NCBI RefSeq assembly: GCF_040938485.1
Contig: NW_027270909.1
Span: forward strand, 3,224,001-3,288,000
Direction: 5' to 3'
Length of the DNA stretch: 64,000 bases
DNA from: Diadema antillarum
Lineage: Eukaryota
Shown: in pieces, positions 1-64,000 of the stretch
How positions within the stretch are numbered: the stretch's first letter is position 1
Layout of the letters: every line of letters begins with the position of its first letter
Translations under genes and position numbers: made by a program
The notes under the pieces: generated by a model
The model's database searches: none
What the model was told of the DNA's origin: nothing
Seen by the model: only the letters and a program-made list of their open reading frames with translations

Positions 1-869
1 TGGAGATTATTTCACACTGTGGTGTGGTTTTTCAAAGGGTACTCACTATTAATGTTTTGTTCCACACCGTCAATTAATGATTCGCACCTATGAATTGATG
101 ATTCACAATGTGTTCAAACTGTTGATATGCTTGAATTTATCAGTGCGAACACCTTTCAGGTGTCAAATATGTGTGTCAAGCGTAGCAATTCTCAAAAAGG
201 GTGGCGAAACCGGAAAGAGGGGGAGGGCCAGACTCTACCTTACATGTCCTTTTCTAGGGGGAGAGGGCTATGTCGACTTCTTCACATCTTAGTTGCTATT
301 CATCATTCACTATGCTTTTCTCCACAAAAAGTCAGATTCTCATATTTCCTTGTTTTCTTGATATATTAATAAGTTATCAATAAGATATCCGTCTTTGTAT
401 AAACCAAATTGGCCTTGCTTCCGTTTGTACGGCTTTGGTTTTCCTACTGCAAAACAGAAAATATTCCCGCTGATAAATTTTCCTGGACTCTTAATTTCCC
501 TTTTGCATCAGTATCTTTAACCGTGAGTTTGGGTTTCTCTCATAAATGTTGTTTCAGAAACATAACCCTGTCGAGTGACAGGTCATTTAGAGTTACAAAC
601 TGTTTAAATTATGTCAGGGATTCTCTCTATCTAAAAAATTTCACCAGAGATCTGCGTCATCAAATAATGACTTCAGAATTTGTATTCAGCATTCTTGCAA
701 TGAATATTTTTGTTTGATAGTACTTTGGTCAGTTCCAAGGCAAGGAGTAGATCATTAGAAAAATATCCAATTTGTTATTTTTTTTTAAGTGGAACAGTAA
801 GTGTATTTAAGAAGGCTATTTCTGGCTCTATAATTTCATGTACAAAATGTAATTATAGCGCCATCTCCA

Positions 870-1051
870 GGGAATTCCCTTGTCCATGGAGAGGTCTCAT
901 ATTTGAACAGGTTGTACAGACGATAGGCCTTTGTTTAAACAGCACAAATGATTGTCTAAGATAGCAGGAAAAAAGTGGGAAGTACTGTAAAGATACCTTC
1001 CGTGTTCATAAAGGTGACACAATCTCTATCCGGTAAGCTGATGGTATAAAA
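870..1051 (+). promoter_or_regulatory. IL-17 copy 1 promoter: palindromic NF-kB site (870-879), CATATTTGAAC motif, GGAAGT ETS-like site, TGACACAA, TATAAAA (1045)
   Basis: GGGAATTCCC and TATAAAA read directly. Order and spacing are conserved in all five paralogs. Confidence 0.75.
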
Positions 1052-1244
1052 CTGGTCAGTGTGGTGTTTTCTCCATCATCTTAATCCTGTATGCTAGAGC
1101 ATCCAGTGAACATCACCGAGCATTTCTTGCCTGGAAGATACCTCAACGTCAACTTGCTGCGTGGAGAGGACTCGTGTAAAACGGCTCAATTGGAAAAGCA
1201 CGTTACACTGCAAGAAACAAGAGGACTTCAACACCACGCTCAGA

Positions 1245-2309
1245 ATGAATGTGAGTCCTACCACCACTTTAGTTTGACATTCAAGAAGAGTCGTGCCATT
1301 ATGACTATCTTACCATCACACCTGACATTGACAGTTGGTATCGTTGCAATTACAATTCCGCATGGTATTTCAGTTGACTGCCTGCGCTCGTCTTTCATCT
1401 AGCAAACACTCGAAAATTTTGTCGCGGTGTACCCTATGTACTAGATTCAATTTATTTTGCATTTGTCAACTAATGCAGGTTAATGTATTTCTGCAAAAGT
1501 CGTGTGTAATTTGTCTATATCAAGAAACAAAAGGACAAGATTTATCGTAATTAAGTATTCCATTTAAATGATTACCTATTTGCATTGAAACTCCGTTACT
1601 AGTTGAAATGCGAATAGTATTGAAGCTGTTTTCCACTTATCATGTTTTCTGCATTGAAATTAGCAATTATTTTGACAAAATTTTATCCATATGGCCGTAT
1701 GGACGTAGCATTTACCTATTTCTTATCATTTTGCCTCATCAGACCCTACTTCTTTTTACGTCGATGGCAGCAGCAGCAGCTATCATCCAGACCGTCACAT
1801 CGTCACCAGTCCCAAGCACCTCTCAGGCATGTCTGCCAATAGACGCAGCTGATTCCCATCGACGAGAACTGAACTCTAATCTTTTCTATCCCAAAGCGGC
1901 AGCATTCGCCGTACAAAGTTTCAACCTGTCGACCAGTGATATGGGCTTGGCCCACACGTCGAGCTGTCCATTTGATGGCGTCTCCAGCCCGCAGAACTGC
2001 CCCGTAGGAGCGAAACCAAACGCTGGAAGTCCGGAGATCGTGAACCAGGACGGCTCGTGTCCATGGACCTACGTGGAATGCTTCGATGCCGACCGTATCC
2101 CGATGGTGATCACTATGGCTCAGTGCCAGTGTTCTGCATGTCTGGATCCTTACACACACCAAGTGGATCCAAACCTTCGATGTCAACCTGTGATGTACAA
2201 CATGAAAGTCCTTCAGAAGACCCAGTGTGTGGATGGCCACTTCCGGTACGAGCAGAGGACCCTTCAAGTCCCTGTGTCATGTGCCTGTATGCGCATGAGG
2301 CGAGCATAA
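1245..2309 (+). CDS. IL17: IL-17-like cytokine, copy 1 (coding exons 1245-1250 and 1743-2309; ~190 aa, secreted)
   Basis: IL-17 cystine-knot signature (CPWTY..D.DRIP..I..AQCQC..C...C.PV.Y.M.VL...C....Y......VPVSCAC). Hydrophobic leader TLLLFTSMAAAAII. ATG AAT|GTGAGT donor and CAG|ACC acceptor join in frame. The ORF-track start at 1608 lies in the intron. Confidence 0.92.
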
Positions 2310-2901
2310 GAGGCCAGCTGTTGGTGAAATATCCATGTCTTGAGTTCTTGCTCCAATGTATTCAGTATTGACTGTTCAAATATTTTTACTGTATTCTTGT
2401 AAGATGTGCTAAACTCCAGTCTTGCCTTACACCTTGTGCTCTACAAGAGCCATCTAGCTCTAACTAAAACTGAATTGTTGTTAAGATATTTCTTTCTAAA
2501 AATTATTTATTATTAACTTATGTAATTAGGCTTTTATGTAAATGAGCAAGAAGTTTGTTTGTATAAATGACGCTGATCGACTTTCTCCGTTCATTTTTGA
2601 CGATGATTACATAGCAAATCGATGAATATTTTTGATTTATACGTTATAACGGAAAGTGGAAATTCAGAAAATCTGAAATTAGCGACGATTACATTCGAAA
2701 AGGAAAAGGTAGAATTTAATTTGACTTAAAAACAATTACAGCTGCAGCGGTAGTTAGATAGATGATTCGAAGTTCATGATTAATTGTCTTTTTCATTAAA
2801 ACGAGAGGTAGAAATTATATTGTAGATTGTTGTTGTTTTTTCAAGATGATTTGTTATGTAAAATTGCAATGTATCTCTTGTGTTATAGTATTTTTTCTTA
2901 A

Positions 2902-3463
2902 ACAACAAGTTCACCTTTATATACATGTGGATTAAGTAAATGCAGCAATATCATTAGAACACATTAGTGAAAGTTTGGGGAAAATCGTACGATCCGTTCA
3001 AAAGTTATGCATTTTTAAATCATCTGTGCAGTCACTGCTGGATAAGAAAGAAGTCTACTACTGTGTATGATGTCACAAGCATACATCGATATAAGGAAGA
3101 TGTAAATGGAATTTCACAAAAACTTTGAGTTTTTTTGAATAAAGTGCACATTTCCTCAATCTGTCACTGATGTATGTTAAGGGTAATATTATTCCCCCTG
3201 CCTTTTGACAGAGGCAAGTCAAGCGTTCTTATATCATTCGAGAAAGTGAAAATATGTTGAATTGTCTTTATATTTTATTTACATCGTTATAATTATACAT
3301 GTGACATCACAAGCAGTAATCTTATCAAGCAGTGACTTAGCAAAAACTTCAAAAATTCAAAACTTTTGAACGGGTTGTCCAAATTGTCCTCAACCTCTCG
3401 CTGATGTGTTCTAATATTGCTGCATTCACTTTATCCACATGTCTAGGAAAGTGATCTTGTCCT
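2902..3463. mobile_element. T2/Kolobok-type MITE downstream of IL-17 copy 1
   Basis: ~105-bp TIRs with (A)GGACAAG termini and TTAA/TTCA flanks. An orthologous copy lies in unit 2. Confidence 0.7.
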
Positions 3464-3720
3464 TTCAACTTGTTAGGAGGATACTGTTAGACGCTTAAGA
3501 CCCACTTCTACTACTGTGTTAGCATAATGGATCAATCAGTTCTCTTTCTCTTTAAACACATAATGTTCAAATTTCAATCTAATCATCATTCTAGTTTTTG
3601 ACAGTTTCCAACCTGCATTTGTATGTGTCATTAGGACGTGATCTGTGTGTGTGTTTGTTACTTTTTGAGTTCTCTGTATATTGTAATTTGCGAAGCCTGT
3701 AACAGAAATGTAGGCTCTAT

Positions 3721-3790
3721 TACTCAATGTTTGAGTACGGGAAAACAAGTCAAGTGTGACGTCATGCATTACATGTATCCACTATGTGGC
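3721..3790 (+). promoter_or_regulatory. Conserved downstream palindrome module, copy 1 (includes a perfect CRE, TGACGTCA)
   Basis: ACTCAATGTTTGAGT, GTCAAGTGTGACGTCA and CCACTATGTGG. Homologous blocks follow all five IL-17 genes. Confidence 0.55.
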
Positions 3791-4002
3791 ATAATGTTGT
3801 TACCTTCTGGAAGAAAAGCTGTATTCCTATTAAAGTGTGCAGTTAAATATATTCCTATATTTATTTATACGTATCATAACCCACCTATTTATGTGTTAAT
3901 GTATGTATTAGCCTCTGTACAATAAACTGACTGTAATATTATGTATTTTACTGTTTTGTATATTGTAATGACTCAAAAAGTAGATGGAGTTTCGAAAAAG
4001 TA

Positions 4003-4041
<39 letters not shown>

Positions 4042-4133
4042 GTGTCACATTTTAAGTCAGATGTAAACTTCTGGAATATGAAACCGTGGAAAAAAAAATT
4101 AACCTATATAATGACTGTAAAGGGTGTTTAGAT

Positions 4134-6760
4134 TGGTAAATTATCATTTGGGCTATTACCACTTGGTCTCATAACCAGGTGGGCTAACACCATTCGGGCT
4201 AAACCCAATTCGGCTACAACCACTTCGTCTATTTACCATTTCGTCTAATTTCCACTTGGTCTAATATCCAGTTCGGCTAATACCACTTAGTCTAATTCTC
4301 AGTTAGTCTAACACCACTTGGTCTAATTTCCACTCCGGCTAATTGCCACTACGTCTAATTTCCACTTCGTCTAATTTCCACATGGTGTAATATTCACTTC
4401 GTCTACATGCCATTTAGTCTAATATTCATTTGGGCTACACCCATTTCGGCTATTACCACTTGGTCTACATATCACTTAGTCCAATTTCCATTTCGTCTAA
4501 TTGTCATTTGGTCTAATTACCACTTAGTCTAATTAACACTTGGGCAAATCTTCACTTGGTCTAATTTCCATTTCGTCTAATTCTCACTTAGTCTAATGCC
4601 ACTTGGTCTAAAATAAGAAACATGAACCATGGATTTAAAAAAGGAAGTGTTAACAACCGTTATATATCATACAACTCTATGATATACACACATGCGTGTG
4701 TTTTTATCTTTAATACAGCCATCTTGTGATACAGAAACCTAATACAAGACTGATCATTGCAGACTTGAGCGGGGGGAGGGTGCGGGAGCCCTCCCACACC
4801 AGGGATTTAAAAAAAAAATCTGTCTATAAAACTTGTATTTCAGAGCATCCAAATAATTGCGCTTTATAAATTGTTTTCGACGGAACCACAGGCGTAAATA
4901 TACAGTGCGTCCCAATAAAAAGGAAACCGGAATTGTCAGTTATATTGCTACCTCAAACAAGTGGGACCGTTTCAAGTCGACAATACGCGCAAAAACATGC
5001 ATCAAATTGCACCATGTTCATCATCAAAATGCAAAAAATTCTCACCGTGGGAGGGGGGACATCTCCCTCCAACCCCCACCTCTCGCTCCTCCGCTCGCTC
5101 GGGCTCGGTCGCGTTTATGACGTTCAGTGTAACATAATTAATACAAAACATTTATTCAGATGACACAATTTTATAGGCAAAATGTTCGCTAATAACCTAC
5201 ATCAAAATGTGCTGCTACCTTAAACATGGGGGATTGTTTGAAGTCGATAAAACACGCAAAAAATACATCAAATTGCACCATTTACAACATCAAAATGCAA
5301 AAAGTTCTCACCTTGGGAGGGGGAATCCCCCTCCCACACCTCCCCCCCCCCCCCATCGCTTGCTTCGCTCCTTCGCATATAACCGCTCCCCCTAAGATCA
5401 AATCCTTGCTACGCCGGTGATAGGCCCCACTGATTAGTAGGCCTTCACAGTAATGTCACACAGGCGGAGCAAGAGCTGAAATACCACGATTTAGTCATTC
5501 AATGATAAATTAAGTCATTCAATGATATATTAATATTTCATTTTCTTACTTATTTTTTTTCAGGAAAAAAATCCAAAATTTCACCAATAGTGTGCACCAG
5601 ATCGCTGAATTTCAGGTCTGGAAATGCAAAATCTTCCTCGTGTGGGGGGATACCCCTCTCCCAAAATCTACCCCCGCTCGGTTGCTCCGCTCCCTCGCAC
5701 AGACATTTCAAAAACAAAAAAAGGTCTTCATACTTTTAAGGTCTGATTTTCCACCGAAAGTCATCTGACAAGCAAAAAAAAAAAAAAAAAAAAAAAAAAC
5801 ATATTTCATATTTCATATTTTTGCTGCCACTTTCCTCCACTTTACATTTCATGCAAAAGAGTGGGACATTCGATCCCTGTAAAGTGTGAGTGTGTGTGTG
5901 GGGGGGGGGGGGCGGGCGGCACCAAGTTTTTCTCCCCCCCCCCCCCCAAGGCTCCGCCGGTTCAGTTATGCGCTTGTTATTGTGGTGATGGTGACTATCG
6001 CTGATCATCCCCCTCCCCTCACTCCTCAGTAAAGATTTGCTGCAGGGCTACTACTAAACATTAAAAAAAAAAAATGAATGAATAAAAGTAAGTAATTCAA
6101 GGCCAATTAATACACGCATTTAAATTGTGGGCTTTCACCCGGACCCTTTCACGAAAAAAGATGATTAACCATTCCACCTTCTTACGCAATATTGCCCTTA
6201 AAATTTAAATCTGTGTTTGAGCCAACTTAATTACCATATTAATCGACACCTAGACTCAGTAGCCTAGAGTCTGTGGTAGCCCAACTGGTCATTAGACCAA
6301 CTGGTCATTAGCCAAAGTGGGAATTAGACCAAATGATGATTAGACGAACTGGCAATTAGACCAAGTGGCTATTAGACTAAATGAAAATAGACTAAGTGTA
6401 AAATAGACCAAGTGAGAATTAGCCCAAGTGGATATTAGACCAACTGGTTATTAGACCAACTGGGAAATTACCAACTGGCAAGAGACCAAATGGTGTTAGA
6501 CCAACTGAACATTAGACGAACTGATATTAGACCAAGTGCAATTGGACCTAGTGGCAAAAAAATACATTAAACCAAGTGGCAATTAGACGAAATGGGAATT
6601 AGACAAAGTGACAATTAGCCCTGGTGGTCAGTGGACCAACTGGTTATTAGACCATGTGGCAAGCAGACCAAGTGAGAAGTGGACCAAATGGGCTTAGCCC
6701 GAATGGTGTTAGCCCAACTGGTGATTAGACCAAGTGGGAATAGACCAAGTGGCAATAAAC
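4134..6760. mobile_element. Foldback-like element with inverted terminal arrays of a ~15-bp repeat and an 8-bp TSD-like duplication (GTTTAGAT)
   Basis: CCACTTGGTCTAAT-type units at 4140-4612 and their reverse complement at 6279-6760. GTTTAGAT at 4126-4133 and 6761-6768. Empty site in unit 2 at ~18065-18075. Confidence 0.8.
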
Positions 6761-6955
6761 GTTTAGATATGGTTAGACGTTTAATTTCCGTTTCCTCATA
6801 GGGCGGGAAACTGTACTTCTCAAGATTGTGCGCACATGTTGTGCTTGCATGTACCTACTAAAAAGGGCACTAATCTATTGAGCTCAATAAAACGCATAAA
6901 GAATCATGTATCGTGTCTGAGCACATTATTGACTTCCAAAGAGCTTACAAATACT

Positions 6956-7203
6956 TAGAGTTTTTGTTCGCAAGAACCGATAAGTCCATATTTGCCAAAT
7001 GGAGATATTTGCGATTAAAGGTCAAGAAAAATAAAGAGAATTATAAAATGAATGTTTCTTTTGACCATAACTTCAAAAATGTACCTGTATATGTAGTGAC
7101 TAATACATCATATAAAATGTATTATTTTGTACTTTATGACATAGACCGTAATTCAAAATCTTAAAAAAAATGGACTTATCGGTTTTTGCGAACAAACTCC
7201 TCA
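6956..7203. mobile_element. MITE with TIR TGARGAGTTTGTTCGCAAAAACCGATAAGTCC
   Basis: Inverted termini. The same family occurs at 24003-24251 with its interior reversed. Confidence 0.75.
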
Positions 7204-7902
7204 TGTATATAAATCATATGCATACATGCATTTATCTATATTGTATCGAATACAGATTGACGTCTGTTCGCCGACTTGCTTAGTAACCCGGCGCTTAACC
7301 ACAAGTGACCGGTATCATTTTCTGTTTTCACATTTGTACGTGTGCGTAAGAGTTTGAGTGTGGCTACGTAGATCTGATGTGGATGTACTTGATCGTGTTG
7401 TTGCACGGGTGTGCATTAAGTTATATGAATGTATGTGTGAGTGTGTGTGTGTGCGTGTGTGTGGTTATATTATTTCAACGAATATGTGTAGGATTTAGGG
7501 TGTTGGCTCAGTGAGAAGAGAAGTGAGTCAACTGTTTTTCTTTTTCTTATCTCTCAGACCAAGCACATACAATTGTACATACATTATTCAACATAATTTT
7601 AATGTAATCAGTTAGGCATACTTGAAATAACACACACACACAGACACACACACAGACACACACACACACCCAACATGTAACGCAAGTAACACACATGTAA
7701 CGCAAGTAACACACACACATACACATAAAAAAAAATAACGTTACCTGCGTGTACACAGCCAGAGCCTGAAACAAACGCGCATCACAAAAAAAGGAAGATA
7801 ATTCCAACTCGTTAAGAAAAAATCGTGAAAGAAACATTAAAATGACGTAACGGAATACCTTGTTTCCGTTAAAAAAAAGAAAAAATTGAGCGGTATGAGC
7901 TG

Positions 7903-8046
7903 GGGGAATTTCATTAAGCGTTTTGGTCGGATATTTTTCTGACAAACTGTTACAAGCTACTGAAATCCTTACATCTGATTGGCTGAGAGCAAATTTGTCT
8001 GACAATTTTGTCGGACAAAATGTTTCATGAAATTCCCCCCCCCCCC
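7903..8046. mobile_element. PIF/Harbinger-like MITE (CTG 3-bp TSD)
   Basis: GGGGAATTTCAT TIRs with CTG at 7900-7902 and 8047-8049. Absent at the homologous unit-2 site (~25065). Confidence 0.65.
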
Positions 8047-8707
8047 CTGGATGATCATTATTAAAAAAAAAAAAACTATTCTTAAATATCTATCACTGGA
8101 CGATAGTTTCGAAAAGTTGGTCCTTCGTAGGGACGGAGTATCTTATTTTGGTTGTGGTTTCATTTCAAGACTTACAGTTATTATATAGAACTGTTTATCT
8201 CTGCCATTTACTCGAAAATGAGAATTCAGTAATTGAATAGGGCTACTTCCGAAGTGATAAATGCATTTGAAATATTAGCAATTTGTAACTCGGTGTTCCA
8301 AACACACAAGTATGAAATGATGTTGACTTTAATCTTCTCCCTTAAAGGATTTATCAGAAATGATCGTAATAGCTTGACGTCCAGTTTGTACTGTGATTTC
8401 TTCCGCCATGGTGTTTTCGTTCTAATGCAGGGGAACAATAATACAAAAAAAAAAATGCTACGTCTTAGAAATGAACTTTGCACCTTGTGCTTACATTTAA
8501 TCATTACTTCAATAGACTCCTAACTGAAGGCGCCACAGCTTGATTTCTGCCCAACTGCTACAACTTGAGAAAAGAAGTTTCATAACTTTTGCCCCTCACT
8601 AATCAAATATTCCTGTGCAAATTATGGACACTTGACAGTGATGTGCAACTAGATTGAGAGGACCTTGTCGACAAGCAGATGAAATATCGAAGAGAACGTG
8701 AGCCATG

Positions 8708-10460
8708 AACTTATGGAACAAACACAGTACTACCACACTGTGTTCACATAGTTAACGATGTGTAAAATGTGTGAATACATTGTGTTCACAGTGTTGCCAC
8801 AGTCTCAAATTGAAAACTACGTGGTTCACCACTTATAACTTACATAGATATACACAGTTACCACAGCTTACCACATAATGGTAACAGTGTGTCATATGCT
8901 GCAGTATGTGGGCATGGTGTGTTCATAGAGTTGTCATAGTATGAATTTTCAGACTACGTGGTTAAGCACATACTTATCATATGTGACATGCAGTTACCAC
9001 ATGATAGTCACAGTGTGTCACATATTGCATTCTATGGGAATAACGCCCCCACAGTGATGTCACAGTGTGAAACGATATACTATGTGGTTTATCTCCTATA
9101 TAGCCAGATAGTAGTATAGAGTTACTACAGCTACCACATGATAGTCACAGTGTGTTTCATATTTCATTCTGTAGGAAAGATGTGTTCACGTAAGAGCACA
9201 GTGTGTTTTTAAACTATGTGACTTACCACATGCTAAATCTGATAGAAATCACAGTTACCACAGCTTACCATATAATAACCACAGTGAGTCACATACTGTA
9301 TGTAAAATTTGTGTGCCAACAGAGTTGCCACAGTGTGGAATTCTAGTGTATGATGTTCTTCACCGAAAGTCACATAGTAATCACAGTTGCTACAGCGCTT
9401 GCAACACACACACACACACAACCGAATTGTGTGACACATTGCAGTATGTGGGAATATTATGTCCACCGAATTGACACAGTGCGAAATTCTAGATTATGTG
9501 GTTTGTCACCCAAAAGTCACACAGTGACTCATCATGAACTACAGTTTACCACAAACTAACCACTGAACGTGTCACATATGTTGCAGCATGATTATAACAA
9601 TGAATTTAAACAGTATTTAACCTATTAAGTGGGAGTGATGAGGTACAGTATGTGACACTTCGCGTGTGGTATTTCTGTGGTTCCTATAGTATCCTGTGGT
9701 GCTCCTGTGGTAACACTATGGCACAAAATGTCATAAAGCTCATAAATATTCATTAAATGCAATCAAAATGTTAGAAAATTCCTAATAAATACTTCTAATT
9801 TCAGGGTATTTATGATAAGTCTTTACTTTGAACTTTATCAAAGATTGTCTAATAATGTTATAATATTCCAAATGTTATAAATTTTGTTATGAAAGTGTAA
9901 CTTCATTTCTTGATAGTAAAGTATTGTCTATTTGAGAACCATGCCTTAATGCATTACGAATAGATGGCATATGATATATTGATACACCCGATGTCTAAGT
10001 AGGAATGGGATGACTGTTATAGATTTATTTAGGACTACAATGGTAATAGGCCGTATAAGTTGCTTGAGGTTACTATTACGAGAAGGACAGGTTATATAGG
10101 AGGGAACATGTTGTCCTGAAATTCATCACTCGCCTGTTGGGTAAATTATGATACATTTTATTATGGCTATTGATTGTCTTAGATTTTTTTTTGACTGTGT
10201 TTGCTAACACAGAGTGAAAGACTGTGGTAGATAACACAGTATGAGACACTGTGGAAGATAACACAGTATGGGATGCCTCACTATGACATACTATATGCCT
10301 CAGTATGAAATACTGAGATTTTCCACAGTGTGATAATAACACAGCATTACCCTACGTCCAATTTCGCAGGTAACCATAGTGTGAGATAACACACTGTGTT
10401 TCACACTGTGAATCACAGTGTGTTTTAATATGTGGCAACGCTATGACTATTCCAAAAGAG
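8708..10460. mobile_element. CMC/EnSpm-like non-autonomous element with dense CACAGTGTG subterminal repeats (degenerate copy)
   Basis: Orthologous to 25859-28828, with degenerate termini and an internal deletion. Confidence 0.6.
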
Positions 10461-11829
10461 ATAGATACAGTATGGATGATTAGACAGCAAACAGCTGACA
10501 AAAGGTCTTGAATACGATCTTTCACATGAAAAGCTTCATAATGAGTGACCTAAGGAAAAGCGATATGTTGGATGAATCATTGGAGAATGACAACACCTGA
10601 ATTGCTGAGGTTGAACGGAGACGCTGTATGTGTATTGTTTGATTGATACATTTTATGTATGGTGCATTGTACATTTACAATCTAGATGTCTTCTGGGTGT
10701 GAGACCTTGGCATTTTGTTGTCACACGGAGGTGCGATAGAACAAGGTCCGCCGGATTTTCGTATTTCCGCCAAGTTCACTAGACTGTCATTTTTTCCTCC
10801 CGTGGCATGATCAAAATAATGTAGACTGATCCAAAAAATTAATCAAGTTATTTTTGGAATTAATTATCCAAATAAGCTATTGTCATACTATTTTGTTCAG
10901 AAGTGATATCCTTCTTTCTCTTCGTTAATTGTCTTGTCTATAAACAACTATTTCCCCGTCGTGATCATCCACCTGTGGAATAAATTTGTAAAACCTTCGA
11001 CTCTTCACGTCAGTCAGGTCAATTTGCTTTGCTGATCAGCAGTGATTCTGACCATTAATTATCTAAACTGAGCCTACATGCTGTTGTGATATTATGGTGA
11101 TATCACTTTTAAAGATGTGAATACAAGGGAAGCCCCAAGTACAGCACCGTAAACTGGTAAAAATTGGGAAACCTGTTCATCGTTATAATCTAATATCGTC
11201 TCATCGAATAAATTAAAGCTAAGTTAATGGCGAAAAAAAGCAACGAATGCAAAATAACAAAGTGACTTTTATACGGCTTTGTATGTCTTCTAGATGATCG
11301 TTACCGATAAGTCCTCAACAGATAAGGAGTAGTAACGACATTAAAATAAGGAAAACTATTGGGCAGGCACGTGGGTTACTACCAAAATAGAAAGGTATAT
11401 ACTTACAACTTCGGACTTCGGACAAGTATATACGTCAGTGGTGTAACAATGACATCAAACACTTCTGAGAATTCCGCATAGTTTTGATTTCACAGAAGGG
11501 AACTTACATTTCCGTCTACTCAAAGAATACTAAACTACATTAACAAAGGAAGAACCAGCCGACCACAACATCCGTCATGTTATGATAGTGCGGAATGCAT
11601 GTGAAAGTACAGGTCATCAACACACACATATACATGCAAGCTAACTTGGTGCCAGGTAAAATATAACTGGTAAAATATCAAGAGTGAAAGTGTCAGGGGT
11701 AGAGGGCCAAAATACTAATAATATTATAAGAAATGCCAATTTTACAAAATATAATTTTTTTGGGTAATGTTTTACATTTATTGCAACATAATTAGATACG
11801 AGTGTTGTTGCATTGTATCAAACGGTTTT

Positions 11830-12070
11830 GAATCAGTAATTGTTTAAGACGAACGCATCAGAGATAGAGACACTATGCCGTGCCAAATATTTCTGTCAGT
11901 CATCAGAGTTTGGAAGTCGGATATTTCATGCTCAATATCTCGTGCAATGCAATCAGTATAGTTCAGAAGTCTCCCTAGTCTGCATGGGCAGGATAACCTC
12001 AAAGAAATTACATCGGACATTTATTCCTTTACACGGAAACAGGGACAATTGTGTTCTACGACTATATTCA
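11830..12070 (-). mobile_element. RTE-like LINE 3' fossil (homolog at ~29920-30165)
   Basis: Minus-strand translation ...CFRVKE*MSDVISLRLSCPCRLGRLLNYTDCIARDIEHEISDFQTLMTDRNIWHGIV resembles RTE ORF C-termini. Confidence 0.5.
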
Positions 12071-12499
12071 GTATGAGTAATCATTATCTAATTCGGCACT
12101 ATCTCCGAACAAAGATGTAAAAAGTAACAAAACACCCTAAAAAAAAATCTTCGATCCTTTATAAAGACATTCAAATTGTGCGATATTTTATTTTGCGCGT
12201 GGTTATCTATTACATTGTCGGGATGAACTTTTTTTTTTCTATTTGATAAGGAAATTTCATGGTATGTATGATCATAAGTACATTTGTTATGAAGCTCAAA
12301 CGTAGTTTGAATGAAGAAAGGTAAATGGAGCGATTATTTTACGCATCAGAATGATATCTGTACTGGGCTAAGTAATTTGTTGTCAACAGAAGATATCATA
12401 GATTACGATAAAGAATAGTCAATAAACAGGTTTTTTGAATATTTTTAATTAAAATAAAATCTGCGATACCAAAATGTGTATATTTTGTTGTACCAACTA

Positions 12500-12900
12500 T
12501 AACTGCCAGACGAAAGCAAAAGCCCATGACTGATAGTTTGTCAGGGAGCATTTTAATTGAATTCCACTTGACAGAATTGTATTGTGAAAAGATCATAAAA
12601 TTTGAATGTAGATTGGAAGTATTTTGAAAAGAGTTACACAGACAAATCAAAACTCAGTAAAGGAATCTTTTTACGTAATGATACTTTCTCGGTTAAACAA
12701 AAACCGTTTGTCTGGAAATTTAGTGACAGAGATTTATGTAATATTTGTGATTGCAGGAAAGACTTCCAACATGTTCTCTTGTACTGTAAGATGAATAGAT
12801 ATATATTATGTCTTTTCCTGAAAAAAAAACCCAAGAGGTAAATGAAAGATTGAATCAGAGACTCTCTCTTGAATGAAAGCTGATTCATTTGGTAAATTTT
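12500..12900 (+). mobile_element. L1/Tx1-like LINE 3' fossil, zf-RVT-like (homolog at ~30600-31030)
   Basis: VDWK...VKQKPFVWK..D.DLCNIC.C..D.QHVLLYC zinc-knuckle pattern. Confidence 0.5.
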
Positions 12901-13742
12901 GAATTTTGAACTATTTATAAAGTGTTGATTCTGGAGAATAAAATAGGGGAGGAAAAAAAAGAACAAATATCTGTTTGCACTGTCATAAAAAGCCGACTGT
13001 ATGTGACATCAAGCCGGTCCTGCAGGGCCTTTTTCATGGTCCATGTCTCGGATATGTATTAAGGTATGTTGACAAAACAAGCCGTAAAAAAAAAGGAGGT
13101 TTGTTGTCCTTCCAATCTTTGACTGCTATGCAGTCTGTTACACGTTTTTCAAGTTGGCGCTCTGGGAGTCAAGAAGATGTTAATGCCCATTCTCTTCCAC
13201 CTAAATATTCAATAACATTGGCGTAAAATGTACACCAAATAAACAACTTGGTTATAATTCAAAACAACTTGCATGCTTATCAAAAATGCCGAATATTTCA
13301 AGCGATAGAGATGAAAGATATTTACACGATTATACACTTTTGCAGTGACGTTATACCGAAGCATATCAATAGATTATTTTCTTTAAGAAGATATTAAACA
13401 AAATATTATTTCTTTTTGAAAAGTGGAAAAGGTAAAGATCAATGAAGGAGGATTTTTCTCCTTTTTCTTTACATTGGAAAATTTCTTGCACTTAATGGCT
13501 TTACATTACAGGAGTGATTGTTCTATCGCAGCGACTTTCCCTTGATTATAGTATCAGAAGACTTGTGTCAGAAATTGAAAGAAGACATGCCGATGTATTT
13601 ACCCCATTTGATGTTTAAGTTTATATGCATGTTTTCGGTAGAGAAATATAGACAGAGTGAAGTGGACTTGTCACTATTGAATATGACACGATATTATCCT
13701 TTCGATGTCTTGGTTGAAGATGGCAGATAACACTTTGTCCTT

Positions 13743-14065
13743 CCCTACTGAAAAGAACGCAGTGTCCCACAGTGCGTTCACACTGTGTTCACAAAGTCAA
13801 CTATGAGAAAACGCTTTAATTTAACAGTCTGGAGATTATTTCACACTGTGATGTGGTTTTTCACAGGGTATTCATTATTAATGCTTTGTTCCACACTGTG
13901 AATTAATGATTCATACCTATGAATTGATGATTCACAATGTGTTCAGACTGTTGATATGCTCGAATTTATCTGTGTGAAGAGATTTCACAGTGTGTTTACA
14001 ATGTTTTCGCAGTGTGTTTCACATAGTGTTTTACATTGTGGGACATTGTGTTCTTTCCAACAGGG
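13743..14065. mobile_element. Small CMC-like MITE (CCCTA/CCCTG termini, TT 2-bp TSD); a deleted remnant is also at 1-140
   Basis: TIR CCCTACTGAAAAGAACGCAGTGTCCCACAGTG versus its reverse complement. Empty site at ~32865-32880. Confidence 0.7.
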
Positions 14066-14846
14066 TTATTTGCAATGTTTTGAATGCAATTGCGAACACC
14101 TTTCAGGTCTTAAATATATCATATTATATTATATTATATATATTATTATTTTGTGTAAAGCGTAGCAAGGATGGCGAAACCGGAGGGAGGGGGAGGGGCA
14201 GACTGTCCCTTACATTTCCTTTTCTAGGGAGAAAACGTCTTTATATTTTAGTCGACATCATTATATTTAGTAGCTATTTATCATTAACTATACTTTTCAC
14301 CTCAAAAAGTCAGATTCTCATATTTCCTTGTTTCTCTTGATATATCAATAAGTTGTTAATAAGATATCCGTTTTTGTATAATCCAAATTGGAGTTGCTTC
14401 CGTTCGTACGGCTTCGGTTTTTCCCACTGCAAAACAGAAATTGTTCCCGCTGGAAAATTTTCTGTGACTCTTAATTTCCCGTTTGCATCAGTATCTTTAC
14501 CTGTGTGTTTGAGTTTCTCTCATAAATATTGTTTCAGGAACATAAACTCTTTCGAGTGACAGATCCTTTAGAGTTACAAACTGTTTAATTCAGGGTTTCT
14601 CTTTATCTAAAACATTTCATCAGAGATCTGCGTCACCAAATAATGACTTCCGAAGTTTTCTTTAGTATTGTTGCAATGAGTACTTTTGTTTAATAGTGCT
14701 TTGGTCAGTTCCAAGATATTAAAGGATTAGATCATTAGAAAAAAAAATCCAATTTGTTATTCTATTTGAGTGGAACAGTAAGTGTATTCTTAAGAAGGCT
14801 ATTTTTGGATCTATATGTACATAATCTAATTAAAGCTGCATCTCCT

Positions 14847-15035
14847 GGGAATTCCCTTGCCTGTGGAGAGGTTTCATATTTGAACAGGGTGTACAGACGA
14901 TAGGCCTTAGTTTAAACAGCACAAATAATAATCTCGGGATGTCTATGATAGCGGGAAGGAACTAGGAAGTATAAAGACACGTGCCGTGTCCGTACAGGTG
15001 ACATAATCTCCATCCGGTAAGCTGATGGTATAAAA
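14847..15035 (+). promoter_or_regulatory. IL-17 copy 2 promoter: kB 14847-14856, TATA 15029
   Basis: GGGAATTCCC ... TTTCATATTTGAAC ... AGGAAGT ... TGACATAA ... TATAAAA. Confidence 0.75.
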
Positions 15036-15219
15036 CTCGTCGGTGTGGGGTTTTCTCCATCATCTTAAGCCTGCACGCTAGGACATCCAGAATATCACTG
15101 AGCACTTCTTGCCTGGAAGATACCTCGACGTCAACTTACTAGAGAGGACTCGTAAACGTCTCAATTGGAAAAGCACGTTATACTGCAAGAAACAAGAGGA
15201 TTTAAACACCACGCTCAAA

Positions 15220-16285
15220 ATGAATGTGAGTCCCACCACCACTTTAGTTTGACATTCAAAAAGAGTCGTGCCATTATGAATATCTTACCGTCACATCTGA
15301 CATTATTTGACAGTTGGTATCGTTGCAATTACAGTAATTCCGCGTGGTATTTCAGTTGACCGCCTCCGCTCGTCTTTCATCTAGGAAACACTCGAAAATT
15401 GTGTCGCCATGAACGTTATGTATAAGATTAAATTTATTTTGTATTTGTCGATTAATCCAGGTTAATATATTTTTGCAAAAGCCGTGTGTAATTAGTCTAT
15501 GACAACGACCAGAAGGGCAAGATTTACCGTCATTACGTATTCCATTTAAATGATTTCCCATTTGCATTGAAACTCCGTTACTAGTTGAAATGCGAATAGT
15601 ATTCAAGTTGTTTTCCACTTATTATATTTTCTGCATTGAGATAAGTAATTAGTTTGATACAATTTCATCCATATGGACGTATGGACGTATCATTTACCCA
15701 TCTCTTATCATTTTGCCTCATCAGACCCTACTTCTACTTACGTCGATGGCAGCAGCCATCTTCCAGACCGTTACATCGTCACCAGTCCCGAGCACCTCTC
15801 AGACATGTCTGCCAAGAGACGCAGCTGATTCCCATCGACGAGAACTGAACTCTAATCTTTTCTATCCTAAAGCTGCAGCATTCGCCGTACAAAGTTTCAA
15901 CCTGTCGACCAGTGACATGGGCTTGGCCGGTACGTCAAGCTGTCCGTTTGATGGCGTCTCCAGCCCGCAGGACTGCCCCGTAGGAGCGAAACCAAACCCT
16001 GGAAGTCCGGAGATTGTCAACCAAGACGGCTCGTGTCCATGGACCTACGTGGAATGCTTCGATGCCGACCGCATTCCAATGGCGATCACTATGGCCCAGT
16101 GCCAGTGTTCTGCATGTCTGGATCCTTACACACACCAAGTGGATCCCAACCTTCGATGTCAACCTGTGATGTACAACATGAAAGTCCTGCAGAAGACTCA
16201 GTGTGTGGATGGCCACTTCCGGTACGAGCAGAAGACCCTTCAAGTCCCCGTGTCATGTGCCTGTATGCGCATGAGGCGAGCATAA
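15220..16285 (+). CDS. IL17: IL-17-like cytokine, copy 2 (coding exons 15220-15225 and 15725-16285; ~188 aa)
   Basis: Same IL-17 motifs. ATG AAT|GTGAGT donor, CATCAG|ACC acceptor, phase 0. Confidence 0.92.
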
Positions 16286-16882
16286 GAGGCCAGCTTTTGG
16301 TGAAATATCCATGTCTTGAGTTCTTGCTCGAATGTATTCAGTATTGACTATTCAAATATTTTTACTTATTCTTGTAAGATGTGCTAAACTCCTGTCTTGC
16401 CTTACACCTTGTCATCTTCAAGAGCCATCTATAGCTCTTACTAAAACTGAATTGTTGTTAAGATATTTCTTATCTTAAGAATATTTGTTATCTTATTTTT
16501 GATTACTGATGTAATTAGGCCTTCATATAAATGGATAAGACGTCTTTTTGTATGAATGACGCTTATCGACTTTCTCTGTTTAGTTTTGACGATGATTGCA
16601 TAGCAAATCGATGGATATTATTGATTTATACGTTATAGCGGAAGAGTGGAAATTCAGAAAATCAGAAATTAGTGACGATTACATTTGAAAAGGAAAAGGT
16701 AGAGTTTAATTTGATTTGATAACAACCACAGCCGCTGCCGTAGTGATATAGATGAGTCGAAGTTCATGATTTTTTTTTTCATTAAGACAAGAGGTAAAAA
16801 TCATTCTGTAGTTTTTTTTTTTTTTCAAGATGGTTTGTGATGTAAAATTGCAATGTATCTCCTGTGTAATAGTATTTTTTAA

Positions 16883-17427
16883 AGGACAAGTTTACCTTCA
16901 TATACACGTGGATTAAATAAATGCAGCAATATCGTTAGAACATATTAGTGAAAGTTTGGGGAAAATCGTACAATCCGTTCAAAAGTTGTGCATTTTTAAA
17001 TTATCTGTGCAGTCACTGCTGTATGAGAAGACTACTAAAGTGCCTGATATCACATGCGTACAGCAATACAAGGACAATCTTAAAAGAATTTCTCAATGTT
17101 TTTTTTTTTTTTTTTTTAATAAGGTGCACATATCCTCAACCTGTCACTGAAGTATGTTAAGGCTAATATCATTCCCCCTGCCCTTCTGAAAGAGGCAAGT
17201 CAAGCGTTCTAATATCATGCGAAAAAGTTTGTTGACTTTTCTTTACGTTTTCTTTATATCGTTGTACACAAGTTACATCACAAGCTATAGTAGTCTTCTC
17301 ATCAAGCAGCGACTGAGCAAAAAACTTTTGAACGGATTGTCCAATTTTCGTCAACCTCTCACTGATGTGTTCTACTAATATTGCTGCATTTCCTCAATCC
17401 ACATTTGTCTGAATGTGAACTTGTCCT
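16883..17427. mobile_element. T2/Kolobok-type MITE downstream of IL-17 copy 2
   Basis: TTAA|AGGACAAG ... CTTGTCCT|TTCA with long TIRs. Confidence 0.75.
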
Positions 17428-17694
17428 TTCAACTTGTTAGGGGAATACTGTAAGACGCTTAAGACCCAATTCTACTACTGTGTACATATGGATCAATCAT
17501 TTCTCTCAATTTTTTAAACACATAATGTACAAATTTAAATCTAATCATTATTCCAGCCTCTGACAATTTCTAACACGCATTTCTATGATATGTCACGAGG
17601 ATGTAATCTCTGTGTGTGTTTGTTACTTTTTTAGTGCTGCGTATATTGTAATTCACGAAGCCTGTAAAAGAAATGTACAAGTTGTAGGCTGTAT

Positions 17695-17765
17695 TACTCA
17701 ATGTTTGAGTACGGAAAAAAAGTCAAGTTTGACGGCATGCATTACAAGTATCCACTATGTGGCAT
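17695..17765 (+). promoter_or_regulatory. Conserved downstream palindrome module, copy 2
   Basis: ACTCAATGTTTGAGT, GTCAAGTTTGAC, CCACTATGTGG. Confidence 0.55.
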
Positions 17766-18278
17766 AATGTTGTTACCTTTTCGAAGAAAAGCTGTATTCC
17801 TATCAAAGTATGCAGTTATACATATTCATATATTTATTCATACGTATTATGATTGACCTATTTATTTGTTAATTTATGCATTGATGTAAGCCTCTGTACA
17901 ATGAACTGACTGTAATGTTATTTATTTAACTGTTATGTATACTATAAAGACTCATGGGGTTTCGAAAGAGTAATGTGACTTTTTGTCGCATTTTAAGTCT
18001 GATGCATACTTCTGTAATACCAAACCGTTAAGAAACACTTAACCAGGATAATGATAGTAAGGAGCGTTTAGACATGGTTAGATGTTTAATTTCCGTTTCC
18101 TCATAGGATGGGAAGCTGCACTTCTCAAGTATATTGTGCATACATGCTGTGCATGCATGTACCTACTACAAAGGGCACTAATTTATTGAACACAATAAAA
18201 AGCATAAAAGATAATGTATCGTGTGTGAACACATTATTAACTTAACAAGGAGTTTATAAATTCCTAAATGATATGATG

Positions 18279-18317
<39 letters not shown>

Positions 18318-18356
18318 AATATATAGTAGGATGGAAGGCGTTGCTTTATTAGTGAC

Positions 18357-18400
18357 TTAGCTGGACAGTCTGTTTCGGCCGAAGCCTCGTCAGCAACTAA
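18357..18400 (-). ncRNA. Second, inverted copy of the hammerhead ribozyme
   Basis: Exact reverse complement of 19657-19700. Confidence 0.85.
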
Positions 18401-19656
18401 ATCAGTTTCTTGTTAAAGTACACATTAAAGTACACACAGAGTTCGGGCTACAGATAACGGCCAGTGCAAATGACACCATCGTCGACTTCCTCGATGTCAC
18501 ATTCGACCTCACCAAGAAGGAATTCAAACCATACTCGAAGCCAGAGGACTCGCACCTATACGTACATACAGAATCGAATCATCCACCCACCGTCACCAAG
18601 AGAATACCACAGTCCATCCAGACCCGCCTATCCAACATCTCCAGCAACGAGGAAATCTTCAACAGCACCAAACCAGACTACGAGAACGCACTCCACGAGG
18701 CGGGACACCAAACAACATTGACGTACACCCCCAAAGAGACCAACAGCTGCAGAAAAGAAAGACAACACCAAAGGAAACGAAACATAACGTGGTTCAACCC
18801 CCCGTTCAGCAGACATGTTAAAACAAACATCGGGAGGAAGTTCCTAGCCCTCGTCGAGCACCACTTCCCTAAAGGACACCAGCTCAGCAAGATATGCAAC
18901 AGGAACACTCTGAAAGTAAGCTACAGCTGCATGGACAATATGCATACTATAACAAAGGCACACAACAACAAAATAATCAACAACAGTCAAGAGCAAGCCA
19001 GGGACTCCTGCAACTGCAGAAAGAAGGAAGATTGCCCGATCCCTGGGAAATGCACAGCCAGGAACATCATATACGAAGCGAAGGTAGCGACCCCAGACGA
19101 TGAGAAAATATACATCGGCCTTACCTCAACCTCCTTCAAATCCAGATATGCCACACACAAGGCAAGCTTCACAAACAGGGAAAAGCGACACCAGACAGAA
19201 CTGAGTAAACACATTTGGGGACTGAAGGATGAAGGCACTCCCTACTCACTCACATGGAGGATCGTCAGGCACGCCCAACCGTACTCGCCCAAAACAAACC
19301 GCTGCAACCTGTGTCTATGGGAGAAATACCACATCATCACGGCCAAGAAACCAGCAATCCTGAACTCAAGAACAGAACTCATTTCAACATGTAAACATAA
19401 GAAAAAGTTTTCCCTCGCAGAGCTTGGTTAGCTTCCCCCCCCCCCCCCCCCCACCTCCCCGGCTTCCACATGTAACAATCTAAGCCATACAAGTGTATTA
19501 CCCCTGCCTTAAGCCCAGTGCCAGTGTCATTGTCAACTTTATTGTGCTGTTAAGTAGCCACGTGCATGTATTTTTTGTATCTTTTGTATCTTTTATTTGC
19601 TTGCTTGAGTGCACCAGAGCCGTATGTCTTACACTGTACTTTAACAAGAAACTGAT

Positions 19657-19700
19657 TTAGTTGCTGACGAGGCTTCGGCCGAAACAGACTGTCCAGCTAA
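19657..19700 (+). ncRNA. Minimal type I hammerhead ribozyme in the Penelope pLTR
   Basis: TTAGTTG CTGACGA GGC TTCG GCC GAA ACAG A CTGT C CAGCTAA. Core CUGAnGA and GAAA, stems I-III pair, GUC cleavage triplet ends at 19693. Confidence 0.85.
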
Positions 19701-19803
19701 GTCACTAATAAAGCAACGCCTTCCATCCTACTATATATTGTACTACATGGGCTCCTATATAGTTGAGCACTGTCAGCCATATTGCAGTTCATACTCTACT
19801 TAC

Positions 19804-19842
<39 letters not shown>

Positions 19843-19845
<3 letters not shown>

Positions 19846-22800
19846 GTCAGAATTTTGAACGATGTACAATTGAGCCAAAACAAGGCAAAATTTAAAAAGT
19901 AGGAAATTCTCCAAATTATTCATCTTACCTGAAAGAGTATAACTCAAGCTTTAATATGAACCCAATTATACTAGGATTTTCCCAGAGGAACAAGTTTTTA
20001 TTCACCGCTGAAGTTTACCATGTCCAGAGCAGCGAACGTCCGTGAGGAATAGTACAGCACATACACTTGAATACCATTTAACATAGTTTGCAAAGATCTG
20101 ATTCAGTTCAAAATCCTAACAAAATATCTTAAGGGACATGTGTACGTGCTTGCAGAATATTAAGCTTGTACTCTTAACCTGTACGTAATGGTAGACAACT
20201 GATGATTTAACTAAATTCGTCGTTTCTGTTGAAATATTGCTCTTCCGCTAAACACTTTCTCCACTTTACGCGCATTTTACAGAAACTCAATATTTTGTCC
20301 TCTTATTTCACAATCCCATACTTCAATCCCCACTCCCAAATAATAACATACCTTTTTAAGATGTATCTGATCTATGCAGTCTCTATAACCCAACGAACAT
20401 AGCATAGTTTTCATCACGGAGGTTCGCATGTAGCTCACGGACGTTCGGAACAAACAAGATGCAGCTCTCTTGAGTTGGAAACGCATTCTACTCACAACAA
20501 ACAGCAATTTCATGTCGAGAACAAACTCCTCTGCAAAATCCTGAAAAGATATTACCAATTCTTTATTATATAAGCTTGTTTATCTTCTCATACTGAGGAA
20601 TCAAAGGAAACAATTTTTTCCATCTCTCGTAAATGAACGTACAAACGTACGTGTAATCTCAGTGACGTAGTCCATCCTTGAGAACGAATATATATCAAAA
20701 TTTCGTTATCATGAAGTAAAGATTCAGGTCCTAAATTTGTTATCTAAAGTCTACAATGCAAAATTTGCTTATAACGAACATGGTCACAGCTAAAATTATG
20801 ACAAATAATTAACAGAGAAAGACAACAGGAATGTGCTGCGTTATAGAAATACGAAGTTTAGCTGGGGAGGGCAAACGAATACGTTGGGAAGAAATCCCTC
20901 TATGTTTGCTCCTTGTGTTACACACAGTTACCGAGGAGAGTTTGTATTATTATATTAGTCAGAAATGATAATAGGTTCGATACTGCGAAGTTTCTTCATA
21001 ACAAGACACAATAAGTCCATATTACTTGGATGGATGTTTGTTACTTCGATATTATACAATATGGTTTGTTATAACAAACATTTTGTAGCGCGTCATTTCG
21101 GAGGCTCGTTATTCATACAGTTTGTCAATACGAAAATTGATAGAGTTCTTATAATTATGAAGCTTTTTTATTCGGTAAATGATAGGAATCTCCGAAGGTT
21201 AATCGAAAGGTTTATTAATGGCAACATGAAAAATCATTTTCGCTTATCCAAATGTGGAGAAACAAGCAACTAAAATCCTCCAAATTTCAAAACCTCATAA
21301 TAACCGTTTTCACCTAAACGAATATCAGGCCCTTTCCACTTTTAGAAGAACGGACCTAAAATAATGATCCTTAATATTTATTTTTCGGACTAACAAACTT
21401 TCGGAATAAGAAAATCTTTAATAACAAACCTCCTTGATTAACTACAAACTTTTTTTTTTTATTTTCGGAATAACAAACCTTTGGACATCGGAGTAACGAA
21501 TCTTAGGAAGAGCGAACGTATCAAAGTGCAACCTTAAACCTATTCTTAATCATTACTTTTTTTAACATGTGTTTTCAAAGTAAGCACAAAAGCACAAACA
21601 AAATGACGATCTCTCTGTCTCTTAAATGTAAAATGAAAAAAAAAATCTTGGAAAGAATTACAAATGAACATTGCTTTTCATTGATGAGTATAAAACAACA
21701 CCATGTGATGATAAGCGGAGGATTTGTTTGTTTTCATCAGACAATAATTGTATACTGCATTATTTTTGTTCGCTTGTGACGGTATTTCGATGAATAAAAA
21801 AACATAAACAAACAAACAAAAACTTCTCCAGAGGAATTTGGTACAACGGGAGTGCACTGGCAATTCTTTTCTCTGTGTGTTGGAGCTCGATCCCTTCTCT
21901 GTTTCTCAGTCATTTTTATTCAACTGCTTCCACGTCCTTTTGAAACTTTTCCATTTTTTATTCAACACATGCCCATTACAGACTTCTTCCGTCATTATCC
22001 TGCATGTGATTACGTAGCACTTTTTGGATTTGTTTTGGTTTGTTTTGTTTTGTTTCTGTTTTCTGTTTGGTCGCAGCATGTCCAGGCTATTGAGGGAATG
22101 AGAGAAAAATCGTCATGAAGAGAAAAATAAGAATGAATTAAGGCATTTAATATCATGACAATTACAGCGAACGTCCGTTATGGAGGCCCAAACTGGATGT
22201 GTTCTGTTTGAGACGGCAGCTACCATACTCAAAAGATAAACACTTGGCGCACCTGTCACTAAAAAGTGGCACTGGTCCTCTTTCTCCTACTATGTAATCC
22301 ATGGACTTATTCTACCAACGAACATCCGTGACTAAAACGTTTTCCTGTTGTTATTACAAGTAAATTGAGTGCTGAACATTATTCACTTTTGGGTATGAGC
22401 GGCTCGGTGATTTGGTAATATTTTCAACTAACATTAACTTTATGTGCAGTGATATATTTGTAATTATCAGCAATTTCCTTTCTCGGACAGAACGTCCGTG
22501 AGCGAAACTTTCAGAACCTGTAACAGTACAAATTGTCTCCAGGTCCTCATTAGAAAGAAATTTAAATGCACAGAAATTACAGATTACGCAAAATTCCATT
22601 TTCCTATAACTTTGTTTTAAGTGTCTAGCTGTTTTTGTATAATTAGAGGGAAAACAAGAGTAAAATTGTGAGTAAATTTTCAACTGTTTCTTCATCATGA
22701 TCACATAACGCCTTAAAAATTCTGAAACTACTGCCCTAAACTCATTGTTTTCTTTGTAAAACTTTATTTGTGGCTATTGGAGCTAAAAGTTTTAAAGAAT

Positions 22801-23998
22801 ACAGGGCACTTTCGGGACAAGTTATCCCTATCGAAGGGATTGCATACGTCACGGACGTTCGCTGGAATTGTCACGGACGTTCGTTCTACTGATAGGGTCA
22901 TGTTCCCGGACGGATAACTAATCGGCAGAGAGTACCTAGCCTTCCTAACTCTTTCAGAAATTTGAAAAGGTATTGTCAATGCAAATTATAAGAAATTTGA
23001 CATCCTTACAACATATGTATTGCTCAGAGGGGACCAGGAGGTGAATTTTCAGAGAAAATATTAATTATTTGTTAGGTTTTCGGTGAATTGCATGGTCCAA
23101 AAACTGCGGACAAGCCTCAGTCCGCTCCAAAAATAACATACAGCTCCTCGGCTAGAGAGCCAAAGGTAAAATGCACCTTCGTCATCAAAGCAAGATGGTG
23201 TCCCACTCGAAAACGTTTTAATCATCACGGACGTTCTTTTTTTTCTCGGAGGTTCGTCTAAAAATATAATTTCGGTTCCTATTTGACAAAGGATGGACAG
23301 AAACTCAAAACAAACATATTATCGTGTGGCTAGATCTTAGTTGATTACGACTCAGAACAATATCACCAATAGCGTTTAATGGGATACGATCTATATTAGA
23401 AAACAGCGGAAGCACGTCCGTGACGAAAACTGAGTATAATTTTGCATAAAAGAATATTACGTCCCATGTACAGCCAGCAGACGTACAATTTTTGCAGGAT
23501 ATGTTCATTAGGTGGAACACCAAATTTTCGTATACATTACAGTTGGGACAACAAAGTAGAATTTGCAGCAGCGATAGAAATAAAAGCACCACGGACGTTC
23601 GTCTGTTTAGGACTTTGATATTTCAATTGTTCTCTGTGATTTTATACGTGCTCATAAAGTTCTTATAATTTTGTGGTTCATACTCATGATGTGTCAGATC
23701 CAGAATATGGTCAGATATTAGATGCCACGTACCATTAAAAATGCACATCATTAGTTTGAAAAACAAAAATTATTGTGAAAATAGCGTTTTTACCGTATTT
23801 TTACGCTTTAAGTCCTTGTCAAATGAAAAATATCAGGCAAAAGTTAACCAAACCATATATTTCCTGAAAGGAAATTTACCAATCTTTGAGATGACATGAA
23901 AAAATCTGGTTTCTTAGATCATCCTGGCGTGTTCTAAGGGAAAGAATGTCATAAGGTGCGAAAATTGGCAATTGTACATCGTTCAAAATTCTCACCCA
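19843..23998. mobile_element. 4.2-kb TA-flanked composite element with 30-bp TIRs (TGGGT.AGAATTTTGAACGATGTACAATTG) and nested repeats
   Basis: 19843-19872 and 23969-23998 are inverted. Absent from unit 1. No convincing transposase ORF inside. Confidence 0.65.
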
Positions 23999-24002
23999 TA
24001 TA

Positions 24003-24251
24003 TGAAGAGTTTGTTCGCAAAAACCGATAAGCCCACTTTTGAAGATTTTGAGGTACGGTCTCTGTCATAAAGTACAAAATAGTACCTTTTAAATGATATA
24101 TTGGTCACTACATATAAAGGTACATTTCTGAAGTTATGGTCAAAAGAAGCAAACATTTTCTTATCATTCTCTTTATTTTTCTTGACCTTTCATAGCAAAT
24201 ATCTCCATTTGGCAAATATGGACTTATCGGTTTTTGCGAACAAACTCTTTA
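24003..24251. mobile_element. Same MITE family as 6956-7203, opposite orientation
   Basis: The interior is the reverse complement of the unit-1 copy. TA flanks. Confidence 0.75.
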
Positions 24252-24276
24252 TATACAATACAATTGTACACACAGA

Positions 24277-24324
<48 letters not shown>

Positions 24325-25858
24325 GCATACAACATACATACATACTTACATACACAGACACATACATACATACATTTATATTTCATCGGATATAGATCGA
24401 CGGGGGGCGCACCGGCGCACAGTCCGTTCGCCGACTAACTTTATAGTAACCTGGCGCTTAACCACAAGTGACCGGTATCAATTTTTCTGTTTTCACATTT
24501 TTACATGTGCGTAAGAGTTTGAGTGTGGCTACGTAGATCTGATGTGGATGTGCTTGATCGTGTGGTTGCAAGGGTGTGCATTTAGTTGTATGTATGTATG
24601 TGTGTGTGTGCTTGTGTGTGTGTGTGTGTGTGTGTCTGTGTGTGTGTGTGTGTGGATATAGCATTTCAGTGAATATGTGTAGGATTTAGGGTGTGTGCTC
24701 AGTGAGAAGAGAAGTGAGTCAACATTAAGTTTTCTTATATCTCAGACTGAGTAGATACATCATTCAACATAATTTTGATGTAGTCATGTAGGCCTACTTG
24801 AAATTAAAAAAATATAAACTCACACACACACACACACACACACATACACACACAGAAACGACATACACATGTAACGCAAGTAACACAAACACACACAAAA
24901 AACGTAACGTGCGTATACACAAACAGATCCTGAAAGAAGCACACATCACAAAAAAGGAAGAAATTTTCTACTCGTTAAGAAGAAATCGTGAAAGAAACAT
25001 TGTCATGACTTGATAGAATACCGTGTTTCCATTAAAAAAAATAAAATGAGCAGTTTGAGATGGACGATAATTTAAAGACAATTTCTAAATATCACTTGCC
25101 TAAATTTTCGAAAAGTTGGTCTACGCAGGGACGGAGTTTTTGATTTGGGTTGTGATTTCATTACAACACTTACAGGTATTATACTGTTTGTCATTGCCAT
25201 TTACCGGAAAATGAGAATGAAAGAATTGAATAGGGCTACTTCCGAATTGAAGAATGCATTCGTTCCAAGATTTGAAATATTCGCGATTTGTAACTCGGTG
25301 TTTTAAACACACAAGTATGAAATAATGTTGACTTTAATTTTCTTCCTCAGGGGATTTATCAGAAATGATCATAATATCTTGACCTCCAGCGTGTACTGTG
25401 ATTTCTTCGGCCAAGGTGTTTTCGTTCTAATGCAGGGGGGATAACAATAAGAAACTGCTTCGTCTTACAAATGAACTTTGTACCTTGTCCTTACATTCTA
25501 TCATTAATTCAGTAGACTCCTAACAGGAGGCACCTCAGGTAGATTTTTGCTCTGCTAACTTTTGTCAAGTTTTCTGCTCAACTGTTCAACTTTGTACCTT
25601 ACGTTTCTTACTTTTCATCTATGTCCTTATACTCTTCTTTCAGGAGGGGATGGGAATATATTACAGACTTCTAACCGGATGCGCCACAGCTAGATTTCTG
25701 CTGAACTGATACAATTTGAGAGACGACGTTTCATGACTTTTGTCCCTCGCTAATGAAATAGGCCTGTGCAAATTATGGACACCTGACAGTGATGGGTAAC
25801 TAGATTGAGAAGACCTTGTCGACGAGCAGTTGAAATATCGAAGAGAACGTGAGCCATG

Positions 25859-28828
25859 CCCTTATGGAACAAATACAGTGTTACTACACTGTGATCACCT
25901 AGTTAACTATGTGTAAAATGTGTGAGTATAGTGTGTTCACAGTGTTGCTACAGTGTGAAATTACAAATTATGTGGTTCACCACGTACAACTCACACAGTC
26001 ATACACAGTTACCACAGCTTACCACATAATGGTCAAAGGTGCGTTATATGCTGCAGTATGTGGGCATGGTGTGTTCATAGAGTTGTCATGGTAGGAATTT
26101 TCAGACTATGTGGTTAACCACAAACTTATCATATGGTGACATGCAGTTACCACATAACAGTCACAGTGTGTCACATATTGCAGTCTATGGGAATAGTGCC
26201 TCCACAAAGATGTCACAGTGTGAAACGATGGACTATGTGGTTTATTTCTTTCACAAAGTAGTATACAATTACCATAGCTTCCACATAATAGACACAGTGT
26301 GTAACATATTTCAGTCTGTGGGAAAGATGTGTTCACGTCAGAGCACAGTGTGTATTTAAAACTATGTGACTTACCACATTCTAAATCTGATGGAAATCAC
26401 AATTACCACAGCTTACCATAAAATGACCACAGTGTGTCACATACTGTAATATGTGAAATGTGTGTGCGCACAGAGTTGCCACAGTGTGGAATTCTAGTCT
26501 ATGTGGTTCTTCACCGAAAGTCACATAGTAAATCACAGTTGCTGCATCGTTTGCCACACAAAAACCACATTGTGTCACATATTGCAGTATGTGGCAATAT
26601 TGTGTCCGCCGAATTGTCACAGTGTAAAATTCTAGATCATTTGGTTTCTCACCCAGAAGTCACACAGTGAATCGTCATGTACTACAGTTTACCACAAAAT
26701 AACCACTGAACATGTCACATATGTGACCGTGCACCTCAAAACGAACATAAAGTCGCACACACTGATTTTGCGTGAGGACTGAAAATATGTGAAATGGGTC
26801 AACCTAGCTGAACTTGAATTTTTCATATTTTCTGAAAGAGCGGGTCTTCTTTTACATTATGCTAAAATTTGGTATCATAAAACGGGCAGGAAAGTGCGTC
26901 TTTTAGCAGTTTATCTCGAACATTTTTGGTAGAATAGTGTGATTAGGTGTGTCTTTAGAATCCCTTTTTCATTTCTGAAAAACCTTGTCCACATTCTTCA
27001 CTTTCAACTCTAATAACTTTTGAAAGGATAGTGCTCCTGCTTTGAAAGTTGGCATTAATTATGAACAGAATGTGTTAATGAGGCGTGCTTAATTTCAGTT
27101 CAATCTGATAATCCCTTCATTGTTGTTACTCTGGTGGTTTACTTCCTGTTTTTTATCCCATTCATCGCACAGCCAGCACGGTTTGGTAAAGATTAAGCGC
27201 TTGAATAGACACTGTACTTCAGAGCCTCTTTTCTCAGTTCACACTTTTCTTGAGTTTGTGCTTTCTTTCCAATATTTAGATAGGTTAGGAGAGTCCATTT
27301 GATTTGAGTTATACATCATTTTAAAGCTCAAAGTCTGCTCTTTCAGAATATAGTCTTAACTAAAAATTCATGTCTGGCGACTTTTTTGTTTGTTTTGAGG
27401 TGCAGGGTCACATATGTTGCAGCATGTTGAAATGTAGTGTTGCAGAAATGTCACAGTATCGACCGACCCGCAAGTGAATGGCGATGGGGTATGTCATTAA
27501 AATTGTGATAATAATATTGCCAGGGAAAACATTCATTCACTATTTGAACGCGACACAGGATATTCTTGTGGTATTTTGGAACATATGTAACAGGACAATA
27601 CCACACAGGAGTATCACACAGGAGGACCACACAGCAAAACCACATAGTACTCCATATCGCACAACAGCACATAACAATACTTAATACCACACAGCAATAA
27701 CGCAATAAAGGCAAAACCGCACAGAATACAGAAGAAGGTACCACAGAAAAATACCACAGGGTATTATTCTGGTTTTTTTTCTTGATATACTATACCACAG
27801 GACTATCACAAGACAATACAATGTACCACACAGCAGTACCAACTGGAATAGAATAACAAACAAAAAAAAACCACACATATATTTCAGAATTTAATTGACC
27901 AATGAATAATGCTAATAACAATTGATTTAAACCGTAATTAATCTGGCCTATCCTCCTACAGTACTACCTATTAAGTGAGAGTGCTGAGGTACAGTATGTG
28001 ATACTTCATGTGGTATTTCTGTGGTATTCCTATGGTATTGCTGTGGTACTCCTGTGATAACCCTGTGGCACAAATTTTTACATAGCTAATGAATATCCAT
28101 TAAAAACAATCAAAATTTTAGAAAATACATAAAAGACCTCTAATTTCAGAGTAGGCCTATTAATGATGGAACTTACTTTGAACTTTATTAAAGATTGTCT
28201 AATAATGTTATAATATTCCCAATGTCATAAATTTTGTTATGAAAGTGTTATTTCATATCTTGATAGTAAAGTAATGTCTAGTAAGTAACCATGCCTTAAT
28301 GCATTACGAATAGATGGCATATATGTACGTACTGATACACCCGATGACTAACTAGGAATAGGATGACTATAACAGGGGATCTGTGATTTAGGTCTAGAAT
28401 GGTAGTAGGCCGTATGAGTTGTTTGAGGTTATAATAAGAAGAAGGACAGGCTTTAAAGGTAGGGACATGTTTGTCCTGAAATTCATCACTCGCCTTAATA
28501 GGTAAATTCTTGTAATTCTTTTATGGCTATTGATTGTCCCAGATTTTTTTTTTTCCGACTGTGGTTGATAAAACAGAGTGAAAGATTGTGGTAGATAACA
28601 CAGTGTGAGAGACTGTGGTAGATAACACAGTATGGGATGCTTCATTTTGACATACTGTGTTACCTACCACAGTATCCACCCTGTGTTTTCCACAGTGTGA
28701 TAATAACAAAGCATTACCACATGTCTCAATTTCACAGATAACCATTGTGTGACATAACACACTGTGTTTCACACTGTGAATCACAGTGTGTTTTACTATG
28801 TGGCAACACTATGACTATTCAATAAGGG
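25859..28828. mobile_element. CMC/EnSpm-like non-autonomous element (CCCTTAT...ATAAGGG termini, ATG 3-bp TSD)
   Basis: TIR CCCTTAT.GAA...AGTGTT.C.ACA. ATG at 25856-25858 and 28829-28831. Many CACAGTGTG/CACACTGTG repeats. Confidence 0.65.
26722..27412. mobile_element. TGTGACC-terminus MITE nested in the CMC-like element
   Basis: TIR TGTGACC.TGCA.C.CAAAAC.AAC..AAAGTCGC with TA TSD. Empty site in unit 1 at ~9571-9585. Confidence 0.85.
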
Positions 28829-31497
28829 ATGTATGCAATATGGATGATTAGACAACAAACAGCTGACAAAAGGTTTTGAATACGATCTTTCATATGAAAA
28901 GCTTCATAAGGAGTGCGATATGTTGGATGAATCATTGGAGAATGACAACACCTGAATTGCTGAGATTGAATAGAGATGTTGTAAGTGTATTGTTTGATTA
29001 AACAATTTTATGAGTATTGCATTTTACATTTACAATCTGGATGTCTTCTGAGTGTGAGACCATGACATTTTGTTGCAAACGGTGTAACAAATGCATACGT
29101 GAGAGAGATCTCGAATCTGAGCCTTCCCTCGTCCTAGTATTGTAGGATGTTATCATTCACACGGAGGTGCGATAGAACAAGGTTCGCCGGATTTTCGTAT
29201 TTCCGCCAAGTTCACTAGACTGTCCTTTTCTCTTCCCGTGGCAAGATCAAAATAATGTAGACTGATCTAAAAAGTGATCAGTAGTTATTTTGGGAGTTAA
29301 AGATCCAAATGAGCTATTGTCCCATCAGATTGACATCCTTCTTTCTCTTCGTTAATTGTCTTGTCTATAAACAACTATTTCCCCGCCGTGAATATCCACC
29401 TGTTGAATACATTTGTTAAAACTTTGACGCTTTAGAACGAGATATAATTCCAACTTCGTCACAAGAAGAAAACAACAAAATCAGCAACAACCAACTTTGC
29501 GTGTAATGATGACATTAGACACTTCTGAGAATTCCGCATAGTTTGGACTTCACAGAAAGGAACTTACACTTTCGTGTACTCTGTAATTAGACACAAAGTG
29601 TACAATGATATGTGACAGAGGAAGTACCAGTCTACCACAACATCCGGAAGTGCGGAATGCATAATAATATATGAAAATTTAGGTCACCAACATACTTATC
29701 CATAAAGTGCAAGGTAAAAATGTTACTGCAAGACTAAAATTGCCAAGGGTAAAAATGTCAAGGCAAAATGTCAACAAAGAAAGGCATGCGTATCTTACAA
29801 ATAATATCAGGAATTAAATGTTACCTTAACTTCAAAAAAAAAATAAAATGGACATGAGTGTTGCTGCATTACATCAAAATTATTTTGAATCAATTGTCGT
29901 TTTAGACAAAGTGAATTTCACTATCTACTACTGCTTGACAGTCACATCCGAGATAAAGACACAATTCCGTGCCAGATACATCTGTCCATCTTCAGAGTTT
30001 GCAAGTCAAATATTTCATGCTCAATATCTCATGCAATGCAATCATTATGGTTCAGAGGTCTTCCTTCTCTGTATGGGCAGGAAAGTCTCATCGAGATTAT
30101 ATCAGATATTTGTTCCTTTACACGGAAACAGAGACAATTATGTCCTGCGATCATAGATTCAGTATGAAAAATAATTATTTGGTTTGGCACTGTCTTTGAA
30201 TAGAGATGTAAAAAGAAAGACTGCTGGTTATTGAAAGCATCAATAAATCTTTAAACTTTTATTAGGAAACTTTCATTGTGCGATATGTGTGCATGGTCCA
30301 TTTTTAGAATGTTACATAAAGAAAACGATTTCGTTATTTGATAAGAAAATTTCATCGTATGTATTATGAATATATTTGTTGTGAAGCTCAACCAGACTTT
30401 GAATGAAGATTTTTATACCAGGTGATATTATGTACATGAATAATATCTGTTCTGGGCTAAGTGATTCGTCGTTAGCAGAAAATTTCATAAATATGATACA
30501 GAATTGAAAAAAAAATGAGAAAAATTTTCGCTTCATTTGATTATTTGATATAAAAAAATCTGCAGTACCAAATATGTATATGTTTTAATCACATAAAATT
30601 ATCTGCAATATTTTGTTGATAACAACTATACTGACGAAAGCAAAATGTTATTGATAATTTGTCAAGGAATTAGTTTATAAGTACATTCATCTTGACACAG
30701 CAAATGAAGATGAAAGTTCTTTGCATTGTGAAAAGATCATAACTTTAAATGAGAATTTGGAGCAAGTGTTTTTAAAAGACTTACACAGACAAAAGAACAC
30801 GTATTAACCCGTTGAGGACGGACTGATTTTGCTACAACACGCACAACACGGAAACTGTGTTTTATGTATAATAGGCATATTTTGTCAGTTAAACAAAATA
30901 AATTATTTGGAATTATAATGACACGGATTTATGTAATTTTTGTAATTGTAGGAAAGACATCGTTCTGTTTTACTTTTAGTATATACATTTGTATATAATG
31001 GAAAATTCAAGAGGTTAGAAATATGTTTGTAAGGTTGTCGTAGCGATTTTTCTTTAATTAAAGCTGGTAGGGTGGTGGGGGAGGGAGGAACACATATCTG
31101 TGATATTCTTCTTCTTTTTTCGCGGAACCAAGAGTGTTTTTAGAAATTGACATAAATGCTAGAAATCGTGGAAAAAAAAGAGAAAGTGCATATTTTCTTC
31201 CGTTAAATGATAACTGCCTATGTATAGACAATGTGTTTTTAAAGACCGATAAACGTAATTTACATATTATTTTTTTTTTTTCGGAAACATCATTATGTTG
31301 AAATTACATGCCTGTACAGGCGGGTGAGGGAAAGAAATTGATCAACTATCTCGATAGAGTTCTTTGTTTGTCTTGTGCTCTCTCCAACTGATATACTCTC
31401 ATTAAAAAAACAAACAAACAAAACAAAACAAACAAACTGACTGTATGTGCCATCAAGCCGGTCCTGCAGGGCTATTTTTATGGTCCATGTCTATATA

Positions 31498-32176
31498 TGT
31501 GACCTGCTATAACCGAAAGAACCGGAAGATCCGAAAGTGGGGGGGGGGGGGGGGGGTGGATTTTCTGAAAATGACATTACATTATTCCCGTAGTCGTCGG
31601 CGTTAATTTCCTACATAACACGACTCATAAAGCACTCGGAAGCGGAGATATCGATGATTTTATGTGAGAGCATAGTGAGTGGTCTAGGATATCAGCGTTT
31701 CGAGAAAACCACCTTTCAAAGTTTTCCTTCCGACGCAATCGTCAAGGGGAGGTAAGACAGCTTCTACCTCTTGACAATAGAAGGTATGCTCCGCGATGTT
31801 CTGTCCAGATTAGCGTCAGTGGTCTAACTCAAGACCAATCAGTAACCAGGACGCCATGCACTGACCAATAAGATAACTCCCTCATTGCTAGGGGCGGAGT
31901 CTGTCTGCGGCGCTAAATCTAAATCTTCGGACACTTCTCTGTTCCATTAAAAGTCGGAAAATCATGGCTCAGAAGATCGCTAATTTCTTTCTTGCCTTTC
32001 CTTTAATCATTTAGCTTCAAAATTTCAGCAGATGATAGACGAAACATCAGACTACAAAATTATGCCAACAACAGATATTTACTGGTTTTGACCGATTTTG
32101 ATGATCTGACTTCAAACTCGATTTTCTCGACTCAGCCGTCAGTGACTTTCGGATCCTTTTGTTGTGGCGGGTCGCA
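31498..32176. mobile_element. TA-flanked MITE with TG(T/C)GACC termini and a different interior
   Basis: TGTGACCTGCTATAAC...GATCCGAAAGT versus ACTTTCGGATC...GTTGTGGCGGGTCGCA. Absent from unit 1 (~13050). Confidence 0.6.
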
Positions 32177-33641
32177 TAATAATCATGCTTTCAATACGCT
32201 CTTAAAAGCGTGGGTTTGTAGTCGAAATCTTTGACTGACAGCTGGCGCTCTGCGAGTCATGAAGCCGTTCCCTGAAGTCTTTCAATGCTATCATAAACGC
32301 GATCATGGAATGAATAATACTCATTTTCCCCACATCGAAATACAGTAATTGATGCAGAATGTATCTCACAAGGAATAACTTTTTAAAATATAATTCAAAA
32401 CAACTTGCAGGCTTATTCTGGATTGATGAGGATTTCAGGCAATGAAGATTATTTCACAATTAGAGACTTGATACTGAAACATATCAATAGCATTCTTATA
32501 AGGTATCTGAACAAAATGTCCTTTGTTTATTCTTGTAGAGTGGATAAGGGAAATATAATCAAGAGAGGATTTTGTTCTTTACATTAGAAAAGACTTGCAC
32601 TTCATGTTCATACCGACTTTCTCTTAATCGTGGCATCTGAACACATGTGTCAGAAATTTAAAGAAAACACTCCGAGGTATTTACCTCATTTGACATCTAA
32701 TTCTTTTTATGTGAAATTGAACGATTGCACCCATAAGTTAATATGCATGATATTTTAGGAAAAGAAATGAAAAAAAAAAGCCGGCAAAGTAGACGTGTCG
32801 CTATCATAATATGTGACACTATACTCTCATTTCCATCTTGTGTTTAAAGCTTGCCGATAACACTTTGCCTTTATTTGCAGTGTTTTGTACGCAATTTGCA
32901 ACTCCTTTCCAGTCTCATATATATTATACATAATAATTTGTATAAAACGTGGCAAAGGTGGCGAAACCAGAAGGAGATGGAGGGGAACTCTACCTTGTAT
33001 GCCCTTTTCTAGGGTAGAGGTTATGTCGACATCTCATATTTGTAGTTTCTTCTTGGCTTTCATATTACCTTCTTTTCACCTTGAAAGTCAGACCTTTGTA
33101 TTCCCTTGTTTTCTTGATATATGAATATCAAGTTATCTATAAAATATCCACCTTTGTATGAATCAAATTGGCCTTGCTTAGGTTTATATGGCTTCGGGTT
33201 CTTTTTCCCTCTTCAGGAAGGAAACTATTCCCCCTGATAATTTTTCTGCTACGCTTAATATCCCTTTTACATCAGTATCTTTAGCTGTGTGTTTGAGTTG
33301 CTCTCATAAATGTTGTTTCAGAAACATAAACTCTGTCGAGTGACAGATCCTTTAGCGTCACAAACTGTTTAATCTATGTCAGCTCGCGTCAAGTTTCTCT
33401 CTATCTAAAACACTTCATCACAGTTCTGCGTCACCAAATAATGACTTCAGAAGTAGTCTTTAGTATTCTTGCAATAAGTATTTTTGTTTGATAGTACTTT
33501 GGTCAGTTCCAAGGTAAGGATTAGCTCATTAGAAAAATATCCAATATCCAATTTTAAGTGGAACAATGTAAAGTGTGTTTAGGAAGGCTATTTCTGGCTC
33601 TATAATTTCATGTACATAATCTAATTATAGCGGCACCTCCA

Positions 33642-33832
33642 GGGAATTCCCTTGCCCATGGACTAGTTTCATATTTGAACAGGGTGTACAGACGATAGAC
33701 CTTAGTTTAAACAGCACAAACAATAGGATCGGGATGCATATGATAGCGGGACGAAAGTGGGAAGTATTTGAAGACACGTTCCGTGTTCGTACAGGTGACA
33801 TAATCTCCATCCGTGAAGCTGATGGTATAAAA
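33642..33832 (+). promoter_or_regulatory. IL-17 copy 3 promoter: kB 33642-33651, TATA 33826
   Basis: Same motif order as the other copies. Confidence 0.75.
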
Positions 33833-34022
33833 CTGGTCAGTGTCGTATTGTCTTCATCATCATACGCCTGCATGCCAGGATATCCAGTGAATATCACTTA
33901 GCATTTCTTGCCTGCAAAACTACCTCGACGTCAACCTACTGGAGAGGACCCTTAAACGTCTCAGTTGGAAAGGCACGCTATACCGTATGAAACAACTAGA
34001 GGACGTCAACAGCAAACTCAAA

Positions 34023-35088
34023 ATGAACGTGAGTCCTAGCACAACTGTAGTTTGAAATGCACAGAGAATCGTGCCATTATATTTTACCGTCGCTCCTGAT
34101 ATGCATTAAGAGTTGGTATCGTTGCAATTACAATTCCACATGGTACTTCAGTTAACTCCCTGCGCTCATCTTTCATCTATCAAACACGAGAAAGACGTGT
34201 TGCGATCAGCCGTATGTACTATAATACATTCACTTTATTCTGTATGTGTCAGTTCATTCACGTTAAATTTTATTTTCTTTTGCAAAAGCCGCGTCTCATT
34301 AGTCCATGGAAATTAATAGAAGGTCAATATTCATCATAACTACGTCTTCCATTTGAATAATATGTCACTGCATTACAACTCCGTTGCTTGTTGAAATGTA
34401 AATAGTATTTCAGTTGGTGTTCACTTAACTGCATATTCTGAAAAAGAAAAATCAGTTTGACTTAATTTCATGCATATGGACGTAATGATGTATCATTTAC
34501 CAATATCTTTATTCTTTGCTTCATCAGACCCTCCTCCTGCTTACGTCGATGACAGTAGCCATCTTCCAGACCGTTACATCTTCGCCAGTCCCGAGCACCT
34601 CTCAGGCATGTCTGCCAATAGACGCAGCTGATTCCCATCGACGAGAACTGAACTCTAATCTTTTCTATCCTAAAGCGCCAGCATTCGCAGTACAAAGTTT
34701 CAACCTGTCGACCAGTGACATGGGCTTGGCCGGTACGTCAAGCTGTCCGTTTGATGGCGTCTCCAGCCCGCAGGACTGCCCCGTAGGAGCGAAACCAAAT
34801 GCTGGAAGTCCGGAAATCACGAACCAAGACGGCTCGTGTCCATGGACCTACGTGGAGTGTTTCGATGCTGACCGTATCCCAATGGCGATCACTATGGCTC
34901 AGTGCCAGTGTTCGGCATGTCTGGACCCTTACACAAACGAGGTGGATCCCAACCTTCGATGTCAACCTGTAATGTACAACATGAAAGTCCTACAGAAGAC
35001 CCAGTGTGTGGATGGCCACTTCCGGTACGAGCAGAAGACCCTTCAAGTCCCCGTGTCATGTGCCTGTATGCGCAGGAGACGTGTCTAG
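34023..35088 (+). CDS. IL17: IL-17-like cytokine, copy 3 (coding exons 34023-34028 and 34528-35088; ~188 aa)
   Basis: Same IL-17 motifs. ATG AAC|GTGAGT donor, CATCAG|ACC acceptor. Confidence 0.92.
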
Positions 35089-35871
35089 GAAGGAGTACCT
35101 TTCTCATGATAATGAAGATTGAACGTCTTCCGAGTTTCGAAAAATAGGCTCAACTTAATGTATTCACTGTCTGATATGTGTATTCCTTGCCTTGTATTGT
35201 ATTCAAATATAATGTATTTTTATCTTGCCTTTTACTGTCCCGTAAGATTGTCTAAATTCCAGTTTTGTCGAACTTCTTCAGGTAAAGATATGGGCAATCT
35301 TGACGACATTCAGTCTGCAAACATACGGACAACAGAGTGCAAAATTCATTTAGTTTGTATATTGATCGTGCGTTCACCATCAACTTCTGTTGGTTGGACG
35401 TTACTTTGTTACCATCATTGTTTTTAAAGAAGCCATCATCTTCAGGAAGAAGAGGAAGAAATAATGTTCTGGCATTTCCTCTCGATGGAAACGCCCCAAA
35501 TCTACAGAATCTGAAATAACAATGTGGACGTCTCAAAATGGACAAGCTCATCATTCGTGAAGCCTGCCTAGGCAAATCCAATGTCTAGTAAGATCGCATC
35601 ATCTTTATACTTGATTTGAAGCATATCTAATCAAAGACAAGACGTGACCATTTTAATTGTAGACATCCGCATGTAGTCTAAAAGCACTGTTATCCGCTTT
35701 TGTGCAGCATCATCCTAAATATTCAATAATCTATCATCTTTTAACACATTACAACACTAATCACAACATGCTTTTCTTGAATACGTATGTGTATACGTAT
35801 ACAATGTACGTATGAATACGTATAATACGTTTCTTGAATTCTTGAATATTCACGACATGCAAATATATGTA

Positions 35872-36000
35872 ATTGTCCTATGGACAAATTGTTATATTTT
35901 TAAAGTGCCTGCGAGTACTTATTCGTATAGAATGTAATATATTACTCAATGATGAGTGCGGAAAAAAAGTTTGGTTTGACGTTAAGTAGCCACTATGTGG
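35872..36000 (+). promoter_or_regulatory. Conserved downstream palindrome module, copy 3
   Basis: TTGTCCTATGGACAA, ACTCAATGATGAGT, TTTGAC, CCACTATGTGG. Confidence 0.55.
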
Positions 36001-37754
36001 CGGTAATTTGTGTCAACTTGAGGAAAAAATATTCATATTAGTATAAAGATATCTTGTTAAATTTATTCTTACGTATTTCATTCATTTACTGTGTATTTAT
36101 TATTCTGTGTATATTAAGCCATGCAAATTTGCGTTTACTTTTTTTAATAAGTTACATTGTTATATGAGAATTTCATGTCTTACTGCTTCCTTCTTCAAAC
36201 CTATGTCTATGCGAGTCTTTCTCGTGTTTAATAAAAGCAATAGGAAATGAAACAAAAGAAGAGTCTGACGTCTGCTGTATTTGTATTGGTATTGGAGCAT
36301 CCACGTGGATAATGAAGTTTTAAGCACCAAGAACATAGCAACAGTGACGTAGAAAGTTCATGATAAGATCTTCAAAGTTTGATTTTTTATGTTATTCAAA
36401 GTAAATCTGATCTTTGGAGAGAAACTTTATCCCCCCCCCCCCTTCCCGCTTGGCGATATGCTACAGAGGACCCCGTGAGAGTTTGAGTGCGTGATGCCTA
36501 GATTATAGCGCCACCAGCGTCAGTAACTTTATGTTTACAAAGCGAGTGACAAGACACAATTTAGTCCGTGTTGTCCAGTACGGAATCGATGCACCTAAGA
36601 ACAGTCGCCGCATATCAAGTCTATTGGTATGGTGGCTTTGGTGGATTCCTATTAAATGTTGCTATCATTAAAGTTTAAATACGAGTTGGTGCTTATCTGC
36701 ATAATAACAAGCAATGGGCGTAGGGTGGGGCATATTTTTTGCCTTAAAATCTGTTCTTACTTTCAGTCAATGAACACATAATGTGCCGCAGCGTCAGAAT
36801 ACAACAACATTATTATAGCCGTATGTAGCATGGATATCAATGAGAATAACATTGTGAAATTATGGACAAATATAACTTAGTATAGTAACTCTTATATACA
36901 AAAGCGCACATCACGAGCGCGAAGCGCGAAGTTCCTTGCGGCCGGGGTTCAGGGCCCTTAAAGCAGGCTCTGGAAGCTCTAGGGTTCTAGATGCTCTCTC
37001 GTGCTATCTAAGGCTTATTTTTCAACGTACGATGACATTTAGTAAGAAATCATTTCAAGCGGGAGACACAGACCCAGGGCGGGAGAAATCAAATCTCAAG
37101 CGGGAGAACGGGAGATTTTGCAAAAAAGGGAGATCTCCTGTCGAAAGCGGGAGAGTTGGAGTTTCTGGCAGTATTCATTATGATATGTATAAAGCAAGTA
37201 ATAATTCATCAAATTTAAACTAGCAGTTAGTTTTGTGTTTGTCTACATTGCTCTCCCTTTAACATTAATATTTCTTCTGTAACCGTCTATCCAAAATTCC
37301 GTTTTCAAGCAGCGCAATTCTTTGTCAATTTTTTAAACTTTCAATAAGCAGTCAATAATATCTTAAATAAAGCACCATTTTAATATCTATGGACAATATT
37401 GATTTTAACCCTCGTTAAAACTCACTGTCATCAAAAACTAGTTACGATCATTCCACAATAGCTGTGAATCTAACATTGTTACCAAATTTTTATCAGTATA
37501 TCAAAGTATACTAAAGTGTAGTGCTCATTCATTGTTCACTCCATTAGAAGTCATGATGCTCTTACACAGACAATCACATGCACATTTCAAGCCAAAAACC
37601 AGATTAAATTATATAAAGTGCACTATACTCTTTAAAAAATGTTTAGTTTGCCCCCCCCCCCCCAAAAATAGACTCATATTTTCCTTTGTCTTGTCTCTTG
37701 TCATTATCATTCTATATTTATGTTTCAACTTGTTTTGATAAACAAAATTATATC

Positions 37755-37759
<5 letters not shown>

Positions 37760-37811
<52 letters not shown>
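37760..37811. repeat. (TA)n microsatellite; similar tracts at ~18281, 19804, 24283, 39207, 41092 and 48129, (TG)n at ~4006 and (GA)n at ~63832
   Basis: Read directly from the sequence. Confidence 0.95.
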
Positions 37812-37815
<4 letters not shown>

Positions 37816-38149
37816 GAGAAAAATCATAAGAAAACTCTAACAGACAGAATAAAAACAAGTTCCTGGACAATACAGCAAGATTCTTATGGGGCTTGATGTC
37901 AGATTACAAAGCATGATTTTTATACGATAGTAACTGATGATTTGCTTCGACATTTCTAAACTTAGTGTAGATGACGAAACATTCCCCATACGTTCTTTGA
38001 AATAATCATGACTATGAAGTGAAAATAGTTACTACTCATATGTTTAGTTTGAGTTTATTTTATCTATACACGGAAATAAAAGCCTGCTTTCAGCTGGACA
38101 GCTGTTTTTCAGCAAGGCCGTGTTTTACATCGAATAACAAAGCATACAT

Positions 38150-39010
38150 ACACACGGCGAAAATGCAAACATATACAATGATATACAATAAATGACAAGC
38201 ACTGAACAATTAGTTACAAAAGAAAAAGATATCAAAAAACACAAAGAGAAAATCGATATACTTCTATGGACACATAAGGGACTTCCGCTAACTTCATGAT
38301 CTCTTTGTAGAAACTCTTGATGTCACTATTTGTTCTTAAATGAACAGGAAGATTATTGAAAGTTTTACATGCAACATATGATGGGCTGTTTCGGACAAAA
38401 TTAGGACGAGGTTTTGGCATCACAATTTGAGCATTTGAGTTTTGTAGAGTGTAATTTTCAAAATGATCTGAGTTGAACACCAGAGGACAGAGTTGTTGGA
38501 GCAAGGTTATACAACAGTTTGAATATAAAGATTAAGGCTTGCTTTCCTCTTCTTTCTTTGAGTCGGTCGACCTGAAGAGAAGAATAAAGAGTTTCCCTAT
38601 TGTAACGCACCATTCTTAGGCATCTGTTCTGAATAACTTGCAATCGATTTGGTTGACCCGAGTGACCAGTCCTCCACATTACACTACAGTAGTCCAAATG
38701 GGGTTGGATTAGAGTTTTGTACAACAACAGGGGAGGTATCCTTATCAATGTTCTCTCTTGTATGCTTGACTGCATGAAAGACTTTAAGCGTTTTGCTTCT
38801 AACGTTTTCAATTTGTGGGGTCCATGTTAGGTTTTTCATCGAGAATGACCCCGAGATATCTGCAGTCTGAAACTCTTTGTAGATATAATATATTTCCATC
38901 AAGGATGACCAGGTACATCATGATAACACAAGAACGTTTTGTATATACTATGAAGAGTGTTATCGCAAAAAAAAAAGCTTACTCCACTTTTGTTAAGTTG
39001 AGATATCTCT
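38150..39010 (-). mobile_element. Degenerate 3' fragment of a CR1/L2-group LINE ORF2
   Basis: LYKTLIQPHLDYCSVMW, NRLQVIQNRCLRMV and FNNLPVHLR are split over three frames. Confidence 0.75.
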
Positions 39011-39203
39011 GATCGAATCATCTACAAACAAAGTAATTAACAATAAAGTATAGGATATTCTCAGTCATAACTTCTAGAATATTCCTTGTTACGTCACAAG
39101 TGAGGTATTACTGGAAAGGTATATTTTGCTTTATATGATGATGGACGTACTTTGAAATGTTTTAAAGTGGCGCTTAGCTCCTTCTGCAATAAAGCTTTTC
39201 ATA

Positions 39204-39248
<45 letters not shown>

Positions 39249-41187
39249 CATCATATTAAAACAAATAACACAAGACTCACCTTTGTTCGCACACATTGTA
39301 AATGTCAGGAATTGTTTTATACTTTGAATTCAATAGCTTAGTGGTTCTACTAAAGCAACTTTTACCTTTATGAATCCCTTCTTGTTTCCGATACTGCAGT
39401 AGATACACATTAACAAAATTAATGTATATAGATATGAGAACATCAGTGCTTCCCACAATTACAGAGTAAATGTTTAACAAATAATATGGATATTTAAATC
39501 AGTGCGATGATGATCGCATCAAACTGCGAGACTATAAGCGATTCAACGTTTTAACTTAATTGTTGGAAAACAAACTTTACCATTTTATCATTTTTAGATT
39601 TTGAACTCTTTTTCTTGACTCGTCAATATGAAAATCAGTCAGAAGCACTTACTTTCCAAGTTGCACCATTTCACCTGATTATTGCATTCCACGTCAAGGT
39701 ATCCTCACACAGACCATGCAGACAATGTCAAAATATGTTGATTTCAGCGGCATTTGCATTGTTTTGTCTTGTTTATGAGAAAAATAGCCTGAATGAAATC
39801 GGTATGCACACATACAGTTTGTAAAGTAGAATTACAGCTCAACTGGATTGCTAGCACGTTTTCTTTTTCCACAATCAAGTCAGTAAAGCTACAACGGAAT
39901 AGGATTCACAGTGCGCCATAATTCTCGACACTGTTTAAATAATGTGACTAGACTGTGTTCTGAATAATGCATTCTTTCGGTGAGGACTGTCTGTAAACCA
40001 GCAGCGTTCATCCTCCCTTAGGATCGGCGATCCATGAAAATATGGTACAAGAATACTGACACCTCCTCCCCCCCCCAAAAAAAAAACAACAACAAACAAA
40101 CAAACAAACAAACAACAACAACACCAGCAACCCACATGATAAGGTGAAACAAAACTTTGAGAAATACATGCATAATGTCTTCTATATTATATTCATATAA
40201 ATGATAACTGACTTTCATTGTGCTACAGTATATAATATGCATGACTAACGCATATTAAACAATATAAAGGCTTGCATATTATCTGAACGTAAACGGTATA
40301 CCCATTATCTTCATTTCTATGAATAAAACGTCAGTTGACTCCAATCATCTTGTGTAATTGGACACGAATTATGTCGCATACAGTGCAAATGAATTTACAG
40401 GATGGTATATTGATGATAGAATGAGGGTCGCTTTCTTGAACTTTTGGAACTTTTTTTTTTTTACTTTTATAGACTAAGATGATATTCCTCAGCACACGCA
40501 GGGAAGCAGAAAAGATCTTGCATGTGCTGTCCACGAAACATCAGCTACTGTATGTAGGCTGTTGGACTGATCTCTTTCCTCCAGTCATCTAAGAGACATT
40601 GCATTAGATTAGAAGACTACTGCAGTTTGTGATGTCACAAACAAAGAAAGAGATAGCAGAGGAAATTATATAATCCTTATTATGTCAGCGACAAAGAAAT
40701 TCCTGAAGAAACTGAAATTCTTTTCATATCGTTTTTACATCTTATGTGCCATCATAAAATGTAGAAGTCTCCTCAACCATCGATGGCAGCTGTGAAACTT
40801 GAAAATTCAGAACTATTGAAATAATATTCCTGCATTCATTCAATTCACCTTGTACAATCCACACATTTATTTGAGAGAACTCGTCCTGAAACAAAGTTAC
40901 TGTTCATACATGTTTTTGTTTGTTTTGTTTTGTTTTTGACACTGGATTCAGAGAAAGACTCAACTGTTGTGGCTGTAATTGCAAATATTTTGCTGCCTCT
41001 TCAATATGAATGATATCGTTCAGTACGGAATGCCCCTCCCACTCCAAAGTTGCACTAGCTTCTATGACTCAATCAAAAGGGGATTATATGTATATATATA
41101 TATATATATATATGTATTGAAACAAGAGAGGGAAAACTGACCAGAAACAAACAATAATAAATAGTGAGAACTTTGAGCAAAGAAAAT

Positions 41188-41264
41188 GGGTTTTCATCGG
41201 GATTCGAACCCGAGACCTCCGGATTACTAGACCGGTGCTCTACCGACTGAGCTATTGAAAGCCC
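41188..41264 (-). other. tRNA-Thr(AGT)-like sequence, probably a SINE head or pseudo-tRNA
   Basis: TAGCTCAGTCGGTAGAGC (A box/D arm), CTAGTAA anticodon loop, GGTTCGAATCCC (B box/T arm). Acceptor and anticodon stems are imperfect. Confidence 0.6.
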
Positions 41265-41399
41265 TAGATCAGTATTCGTTCCAAACCCTTAACTCTCTTT
41301 GCTCGTGTGGTCACAAGCTATAGTGTGTGTATGTGTGCCACACACACACACATTAACCTTTGTTAATGTTTTACTCTTTTTTTTGTCCGTTGCTCTCGA

Positions 41400-44300
41400 T
41401 TACATCGTGTGTTTCCATGGATATGTAGGGAGCGAAACAACTTCGTATGGGCCTTCTTGAAAGAGTTTATCATGTCCAATCTGAAAGCCCTCGACATGTA
41501 GCCTTGAGACTGACCTTAGAAGGTTGAACACATCATCTGAGAGTATATTGGTATCAGACGGTCTTTGCAAGGATCCTGTCACTACTACGTCATTAGTGCA
41601 AACCGTTGATGTTGTAGCCACTTCCTGAATGACGGGAGATAAAACTGGATGAGGACCGATTTGCAGGAAGAAATTGAATCCATCTTGCAGAAGTTTCTGA
41701 ATGGCAGTCATAAATTTTACCGGCTGTCGAACGTTCATCCACCAATACATAGCACTGTTGACTTCTCTAAAATCGGAGTAATTGCTTGTGACCGTTGAAA
41801 CAAGGGGAACATTCGGTGTCATGTTGGTAGTGTGTTTCTCCTCAGAGAATTTTAGAAACTCTAATTTCGACAACAAAGACTCACGTATCTCTTCCTGTTG
41901 GAAGCTGTGGAAACCGTTGTTGACGTTGAGCATCTTACACTTTATTCCCTGTTCTCGAAGATTCGCTGTGAATTCATCTAGTGCCTTATAACCTCCTGCC
42001 AAGACTATTTCTGTCGGGCTGTTAACTGCTGCAATATCGATTTCACTATCGTATCGACTGTTCTTCAGGCGTGTTTCGATATCTTCAACGTCATGCAATA
42101 TGGCTACCATCGTACCAATGCCATATGTCTTATTCAGCTCACGCCCTCTAATGTATATGAGACGAACAGCATCATCAAGAGTCAAGTGCCCGGCGGCATG
42201 AGCTGCGGCCACCTCGCCGACGCTCTGCCCCACGATTGCATCTGGGCAGATTCCCCGAGAGCGGTAGTATTCAGTCAACCCAACTTGGACAGCAAAGAGG
42301 GAGGGTTGTGCAACATCTGAAAACGTTTTAAAGGTAAGTAGAAGCAGCAGATTAGTTATTCGGTGTGCCTAAGACTACTGATTGTTATCCACGCGTCATC
42401 TCTTGTTAGTTTGCTTGTTTTGTATACCCGCAAGAAACAAGAAACATTATCTAATTATACTTTTATTTAATATTAGCGAATTAGTTTTACTGCACACGCA
42501 CAGCACTCACTCACATCTTCCTTTTCACTCTAACGCGTGATATTGCAATATCAAACAAATAAAACTACTTTCGGTGAGGGGCAAACCTGAGTAACAATGA
42601 CGCCATAAGCCCAGTCAAGCCATATGCTTATGATGATGGTCTCATGCTTCCTTAATGAATCCTATGTACTGCTTTTTTTCTGTATTATTACGCAATTATA
42701 GATGTTTTACAAAACATTAGTTGTGTACGTAGTATAAACTGCACTTTTGTCATATTCTCCTTCGCCATTTGGTTGTTTTTTCAATCGTCACACTCATGAA
42801 ATTAGTTTTGATTTGATTTGATTTTGAGCAGATACGAACTGAATTATTATAAGAAAGCTGAATCAGCCTTAAAATAAATCAAAGTGATACAATTTGAAAA
42901 GAACATTTGTTTATTTGACCTGATTATATCAAATTGAGGAACAATAACATCGCTTTTGAGACTTATTACCACTGACCTGTTTGGTTTATTTTCTCTTGGT
43001 CATCTTCATCCGTCAAGAGGTGTACCAGTGACCACGTTGCTCCACATCTTGTAAGTATTTTGTCAATGTTCTATCATCGGAAAAAAAGCAAAAGCAAAAA
43101 CAACAACAGCAAAAATGTATATTTATATAAACTGGAAAACTCTTACACTTTTCCGAAAAAGGAGGAACAGTGAAAGGAAAGCTACGCACTGTTTTTCCTT
43201 CTTTTCTCATTATATCACTTATAAATATATACATATTATGTATATAATATGGCTTATCGAAGACAAACTGGTAATCTTTCTGGCAAGATAACATAATTCA
43301 AGGCGTATTCGAATTCGTCAGTGGAATCAATATAGTAGAGATAAGAGAAATAGAACAGAAAGAAGGAAAGGACAGAAAGAATAAATTCGATGATTTGAGA
43401 ATACCTGTATGACACTGCGGAATTTCGGTTCTTCTGCCATGAGACGACGAGCCATTCCCCGCCACTGGGAGCCCATCCCGGGGTAGACGAAGACCAAGCG
43501 ACGAACTGGAATGCTCGTATCCCCAGCCTGGCCCTCTATGACAGTAGTAGCGGCTTTGACATCTTGTTGGAGTTTAAGTCTGATCTGGTTCCTTGCATCA
43601 CTTGGGGATCTTATGATGATACCCACGCGATGGTCGAGATGGCTGGACCGTACACCTGCAGTGTACAATGCGTTTTTATACAAAATCTCGTCATCTCTTA
43701 TTACTTCTGCCATAAAGGCTTCCCACTTCTGGAGGTATTGAGCGAGTGCGTCCCTGCTTGCTGCCGATAGGAACAAAACTGACGGTTTCTCTGTGACTTT
43801 CCCATTAAAAAGTTGTGTTTGTCTGTTTCTAGGTTCAAAACCTTCCAGAACTATGTGAGCATTGGCACCATCGAAACCAAATGAACTGCAACCAATCAAC
43901 TGCTTGGCCCCACTTGGCCATTTAGTAATTTCCGTTGAAACACACAGGTTCAAGGGTGAAAGGTCGACGTTCTCATTTCCTTTACTGAACTGTACTTGCT
44001 TTGAAATCTTTTTGTTTTGCAAGCTTAGTGCAGCCTTGATTACACCAGCTACGCCAGCTGCTGCATCGGCATGGCCAAAATTTGTCTTTAAGGATCCAAG
44101 GAACAGCGGAGTTTGATCTGACCGACGTATGAATCCCAAAGCTTCACCTATAGCATTGGCGCCTGATGCGTCCCCGGCACTAGTACCGGTACCGTGCAGG
44201 TCGAGGAACGCTACGTCTTCAGGGTTGACTTTGGCATCACCGCACGCCTTTTTGAGGAGGGCAATCTGTGCTTCATAACTAGACTGACCGATTCCAGACG

Positions 44301-45875
44301 TTCGACCGTCGTTAGAGAACGTTCCTCCCCGAATGACCGCGTAAACCCTGTCTCCATCCTCAATGGCCCGTTTCAATGGCCTGAGAACGACAGCCCCTAC
44401 ACCTTCCCCACGACAGCGGGCCGAGTCATCAAATGTTTTGCCTTTCCCTTCTTGGGCGTCATCGTCGCCCTGAGAGAAAATGCTTGTCCCACCTGCTACA
44501 GCCATGTCACACTCGCCTTTCCTCAGTGCTTTCCATGCAAGGAGAATTGCATCCAGAGATGACGAGCACGCTTTGTTCACCGTCAAGCTAAGTCCACGAA
44601 AGTTGTACTCATACGATATTCTATTTGATACCATATGTGACCCTGCATCACAAAACAAACAGAAAGTCGCCAGGCATAAAACTTTAGCTAAGAGCATATT
44701 CTGAAAGAGCAGACTTTAATCTTTAAAATGATGTATAACTCAAACCAAATGGACTCTCCTACCCTATCTAGATATTGGAAAGCAGGCACACACTCAGGAA
44801 AAGGGTGAACTGAGAAAAGATGCTCTGAAGTACAGTGTCTATTCAAGGGCTTAATCTTTACCAAAGCCGTGCTGCCTGTGCGATGAATGGTTAGTTATAG
44901 GAGTTGAAAGTGAAGAGTGTGTACAAGGTTTCTCAGAAATGAAAAGGAGACTGTAAAGAAACATTAAATCACACTTTTCTGCAAAAAAAAAAAAACAATG
45001 TTCGAGATAAACTGCTAAAAAACACTTTCCTGCCCGTTTTATGATCCCAAATTTTAGCATAATGTAGAAGAAAACTTGCTGTTTCAGAAAAGATGAAAAA
45101 GTCAAGATCGGCTCGGTTGACCCATTTCACCTATTTTCAGTGCTCACACAAAATCAGTGTGCGACTTTTGGTTCGTTTTGTGATGCACGGTCACATAATG
45201 TGAATTACCACTATTTTTGGTGTACAGAATGACAACGTCCGTAGGAACTCCAATAAGGAGGCTGAACTCACTCGCAGCCATGCCCATATACACTCCGATG
45301 GTCGATCCACGTACCGACTGGGCTGGTATTTCTGCGTCTTGAAGGGATTCCCAAACCACTTCGAGAAGGATCCGAACCTGTGGATCCATTTTGTTTGCCT
45401 CTTCTGGAAATGGAGAAAAAAAAAACAGAACATGAAATATGTAACGTAAGCTGCAATTGGACACCCAGGCTCTAAAGTTAATTTGCATTGCATTAGTAAA
45501 GTAAAGAAATCCTTTTAGTTTGTCGCAGAGACTGGCCGAAATACGTCCTAACGGAGAAAAACATATCCCCCTGCACCTCTAAAAGAATAAGATACCTGGA
45601 GATATTTTGAAGAATTCTCTGTCCAAGTATTCTTGATCCTTTTTGAGGTATCCAGCACACTTGTACTTCTTCCAGGGACACTTCTCACCAGGGGAAACGT
45701 AGGACACCTCGTCAGAGGGTTCGGGAGGGATAGATGTTGTGCAGTCCATGCCCTTGTCAAGCACATCCCAGAACCTGTAGACACTGTTAATGCTGTCGGC
45801 GAATCGACATCCGATGCCAACGATGGCGACCTTGCCATCGACCGACATCGTTGGGTCGGTTAAGGAGTCCGTCAT
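41400..45875 (-). CDS. Type I PKS/FAS-like KS-AT gene, truncated after the AT (predicted exons 45875-45596, 45403-45209, 44642-43405, 43070-42977, 42316-41400; 907 aa); functional didomain or decaying pseudogene
   Basis: KS motifs VAIVGIGCRF, MDPQVRILLEV, ACSSS, HGTGT, KTNFGH, SSFGF. AT motifs VFVYPGMGSQW, QPSLFAVQ, GQSVGE, GFHS, IGPHPVL. Post-AT linker LPTYPW followed by TAA. All four proposed introns are GT-AG with matching phases. Confidence 0.8.
44636..45195. mobile_element. TGTGACC-terminus MITE inserted in the PKS KS coding sequence
   Basis: Same TIRs and interior as 26722-27412 and 58139-58824. TA flanks. Confidence 0.85.
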
Positions 45876-48128
45876 ACTTCCTTCGACTGTGGCAACTTAG
45901 AAATAGTATCATAAATGGTACAAAAATATTAATAAAAAGTCATTAACTCTGTTTTAGATTTGAAAAAATATGACAATGATAAGAATGTCATTGTTCAGAA
46001 GGGAAAAGAGAAAGTATAGCAAGGTCTTGACGTTCATATCAGTCTTTCTGCAATTAATTGTAATCAGGCATGAAAAGAATAATCATAATGTTTATCAAAA
46101 GAAGTCTTAAATATTAAGATGTTTATCTATTCTTTTTAGAAAATTATTGATAGCATATGTTGCAGTGGACACTCTTTCGGTAGAAATTTTACCCGAAATA
46201 AGCTTGGACGCTCCTGTAGCTAGAAGAAGACATTTACCCATTGTATGTACACCAAAGAAGAGAATGTTTAAGCATATCATATCGTAATGCTACCACATAA
46301 TAATGGAACTTGCCATGCATTGCTCACAGAGCGTTGATATACAAGGTGATCTTTTACAAACTAATAAATCAGTAGGACCATCAACGGCACAACCTGGGCC
46401 AGCAGCATGTTCTACCACTTTTGTGGAAGTCTAAAGTTTTTCTTGGAAATAAGTTTCATTTATGCTAGGTGTGTTGTTATGGCTGATTCTTCTTACAAAA
46501 TAAAAGGACACGCAATAATTACTCATACTACAGTTATTGATACTACACACTACAGTTATCGAATAAGAAAAACACAAAGAGCAGCTTTTAAGTGTAGATT
46601 AAAGGGATCGTATAGTATTGGTTGAGACCTGACTTTAGGTTTCTAGCATTCTGTTTGTGTGTGTATGCAATAATGATAACTCTCTTCTATAAGACATAAA
46701 AGAGAATGTTATTCCAATAGGGATTCAATGTTTATTTCATGGAAAGTGGTTTTGCAATGCCTGAGATATCCCAAACAGAGCAATTCTAATAAAAAGTGGG
46801 ATCCACCGTTTGGATCCTTCAACCATTTCAAAATCGATTTTCATCTATAAATAAATTTTTAATTCTTAACATGGTATGCTCTGTATTATTTCATAAGTGA
46901 TTTCTTGCTATCTCACAGTTAAAAGCCCAATCATTATCTCCACAAATACTATACTAGACTTTAGACTTCGGAACGCGTGAACATCTGGCTTGTTGTACTG
47001 CCCTCAGTGCACTTGCCCCTCAGTGTACTAAGCTATACTGGCTGGTAATTCTAATTCTAATTTTTCTTTCAATGTTAGTACTTGTATGTTCACTCTTTAG
47101 GTTTCCCGTATCTCTTCCGATGACTCGCATGTCGAGTCGTTCTCTTTTCACCATTTTTCAAATCATATTATTACACTATTGTCAACATAGTTAAATCAAT
47201 TGTTCTTACATCTGCAGAATGTGGTCGTCTGTTTATCACTATTTGTATTGAGAAGGTTCTGTTAGTGCCCCAGGTAATTTTGCCTTTCATTTTTGTTTTT
47301 TTTTCTTTATTTTGGTCCTACGTTGCATCCGTGCTCCTCATCTTACACTCTGTTCAGAATTTTGGACCTACGCTTAACAAGCTCGCTTTTAAGTAGGTTC
47401 CATCATATTTCTTTAGCGTTATACGTAGAACCAAACGTACGATGATTGACCGCTATGTTTTACATGCTTACATTGATTTACTGTGCATCCAAGCCGGATA
47501 TTATGATTCACTATGTTTTTATTATATTTGATGTACATTCCTTCATTGAGAAATATGAAAATAAATTATATTAAAATCAAATTGAAATACTATACTATTC
47601 CTTTAATGCTATCTCGAATAGCACAGTGCTATTCTCAAAGCAACACGAACATAGACATGGAAAAGTAGTAGCTGATGTCGAATTTACGAGGCAAAACAAC
47701 ACTGTGACATTAGGAATACAGGTACAAAAGTGACACCGGGATGATTGTGCGATTATGCGGTCAAAGAACAAGCTTACCTGTACTCGGAACAAGATATGCA
47801 CTCACGAAGGAATTTGAAGCAAGGGAAGCAATTTAAAGTAGTTCACTATGCCGGATTACAGAGCAATGATAGCTGTCTCTGCCGTATCACACAGTGAGCG
47901 TACTAAGTTACCCTGGTTGCTTTGTGGCGCAAAAAACAGGTTTAACGTAAATGAGCCTACTAGCTTGTGATTGGTCGGGTCAAATATAATAGTCAATACG
48001 ATACGTCAAGAGTCAACTGAGGCGTTCAATTTTTCTGCATTTTTTTTTTCTGTTGAACGTTCGTAAGTTTTTCATCACGTCTACAACTCATGTGGACCAA
48101 TATTATAGCGATAGTGTTAATTCTTGCC

Positions 48129-48159
<31 letters not shown>

Positions 48160-48889
48160 AGATCTGTACATGATATCCTTTTTCATTTGTAATCTTCATT
48201 TGCATTAGGGAACAGAAAGCAAGCCTTTGAAATAATGCATTATTCGTCTGTCATTTTTCATAATCAAAGCAAAACATTTGGTCGAATTCCACAAGGTGTT
48301 TCCAGACGGAATTATTCCATACCATTATTTTTGTCTTTCCGTGATTCTTAGAAGTGATAACGAATGCTGTTACTGAAGCACATCACTGGGCACCATAAAA
48401 TCATCGTCTCACATAAATGAAGATTACACCTTCGCTCATTTTGTTTTTTATGTAGGTTTATTTGTTGCCATTGTATATACATTATGATTGTTCTGATACT
48501 TGCCATGTCGTAGTGTTAGTGTGTGAACTTACGTGGTACCTTGGTCTGCTGTCGGTGGTTTCAGTGACTGATCTGAATGTTTACTCAACTGATTATTATT
48601 ATCATGATGGGGAATGTCACTTTACATCATTGGCGGTTGGCCTTTGTGCTGCTGAGTACAACTTATTTGTACCCAGCGTAGAGCCCCACTCACAAGCATT
48701 GCTTCTTTCGGGGTCCTTACAAAAATGTGAATTTTTGTATCAGCGGTTTCTGTTATCTTGTTATTTATGTTTGGTTTTTGAATAAAATTGAATGGAATTG
48801 AATTAACCGTCAGAGCCATTGTAGCGGCAAGCTTTCGTTTACTACTGTGGACTTACCCAAGCCAAGCGTTTCTTGTAACATCTTAGCTG

Positions 48890-49275
48890 ACTGTCTGGTA
48901 TGTTTTGGATGACTGGAGCATAAACAGGTGATAAAAGGCCTGTCTAGTATGTTTTGGGACGACTAGAGCATAAATAAGTGATGAATGGCCTGTCTGGTAT
49001 GTTTTGGGATAACTGGAGCATGAATAGGGGATAAAAGGCCTGTCTGGTATGTTTTGGATGACTGGAGCATGAATAGGGGATAAAAGGCCTGTCTGGTATG
49101 TTTTGGTATGACTGGAGCATAGGTAGGTCATAAGATGACTGCCTGGTATGTTTTGGGATGGCTGGAGCATAAATAAGTGACAAAAGGCCTGTCTGGTATG
49201 TTTTGGGACGACTGGAGCATAAATAGGCGACAAAAGGCTGGTCCGGTATATTTTAGGATAACTGGACCATACTGG
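48890..49275. repeat. ~50-bp minisatellite, ~7.5 copies
   Basis: Unit approximately GGCCTGTCTGGTATGTTTTGGGATGACTGGAGCATAAATAGGTGATAAAA. Confidence 0.9.
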
Positions 49276-50277
49276 AGCTTGAATCTCCTTTTGTGAAAGG
49301 TATTTTTAAATGCGTATTTGACTTTCATAAACAACAACAACAACAACAAAACTGTTGACCATTAATAGAACATTAACTCTGTTTAGTGACAGATCATTAA
49401 ACTTGATCAAGTTTAGTATCATTTCACTTTATTTAAAACACGTTGTCAGGAAAGCAATTATGATGCCAAATTATGTGATTTCAATAGCGTTTCTAGAACT
49501 GTTGGAATAAATATTTCTTGGTAATGATTCATTATGTTGAACTACGGATCAGACCATAAAAAGGGTCCAAATTGAAAATAGGAATACATGTGAATGCACC
49601 TATATATAGATTGTGTAAACTACGACTTTTCGCCAGTCTATACTTTTGAGTGCATATTTTGCAGACACTGAACAGTCGTAATGTCTTATGTAATACTGTG
49701 GTATGTTATTGTCCAATCAAACATTTTGTCAACACGTTACAGATTCCATTTAGGGTCTTGCCATGGGGCTCTCTGAATTCATCATTAGCAATTCCACACT
49801 CTACTTCGTTTCCCTCTCTTCCTCTTTCCCTCTGCCCCTCTCTAACCTTCTATGCAGAGCTTGACGGCAGGCACCAAATGGCTTAATAGTTGTACATGTT
49901 ACTTTTTGTGTCTTACTGATCATATCCTGGTGAAAGTTTTAATGCAACAATAGTTTATAGTATATACACCAAAGTAGGCTGTATAATAATGATGGCTCGG
50001 TCACAGTAAGTTCATATTAATGTATAGTCTGTTTGTTTTTCTTCTACTTCTTTTTCTTCTTCTTTTTTATTACATAAAATTTGGCAACCTTACATCATCA
50101 TTCTGGTCTTCTATCCGTTCTCCGTTTCTTTTTCACAAACACTGATTACTCGGGGCTTACAGCCAAACAAGCTAGCTTTCATGTAGGTCCCGTCATACTT
50201 CTCTTTGATCTTTGATTTGATTAAGAAGACTATTTCTGAGTGTATACACATATAATGTATTTATAGCAACATCTCCA

Positions 50278-50462
50278 GAGAATTCCCTGGCCGATGGATT
50301 AGTTTCATATTTGAACAGGGTGCGCAGACGATACACATGGGTTGCAGCAGTCCAAATGGTAGTCATGGAATGTAGATGGAAGGAACTAGGAAGTAATATG
50401 AAAACACGTTCCGTATTCGCACAGGTGACATAATCTTTATCCGGTAAGCCGGTGGTATATAA
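50278..50462 (+). promoter_or_regulatory. IL-17 copy 4 promoter: degenerate kB GAGAATTCCC 50278-50287, TATATAA 50456
   Basis: Same motif order. The second G of the kB site is changed to A. Confidence 0.65.
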
Positions 50463-50644
50463 CTCGTCAGTGTGGTGTTTTCTCCATTATCTTAAGCCTG
50501 CATGTGAGGATATCCAGTGAGTTACATCCAGCATTTCTCGCTAGGAAAGATACATCATTGTCTACCTACACTCGAAAAGATCCGAAAACCCTGCAATAGA
50601 AAATCCACAGGGAGAAGTCAAAGGACATCAATACGAAGCTCAAA

Positions 50645-52185
50645 ATTAATGTCCTACCGCCTCTTTGCAATTCGTGTAGAACTATATCAATTTGTATGCG
50701 TTTGTGCTGTACAGCATTACCTAATTATTTCTTTGCGACGGTAATTCCGCATTGCAATAGATTTGACTGACTTTGCGCACTTATTAGCCAGCGAAAACCA
50801 AGAAAACTGTGTGTGGCAATTATAGCTCTTCTTCTACTCAGCTCCTTAAGTTAATCATGTGTTTACCATGTTATTCCATGTTGATATGATTTTGCAAAAG
50901 CCTTGTATGATAAAAAAGAAGAAATGCGTTTATCATAATTACATATACTTCAATTGAATAATGCAACATTTAACTCTTTTATTCTGTGAATGTCGATAGT
51001 TTTTCAGTTGATTGCTGCTTACTATAATTATATTCTCCCTAAAAAGCAATGGAGTATATGAATACAAGAACGACCCAAGTCCATGGAAGACCATTTCGAG
51101 TAAACTAAAAAAAAAAAACTTCATATCTTTTTATTTGTCCAATAATATTCTATTTACCTGTGATGGGAAGGCAACATTGTATATACAAATTACAACATAT
51201 ATTATTGTGACAATTAACATTTTCATTAATTGTGGAGAGGCCATTTTGTGTGGTGGACTTGGGTCGTTCTTTGATTCATATACATGATATTCTGCTATAG
51301 AGATGAGAGAAGGATGAGAGAGGGCGCTATTATATGAATGTAAGAATGACCCAAGTCAATCATTCTTACATTAATATAAGATTTAACTCATTCATTTCAG
51401 GCACTTCCGGGGGTAATTAGGATTTATCATTTATACACAAGATGAGTCCATGCATAAGCTACAATTTCCCATGTCAAACTGAATTTGGCCAAAAATTGGA
51501 CTTGGGTCGTTCTTATATTCAGGTCTTCAATTGGTGGGGGGATTCCTTTTTTTTTCATTCTTCGTCGTGCGAGTATACACTTATCAATTATTAATCTCCT
51601 TAAATTGTTGTTTTGTCTCATCAGATCCTGTTTCTACTTACATCGTTGATTGCAGCCATCTTCCAAACCATCTTATCTTCACCAGTCCCGAGCACCTCTC
51701 AGACATGTCTGCCAATAGATGCAGCTGACTCCCATCGACGAAAGATGAACGCCAACCTTTTCTATCCTAAAGCGGCGGCATTCGCCGTACAAAGCTTTAA
51801 CCTCTCAACCAGTGACATGGGCTTTACCGATACGTCAAGCTGTTCATTTGATGGTGTCTCCAGCCCTCAAGACTGCCCCGTAGGAGCGAAACCAAACCCT
51901 GGAAGTCCGGAGATCACAAACCAAGACGGCTCGTGTCCATGGACCTATGTGGAATGCTTCAATGCCGACCGTATTCCAATGGCGATCACTATGGCCCAGT
52001 GCCAGTGTTCAGCATGTCTGGACCCTTACACACACGAAGTGGATCCAAACCTTCGATGTCAACCTGTGATGTACAACATGAAAGTCCTACAGAAGACCCA
52101 ATGTGTGGATGGTCACTTCCGGTACGAGCAGAGGACCCTTCAAGTCCCCGTGTCATGTGCCTGCATGCGCATGAGACGAGTCTAG
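50645..52185 (+). CDS. IL17: IL-17-like cytokine, copy 4; main exon 51625-52185 intact but exon-1 start reads ATT and the donor is degraded (possible incipient pseudogene)
   Basis: Open IL-17 exon. The homologous exon-1 position reads CAAA ATT AAT GTCCTA instead of CAAA ATG AAY GTGAGTCCTA. Confidence 0.8.
51057..51521. mobile_element. Two adjacent copies of a small MITE (51057-51280 and 51333-51521) in the IL-17 copy 4 intron
   Basis: TIR GAAT..AAGAACGACCCAAGTCCA and TGGACTTGGGTCGTTCTT..ATTC, each occurring twice. Confidence 0.7.
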
Positions 52186-52869
52186 GAACGAATTTCTTTT
52201 TTTTTATGGAGATCGTTTTCCGCGTATTCACTATTTAATGTACTTATTCCTTCAATTGTATTGTATTTGTAATATATTAATGTATTCATACACACCTTGC
52301 TTGCCATTCATCTGAAAGATTTTCATAAAAAAGATTTGCTGGACATCTTAACGTCAACACCGTGATATTAATAATTTTGATTGATTCATCAGTTTTCTAT
52401 CAGCCAACCAAAAACAAAAAAAAAAAAAAACAAAAAAAAACAAAAAAAAAAACTTTGAGCTCGGTCGTACAGTTTCTGCGCCTTGGTCAGTGTTGGTATT
52501 TTGCATTTTGGAAGTCTGTGATTACTGTTGAAGAGCCGATATATTAAACGGCGGGATGATATTTTGACTATTTTTCTGATCTACTAGTATGGGAGTAGCT
52601 TCTAAAGCCTTGATACAGGTTTAACCTATTCTATTAAGAAATCTGAAATATTTATTTCATCTTACCTGATACTTATAATCAGCCACTGTGTGGTAAAACG
52701 TTTGTCCAACCCCCTTTGGAGCAATATCCCGAAACTGCCGGTCCGTATGCTCATATTGGAACATACGATGTTGTCTGTCATCAGATACGTATATCATTTA
52801 GGTGCAATGACTTAAAAGGAACAAGGTGATTGAAAGCTCTCTTTAACTGTTTACAACTGCTATTTTGTA

Positions 52870-53028
52870 ATTGTCCAATGGACAATGTATTTTTCATCAA
52901 GGATCTGGTTTTTTTTAATATGTATTCACATAATGTATTCCGATAATGTGCATTGTATCTACTCTATATTGAGTGCCAGAAACAGAGTCAAGCTTGACCT
53001 AGTATGTTACAAGTAACCACTATGTGGT
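52870..53028 (+). promoter_or_regulatory. Conserved downstream palindrome module, copy 4
   Basis: TTGTCCAATGGACAA, ACTCTATATTGAGT, GTCAAGCTTGAC, CCACTATGTGG. Confidence 0.55.
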
Positions 53029-53428
53029 GATTTTGTTATCATCTCGCAGACAAACTATGCCCATGAATATAATAATGATTTTTTTTTTCTGGCAATGATT
53101 ATTTACTCGTGGACTGCTTATTTATTTTACGTGCATATGCAGCAATATAGTAATCGTGCCAGGGAACGATACTTGAGAGTTATAAAGTCTCGTGTGAGAC
53201 CTGACGGTATTCAATAAACGCAAGAGAAGACGAAAAGAAAAGAGAAAAAGACTATCCTATTAATCAGTTATTGTGTCGACCCTTTGTTTTGCGAATTACC
53301 AGATGACCTTTAAAACAGTATTTATTTCTTCTGAAAACATGATAAAGTAAGTAAAGAATAATACCAGACATTCATTCGTACTCACGTAACCTTGCGCAAA
53401 TCATTGAATAATACATGCAACCCACACT

Positions 53429-56400
53429 CAAGTTTCAAGTTTCAAGTTTCTTTATTTCACCAAGCAAAGAAGATATAAAAACAAACAAACACATACAACA
53501 ACATTAGAATACAATTACAAAATATCAGTTAAACAGTGTAAAAGGAATTGCTGTGGTAGGCAGCAGCCAGAAAGGAAATGTCCCTTATTTTCGGCTGACC
53601 TAAAAACATACGTTAAATTTCTGTTACCAATGTGTTCGAAGCAAGTAAAACATAAGAACAAGACAAGACTAAGACATAGCAATCAACACACAAAGACAAT
53701 AACAAACACCTGATGTCTCAAAACGTAAAGGGTAAAAACTGATACTCTAACTTAAATGAATTTGGTTGTCATTATTGAAGAGAATTTTTTTTATAACCAG
53801 ACTTAAATATATTCAATGAGTTAGCATTGCGTATTTCAAAGGGGAGAGAATTCCACAGAATAGGACCACTGTAAAGAATAGATCGTTGATAAAAAGATGT
53901 ACGAGATAGAGGTAGGTGAAAATCACTCGCGGTTCGCGTATTGTAATTATGAATTTGATTATTGTATGTGAAAAAGTCCAAAAGAGTTTTTGGTAATATA
54001 AAGTTCTTACATAAATACATAAAAATCCCCACTTGGTATTTATACATATCATTCAATTGCAATATTTTCAGGGATAAAAAGAGTGGTGGGGTATGGGCAA
54101 GATAAGAGGCATGGGCAATGATTCGCATTGCACGTTTTTGAAGTAGTAATAGTCTTTGAATATGACATTCATGAGCATTACCCCAAACAATTATTCCATA
54201 ATACAAATAAGGTAAAATTATAGCACTATAAATTGATTTCAAAACAGAATTTGGGAGAAAACTAAGTTTGTACATTACACCAATATTTTTTGATAATTTA
54301 TTACAAATATAATTAATATGATTTGACCAATTCAACTTATTGTCTACAAAAACTCCAAGAAATTTCAGTGAGGAAACTTGCATGATTTGAGAACCACACA
54401 TATTAATAGATACAGTATCAATGTTAATTTTTTTTCTTTGTAAATATCATAAAATTAGTTTTTGATATATTGATTAATAATTTGTTCATTCGCAGCCAAC
54501 TTGTAACATATTGCAATTCCTTATTAAAAACCTCTTGTAAAGAATCCATATTATCATGAGACAAAAATATACTTGTGTCATCGGCAAATAAAATGCATTG
54601 TAAAATATTAGAAACATTCGGCAAATCATTTATATATAAAAGAAATAAAATAGGCCCAAGGATCGATCCCTGGGGCACTCCACATCTTATGTTTTTATAT
54701 TCAGAAACATTCTTATCAATTGATACAAACTGCTTACGGTTACTCAAATAACTTTTAAAAAGATTTAAAATAACTCCACGAATACCATACTGATCTAATT
54801 TAGCTAAAAGAATATTATGATCAAGCGTGTCAAATGCTTTGCTCAGGTCTAAAAATAAGCCCAGTAAAATTTTCCCGTTGTCTATTGCACAGATCACCTT
54901 ATGAATGAAATCAATCAATGCAGAAGATGTGGAGTGCCCCGGTCTAAATCCATACTGATTTTTCTTAATAATATTGCACTTTGTCAGAAATTGAATAAGC
55001 CTAGTGGAAATACATTTTTCAAAAACTTTGGAGAAAACGGATAAAACTGATATTGGGCGATAATTTGTCATTAAATCAGGGGAACCACTTTTAAAAACTG
55101 GTACTACTCTTGCGATCTTCATTTTATCTGGAAAAGTACCAGATTCCATGCACTGATTGAATATTGCACATAAAGGTTTACATATCAAATGAACAGCTCT
55201 TTTCACAATTCGCATATCAATATTATCGTATCCAGCACTGACATCATTCTTAAAAGTGGTTACAACATCAATTATCTCTTTACAAGTAATTGGTTTAAAA
55301 AATGCAGTTGGCTCAACTTTTGTAACATATTGAAGATAATCATACTCATCTGAAACATCAAAAGATGAATTAATATCGCAACCAATATTAACAAAATATG
55401 TATTTAACAAATTACAAATCTCTTTCTCATTTATAATTGTTTCATTGTTACACTTAATAGATTTAATGGTTGTTCTCTTATTGCACTTTTTCCCTAAGGC
55501 ATTATTTATCACATCCCATGTCTTTTTACTATTCCCATTACTATCAGCTAACTTTTTCTCATAATATTTCTTTTTAGCTAATTTTATCATATTAGTCACT
55601 TTATTTCGATATTTCTTATAAAGAGTTTTACGGTAATCATTTGGATTCTTTTTATACAATTTATACATTTTACATTTTTTCCTTATTAATTTACGAATAT
55701 AATTTGTACACCATACATTATCATTTTTCCTTCGTTTTCCACAAACTGAAATCAACGGAAATGATTCATTATATTTGTCAGTAATTAAATCAAACAAATT
55801 ATCAAAACTAATATTACCATCATTTTTATCATATTCCCATGACGTCGATTCCAGTGACCGTAAAATATATACAATATTATTTTCATTTGTATCTCTCCTC
55901 ATTTGTCTTTGTTGACTTTAAACAATGAAATTACACTTTTACAAATACAATATACCGGGAAATGATCTGATATATCAGTTAAAATAATTCCAGAGTGGAT
56001 CTTACAAGAATCATTCGTAAAAATGTTGTCAAGTAATGAAGCGGAAGAGTCAGTGACACGTGTGGGATAATGAACCAAAGGTAACATAGAATTCAATAAT
56101 AGCAAATCCAAAAATTCATTTACATATTGCACACACCCTATTTTAAGCAAATCAATATTAAAATCGCCCATTAGATAAAAACATTTCTTTTCCTTTTTAA
56201 CAATATCTAAAATATCATTCAAAGACTCACAAAATTCATTAACTGACTTGTTGGGTGGTCTATACACAACACATATCAAAGTAGAAGTATTGCAATTTGT
56301 TATTTCTATAAATATACTCTCAAAAAAATCAGTGTTAATATCAAGATCGCATCGGCGATTAAAAGAGATATCTTTATGTACATTAAACCCAACACCTCCT

Positions 56401-57240
56401 CCGCGTTTAGTTTTGCGACTGTTACCAACGAACTCATAATTGTTAATATTGCACAGTGATAAAGGTGAATTATCATTTAGCCATGTTTCACTAATACCAA
56501 CAACTTTGATTTGCATAGACAAGGAAGAGAGAAAAAGCGATAAAGCATCAAAATTGCGACATAAACTTCTCACATTAATATGAATACAAGACAAATATTT
56601 ACTCAAATCTTCATTGAAATATTCATTTTCGACAAAATCATTGAACTCCTCCGGTGTAAAATTTGTTTAAAGTATATCATTGTTAATTACAGATTCAGGT
56701 GGTGATAAAAATTCATTCAGAGTATTGAAATCAATATCATTGAGACATCCGAGAAATCTATGCTTACACGACATTACATGCACACTATTGCACACAAAAC
56801 ACATATATGACACTGGAACATAATGACTATGAATTTACAAAATGCAGGTACCAAAATTTATATAAAACGAAGTAAGCCTGTAAATCAATACAAAATAATA
56901 AACATAAACGGAGAGCTGGATTGAGATACAATCATATACTTTACAGCTGTACTTGTTTGCTGGTCACAAATTCACAGATGCAGGTCGTTTGACACGTGTT
57001 TAATGACAATCATTTTGTGTTTAATTTCTTCAGGTCTTCTTCACATGTAATCAGTTTTGTGATGTTCTTTCCCCCAGATGCACCAAGAAGGGCAATTACA
57101 CGGCCATCAGATGACCACGCTGATATCACCTTGTGGGTATTGCGGGTGAACGAAACAGGACCATACCAGTGACCATCCAACATCCAACAGTAACATTTCC
57201 ATCTTTCAATGTCCCATAACTTTTTAAGGTAATAAGCAAC
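53429..57240 (-). mobile_element. L2/Crack-like LINE, 5'-truncated: ORF1 C-terminal remnant, APE-RT ORF2 broken by frameshifts, (AAACTTG)n tail
   Basis: APE motifs INVRSL, GISETWL, YRPPN, MGDFNIDLL, SDHFPV. RT motifs YRPISVL, QYGFR, LDLSKAFD, GVPQGSILGP, LFADDT. ORF1 end AWSSDGRV...CEEDLKKL at ~57010-57145. AATAAA plus three 7-bp tail repeats at 53429-53449. Confidence 0.9.
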
Positions 57241-58138
57241 GTATACATTATGTGTCTAATATAAAGACACTACCACAAATATGTACATGTACAATGATAA
57301 TGCAGGAAGCAATGCAATTTTATGAAATAAAAATAATTATGGATCATCTTTGTTGCGTTCATTTGCTTTACATCGATAAAGAAAATATGGTGTAGAACTC
57401 CAACCTACCTCTGATTCTTTGCCCTGCGCTCATGTCACAACGTTTCGAAATTTGATGGAAATATTTCTTAAACGGGTCACACTCATCGTTCCCCCTTTTT
57501 AACGGATGAGACATCCATACTTTATTTAGGATAGGGAATTTTTGTGGAATCTTATCTTTAGATAATTATCGATCTTTGCACGCCTTTGTAAGTCATCTTA
57601 ATTTCCCTTTAGCAACAGATTGTTCAAAACAATGAACAAAATGTAGTTTTCGAATTCGTAAGTTGCTTTTACGAAATATATTCACTCGTAAACATTACTT
57701 CATTCACAAGTCACTCGTTATCATTCGCTCTTACTGTTTACTGTTTATTGCCTCAGATAACACAGAGAAAATGTGTATTTGAAAAATGACTTGCCTCTAA
57801 TTGAACTTTTCTCACATTAAACACAAACATGTTTAGAAAAACACAACTGAAATAAGCACGCAGGTATGGTATACATCATGTGTGTATATACATATATATG
57901 CTTATATATGTGTTCATATATATGCATACATGAGTACGCCTATATGTATATCCATGTGAGGTGACACCAATTAGACTGAGCCACTTGGGAAACACAAGCA
58001 CACGTCAGCCCAACCAGAATCATTAATGTCGATAGCAAGTCTATGAAGAAGTGCATCAGTCGTACTATGTATCCCATATACTATTGGTGTTCTGAAAAAC
58101 ATTTCCCACTTTTAACCCTTAATAGTTTGAAAACCATA

Positions 58139-58824
58139 TGTGACCGTACATCACAAAACGAACAAAAAGTCGCACCCCTTGATTTTGTGTGAGGACTCAA
58201 AAAAGGTGAAATTGGTCAATCGAGTCAATCTTTAGTTTTTCATATCTTCTGAAAGAGCTAGCCTTCTTCTACATTATTCTTTAATTTGGAATCATAACAT
58301 GAATGGGAATGTGTGTTTTCAGCAGTTCTTCCACAACCCCTTTTTTAGGGGCGAGTAGAATGATCAGGTATGGAAGCCCCTTTCCATTTCTTGAATTCCT
58401 TTGCAAACGCTTCATTTCATTTTCAAGACTTTTGAAAGGATAATGCTACCGCTTTGAAAGTTGGCATTGATCATGTACAAAATGTGTTCATAGAAAATGC
58501 TCAATATCAACTTAATCTGATAACCCCTTCATTGTTGATGCTCCGGTGGTGTACATCCTGTGTTTTGTCTCTTTCATCGCACAGCTATTAGCACGGCTTG
58601 GTAAAGATTAAGCACTTGAATAGACCCTGTACTTCAGAGCTTCTTTTCTCAGTTCACACTTCCAGAGTGAGTGCTTTCTTTCCATTATTTAGGTAGGTTA
58701 AGGAAGTCCATTTGGATTGAGTTATACATCATTTTAAAGCTGGGAGTCTGCTCTTTGACAATCTGCCCTGAACTAAATATACATGTCTGGCGACTTTTGG
58801 TTGGTTTTGTGATGCAGGGTCACA
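58139..58824. mobile_element. TGTGACC-terminus MITE, third copy
   Basis: Same TIRs and interior as the other two copies. Confidence 0.85.
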
Positions 58825-61264
58825 TCAGATAACACTGTCATTGATATGTCTTAGCAGAATAAGTATACAATTTAGTTGGATGTGATTTGAATATGACAGC
58901 ATGAATCAGTTTCATTATATCCATAATTAATTTTAAAGTTAAGTTCCAGATGCTTGGTCTAATTTGAACCCTCTGCACAAAAATTGAACTTTACACAAGA
59001 ACCAGCGATGTGTATGTGAGTGTGTGCTCACAATGACCTTGAACAATACACACAAATCCCACGTATACCACCTTTTCAGAGCTCTGCTAACTTGGCTTCT
59101 GGTCTCATGCTCCCAGGCACATTAATGCTTTCTTAATAATTCCTGATGGATTGCCCTGGGCACTGCTAGTCTGAATTCATGAAAAAGGGGTAAATGCATG
59201 CAAATGAAACAGTAAGCAGATGTTTTTTATGCGCTTGCATACACTACATTTTAGGATGAATAAAGAGTAGAGCTGTGATAGTGCAATTTCTCATGAATAT
59301 GTGATAGAGCATTGAAACCATGGCCATTGTTCAGGACCACTGTCTCGGTGTTAACCACACACTCCCATACACATCAATTGTGCAAAATGAAAGTTTTGTA
59401 TACATAGAGTTGAAAATAGAGCAAAATCTGAAACCTATCTTGAAAATTAATCTCGAATTTAATGAAACTGATATATGGTTTCATTTTCAAATTACTTCCA
59501 TCAAAATTGTGCACTATTCAGCTTTTGCTCATATCAATGCCAGTGTTATCTTATATAGCTGGATTAAAGGTGGGAATTTTTTTTAAACACCTCGTATATA
59601 GCTATTACAGACTGAGGTGCTCTTCTTTGCAAAACGTTTTGTTAAGACCACATTCATGTCGAAAATGTATGCTCGACATACGGATGAATGATCCATTCAG
59701 ATTTAAATCAATGGGCACAGGTTGGAGGACTCCTAGATATAAATCCTCGGTGATACGTGTAGAATCTAGATGACTGTACGCGACGACTTTGTCCAGTCAT
59801 TGCATGTCTGATAATCCAACAAGTGTTTATCAAGTAAGTCACAGCTTCAATGTAGCAACGTCCAAATAAATGAGAATAAAGCAAGTCACATTTGTAGGTA
59901 AAATAGAATTTCCACAGGCAATCATATCCACAGGCTTATTCTCCACAAGATACAGTGTATAACATGTCAGCAGGTAATATGGATTTAACTACAATGTATA
60001 AGAAGTCACTTAAGAGCCAGGTGTGACGTTACTCTCAGAACAAAGATGTTGGAGGAACAATTTCTCAGTGTTATTTTGATCGATTCCTCCATCCATCTGG
60101 AACTTTCCGTAAGGATCACCAACCTTTAGATTCCAGAGCTTTCCACTCATTCATGACTCTTGTCTACTTTTATGCATGAACTCATTTCTAAAAAAAAAAA
60201 TAATAATAAAAAAGTAGGCCACACAGAACAATTAAACATGCGCTGTCATTTCATGTAGAGATATGTAGTTCAAAATGCAGTACGATAGTACAAAAACAAA
60301 AGAATTGGGGAAAAATCATAGAGTTGGATACAAATTCAGAATAGGCCTATTGTTGGATTTGGAAGTGTGACACTTTTTCGTTACGTATATACTATGTAAT
60401 GAATGATTCAAAACCGTACTTTTCCTATCTTATTTTTGCGCTGCCTTTCTTATTTCCATTATGATTTTGATAAAAACTTCGACCTTGCCAGTCAATTAAC
60501 ATTTAAGTCCACGTATCATGATCAAATGTTCCAACAATAGAGCAAAAACCAAAACAAAAAACACAAAACACAAAAGTGCACAGTGTCGGAGATAGCACCT
60601 CGTGTACAAGGAGGGGGAGGGGGAGGTTGTAATGACAGTTGTGGTTTCTTTCTCGTATTTTTTTTTTTTTTTTTGGGGGGGGGGGACAGAACGATGAATA
60701 TGACGATCGTCATTTTAATTATGTCCATGCAAACAGACTTCAACCTCGATGACGGGAAAATGTCGATACTGCCCTGTGAGGCTACCTCAATGTATGTTTA
60801 GAGGATTGTGGACAAGTTCTCTGATCAAGCTATTTTTAGAGACTTGTTAACAAAATCTATGATCAAGCTATCAGAAAGTAAATAGTCAAACGTGGACTAT
60901 GCGGTTTATGTTTCTCTGTGAACAATATTCGTCTCCTGTAATTTTGTTATATAGTTTTTAGGGGCGATCTTCGTTGAAATATTGCTCACTACCAAATGGA
61001 CATTAATATGATTTACTCTTTATTCCTCTATTATCTTGTATTTCATTCAGCTGCATTTTCTCGAATAAACAAGTAATTATCAAGAGACGTACAAGACAAA
61101 TAATTACTATGATAAAGTGAGAATGTAAAGTACCTTGTAAATAAACGCATGGAAGGGAAATCCATGTTTTTATTCATTTATGTAATGAGAGCTATTCGAT
61201 TCTGAGAAGTTATAAAGACGAGTATGCTCTCAAAAGAGATCCAATTATAGAAGCATACAATCTA

Positions 61265-61452
61265 GGGAATTCCCGCTCAGCATTCGGGTGGTTTCATATT
61301 TGAACAACTACCTTGGTGAGTAGCTATTTCAGTAGCTAAAAATGGTACTCACTTAATATCTATGGTAACTAACAGGAACTAGGAAGTATTGAGACATACT
61401 CCATATTCTTACATTTGACGTTATATCCATCCGGAAAGTCGATGGTATAAAA
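61265..61452 (+). promoter_or_regulatory. IL-17 copy 5 promoter: kB 61265-61274, TATA 61446
   Basis: Motifs are retained although the flanking sequence barely aligns with copies 1-3. Confidence 0.75.
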
Positions 61453-61653
61453 CTGGGCAGTGCGGAGTTTTCTTCACCATCTTCAATCTGCCTGCGATAT
61501 CATCCACTCAACATCAGCCAGCACTTCTTCCCAAGCGTCTATCAACTGAGGAAGATACTTTGTTTTTGACACTGACTGACTTGAAGGGCTCGAAAGCATC
61601 GAAGTCTTAAAGCCACAACAAAAAAAGAGAAGACCGTTGAAATCATCCTCAAA

Positions 61654-62464
61654 ATGAACGTAAGTCTAAAAAATATATATCTATTTTAGGGCATTTAAGC
61701 ATCTATGTTTTCCATTCCTATGCATTTCATTCCATATTTTTTCCATGAAAGATCAAAATTCAGATTACCTTAATTGTCAGAAAACGTAATGGAAACACGG
61801 TATGGACGCACACTGTAGCAGATAATTTGATATAATTATTGCATTTTACTCCAAATGACAATCTGGTCCCTTTTTCTCCATGCCCTTTGTGTTTTTTGTA
61901 CAGACTCTACACCTCTTTACATCAGTGATTGCAGCTATATTCCAAACCATCGCGTCTTCACCAGTCCCCGTCACAGCTCAGACCTGTCTGCCTATAGACG
62001 CAGCGGATTCCCATCGCAGAAATCTGAACTCCAATCTCTTCTATCCCAAAGCGGCGGCATTCGCCGTACAAAGTTTCAACGTCTCAACCAGTGACATGGG
62101 TTTGGCTGATACGTCAAGCTGTCCTTTTGATGGGTTCTCCAGCTCGCCAGACTGTCCCGTAGGAGTGAAAGCAGACCCTGGAAGTCCGGAGATCGTGAAC
62201 CAAGACGGCTCGTGTCCATGGACCTACGTGGAATGTTTCGATGCCGACCGTATTCCAATGGCGATCACTATGGCCCAGTGCCAGTGTTCGGCATGTCTGG
62301 ACCCTTACACACACGAAGCGGATCCAAACCTTCGTTGTCAACCTGTAATGTACAACATGAAAGTTCTGCAGAAGACACAGTGTGTGGATGGCCACTTCCG
62401 GTACGAGCAGAGGACCCTTCAAGTCCCCGTGTCCTGTGCCTGTATGCGCATGAGGCGTGACTAG
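61654..62464 (+). CDS. IL17: IL-17-like cytokine, copy 5 (coding exons 61654-61659 and 61904-62464; ~188 aa)
   Basis: Same IL-17 motifs. ATG AAC|GTAAGT donor, TTTGTACAG|ACT acceptor. Confidence 0.92.
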
Positions 62465-63162
62465 GGGTGCGTTTTCCAGTCACAAGACAGGCTCTCACTT
62501 AATGTATTCACTATTTCTCACAATACTATTTATTTTTTGTTTTGTAATGTATTCGCAATATAATGTCTATATGAAATGCCTTGCCTTTTATATATTCTCC
62601 TGCCCAAATTGCTCGTGAATCCAGTTTTCGTGAACACCTTGACGTTGATAAGGAAACCTACAATTTCAGCAACATTCATCAGTCTTTTCTAAAGCCAGAC
62701 AACAAACTACGAACCTCCGTCGTGAACAAAATTGTGCCTTAGCATTTCGTGTAGGATGCGTTTTGAAATTTCGCGATTTGACTGAGGACGAAGCTGATAA
62801 GATAATAGAAAAAAAAATGTGCAGTAATTCGACTATTTATTTGTTCTAGTAGGATAAAAGAAGGTTCTGTAGACATGTTTCAGGGTTCCTTCAAACAAAG
62901 GAATATGAAATATTTTCATTATAGCGTTAGTCAATATGCCGTCTTGCCTTGCACTGATATTAAGACACTGCGTGTTGAAAATTAATGTTTATGAATTACT
63001 TTTTTAGAGAATCGTCAGAAATTGCCCAAGTCCTTTAATCTAACAGGTTGGTCGTCACATTCTGTATCTGAGTTTATCATGTACGTAAAATGACAATTAA
63101 ATGAAGAAATGCTAGGTAGCTCTCTTGTTGTGGATAAATCTTTTTACAGATTATTTATCTAA

Positions 63163-63325
63163 ATGTCCCATGGACAATTTGCCTGCGTTTATGTCATGCG
63201 ACTTCTTGTGTTTGTAATCAGGTATACATTATTATTTGTGAGTTTTATATCTACTCAATGTTGAGTGAGAGAAAAAAAACGAAGTCAAGTTTGACGTTAT
63301 GCATTTAAGTAACCACTATGTGGTA
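63163..63325 (+). promoter_or_regulatory. Conserved downstream palindrome module, copy 5
   Basis: TGTCCCATGGACA, ACTCAATGTTGAGT, GTCAAGTTTGAC, CCACTATGTGG. Confidence 0.55.
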
Positions 63326-63829
63326 ACATTTGACTTTTTTTTAAAGGCTTGCAGTAGTATATTAGTCATTTTAATTATTATCTGTATTTCTATCAATTTA
63401 CTATACCATCCATTGATTTTCTGTGCATTGTTTGTCACATAAAGTGTTTCTTTTATCACATCTGTGTTTCATGTACACGCTATCTGAAATTCCTCGTAAT
63501 AAATGGCTTCTTAGTATGTCAATACTTTCAAACAGCCGAACTGGACCACTTAAAAAGAAAACAGATTTCGAAAGTCATATGAGGCTGCCATCACTATCAA
63601 GCCCTTGCTTAAAAGATGGCAGGCTCCTTTTATGGACTTCTTTGATTTCATAGCTTTATCTAAAAACACTGAAAAGATTGTGGTAATTATTATGAATATT
63701 AATATTTTTGTTGTTGTCAGATCAAGAGATGATTTAAGTGGAAAATGCAGATATAAAATCAAACTGAACTGAGCTAAATTGAATATGTGTCTGATAATCT
63801 TACATTTATTGACCGGCCTTGAGCCAGAG

Positions 63830-63865
<36 letters not shown>

Positions 63866-64000
63866 CATAAACGACATGCATGTACGTCGTGGTATACAAT
63901 ATATGCAATAGAATTTGTAACAAATAAGAAGTGTACAGACTGTATCACGTTTTCAGATCCATCTGTCTGAAGACCTATTCGGCCTGAAAATCGGCAAAAC

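What the first reader, a model, noticed from the sequence alone, without database searches (positions are those of the whole stretch)
41400..45875. A polyketide synthase KS-AT didomain gene embedded inside an IL-17 cytokine array
Seen: five minus-strand exons with GT-AG introns join into one 907-aa frame. It keeps the KS Cys-His-His triad (ACSSS, HGTGT, NFGH) and the AT serine (GQSVG, GFHS). It stops four codons after the post-AT linker LPTYPW, and no DH/KR/ACP exons were recognisable downstream. Known: animal type I PKSs are normally single multidomain iterative enzymes, and sea-urchin pigment (immune) cells use a PKS for echinochrome. Inference: this is either a stand-alone KS-AT acting in trans, physically linked to an inducible cytokine locus, or a decaying duplicate. 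A cytokine-PKS cluster is not an arrangement I recognise.
Basis: partly seen in the sequence, partly recalled or inferred. Interest (0 to 1): 0.8.

Follow-up and report, generated by a model that had tools for sequence, protein, structure and literature searches.

The report
Truncated sea-urchin Pks2 paralogue (KS-AT only)
The KS-AT gene is real, but it is the front end of an old extra copy of the sea-urchin skeleton-cell gene Pks2 that lost its other domains by an internal deletion; it now looks weakly constrained or dying, and nothing ties it functionally to the IL-17 genes around it.

Summary
Five minus-strand exons (45875-41400) join into a 907-codon KS-AT frame, and no DH/KR/ACP exons lie in the window. 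RefSeq already annotates the locus in Diadema antillarum as XP "NorA-like", 908 aa.

New points:
1. The gene belongs to a Diadema-specific expansion of Pks2, the skeletogenic-cell PKS, not the pigment-cell Pks1. Its closest full-length paralogue is 65% identical.
2. In that paralogue, exons 2 and 3 are one exon, so "intron 2" is a MITE inserted into coding sequence.
3. AT-to-TE is one 5.6-kb exon in the paralogue. Here homology ends 9 codons after the TAA. A dead remnant of the thioesterase C-terminus, with 4 stops in 65 codons, lies 0.8 kb downstream, so an internal deletion occurred.
4. The KS-AT frame stayed open far longer than neutrality allows (omega about 0.19 against the paralogue).
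5. Decay signs: 60 of 354 family-invariant residues are replaced, and an 11-residue KS deletion is unique to it. Allelic replacements ignore conservation (dN/dS 0.63). The other haplotype has a frameshift, and no D. setosum counterpart is annotated.

Verdict: a truncated Pks2 paralogue that was long kept as a didomain and is now probably decaying. The IL-17 linkage looks positional. No RNA data were available.

The parts
45596..45875 (-). Exon 1: ATG and the start of the KS N-terminal domain (aa 1-93)
   Evidence: It corresponds to exon 2 of the full-length paralogue P0279.
45209..45403 (-). Exon 2: KS N-terminal domain, continued. The other haplotype has a 1-nt deletion at window position 45240.
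44632..45203 (-). MITE copy inserted into the KS-coding exon. The acceptor AG lies 11 nt inside the MITE's end, and the donor GT lies 7 nt upstream of the MITE.
   Evidence: Other copies lie at 26715-27416 and 58135-58825. The paralogue L007 and the sea-cucumber L006 have one uninterrupted exon here. The RefSeq model P0151 joins the exons as an exact excision.
43405..44642 (-). Exon 3: KS catalytic core (Cys184 codon 44566-44568, His308, His349), the KS-AT linker and the start of AT. The unique 9+2-residue deletion follows AGG at about 44480.
42977..43070 (-). Exon 4: a 31-codon mini-exon of AT, conserved as a separate exon in the paralogues
41400..42316 (-). Exon 5: AT core (Ser634 codon 42222-42224, Arg659, His739), the post-AT linker LPTYPW, and TAA at 41400-41402. 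It is identical between the two haplotypes.
41373..41399 (-). Last recognisable homology to the paralogues' giant final exon, 9 codons past the stop. This is the left edge of the internal deletion.
40470..40664 (-). Dead remnant of the thioesterase C-terminal region (matches aa ~2400-2530 of the paralogues). It is on the same strand and in the same frame as exon 5, with 4 in-frame stops in 65 codons and one gap.
   Evidence: tblastn gave E 4e-5 to 0.01 with six paralogues. Profile tiles gave iE 1.6e-6 and 8e-5. A by-eye extension reaches the natural C-terminus.
34516..35088 (+). Flanking IL-17 gene on the opposite strand
   Evidence: ORF. The annotated neighbour carries PF06083 IL17.
51613..52185 (+). 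Flanking IL-17 gene on the opposite strand

Best explanation
Origin (shown): this is the KS-AT front end of a Diadema-specific paralogue of sea-urchin Pks2. Pks2 proteins are about 2500 aa with the domain order KS-AT-DH-KR-ACP-TE. An internal deletion inside the ancestral 5.6-kb last exon removed DH, KR, ACP and most of TE. The old C-terminal tail survives 0.8 kb downstream as non-coding debris.

Long-term history (inferred): after that loss the KS-AT frame was kept open by selection for a long time, so it served as an ACP-less truncated protein. The most plausible role is a partner or loader for the full-length Pks2 paralogues. Canonical KS constraints were loosened during this period.

Present state (inferred): the locus looks weakly constrained or freshly dead.
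- A MITE sits in the KS exon on both haplotypes.
- Allelic amino-acid changes ignore conservation.
- One haplotype carries a frameshift.
- No counterpart is annotated in D. setosum.

Its position between IL-17 genes is positional, not a biosynthetic or regulatory cluster.
For: Identity and origin:
- The window's product equals RefSeq P0151, on D. antillarum contig JBFRCO010000021.1 between two IL17-domain genes.
- The closest full-length protein is P0279 (65% identity over all 907 aa). Next come P0281, P0282 and P0280 (59-61%) and S. purpuratus 'polyketide synthase 2' (57%).
- The ML tree puts the fragment in a Diadema-only clade (SH-aLRT 100) that is sister to SpPks2.
- Three intron positions are shared with P0279 and with a sea-cucumber Pks2.

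Truncation:
- In P0279, aa 674-2553 are one exon.
- Here homology stops at 41373, and a thioesterase-tail remnant with 4 stops in 65 codons lies at 40664-40470.
- Nothing from DH, KR or ACP is left.

Long maintenance of the frame:
- There are 0 stops in 907 codons against 4 in 65 in the tail.
- Against P0279, dS is 1.14, dN is 0.22 and omega is 0.19.

Loosened constraint:
- The end branch is 0.44, against 0.14 for P0279.
- 60 of 354 columns invariant in nine full-length proteins are changed here, against 3-18 in the others.
- A 9+2-residue deletion after AGG is unique to the fragment. E306D, E319G and G416D are also unique.
- 16 of 79 family-wide conserved KS positions are changed, which is as many as or more than in 96% of 815 KS domains compared.

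Present state:
- The two haplotypes (the assembly keeps both) differ by 35 replacements and about 17 silent changes in exons 1-4, giving dN/dS 0.63.
- 15 of the 35 replacements fall on invariant columns, where 42% would be expected if mutation were blind to conservation.
- The other haplotype has a 1-nt deletion in exon 2.
- Haplotype pairs of full-length P0279 and P0281 differ at 0 and 9 of 985 residues.
- The full-length paralogues have D. setosum orthologues at 95-97% identity, but the fragment has none among proteins of 167-1204 aa.
Against: - The window haplotype has no stop or frameshift in 907 codons.
- Exons 1-4 carry 1 indel against 18 in the introns (Fisher p 0.002). The contrast is weaker once homopolymer and microsatellite indels are set aside.
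- Roughly 6 or more disabling lesions would be expected across both haplotypes if the exons had been neutral since the haplotypes split. One is seen. This is my own rough estimate.
- Exon 5 shows no difference at all between the haplotypes.
- The MITE can be removed in frame, either through a GT-AG pair that uses the MITE's own strong acceptor or as RefSeq joins it.
- The exon-2 deletion in the other haplotype could be a read error at about 11x coverage.
- No RNA data were available in either direction.
Confidence: 0.6

Rival explanations
1. The gene is functional today as a stand-alone KS-AT enzyme. The MITE is spliced out as an intron. The protein lacks an ACP and works in trans. It could be a malonyl-loading acyltransferase, or a heterodimer partner or modulator of the full-length Diadema Pks2 paralogues. 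The KS half would then serve mostly as a scaffold.
For: - The frame stayed open long after the 3' tail died.
- The catalytic Cys-His-His, AT Ser-His-Arg and GMGSQW motifs are kept.
- GQS in place of GHS also occurs in the full-length Asterias rubens orthologue.
- The exons are poor in indels and substitutions relative to the introns.
- Exon 5 is identical between haplotypes.
- The MITE carries a polypyrimidine tract plus CAG acceptor, and an in-frame GT-AG pair exists.
- RefSeq models the locus as coding.
Against: - Allelic replacements hit family-invariant columns at the blind rate, and both alleles carry such derived changes.
- The other haplotype has a frameshift.
- An 11-residue KS deletion and 17% of invariant residues are changed, and AT is affected as well at 13.5%.
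- No D. setosum counterpart is annotated.
- No RNA evidence is available.
Confidence: 0.3
2. The gene is part of an immune gene cluster. In this reading a PKS module is co-regulated with inducible IL-17 genes, for example to make a defence metabolite in immune cells.
For: The only support is physical position. The gene lies between IL-17 copies at 34.5 kb and 51.6 kb on both haplotypes.
Against: - It is on the opposite strand.
- It is not included in the duplicated IL-17 unit.
- It derives from Pks2, a marker of a subset of skeletogenic cells, not from pigment-cell Pks1.
- It lacks an ACP and all processing domains.
- It shows signs of decay.
Confidence: 0.04
3. The gene is the 5' part of a longer, intact PKS whose later exons are reached by splicing before the TAA.
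For: A GTAAT overlaps the stop codon, so a donor site is formally possible.
Against: - In the paralogues, AT-to-TE is one exon, so no donor is expected at this point.
- Homology runs straight through the stop for 9 codons.
- The only downstream PKS-like DNA in 41 kb is the thioesterase tail, which is riddled with stops.
Confidence: 0.02
4. The sequence is a bacterial contaminant or a recent horizontal transfer. RefSeq names it after a Streptomyces PKS, and the best solved-structure matches are bacterial.
For: The RefSeq name is 'NorA-like', and the top PDB matches are bacterial PKSs.
Against: - It nests inside an echinoderm Pks2 clade.
- It shares intron positions with echinoderm paralogues.
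- It sits in multi-megabase urchin contigs on both haplotypes.
Confidence: 0.01

Closest known systems
Sea-urchin polyketide synthase 2 (S. purpuratus Pks2, P0273, 2606 aa) and its echinoderm orthologues
   Same: The KS-AT region is 57% identical and falls in the same clade. The GMGSQW-type AT motif is shared, and so are three intron positions.
   Different: Pks2 proteins carry KS-AT-DH-KR-ACP-TE, and the fragment stops after the post-AT linker. The fragment also has an 11-residue KS deletion and 60 changes at clade-invariant positions.
Full-length D. antillarum Pks2 paralogue P0279 (XP_071491503.1, 2553 aa; locus L007)
   Same: It is the nearest relative, at 65% identity over all 907 residues. 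The exon layout is the same apart from the MITE and an extra 5' exon.
   Different: - P0279 is conserved. Its two haplotype copies are identical over the first 985 aa, and its D. setosum orthologue is 97% identical.
- P0279's end branch is 0.14, against 0.44 for the fragment.
Excised KS-AT didomains of modular PKSs (for example DEBS modules 3 and 5, CurL; PDB 2qo3, 2hg4, 4mz0)
   Same: The architecture is the same: KS, linker domain, AT and post-AT linker ending at LPTYPW. These are among the best solved-structure matches. From my own knowledge, such fragments are catalytically competent with a separate ACP.
   Different: Those are laboratory truncations of bacterial modules. This one is a natural truncation in an animal genome, and its KS is degenerate.
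Unitary or polymorphic pseudogenes derived from duplicated genes
   Same: Shared features: a large internal deletion, a transposon in an exon, a frameshift on one haplotype, replacements blind to conservation, and no annotated orthologue in the sister species.
   Different: The 907-codon frame is still open on this haplotype, and it was clearly maintained long after the truncation.

Membership tests
Type I PKS ketosynthase domain | Pfam ketoacyl-synt and Ketoacyl-synt_C scores above the curated cut-offs | tested here: met
   44, 45 and 77.5 bits on the N-terminal domain and 97.3 bits on the C-terminal domain, against cut-offs of 20.8.
Type I PKS ketosynthase domain | Catalytic Cys-His-His triad | tested here: met
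   Cys184, His308 and His349 align with the triad of all the paralogues.
Type I PKS ketosynthase domain | Intact conserved core: the loop after AGG, EAHGTGT, GDxxE and GFGG | tested here: not met
   - A 9+2-residue deletion follows AGG.
- E306D, A307L, E319G and G416D are all unique to the fragment among 18 relatives.
- 16 of 79 conserved KS positions are changed.
PKS/FAS acyltransferase domain | Pfam Acyl_transf_1, plus the Ser-His dyad and the carboxylate-binding Arg | tested here: met
   - Pfam gave 153.6 bits.
- Ser634, His739 and Arg659 are present.
- GQS replaces GHS, as it does in the full-length A. rubens orthologue.
- 15 of 111 clade-invariant AT positions are changed.
Echinoderm Pks2 clade | Phylogenetic placement with SpPks2 and shared gene structure | tested here: met
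   The tree gives SH-aLRT 96-100. Intron positions are shared with P0279 and with a sea-cucumber Pks2.
Echinoderm Pks2 clade | Full domain set KS-AT-DH-KR-ACP-TE in a protein of about 2500 aa | tested here: not met
   Only KS-AT is coding. The thioesterase tail is dead, and no DH, KR or ACP is present.
Self-sufficient iterative type I PKS | A carrier (ACP) domain in the same protein | tested here: not met
   No PP-binding-like sequence was found in the frame or in the window.
Pseudogene | Disabling lesions in the reading frame | tested here: inconclusive
   - The window haplotype has no stop or frameshift in KS-AT, provided the MITE is spliced.
- The other haplotype has a 1-nt deletion in exon 2.
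- The 3' tail has 4 stops.
Pseudogene | Neutral evolution (dN/dS near 1) | tested here: inconclusive
   - Between haplotypes, dN/dS is 0.63 and not significantly below 1 (p about 0.07), and replacements are blind to conservation.
- Over the long term, omega against P0279 is 0.19.
Functional cytokine-PKS gene cluster | Co-expression or conserved synteny of the PKS with IL-17 genes | not testable with these tools
   No RNA run was listed, and no other echinoid genome could be read. The PKS piece lies outside the repeated IL-17 unit.

The most novel reading that the evidence does not exclude
An animal has kept, under selection, an ACP-less KS-AT didomain cut out of a full PKS. The protein would work in trans with the full-length Pks2 paralogues, as a malonyl loader or heterodimer partner. 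A MITE inserted in its coding exon would be removed as a new intron using the MITE's own acceptor site.
Probability: 0.3. Interest if true: 0.6.

Novelty: new member of a known kind. Interest (0 to 1): 0.35.

Why it matters
The locus is not evidence for a cytokine-PKS immune cluster, and it should not be counted as an independent animal PKS type.

It is still a well-resolved example of how a multidomain synthase gene is dismantled. The steps seen here are an internal deletion, a dead tail left behind, long survival of the front half as an open frame, then a transposon hit and a segregating frameshift.

If the didomain turns out to be expressed and active, it would be a natural animal counterpart of the laboratory KS-AT fragments. 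It would also be a case of a transposon-born intron.

The analysis further shows that Pks2 expanded to at least three or four full-length paralogues in Diadema. All the D. setosum members looked up lie on one scaffold.

Tried and rejected
- RNA evidence: the look-up of sequencing runs listed no RNA run for the gene, so read laying could not be used. Expression and the real exon 2/3 junction remain unknown.
- Representative search: the top 150 were swamped by multi-module bacterial PKSs, and only one close hit was useful.
- Solved structures and the length-limited homologue search at first suggested bacterial or amphioxus affinity. This reflected what those searches could see. A 1972-aa sea-cucumber ORF used as the query revealed the echinoderm Pks2 family.
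- Ancestral donor at the stop: I considered that GTAATC overlapping the stop was an ancestral splice donor. I rejected this because the paralogues have no intron there.
- MITE target-site duplication: it could not be settled. All copies are bounded by CATATG-like ends, which may be part of the terminal repeat or a 6-bp target.
- Indel deficit: the exon-versus-intron contrast (p 0.002) is weakened because about two thirds of the intron indels lie in homopolymers or microsatellites.
- Shift in constraint: comparing long-term changes with polymorphic replacements at invariant columns gave only p 0.06.
- Poly(A) signal: a scan for AATAAA was uninformative.
- Structure prediction was not run. It would not separate the hypotheses.
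Full report
**1. Observation**

On the minus strand, five segments join into one frame: 45875-45596, 45403-45209, 44642-43405, 43070-42977 and 42316-41400. Each is flanked by GT..AG. Together they give 2724 nt, which is 907 codons plus TAA.

Pfam finds the KS N- and C-terminal domains, the KS C-terminal extension and the acyltransferase domain, all far above their cut-offs. The frame ends four codons after LPTYPW.

**2. Source and annotation**

The joined protein equals RefSeq model P0151 but for one codion-level difference: P0151 is 908 aa and named 'spectinabilin polyketide synthase system protein NorA-like', from Diadema antillarum. It lies on contig JBFRCO010000021.1, between two genes with the IL17 Pfam domain.

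A second model, P0069 (688 aa), sits on contig JBFRCO010000002.1 (locus L001). That locus is colinear with window 57-35 kb at 92-98.6% identity. The assembly is known to retain both haplotypes: 1.75 Gb assembled against about 703 Mb haploid, with 84% of BUSCO genes duplicated (PMC13511894). I therefore treat L001 as the other haplotype.

**3. Family**

Searches limited by query length first showed only amphioxus and bacterial relatives. One Logan contig (L006) carried a KS ORF, a mini-exon, and a 1972-aa ORF spanning AT-DH-KR-ACP-TE. Using that long ORF as the query brought up the echinoderm family. It includes S. purpuratus 'polyketide synthase 2' (P0273) and several full-length Diadema proteins.

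Identity of the fragment to these proteins:

| Protein | Species | Identity |
|---|---|---|
| P0279 (2553 aa) | D. antillarum | 65% |
| P0281, P0282, P0280 | Diadema | 59-61% |
| SpPks2 (P0273) | S. purpuratus | 57% |

A maximum-likelihood tree of the KS-AT region puts the fragment in a Diadema-only clade (support 100) that is sister to SpPks2 (support 96). One orthologue from each other echinoderm class lies outside that clade.

Pks2 is a gene of a subset of skeletogenic mesenchyme cells. The echinochrome pigment enzyme is Pks1 (my own knowledge).

**4. Gene structure and truncation**

The locus of P0279 (L007) has five exons, covering aa 1-62, 63-158, 157-648, 648-679 and 674-2553. Three consequences follow.

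- The fragment's exons 2 and 3 are one exon in P0279, and also in the sea cucumber. 'Intron 2' is therefore an insertion.
- That insertion is a MITE. Other copies lie at 26715-27416 and 58135-58825, and L001 has more copies. All have inverted ends bounded by CATATG.
- AT-to-TE is one 5.6-kb exon in P0279, so the fragment's end is not an exon boundary.

RefSeq instead joins the exons as an exact excision, with AT-AC ends and one extra Asn. Both joins are in frame.

Homology to the paralogues runs 9 codons past the TAA, to 41373. About 0.8 kb further on, at 40664-40470, lies a remnant of the thioesterase C-terminal region. It is on the same strand and in the same frame. tblastn gave E 4e-5 to 0.01 with six paralogues, and profile tiles gave iE 1.6e-6 and 8e-5. 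The remnant has four stops in 65 codons and one gap. By eye it continues to the natural C-terminus with one more stop.

No DH, KR or ACP remnant was found anywhere in the window. The locus was therefore once a complete Pks2 paralogue. An internal deletion of about 4.3 kb of coding sequence left KS-AT plus a severed tail.

**5. Long-term constraint**

Against P0279, dS is 1.14, dN is 0.22 and omega is 0.19, so the duplication is old.

The tail's stop density implies a neutral divergence of roughly 0.1 or more per site since it became non-coding. This is my estimate, taking about 0.126 stops per codon per unit of divergence. Over the same time a neutral 907-codon frame should hold a dozen or more stops, and it holds none. 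The contrast of 4 in 65 against 0 in 907 is highly significant.

I infer that the truncated KS-AT frame was maintained by selection for a long time after the loss of the other domains.

That constraint was nevertheless loosened:

- The fragment's end branch is 0.44, against 0.14 for P0279.
- It differs at 60 of 354 columns that are invariant in nine full-length proteins spanning four echinoderm classes. The others differ at 3-18.
- By domain, 20.6% of invariant KS columns and 13.5% of invariant AT columns are changed.
- Changes unique to it include a 9+2-residue deletion right after AGG, plus E306D, A307L, E319G, G416D and E821Q.
- Against 815 KS domains from diverse PKSs, it has as many as or more changes at conserved positions than 96% of them.
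- GQS in place of GHS in the AT is not a defect. The full-length A. rubens orthologue has it too.

**6. Present state**

Between the two haplotypes, exons 1-4 differ by 52 substitutions, about 35.5 replacement and 16.5 silent. That gives dN/dS 0.63, with dS 0.041 close to the intron divergence. This is not significantly below 1 (p about 0.07).

Of the 35 replacements, 15 fall on clade-invariant columns, where 42% would be expected if mutation were blind to conservation. Both alleles carry such derived changes: 6 in the window allele and 8 in the other.

The other haplotype has a 1-nt deletion in exon 2 that shifts the frame upstream of the catalytic Cys. Its RefSeq model avoids this by skipping the Cys region.

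As controls, the haplotype pairs of full-length P0279 and P0281 differ at 0 and 9 of the first 985 residues. Their D. setosum orthologues are 96-97% identical. No D. setosum or other echinoderm protein of 167-1204 aa resembles the fragment.

These points suggest that constraint is now weak or gone.

Four points argue the other way:

- The window allele is still fully open.
- The exons have 1 indel against 18 in the introns (p 0.002), though many intron indels lie in simple repeats.
- The exons are less diverged than the introns (2.9% against 4.1%, p 0.04).
- Exon 5 is identical between the haplotypes over 946 nt, and differences resume 7 nt and 24 nt outside the exon. Protein-level selection alone cannot explain the lack of silent differences. 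Allelic gene conversion is my best guess, and I list this as unexplained.

**7. The IL-17 context**

Five IL-17-like ORFs lie on the plus strand, at 1.6, 15.7, 34.5, 51.6 and 61.9 kb. The repeated unit covers the IL-17 gene and its upstream 1.5-2 kb, and it does not include the PKS piece.

The PKS relic is on the opposite strand and derives from a skeletogenic-cell gene family. I found nothing that links it functionally to the cytokines. No RNA run was listed, so co-expression could not be tested.

**8. Verdict**

The thing is a truncated, long-surviving paralogue of Pks2 that is probably decaying now. It is already annotated as a protein in RefSeq but has not been recognised as a Pks2 remnant.

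The reading of a live, trans-acting KS-AT didomain with a MITE-born intron is not excluded. I put it at about 0.3, and it is the only version that would be of wider interest.

My analysis confirms that the MITE sits in a former exon.

Noticed in passing
window 41377-42322: A 946-nt tract covering exon 5 almost exactly has no difference between the two haplotypes. The neighbouring intron 4 differs by 4.9% and the 3' flank by 2-3%. There are no silent differences either, so protein-level selection alone does not explain it. Allelic gene conversion is one possibility.
   Followed up: partly
window 26715-27416, 58135-58825, 44632-45203; L001 1421-2109 and 2129-2826: A MITE family of about 570-700 bp has inverted ends (TGACCGTGCA...TGCAGGGTCA) bounded by CATATG. 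One end carries a polypyrimidine tract plus CAG that can act as a 3' splice site. The KS copy lacks an internal segment of about 130 bp. Two copies in L001 lie head to head.
   Followed up: partly
L001 14750-18932 (inserted at about window 41100-41117): The other haplotype carries a 4.2-kb insertion between the AT end and the thioesterase remnant. It is 94% identical to window 19822-24003, so it is a mobile element that is polymorphic between the haplotypes.
   Followed up: no
L001 10001-14274 (protein P0069) compared with window 41400-45875 (protein P0151): RefSeq models the two haplotypes differently. The L001 model skips the catalytic Cys region by using cryptic sites inside exons 2 and 3. 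It also uses a donor inside exon 5 (ATAC|GTGAGT) that ends the protein early, even though exon 5 is identical in both haplotypes.
   Followed up: partly
proteins P0279-P0283 and P0403-P0408; locus L007: Pks2 is expanded in Diadema to at least three or four full-length paralogues, each with a D. setosum counterpart. All the D. setosum members looked up lie on one 39.8-Mb scaffold. The pair P0280/P0406 differs at 4.6% of residues, which is far more than the other haplotype pairs.
   Followed up: partly
window 48891-49271; L001 6137-6970: A minisatellite with a unit of about 50 bp has clearly more copies on the other haplotype.
   Followed up: no
window 53772-56606 (minus strand): Three consecutive ORFs of 235, 492 and 209 aa look like a non-LTR retrotransposon (endonuclease, then reverse transcriptase). 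This is judged from the translations only.
   Followed up: no
window 196-3975, 14167-17954, 32954-35078: Three of the five IL-17 copies share a longer repeated unit (82-86% identity over 2-3.8 kb, including the upstream region). The copies at 51.6 and 61.9 kb share only the coding part (about 88-90%).
   Followed up: no

What the first reader, a model, noticed from the sequence alone, without database searches (positions are those of the whole stretch)
44636..45209. MITE inside the KS exon can be spliced out in frame (possible transposon-born intron)
Seen: a 560-bp TGTGACC MITE splits the conserved ...NSG-NS/H-MVSNRISY motif. The empty TA site reconstructs with one extra base. A host donor AGTG|GTAATT (45208) lies 12 nt before the insertion. 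The MITE's own TIR supplies a pyrimidine-rich acceptor TTTCTGTTTGTTTTGTGATGCAG|GG (44643). Both are phase 1, so removing the 566-nt segment gives ...YTKNSGSHMVSNRISY with no frameshift. The same acceptor-like TIR is present in the copies at 27412 and 58824. Inference: an intron gain or exon rescue, with a family pre-adapted to intronisation.
Basis: partly seen in the sequence, partly recalled or inferred. Interest (0 to 1): 0.75.

Follow-up and report, generated by a model that had tools for sequence, protein, structure and literature searches.

The report
Transposon inside a decaying PKS exon
A small DNA transposon really does sit inside the ketosynthase exon of a sea-urchin polyketide synthase gene and could be spliced out in frame on paper, but the host gene is a truncated copy evolving almost neutrally, so this is most likely an ordinary disruptive insertion, not a proven new intron.

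Summary
A 560-bp TA-flanked MITE (44636-45195) splits the KS exon of a minus-strand PKS gene in Diadema antillarum. The TA empty site is +1 out of frame.

- All ten paralogous loci read straight through the site, so any splicing here would be an intron gain.
- The gene is a 3'-truncated KS-AT remnant. It has in-frame KS core deletions and altered motifs.
- The same insertion lies on the second retained haplotig (C2).
- KS exons differ between haplotigs at omega 0.6-0.9, against 0.12-0.18 for functional paralogs.
The window's model (P0121) removes 563 nt, possible only as a non-U12 AT-AC intron. The C2 model (P0001) uses a larger GT-AG intron that drops the active-site cysteine.
- 59 in-frame, stop-free GT...AG pairs exist around the element. 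The acceptor lies inside the predicted TIR stem.

Transposon-made introns are already documented, including in the sea urchin S. purpuratus. RNA data, not available here, would decide. Another note of this scan (s1-220866) reports a MITE supplying splice signals elsewhere in this genome; I did not check it.

The parts
44636..45195 (-). 560-bp non-autonomous DNA transposon (MITE), an internally deleted copy of a ~692-bp family. Its GCAG|GGTCACA end is at the 3' side relative to the PKS gene.
45196..45197 (-). upstream TA target-site duplication
44634..44635 (-). downstream TA target-site duplication; with the next G it forms the ATG codon of MVSNRISY
45198..45198 (-). extra T relative to the in-frame ancestral site inferred from paralogs (TCACA-TA-TGG); shared by both haplotigs
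44637..45199 (-). 563-nt segment removed in NCBI's model of this gene (P0121). This is the only one of 7 equivalent placements with accepted termini (AT...AC).
45270..45271 (-). alternative host donor GT (CGA|GTGAGT), used in NCBI's model of the other haplotig
44529..44530 (-). alternative host acceptor AG (GGAAAG|CA) of the other haplotig's model; using it removes the KS active-site cysteine
45596..45875 (-). PKS exon 1 (start codon, KS N-terminus)
45198..45403 (-). PKS exon 2: the upstream half of the ancestral single KS exon
43405..44634 (-). PKS exon 3: the downstream half of the ancestral KS exon (active-site Cys, both His, linker, start of AT)
42977..43070 (-). PKS exon 4 (AT N-terminal piece)
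41400..42316 (-). PKS exon 5 (AT domain, then a stop two codons after homology to paralogs ends); identical on both haplotigs

Best explanation
A 2-bp-TSD (mostly TA), Tc1/mariner-like MITE inserted, in sense orientation, into what was a single ~490-codon KS exon. The host is a side copy of the Diadema antillarum type I PKS family. That copy keeps only KS-AT: homology to full-length paralogs stops two codons before its stop codon, and the DH-KR-ACP part is missing. It also carries in-frame deletions in the KS core and changes in conserved motifs. The insertion is old enough to lie on both haplotypes retained in the assembly. Since those haplotypes split, the KS exons have changed at nearly the neutral rate, and one haplotype has also gained a frameshift. 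The most likely reading is an ordinary disruptive insertion in a gene remnant under relaxed constraint. Shown: the anatomy, the absence of an ancestral intron, the truncation, the relaxed constraint, and the annotation junctions. Inferred: that no splice form yields a selected, working protein.
For: MITE anatomy and family. Paralogs uninterrupted at the site. Truncation: paralogs have a ~1,900-aa last exon with PS-DH and KR, with no such hit on C21 or C2, and homology ends at ...LPTYPWKH. Shared degeneration: 9-aa and 2-aa deletions between AGG and RGEG, GFGG>GFDG, GHSVG>GQSVG, and 48 of 275 paralog-invariant residues changed. Same MITE on C2, colinear for >13 kb. The assembly retains both haplotypes (PMC13511894). 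Omega for C21 versus C2: exon 3 gives 0.63 (NG86), 0.84 (ML) and 0.91 (YN00); exons 2-4 give 0.77 with Nd 31.5 and Sd 12.5. This is not different from neutral (P=0.32) and rejects omega 0.16 (P=3e-7). Control paralog and allele pairs give 0.12-0.18. Derived replacements at invariant sites occur in both haplotypes, 11 in C21 and 14 in C2. The acceptor lies within the predicted TIR stem.
Against: The window's copy has no stop or frameshift in 908 codons apart from the insertion. If the gene had been dead since an insertion dated by the element's 5.6% distance from the family consensus, about 6 new stops would be expected (P~0.002). That clock is soft, and with only post-split time P is 0.19. Exons show 1 indel against ~19 expected from the introns, though the introns are low-complexity. 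Exon 1 has omega 0.19, and exon 5 has no difference at all between the haplotigs. The C2 frameshift rests on one haplotig of an assembly with about one error per 28 kb. P0001's odd canonical intron inside the AT exon suggests that RNA-seq reads exist for the locus.
Confidence: 0.58

Rival explanations
1. One reading: the pre-mRNA is spliced from the host donor at 45208 to the TIR acceptor at 44643. This removes 566 nt, yields ...NSGSHMVSN..., and keeps a KS-AT protein in frame. It would be an intron born from a MITE.
For: The junction is in frame and stop-free and costs only one residue. The pair ranks second of 59 in a rough score, and its donor and acceptor score like the gene's real sites. 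No paralog has an intron here. The catalytic Cys and both His are intact, and the ORF is unbroken in the window copy. Introners that carry the 3' site and borrow the 5' site from host sequence are documented (PMC9860276), also in a sea urchin (PMC12130899).
Against: NCBI's RNA-seq-aware pipeline chose other junctions on both haplotigs. The C2 haplotig is out of frame with this junction. KS exons evolve near-neutrally. The acceptor and its T-rich tract are predicted to be base-paired in the TIR stem. The gene lacks everything after AT.
Confidence: 0.12
2. A new intron exists but starts at the stronger host donor GTGAGT (last exon base 45272). It ends either at the TIR acceptor (first exon base 44642) or at the host AG used in P0001 (first exon base 44528). 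The element, the extra T and the C2 frameshift would then all be intronic, and both haplotypes would stay in frame. With the distal acceptor the KS loses its active-site cysteine.
For: P0001 uses 45272>44528 on C2 and stays in frame into the AT domain. Both pairs are in frame and stop-free in the window, and 45272>44642 has the best rough score. This model explains why a frameshift at 45240 is tolerated while no other frameshift or stop occurs on either haplotig. It also fits a KS that drifts.
Against: Gnomon may have chosen that intron only to keep an ORF. The window's own model does not use it. The AT N-terminal part in exons 3 and 4 is not conserved between the haplotigs. There are no RNA data here.
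Confidence: 0.18
3. The mRNA implied by P0121 (an exact ...TCACAT|ATGG... join) is not a splicing product. It could reflect protein-guided alignment. It could reflect reverse-transcriptase template switching across the TIR hairpin between the 6-nt direct repeats TCACAT. It could also reflect reads from individuals whose allele lacks the element.
For: The 563-nt removal has no GT-AG placement. Only AT-AC fits, and the U12 signals are absent (and direct reading of the sequence). The join falls in a 6-nt direct repeat at the base of a predicted 37-bp stem, which is the classic setting for RT jumps (my own knowledge). It exactly recreates the paralog-length sequence.
Against: An empty allele still segregating is unlikely, because the two MITE-bearing haplotypes already differ by 3% within the element. 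The other options cannot be told apart without reads. This rival concerns the annotation and can coexist with any of the others.
Confidence: 0.12

Closest known systems
Introners: intron-generating DNA transposon families (Huff et al. 2016, from my own knowledge; Gozashti et al. 2022, PMC9860276; 2025, PMC12130899, which includes S. purpuratus)
   Same: It is a non-autonomous TIR/TSD element inside a coding exon. A 3' splice-site-like AG with a T-rich tract lies in its terminus, a 5' site could be borrowed from neighbouring exon sequence, and relatives lack an intron at that position.
   Different: There is no evidence that copies of this family serve as introns in many genes. Removal does not restore the mRNA exactly (-3 nt). 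The element lacks a usable donor. Splicing is unverified, and the host gene looks unconstrained.
Transposon insertions in exons that are partly spliced out through cryptic sites (maize Ds/dSpm alleles of wx, bz and adh1; Wessler, Purugganan; from my own knowledge)
   Same: Host and element cryptic sites could combine to remove most of an exonic DNA transposon, giving an in-frame but altered product.
   Different: Those cases were shown by cDNA, whereas here the sites are only predicted. This is an old insertion that is homozygous in the sequenced animal, not a fresh mutant allele.
Stowaway-like / Tc1-mariner MITEs
   Same: It is short (560-700 bp), has 35-nt TIRs, has a TA duplication at this copy and most sampled copies, occurs in thousands of copies and does not code for a transposase.
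   Different: About a quarter of sampled copies show TT or AA instead of TA. No autonomous partner was sought, so the superfamily assignment is provisional.
Sea-urchin type I PKS genes (Pks1/Pks2-type animal PKS)
   Same: The KS and AT domains are recognised by Pfam, the catalytic Cys-His-His triad is present, and the exon layout matches at least 6 distinct full-length paralogs in the same genome.
   Different: The gene is truncated after AT, has KS core deletions, shows GQSVG in place of GHSVG, and its KS exons evolve at near-neutral omega.

Membership tests
MITE (non-autonomous TIR DNA transposon) | Terminal inverted repeats | tested here: met
   37-nt arms including TA, 89% complementary
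MITE (non-autonomous TIR DNA transposon) | Target-site duplication | tested here: met
   TA on both sides at the KS copy. Among 32 sampled copies: 12 TA/TA, 7 TT/TT, 2 AA/AA.
MITE (non-autonomous TIR DNA transposon) | High copy number of similar short elements | tested here: met
   7100 first-look candidates, and all 40 scored matched. Sampled copies lie 3.5-8% from the consensus.
Tc1/mariner superfamily | Related autonomous element with a DDE/D transposase and the same TIRs | not tested
   No search for an autonomous partner was made.
Introner family | Element removed from mRNA by the spliceosome | not testable with these tools
   There is no read-level RNA data. No transcript-like fragment of this gene is in the protein collection.
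Introner family | Many sequence-similar copies that are introns of unrelated genes | not tested
   This needs the GCF_040938485.1 annotation, which could not be reached here.
Introner family | Intron position absent from homologues | tested here: met
   All 10 paralogous loci read through the site in one open frame.
Introner family | Splice sites carried or co-opted so that the mRNA is restored or changed by whole codons | tested here: inconclusive
U12-type AT-AC intron (needed for NCBI's P0121 junction) | 5' ATATCCTT-like site and TCCTTAAC-like branch site | tested here: not met
   The intron would start ATTATGTG and end ...GATGCAGGGTCAC, with no branch-site motif (and sequence).
Functional type I PKS module | KS catalytic Cys and two His | tested here: met
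   NKACSSS, LHGTGT and NFGHA are present.
Functional type I PKS module | Carrier protein and downstream domains in the same gene | tested here: not met
   There is no PS-DH or KR hit on C21 or C2, while paralogs have them in the same exon. Homology ends at the stop.
Functional type I PKS module | Purifying selection on the coding sequence | tested here: not met
   KS exons give omega 0.63-0.91, against 0.12-0.18 in paralogs. Exon 1 and exon 5 behave differently.

The most novel reading that the evidence does not exclude
A generic MITE that is not a specialised introner has created a working spliceosomal intron in a sea-urchin PKS gene. It would pair a host exon donor with an acceptor that is part of its own TIR, and it would be caught while the two haplotypes still differ in how well they tolerate it. 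The family's conserved GCAG TIR end would then make one insertion orientation systematically less harmful in exons.
Probability: 0.15. Interest if true: 0.55.

Novelty: new member of a known kind. Interest (0 to 1): 0.3.

Why it matters
If the element is truly spliced, this would be a dated, single-locus example of intron birth from an ordinary MITE in a deuterostome. Uninterrupted paralogs in the same genome would serve as built-in controls. That is useful but not new in kind, because intron-generating transposons are already described in many eukaryotes, including S. purpuratus. As it stands, the main practical lesson concerns annotation. In this uncollapsed diploid assembly the same disrupted locus received two different protein models. 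One relies on an implausible AT-AC intron and the other deletes the active site, so both should be treated with caution.

Tried and rejected
- I looked for transcript-derived fragments spanning the junction with the stored protein piece P0121:100-230. Only distant relatives (<=44% identity) came back.
- I considered a third donor copy to explain the identical AT exon and rejected it, because the next best match is 71%.
- I considered that C21 might be the constrained allele and C2 the dead one. I rejected this because derived changes at invariant sites are about equal, 11 versus 14.
- I considered a U12 reading of the AT-AC intron and rejected it on the missing motifs.
- I considered a MITE-free allele as the source of the P0121 mRNA and judged it unlikely, given 3% divergence between the two MITE-bearing haplotypes.
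- My first consensus alignment of family copies mixed orientations. I redid it with direction adjustment.
- Searching the scan's notes by sequence gave nothing.
Exons were searched one by one by reference. Joined products were only translated inside scripts to check frames.
- The large representative search, structure prediction and complex prediction were not used, because the family scans left nothing open.

Full report
**What is there**

The window is G000:C21:3224001-3288000 of a 1.75-Gb, 2,963-contig assembly. Protein hits name the organism as Diadema antillarum. The assembly size and contig count match GCA/GCF_040938485.1.

A type I PKS gene lies on the minus strand. Its exons are:
- E1 45875-45596
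- E2 45403-45198
- E3 44634-43405
- E4 43070-42977
- E5 42316-41400, including the stop

Pfam finds ketoacyl-synt N and C, the KS C-terminal extension and Acyl_transf_1 in the exons, searched one by one.

A 560-bp element sits between E2 and E3.
- It has 35-nt TIRs plus a TA on each side.
- It has two full-length relatives in the window and thousands in the genome.
- Thirty-two sampled copies show a 2-bp duplication, mostly TA.
- The KS copy is 5.6% from the consensus of those copies and lacks 138 central nt.

Removing the element and one TA leaves ...TCACAT-TA-TGG..., which is +1 and runs into a stop. The GT at 45208 and the AG at 44643 remove 566 nt and give ...YTKNSGSHMVSNRISY.

The frame match itself is not remarkable. 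Within about 100-130 nt of the element, 59 of 306 GT/AG pairs are in frame and stop-free. The top pair uses the same acceptor with the upstream donor CGA|GTGAGT.

**No ancestral intron**

Exon-wise searches of the genome found ten paralogous loci, some of them haplotig pairs. In each, one open frame runs from EEANHMDPQ through the site (...YTNTGTNSCMISNRISY...). In eight of the ten it continues for about 490 codons to the donor. The other two frames break downstream of the site.

The paralogs have the same length across the site as ...YTKNSGNSHMVSNRISY. The ancestral sequence was therefore TCACA-TA-TGG, and the T at 45198 is extra.

**The host gene is a remnant**

In the paralogs the AT exon continues as a ~1,900-aa open frame carrying PS-DH and KR. 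Here, homology stops at ...LPTYPWKH, two codons before a stop, and unrelated sequence follows. Neither C21 nor C2 has a DH or KR hit.

Relative to six paralogs, the copy shows these changes:
- It has lost 9 and 2 residues between AGG and RGEG in the KS core.
- It reads GFDG for GFGG.
- It reads NKAC for NTAC.
- It reads GQSVG for GHSVG.
- It differs at 48 of 275 residues that are invariant in the paralogs.

The catalytic Cys and both His remain.

**A second copy with the same insertion**

C2:6.452 Mb is colinear with the window for more than 13 kb at 92-99% identity. It carries the same element, extra T included, at the same place, 3.1% diverged. The published analysis of this very assembly concludes that it retains both haplotypes: 84.4% duplicated BUSCOs and a haploid size of ~0.7-0.9 Gb (PMC13511894). 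C2 and C21 are therefore most likely alleles of one animal. I cannot exclude a young segmental duplication.

C2 also has a 1-bp deletion in E2 (window-equivalent 45240). The assembly has about one error per 28 kb, so this deletion should be checked in the reads.

**Selection since the haplotypes split**

| Comparison | Result |
|---|---|
| E3, C21 vs C2 | omega 0.63 (NG86), 0.84 (ML), 0.91 (YN00) |
| E2-E4, C21 vs C2 | Nd 31.5, Sd 12.5, omega 0.77 |
| Test against neutrality | compatible, P=0.32 |
| Test against omega 0.16 | rejected, P=3e-7 |
| Same exon in functional paralogs, incl. one allele-like pair | omega 0.12-0.18 |
| Fisher test against that allele-like pair | P=0.005 |

Using paralogs as outgroup, derived replacements fall on both haplotypes, 11 in C21 and 14 in C2. 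Many hit invariant residues, for example P>L in HGPS, C>W, and W>R in GSQWWG on C21. So the window's allele is not the protected one.

**Signals that point the other way**

- The window's 908 codons have no stop or frameshift. If the element's 5.6% distance from the consensus dated the insertion and the gene had been dead since, about six stops would be expected (P~0.002). With only post-split time, P=0.19.
- Exons E1-E4 have one indel, against ~19 expected from the introns and the element. Much of that non-coding DNA is low-complexity, so the contrast is overstated.
- E1 gives omega 0.19 on seven changes.
- E5 has not one difference in 947 nt between the haplotigs, while intron 4 differs by 4.9% and the 3' flank by ~1.3%. 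No third copy could have converted both. The AT part encoded in E3 and E4 is not conserved, so I leave this unexplained.

**What the public annotation does**

NCBI's model of the window's gene, P0121 (908 aa), matches the window exons exactly and reads ...NSGNSH|MVSN.... That needs a 563-nt removal. Because TCACAT is repeated on both sides, there are seven equivalent placements. None is GT-AG or GC-AG; one is AT...AC. The U12 donor and branch motifs are absent, so I do not regard it as a credible intron.

It may come from one of three sources:
- protein-guided alignment;
- reverse-transcriptase jumps between the 6-nt repeats at the foot of the predicted TIR stem;
- less likely, reads from an allele lacking the element.

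The C2 model, P0001 (688 aa), instead joins ...GVYMGMAA to TLRKGECD.... It runs from GTGAGT (45272) to GGAAAG|CA (44528) and deletes the active-site cysteine. It also uses a canonical GTGAGT...CAG intron inside the AT exon that shifts the frame. That choice is hard to explain without RNA-seq support, so the locus is probably transcribed. The annotation was made with RNA-seq, but I could not see the reads.

**Structure**

The pre-mRNA segment folds with the two TIRs paired (MFE -163.7 kcal/mol, z -2.8). This places the candidate acceptor and its T-rich tract inside the stem. Such pairing could bring the ends together, but it could also hide the acceptor.

**Comparison with what is known**

Transposons that create introns, called introners, are well documented. 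They include families that carry the 3' site and take the 5' site from the duplication or from neighbouring exon sequence (PMC9860276). Recently active ones have been validated in the sea urchin S. purpuratus (PMC12130899). Partial splicing of exonic DNA transposons through cryptic sites is classic in maize (my own knowledge).

The family's GCAG end is conserved in 27 of 32 copies, but it is simply part of the TIR. The other TIR has CAC at the same place, so only one orientation offers an AG. That makes an orientation test meaningful, but I could not run it without the annotation.

**Verdict**

The structure is real. Intron gain is possible but unproven. The weight of evidence favours a disruptive insertion in a truncated, weakly constrained or unconstrained PKS remnant, about 0.58.

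Exons were searched separately, and the database models were used by id.

Noticed in passing
window 41377-42322 (exon 5 of the PKS gene) versus C2:6455914-6456827: There are zero differences in 947 nt between the two haplotigs. The tract ends within 7 nt and 24 nt of the exon ends, while the flanks differ by 4.9% and ~1.3%. No third near-identical copy exists in the genome.
   Followed up: partly
window 41626-41882, minus strand (equivalent on C2): NCBI's C2 model P0001 uses a canonical GTGAGT...CAG intron inside the AT exon. It shifts the frame and ends the protein at ...SGYNINGLH. The sequence is identical in the window, whose own model does not use it.
   Followed up: partly
window 19822-24003, and C2 just downstream of the PKS stop (window-equivalent ~41096): A 4.2-kb repeat, 94% identical to window 19822-24003, is inserted in the C2 haplotig about 300 bp after the PKS stop and is absent at that place in the window. 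It looks like a transposon insertion that differs between the two haplotigs.
   Followed up: no
window 48891-49271: A tandem array with a period of about 50 bp has a different copy number on the two haplotigs; C2 shows staggered self-matches over ~900 bp.
   Followed up: no
L013 (C346:1067330-1070533) versus L014 (C1084:683594-686797): This is the closest KS paralog in the exon-2 protein search (68% identity). Its two haplotig copies are 99.7% identical, but one has its KS open frame cut to 198 aa while the other runs to 528 aa. It is another PKS allele that may be broken.
   Followed up: no
genome-wide; L014-L036: At least six or seven full-length PKS paralogs exist, each seen on two contigs (C63 with C581 or C1337, and C211 with C398). 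They share one exon layout and a single ~1,900-aa last exon carrying AT-DH-KR.
   Followed up: partly
L037-L056, L002-L010: About a quarter of sampled MITE copies are flanked by TT/TT or AA/AA rather than TA/TA. One TIR carries G and the other C at position 8 in nearly all copies.
   Followed up: partly
Four related stretches in the window match the C2 copy of this region at 87-90% identity.
   Followed up: no
window 38458-38811 (-) and 53772-54401 (-): These ORFs resemble the C-terminal part of non-LTR retrotransposon reverse transcriptases.
   Followed up: no
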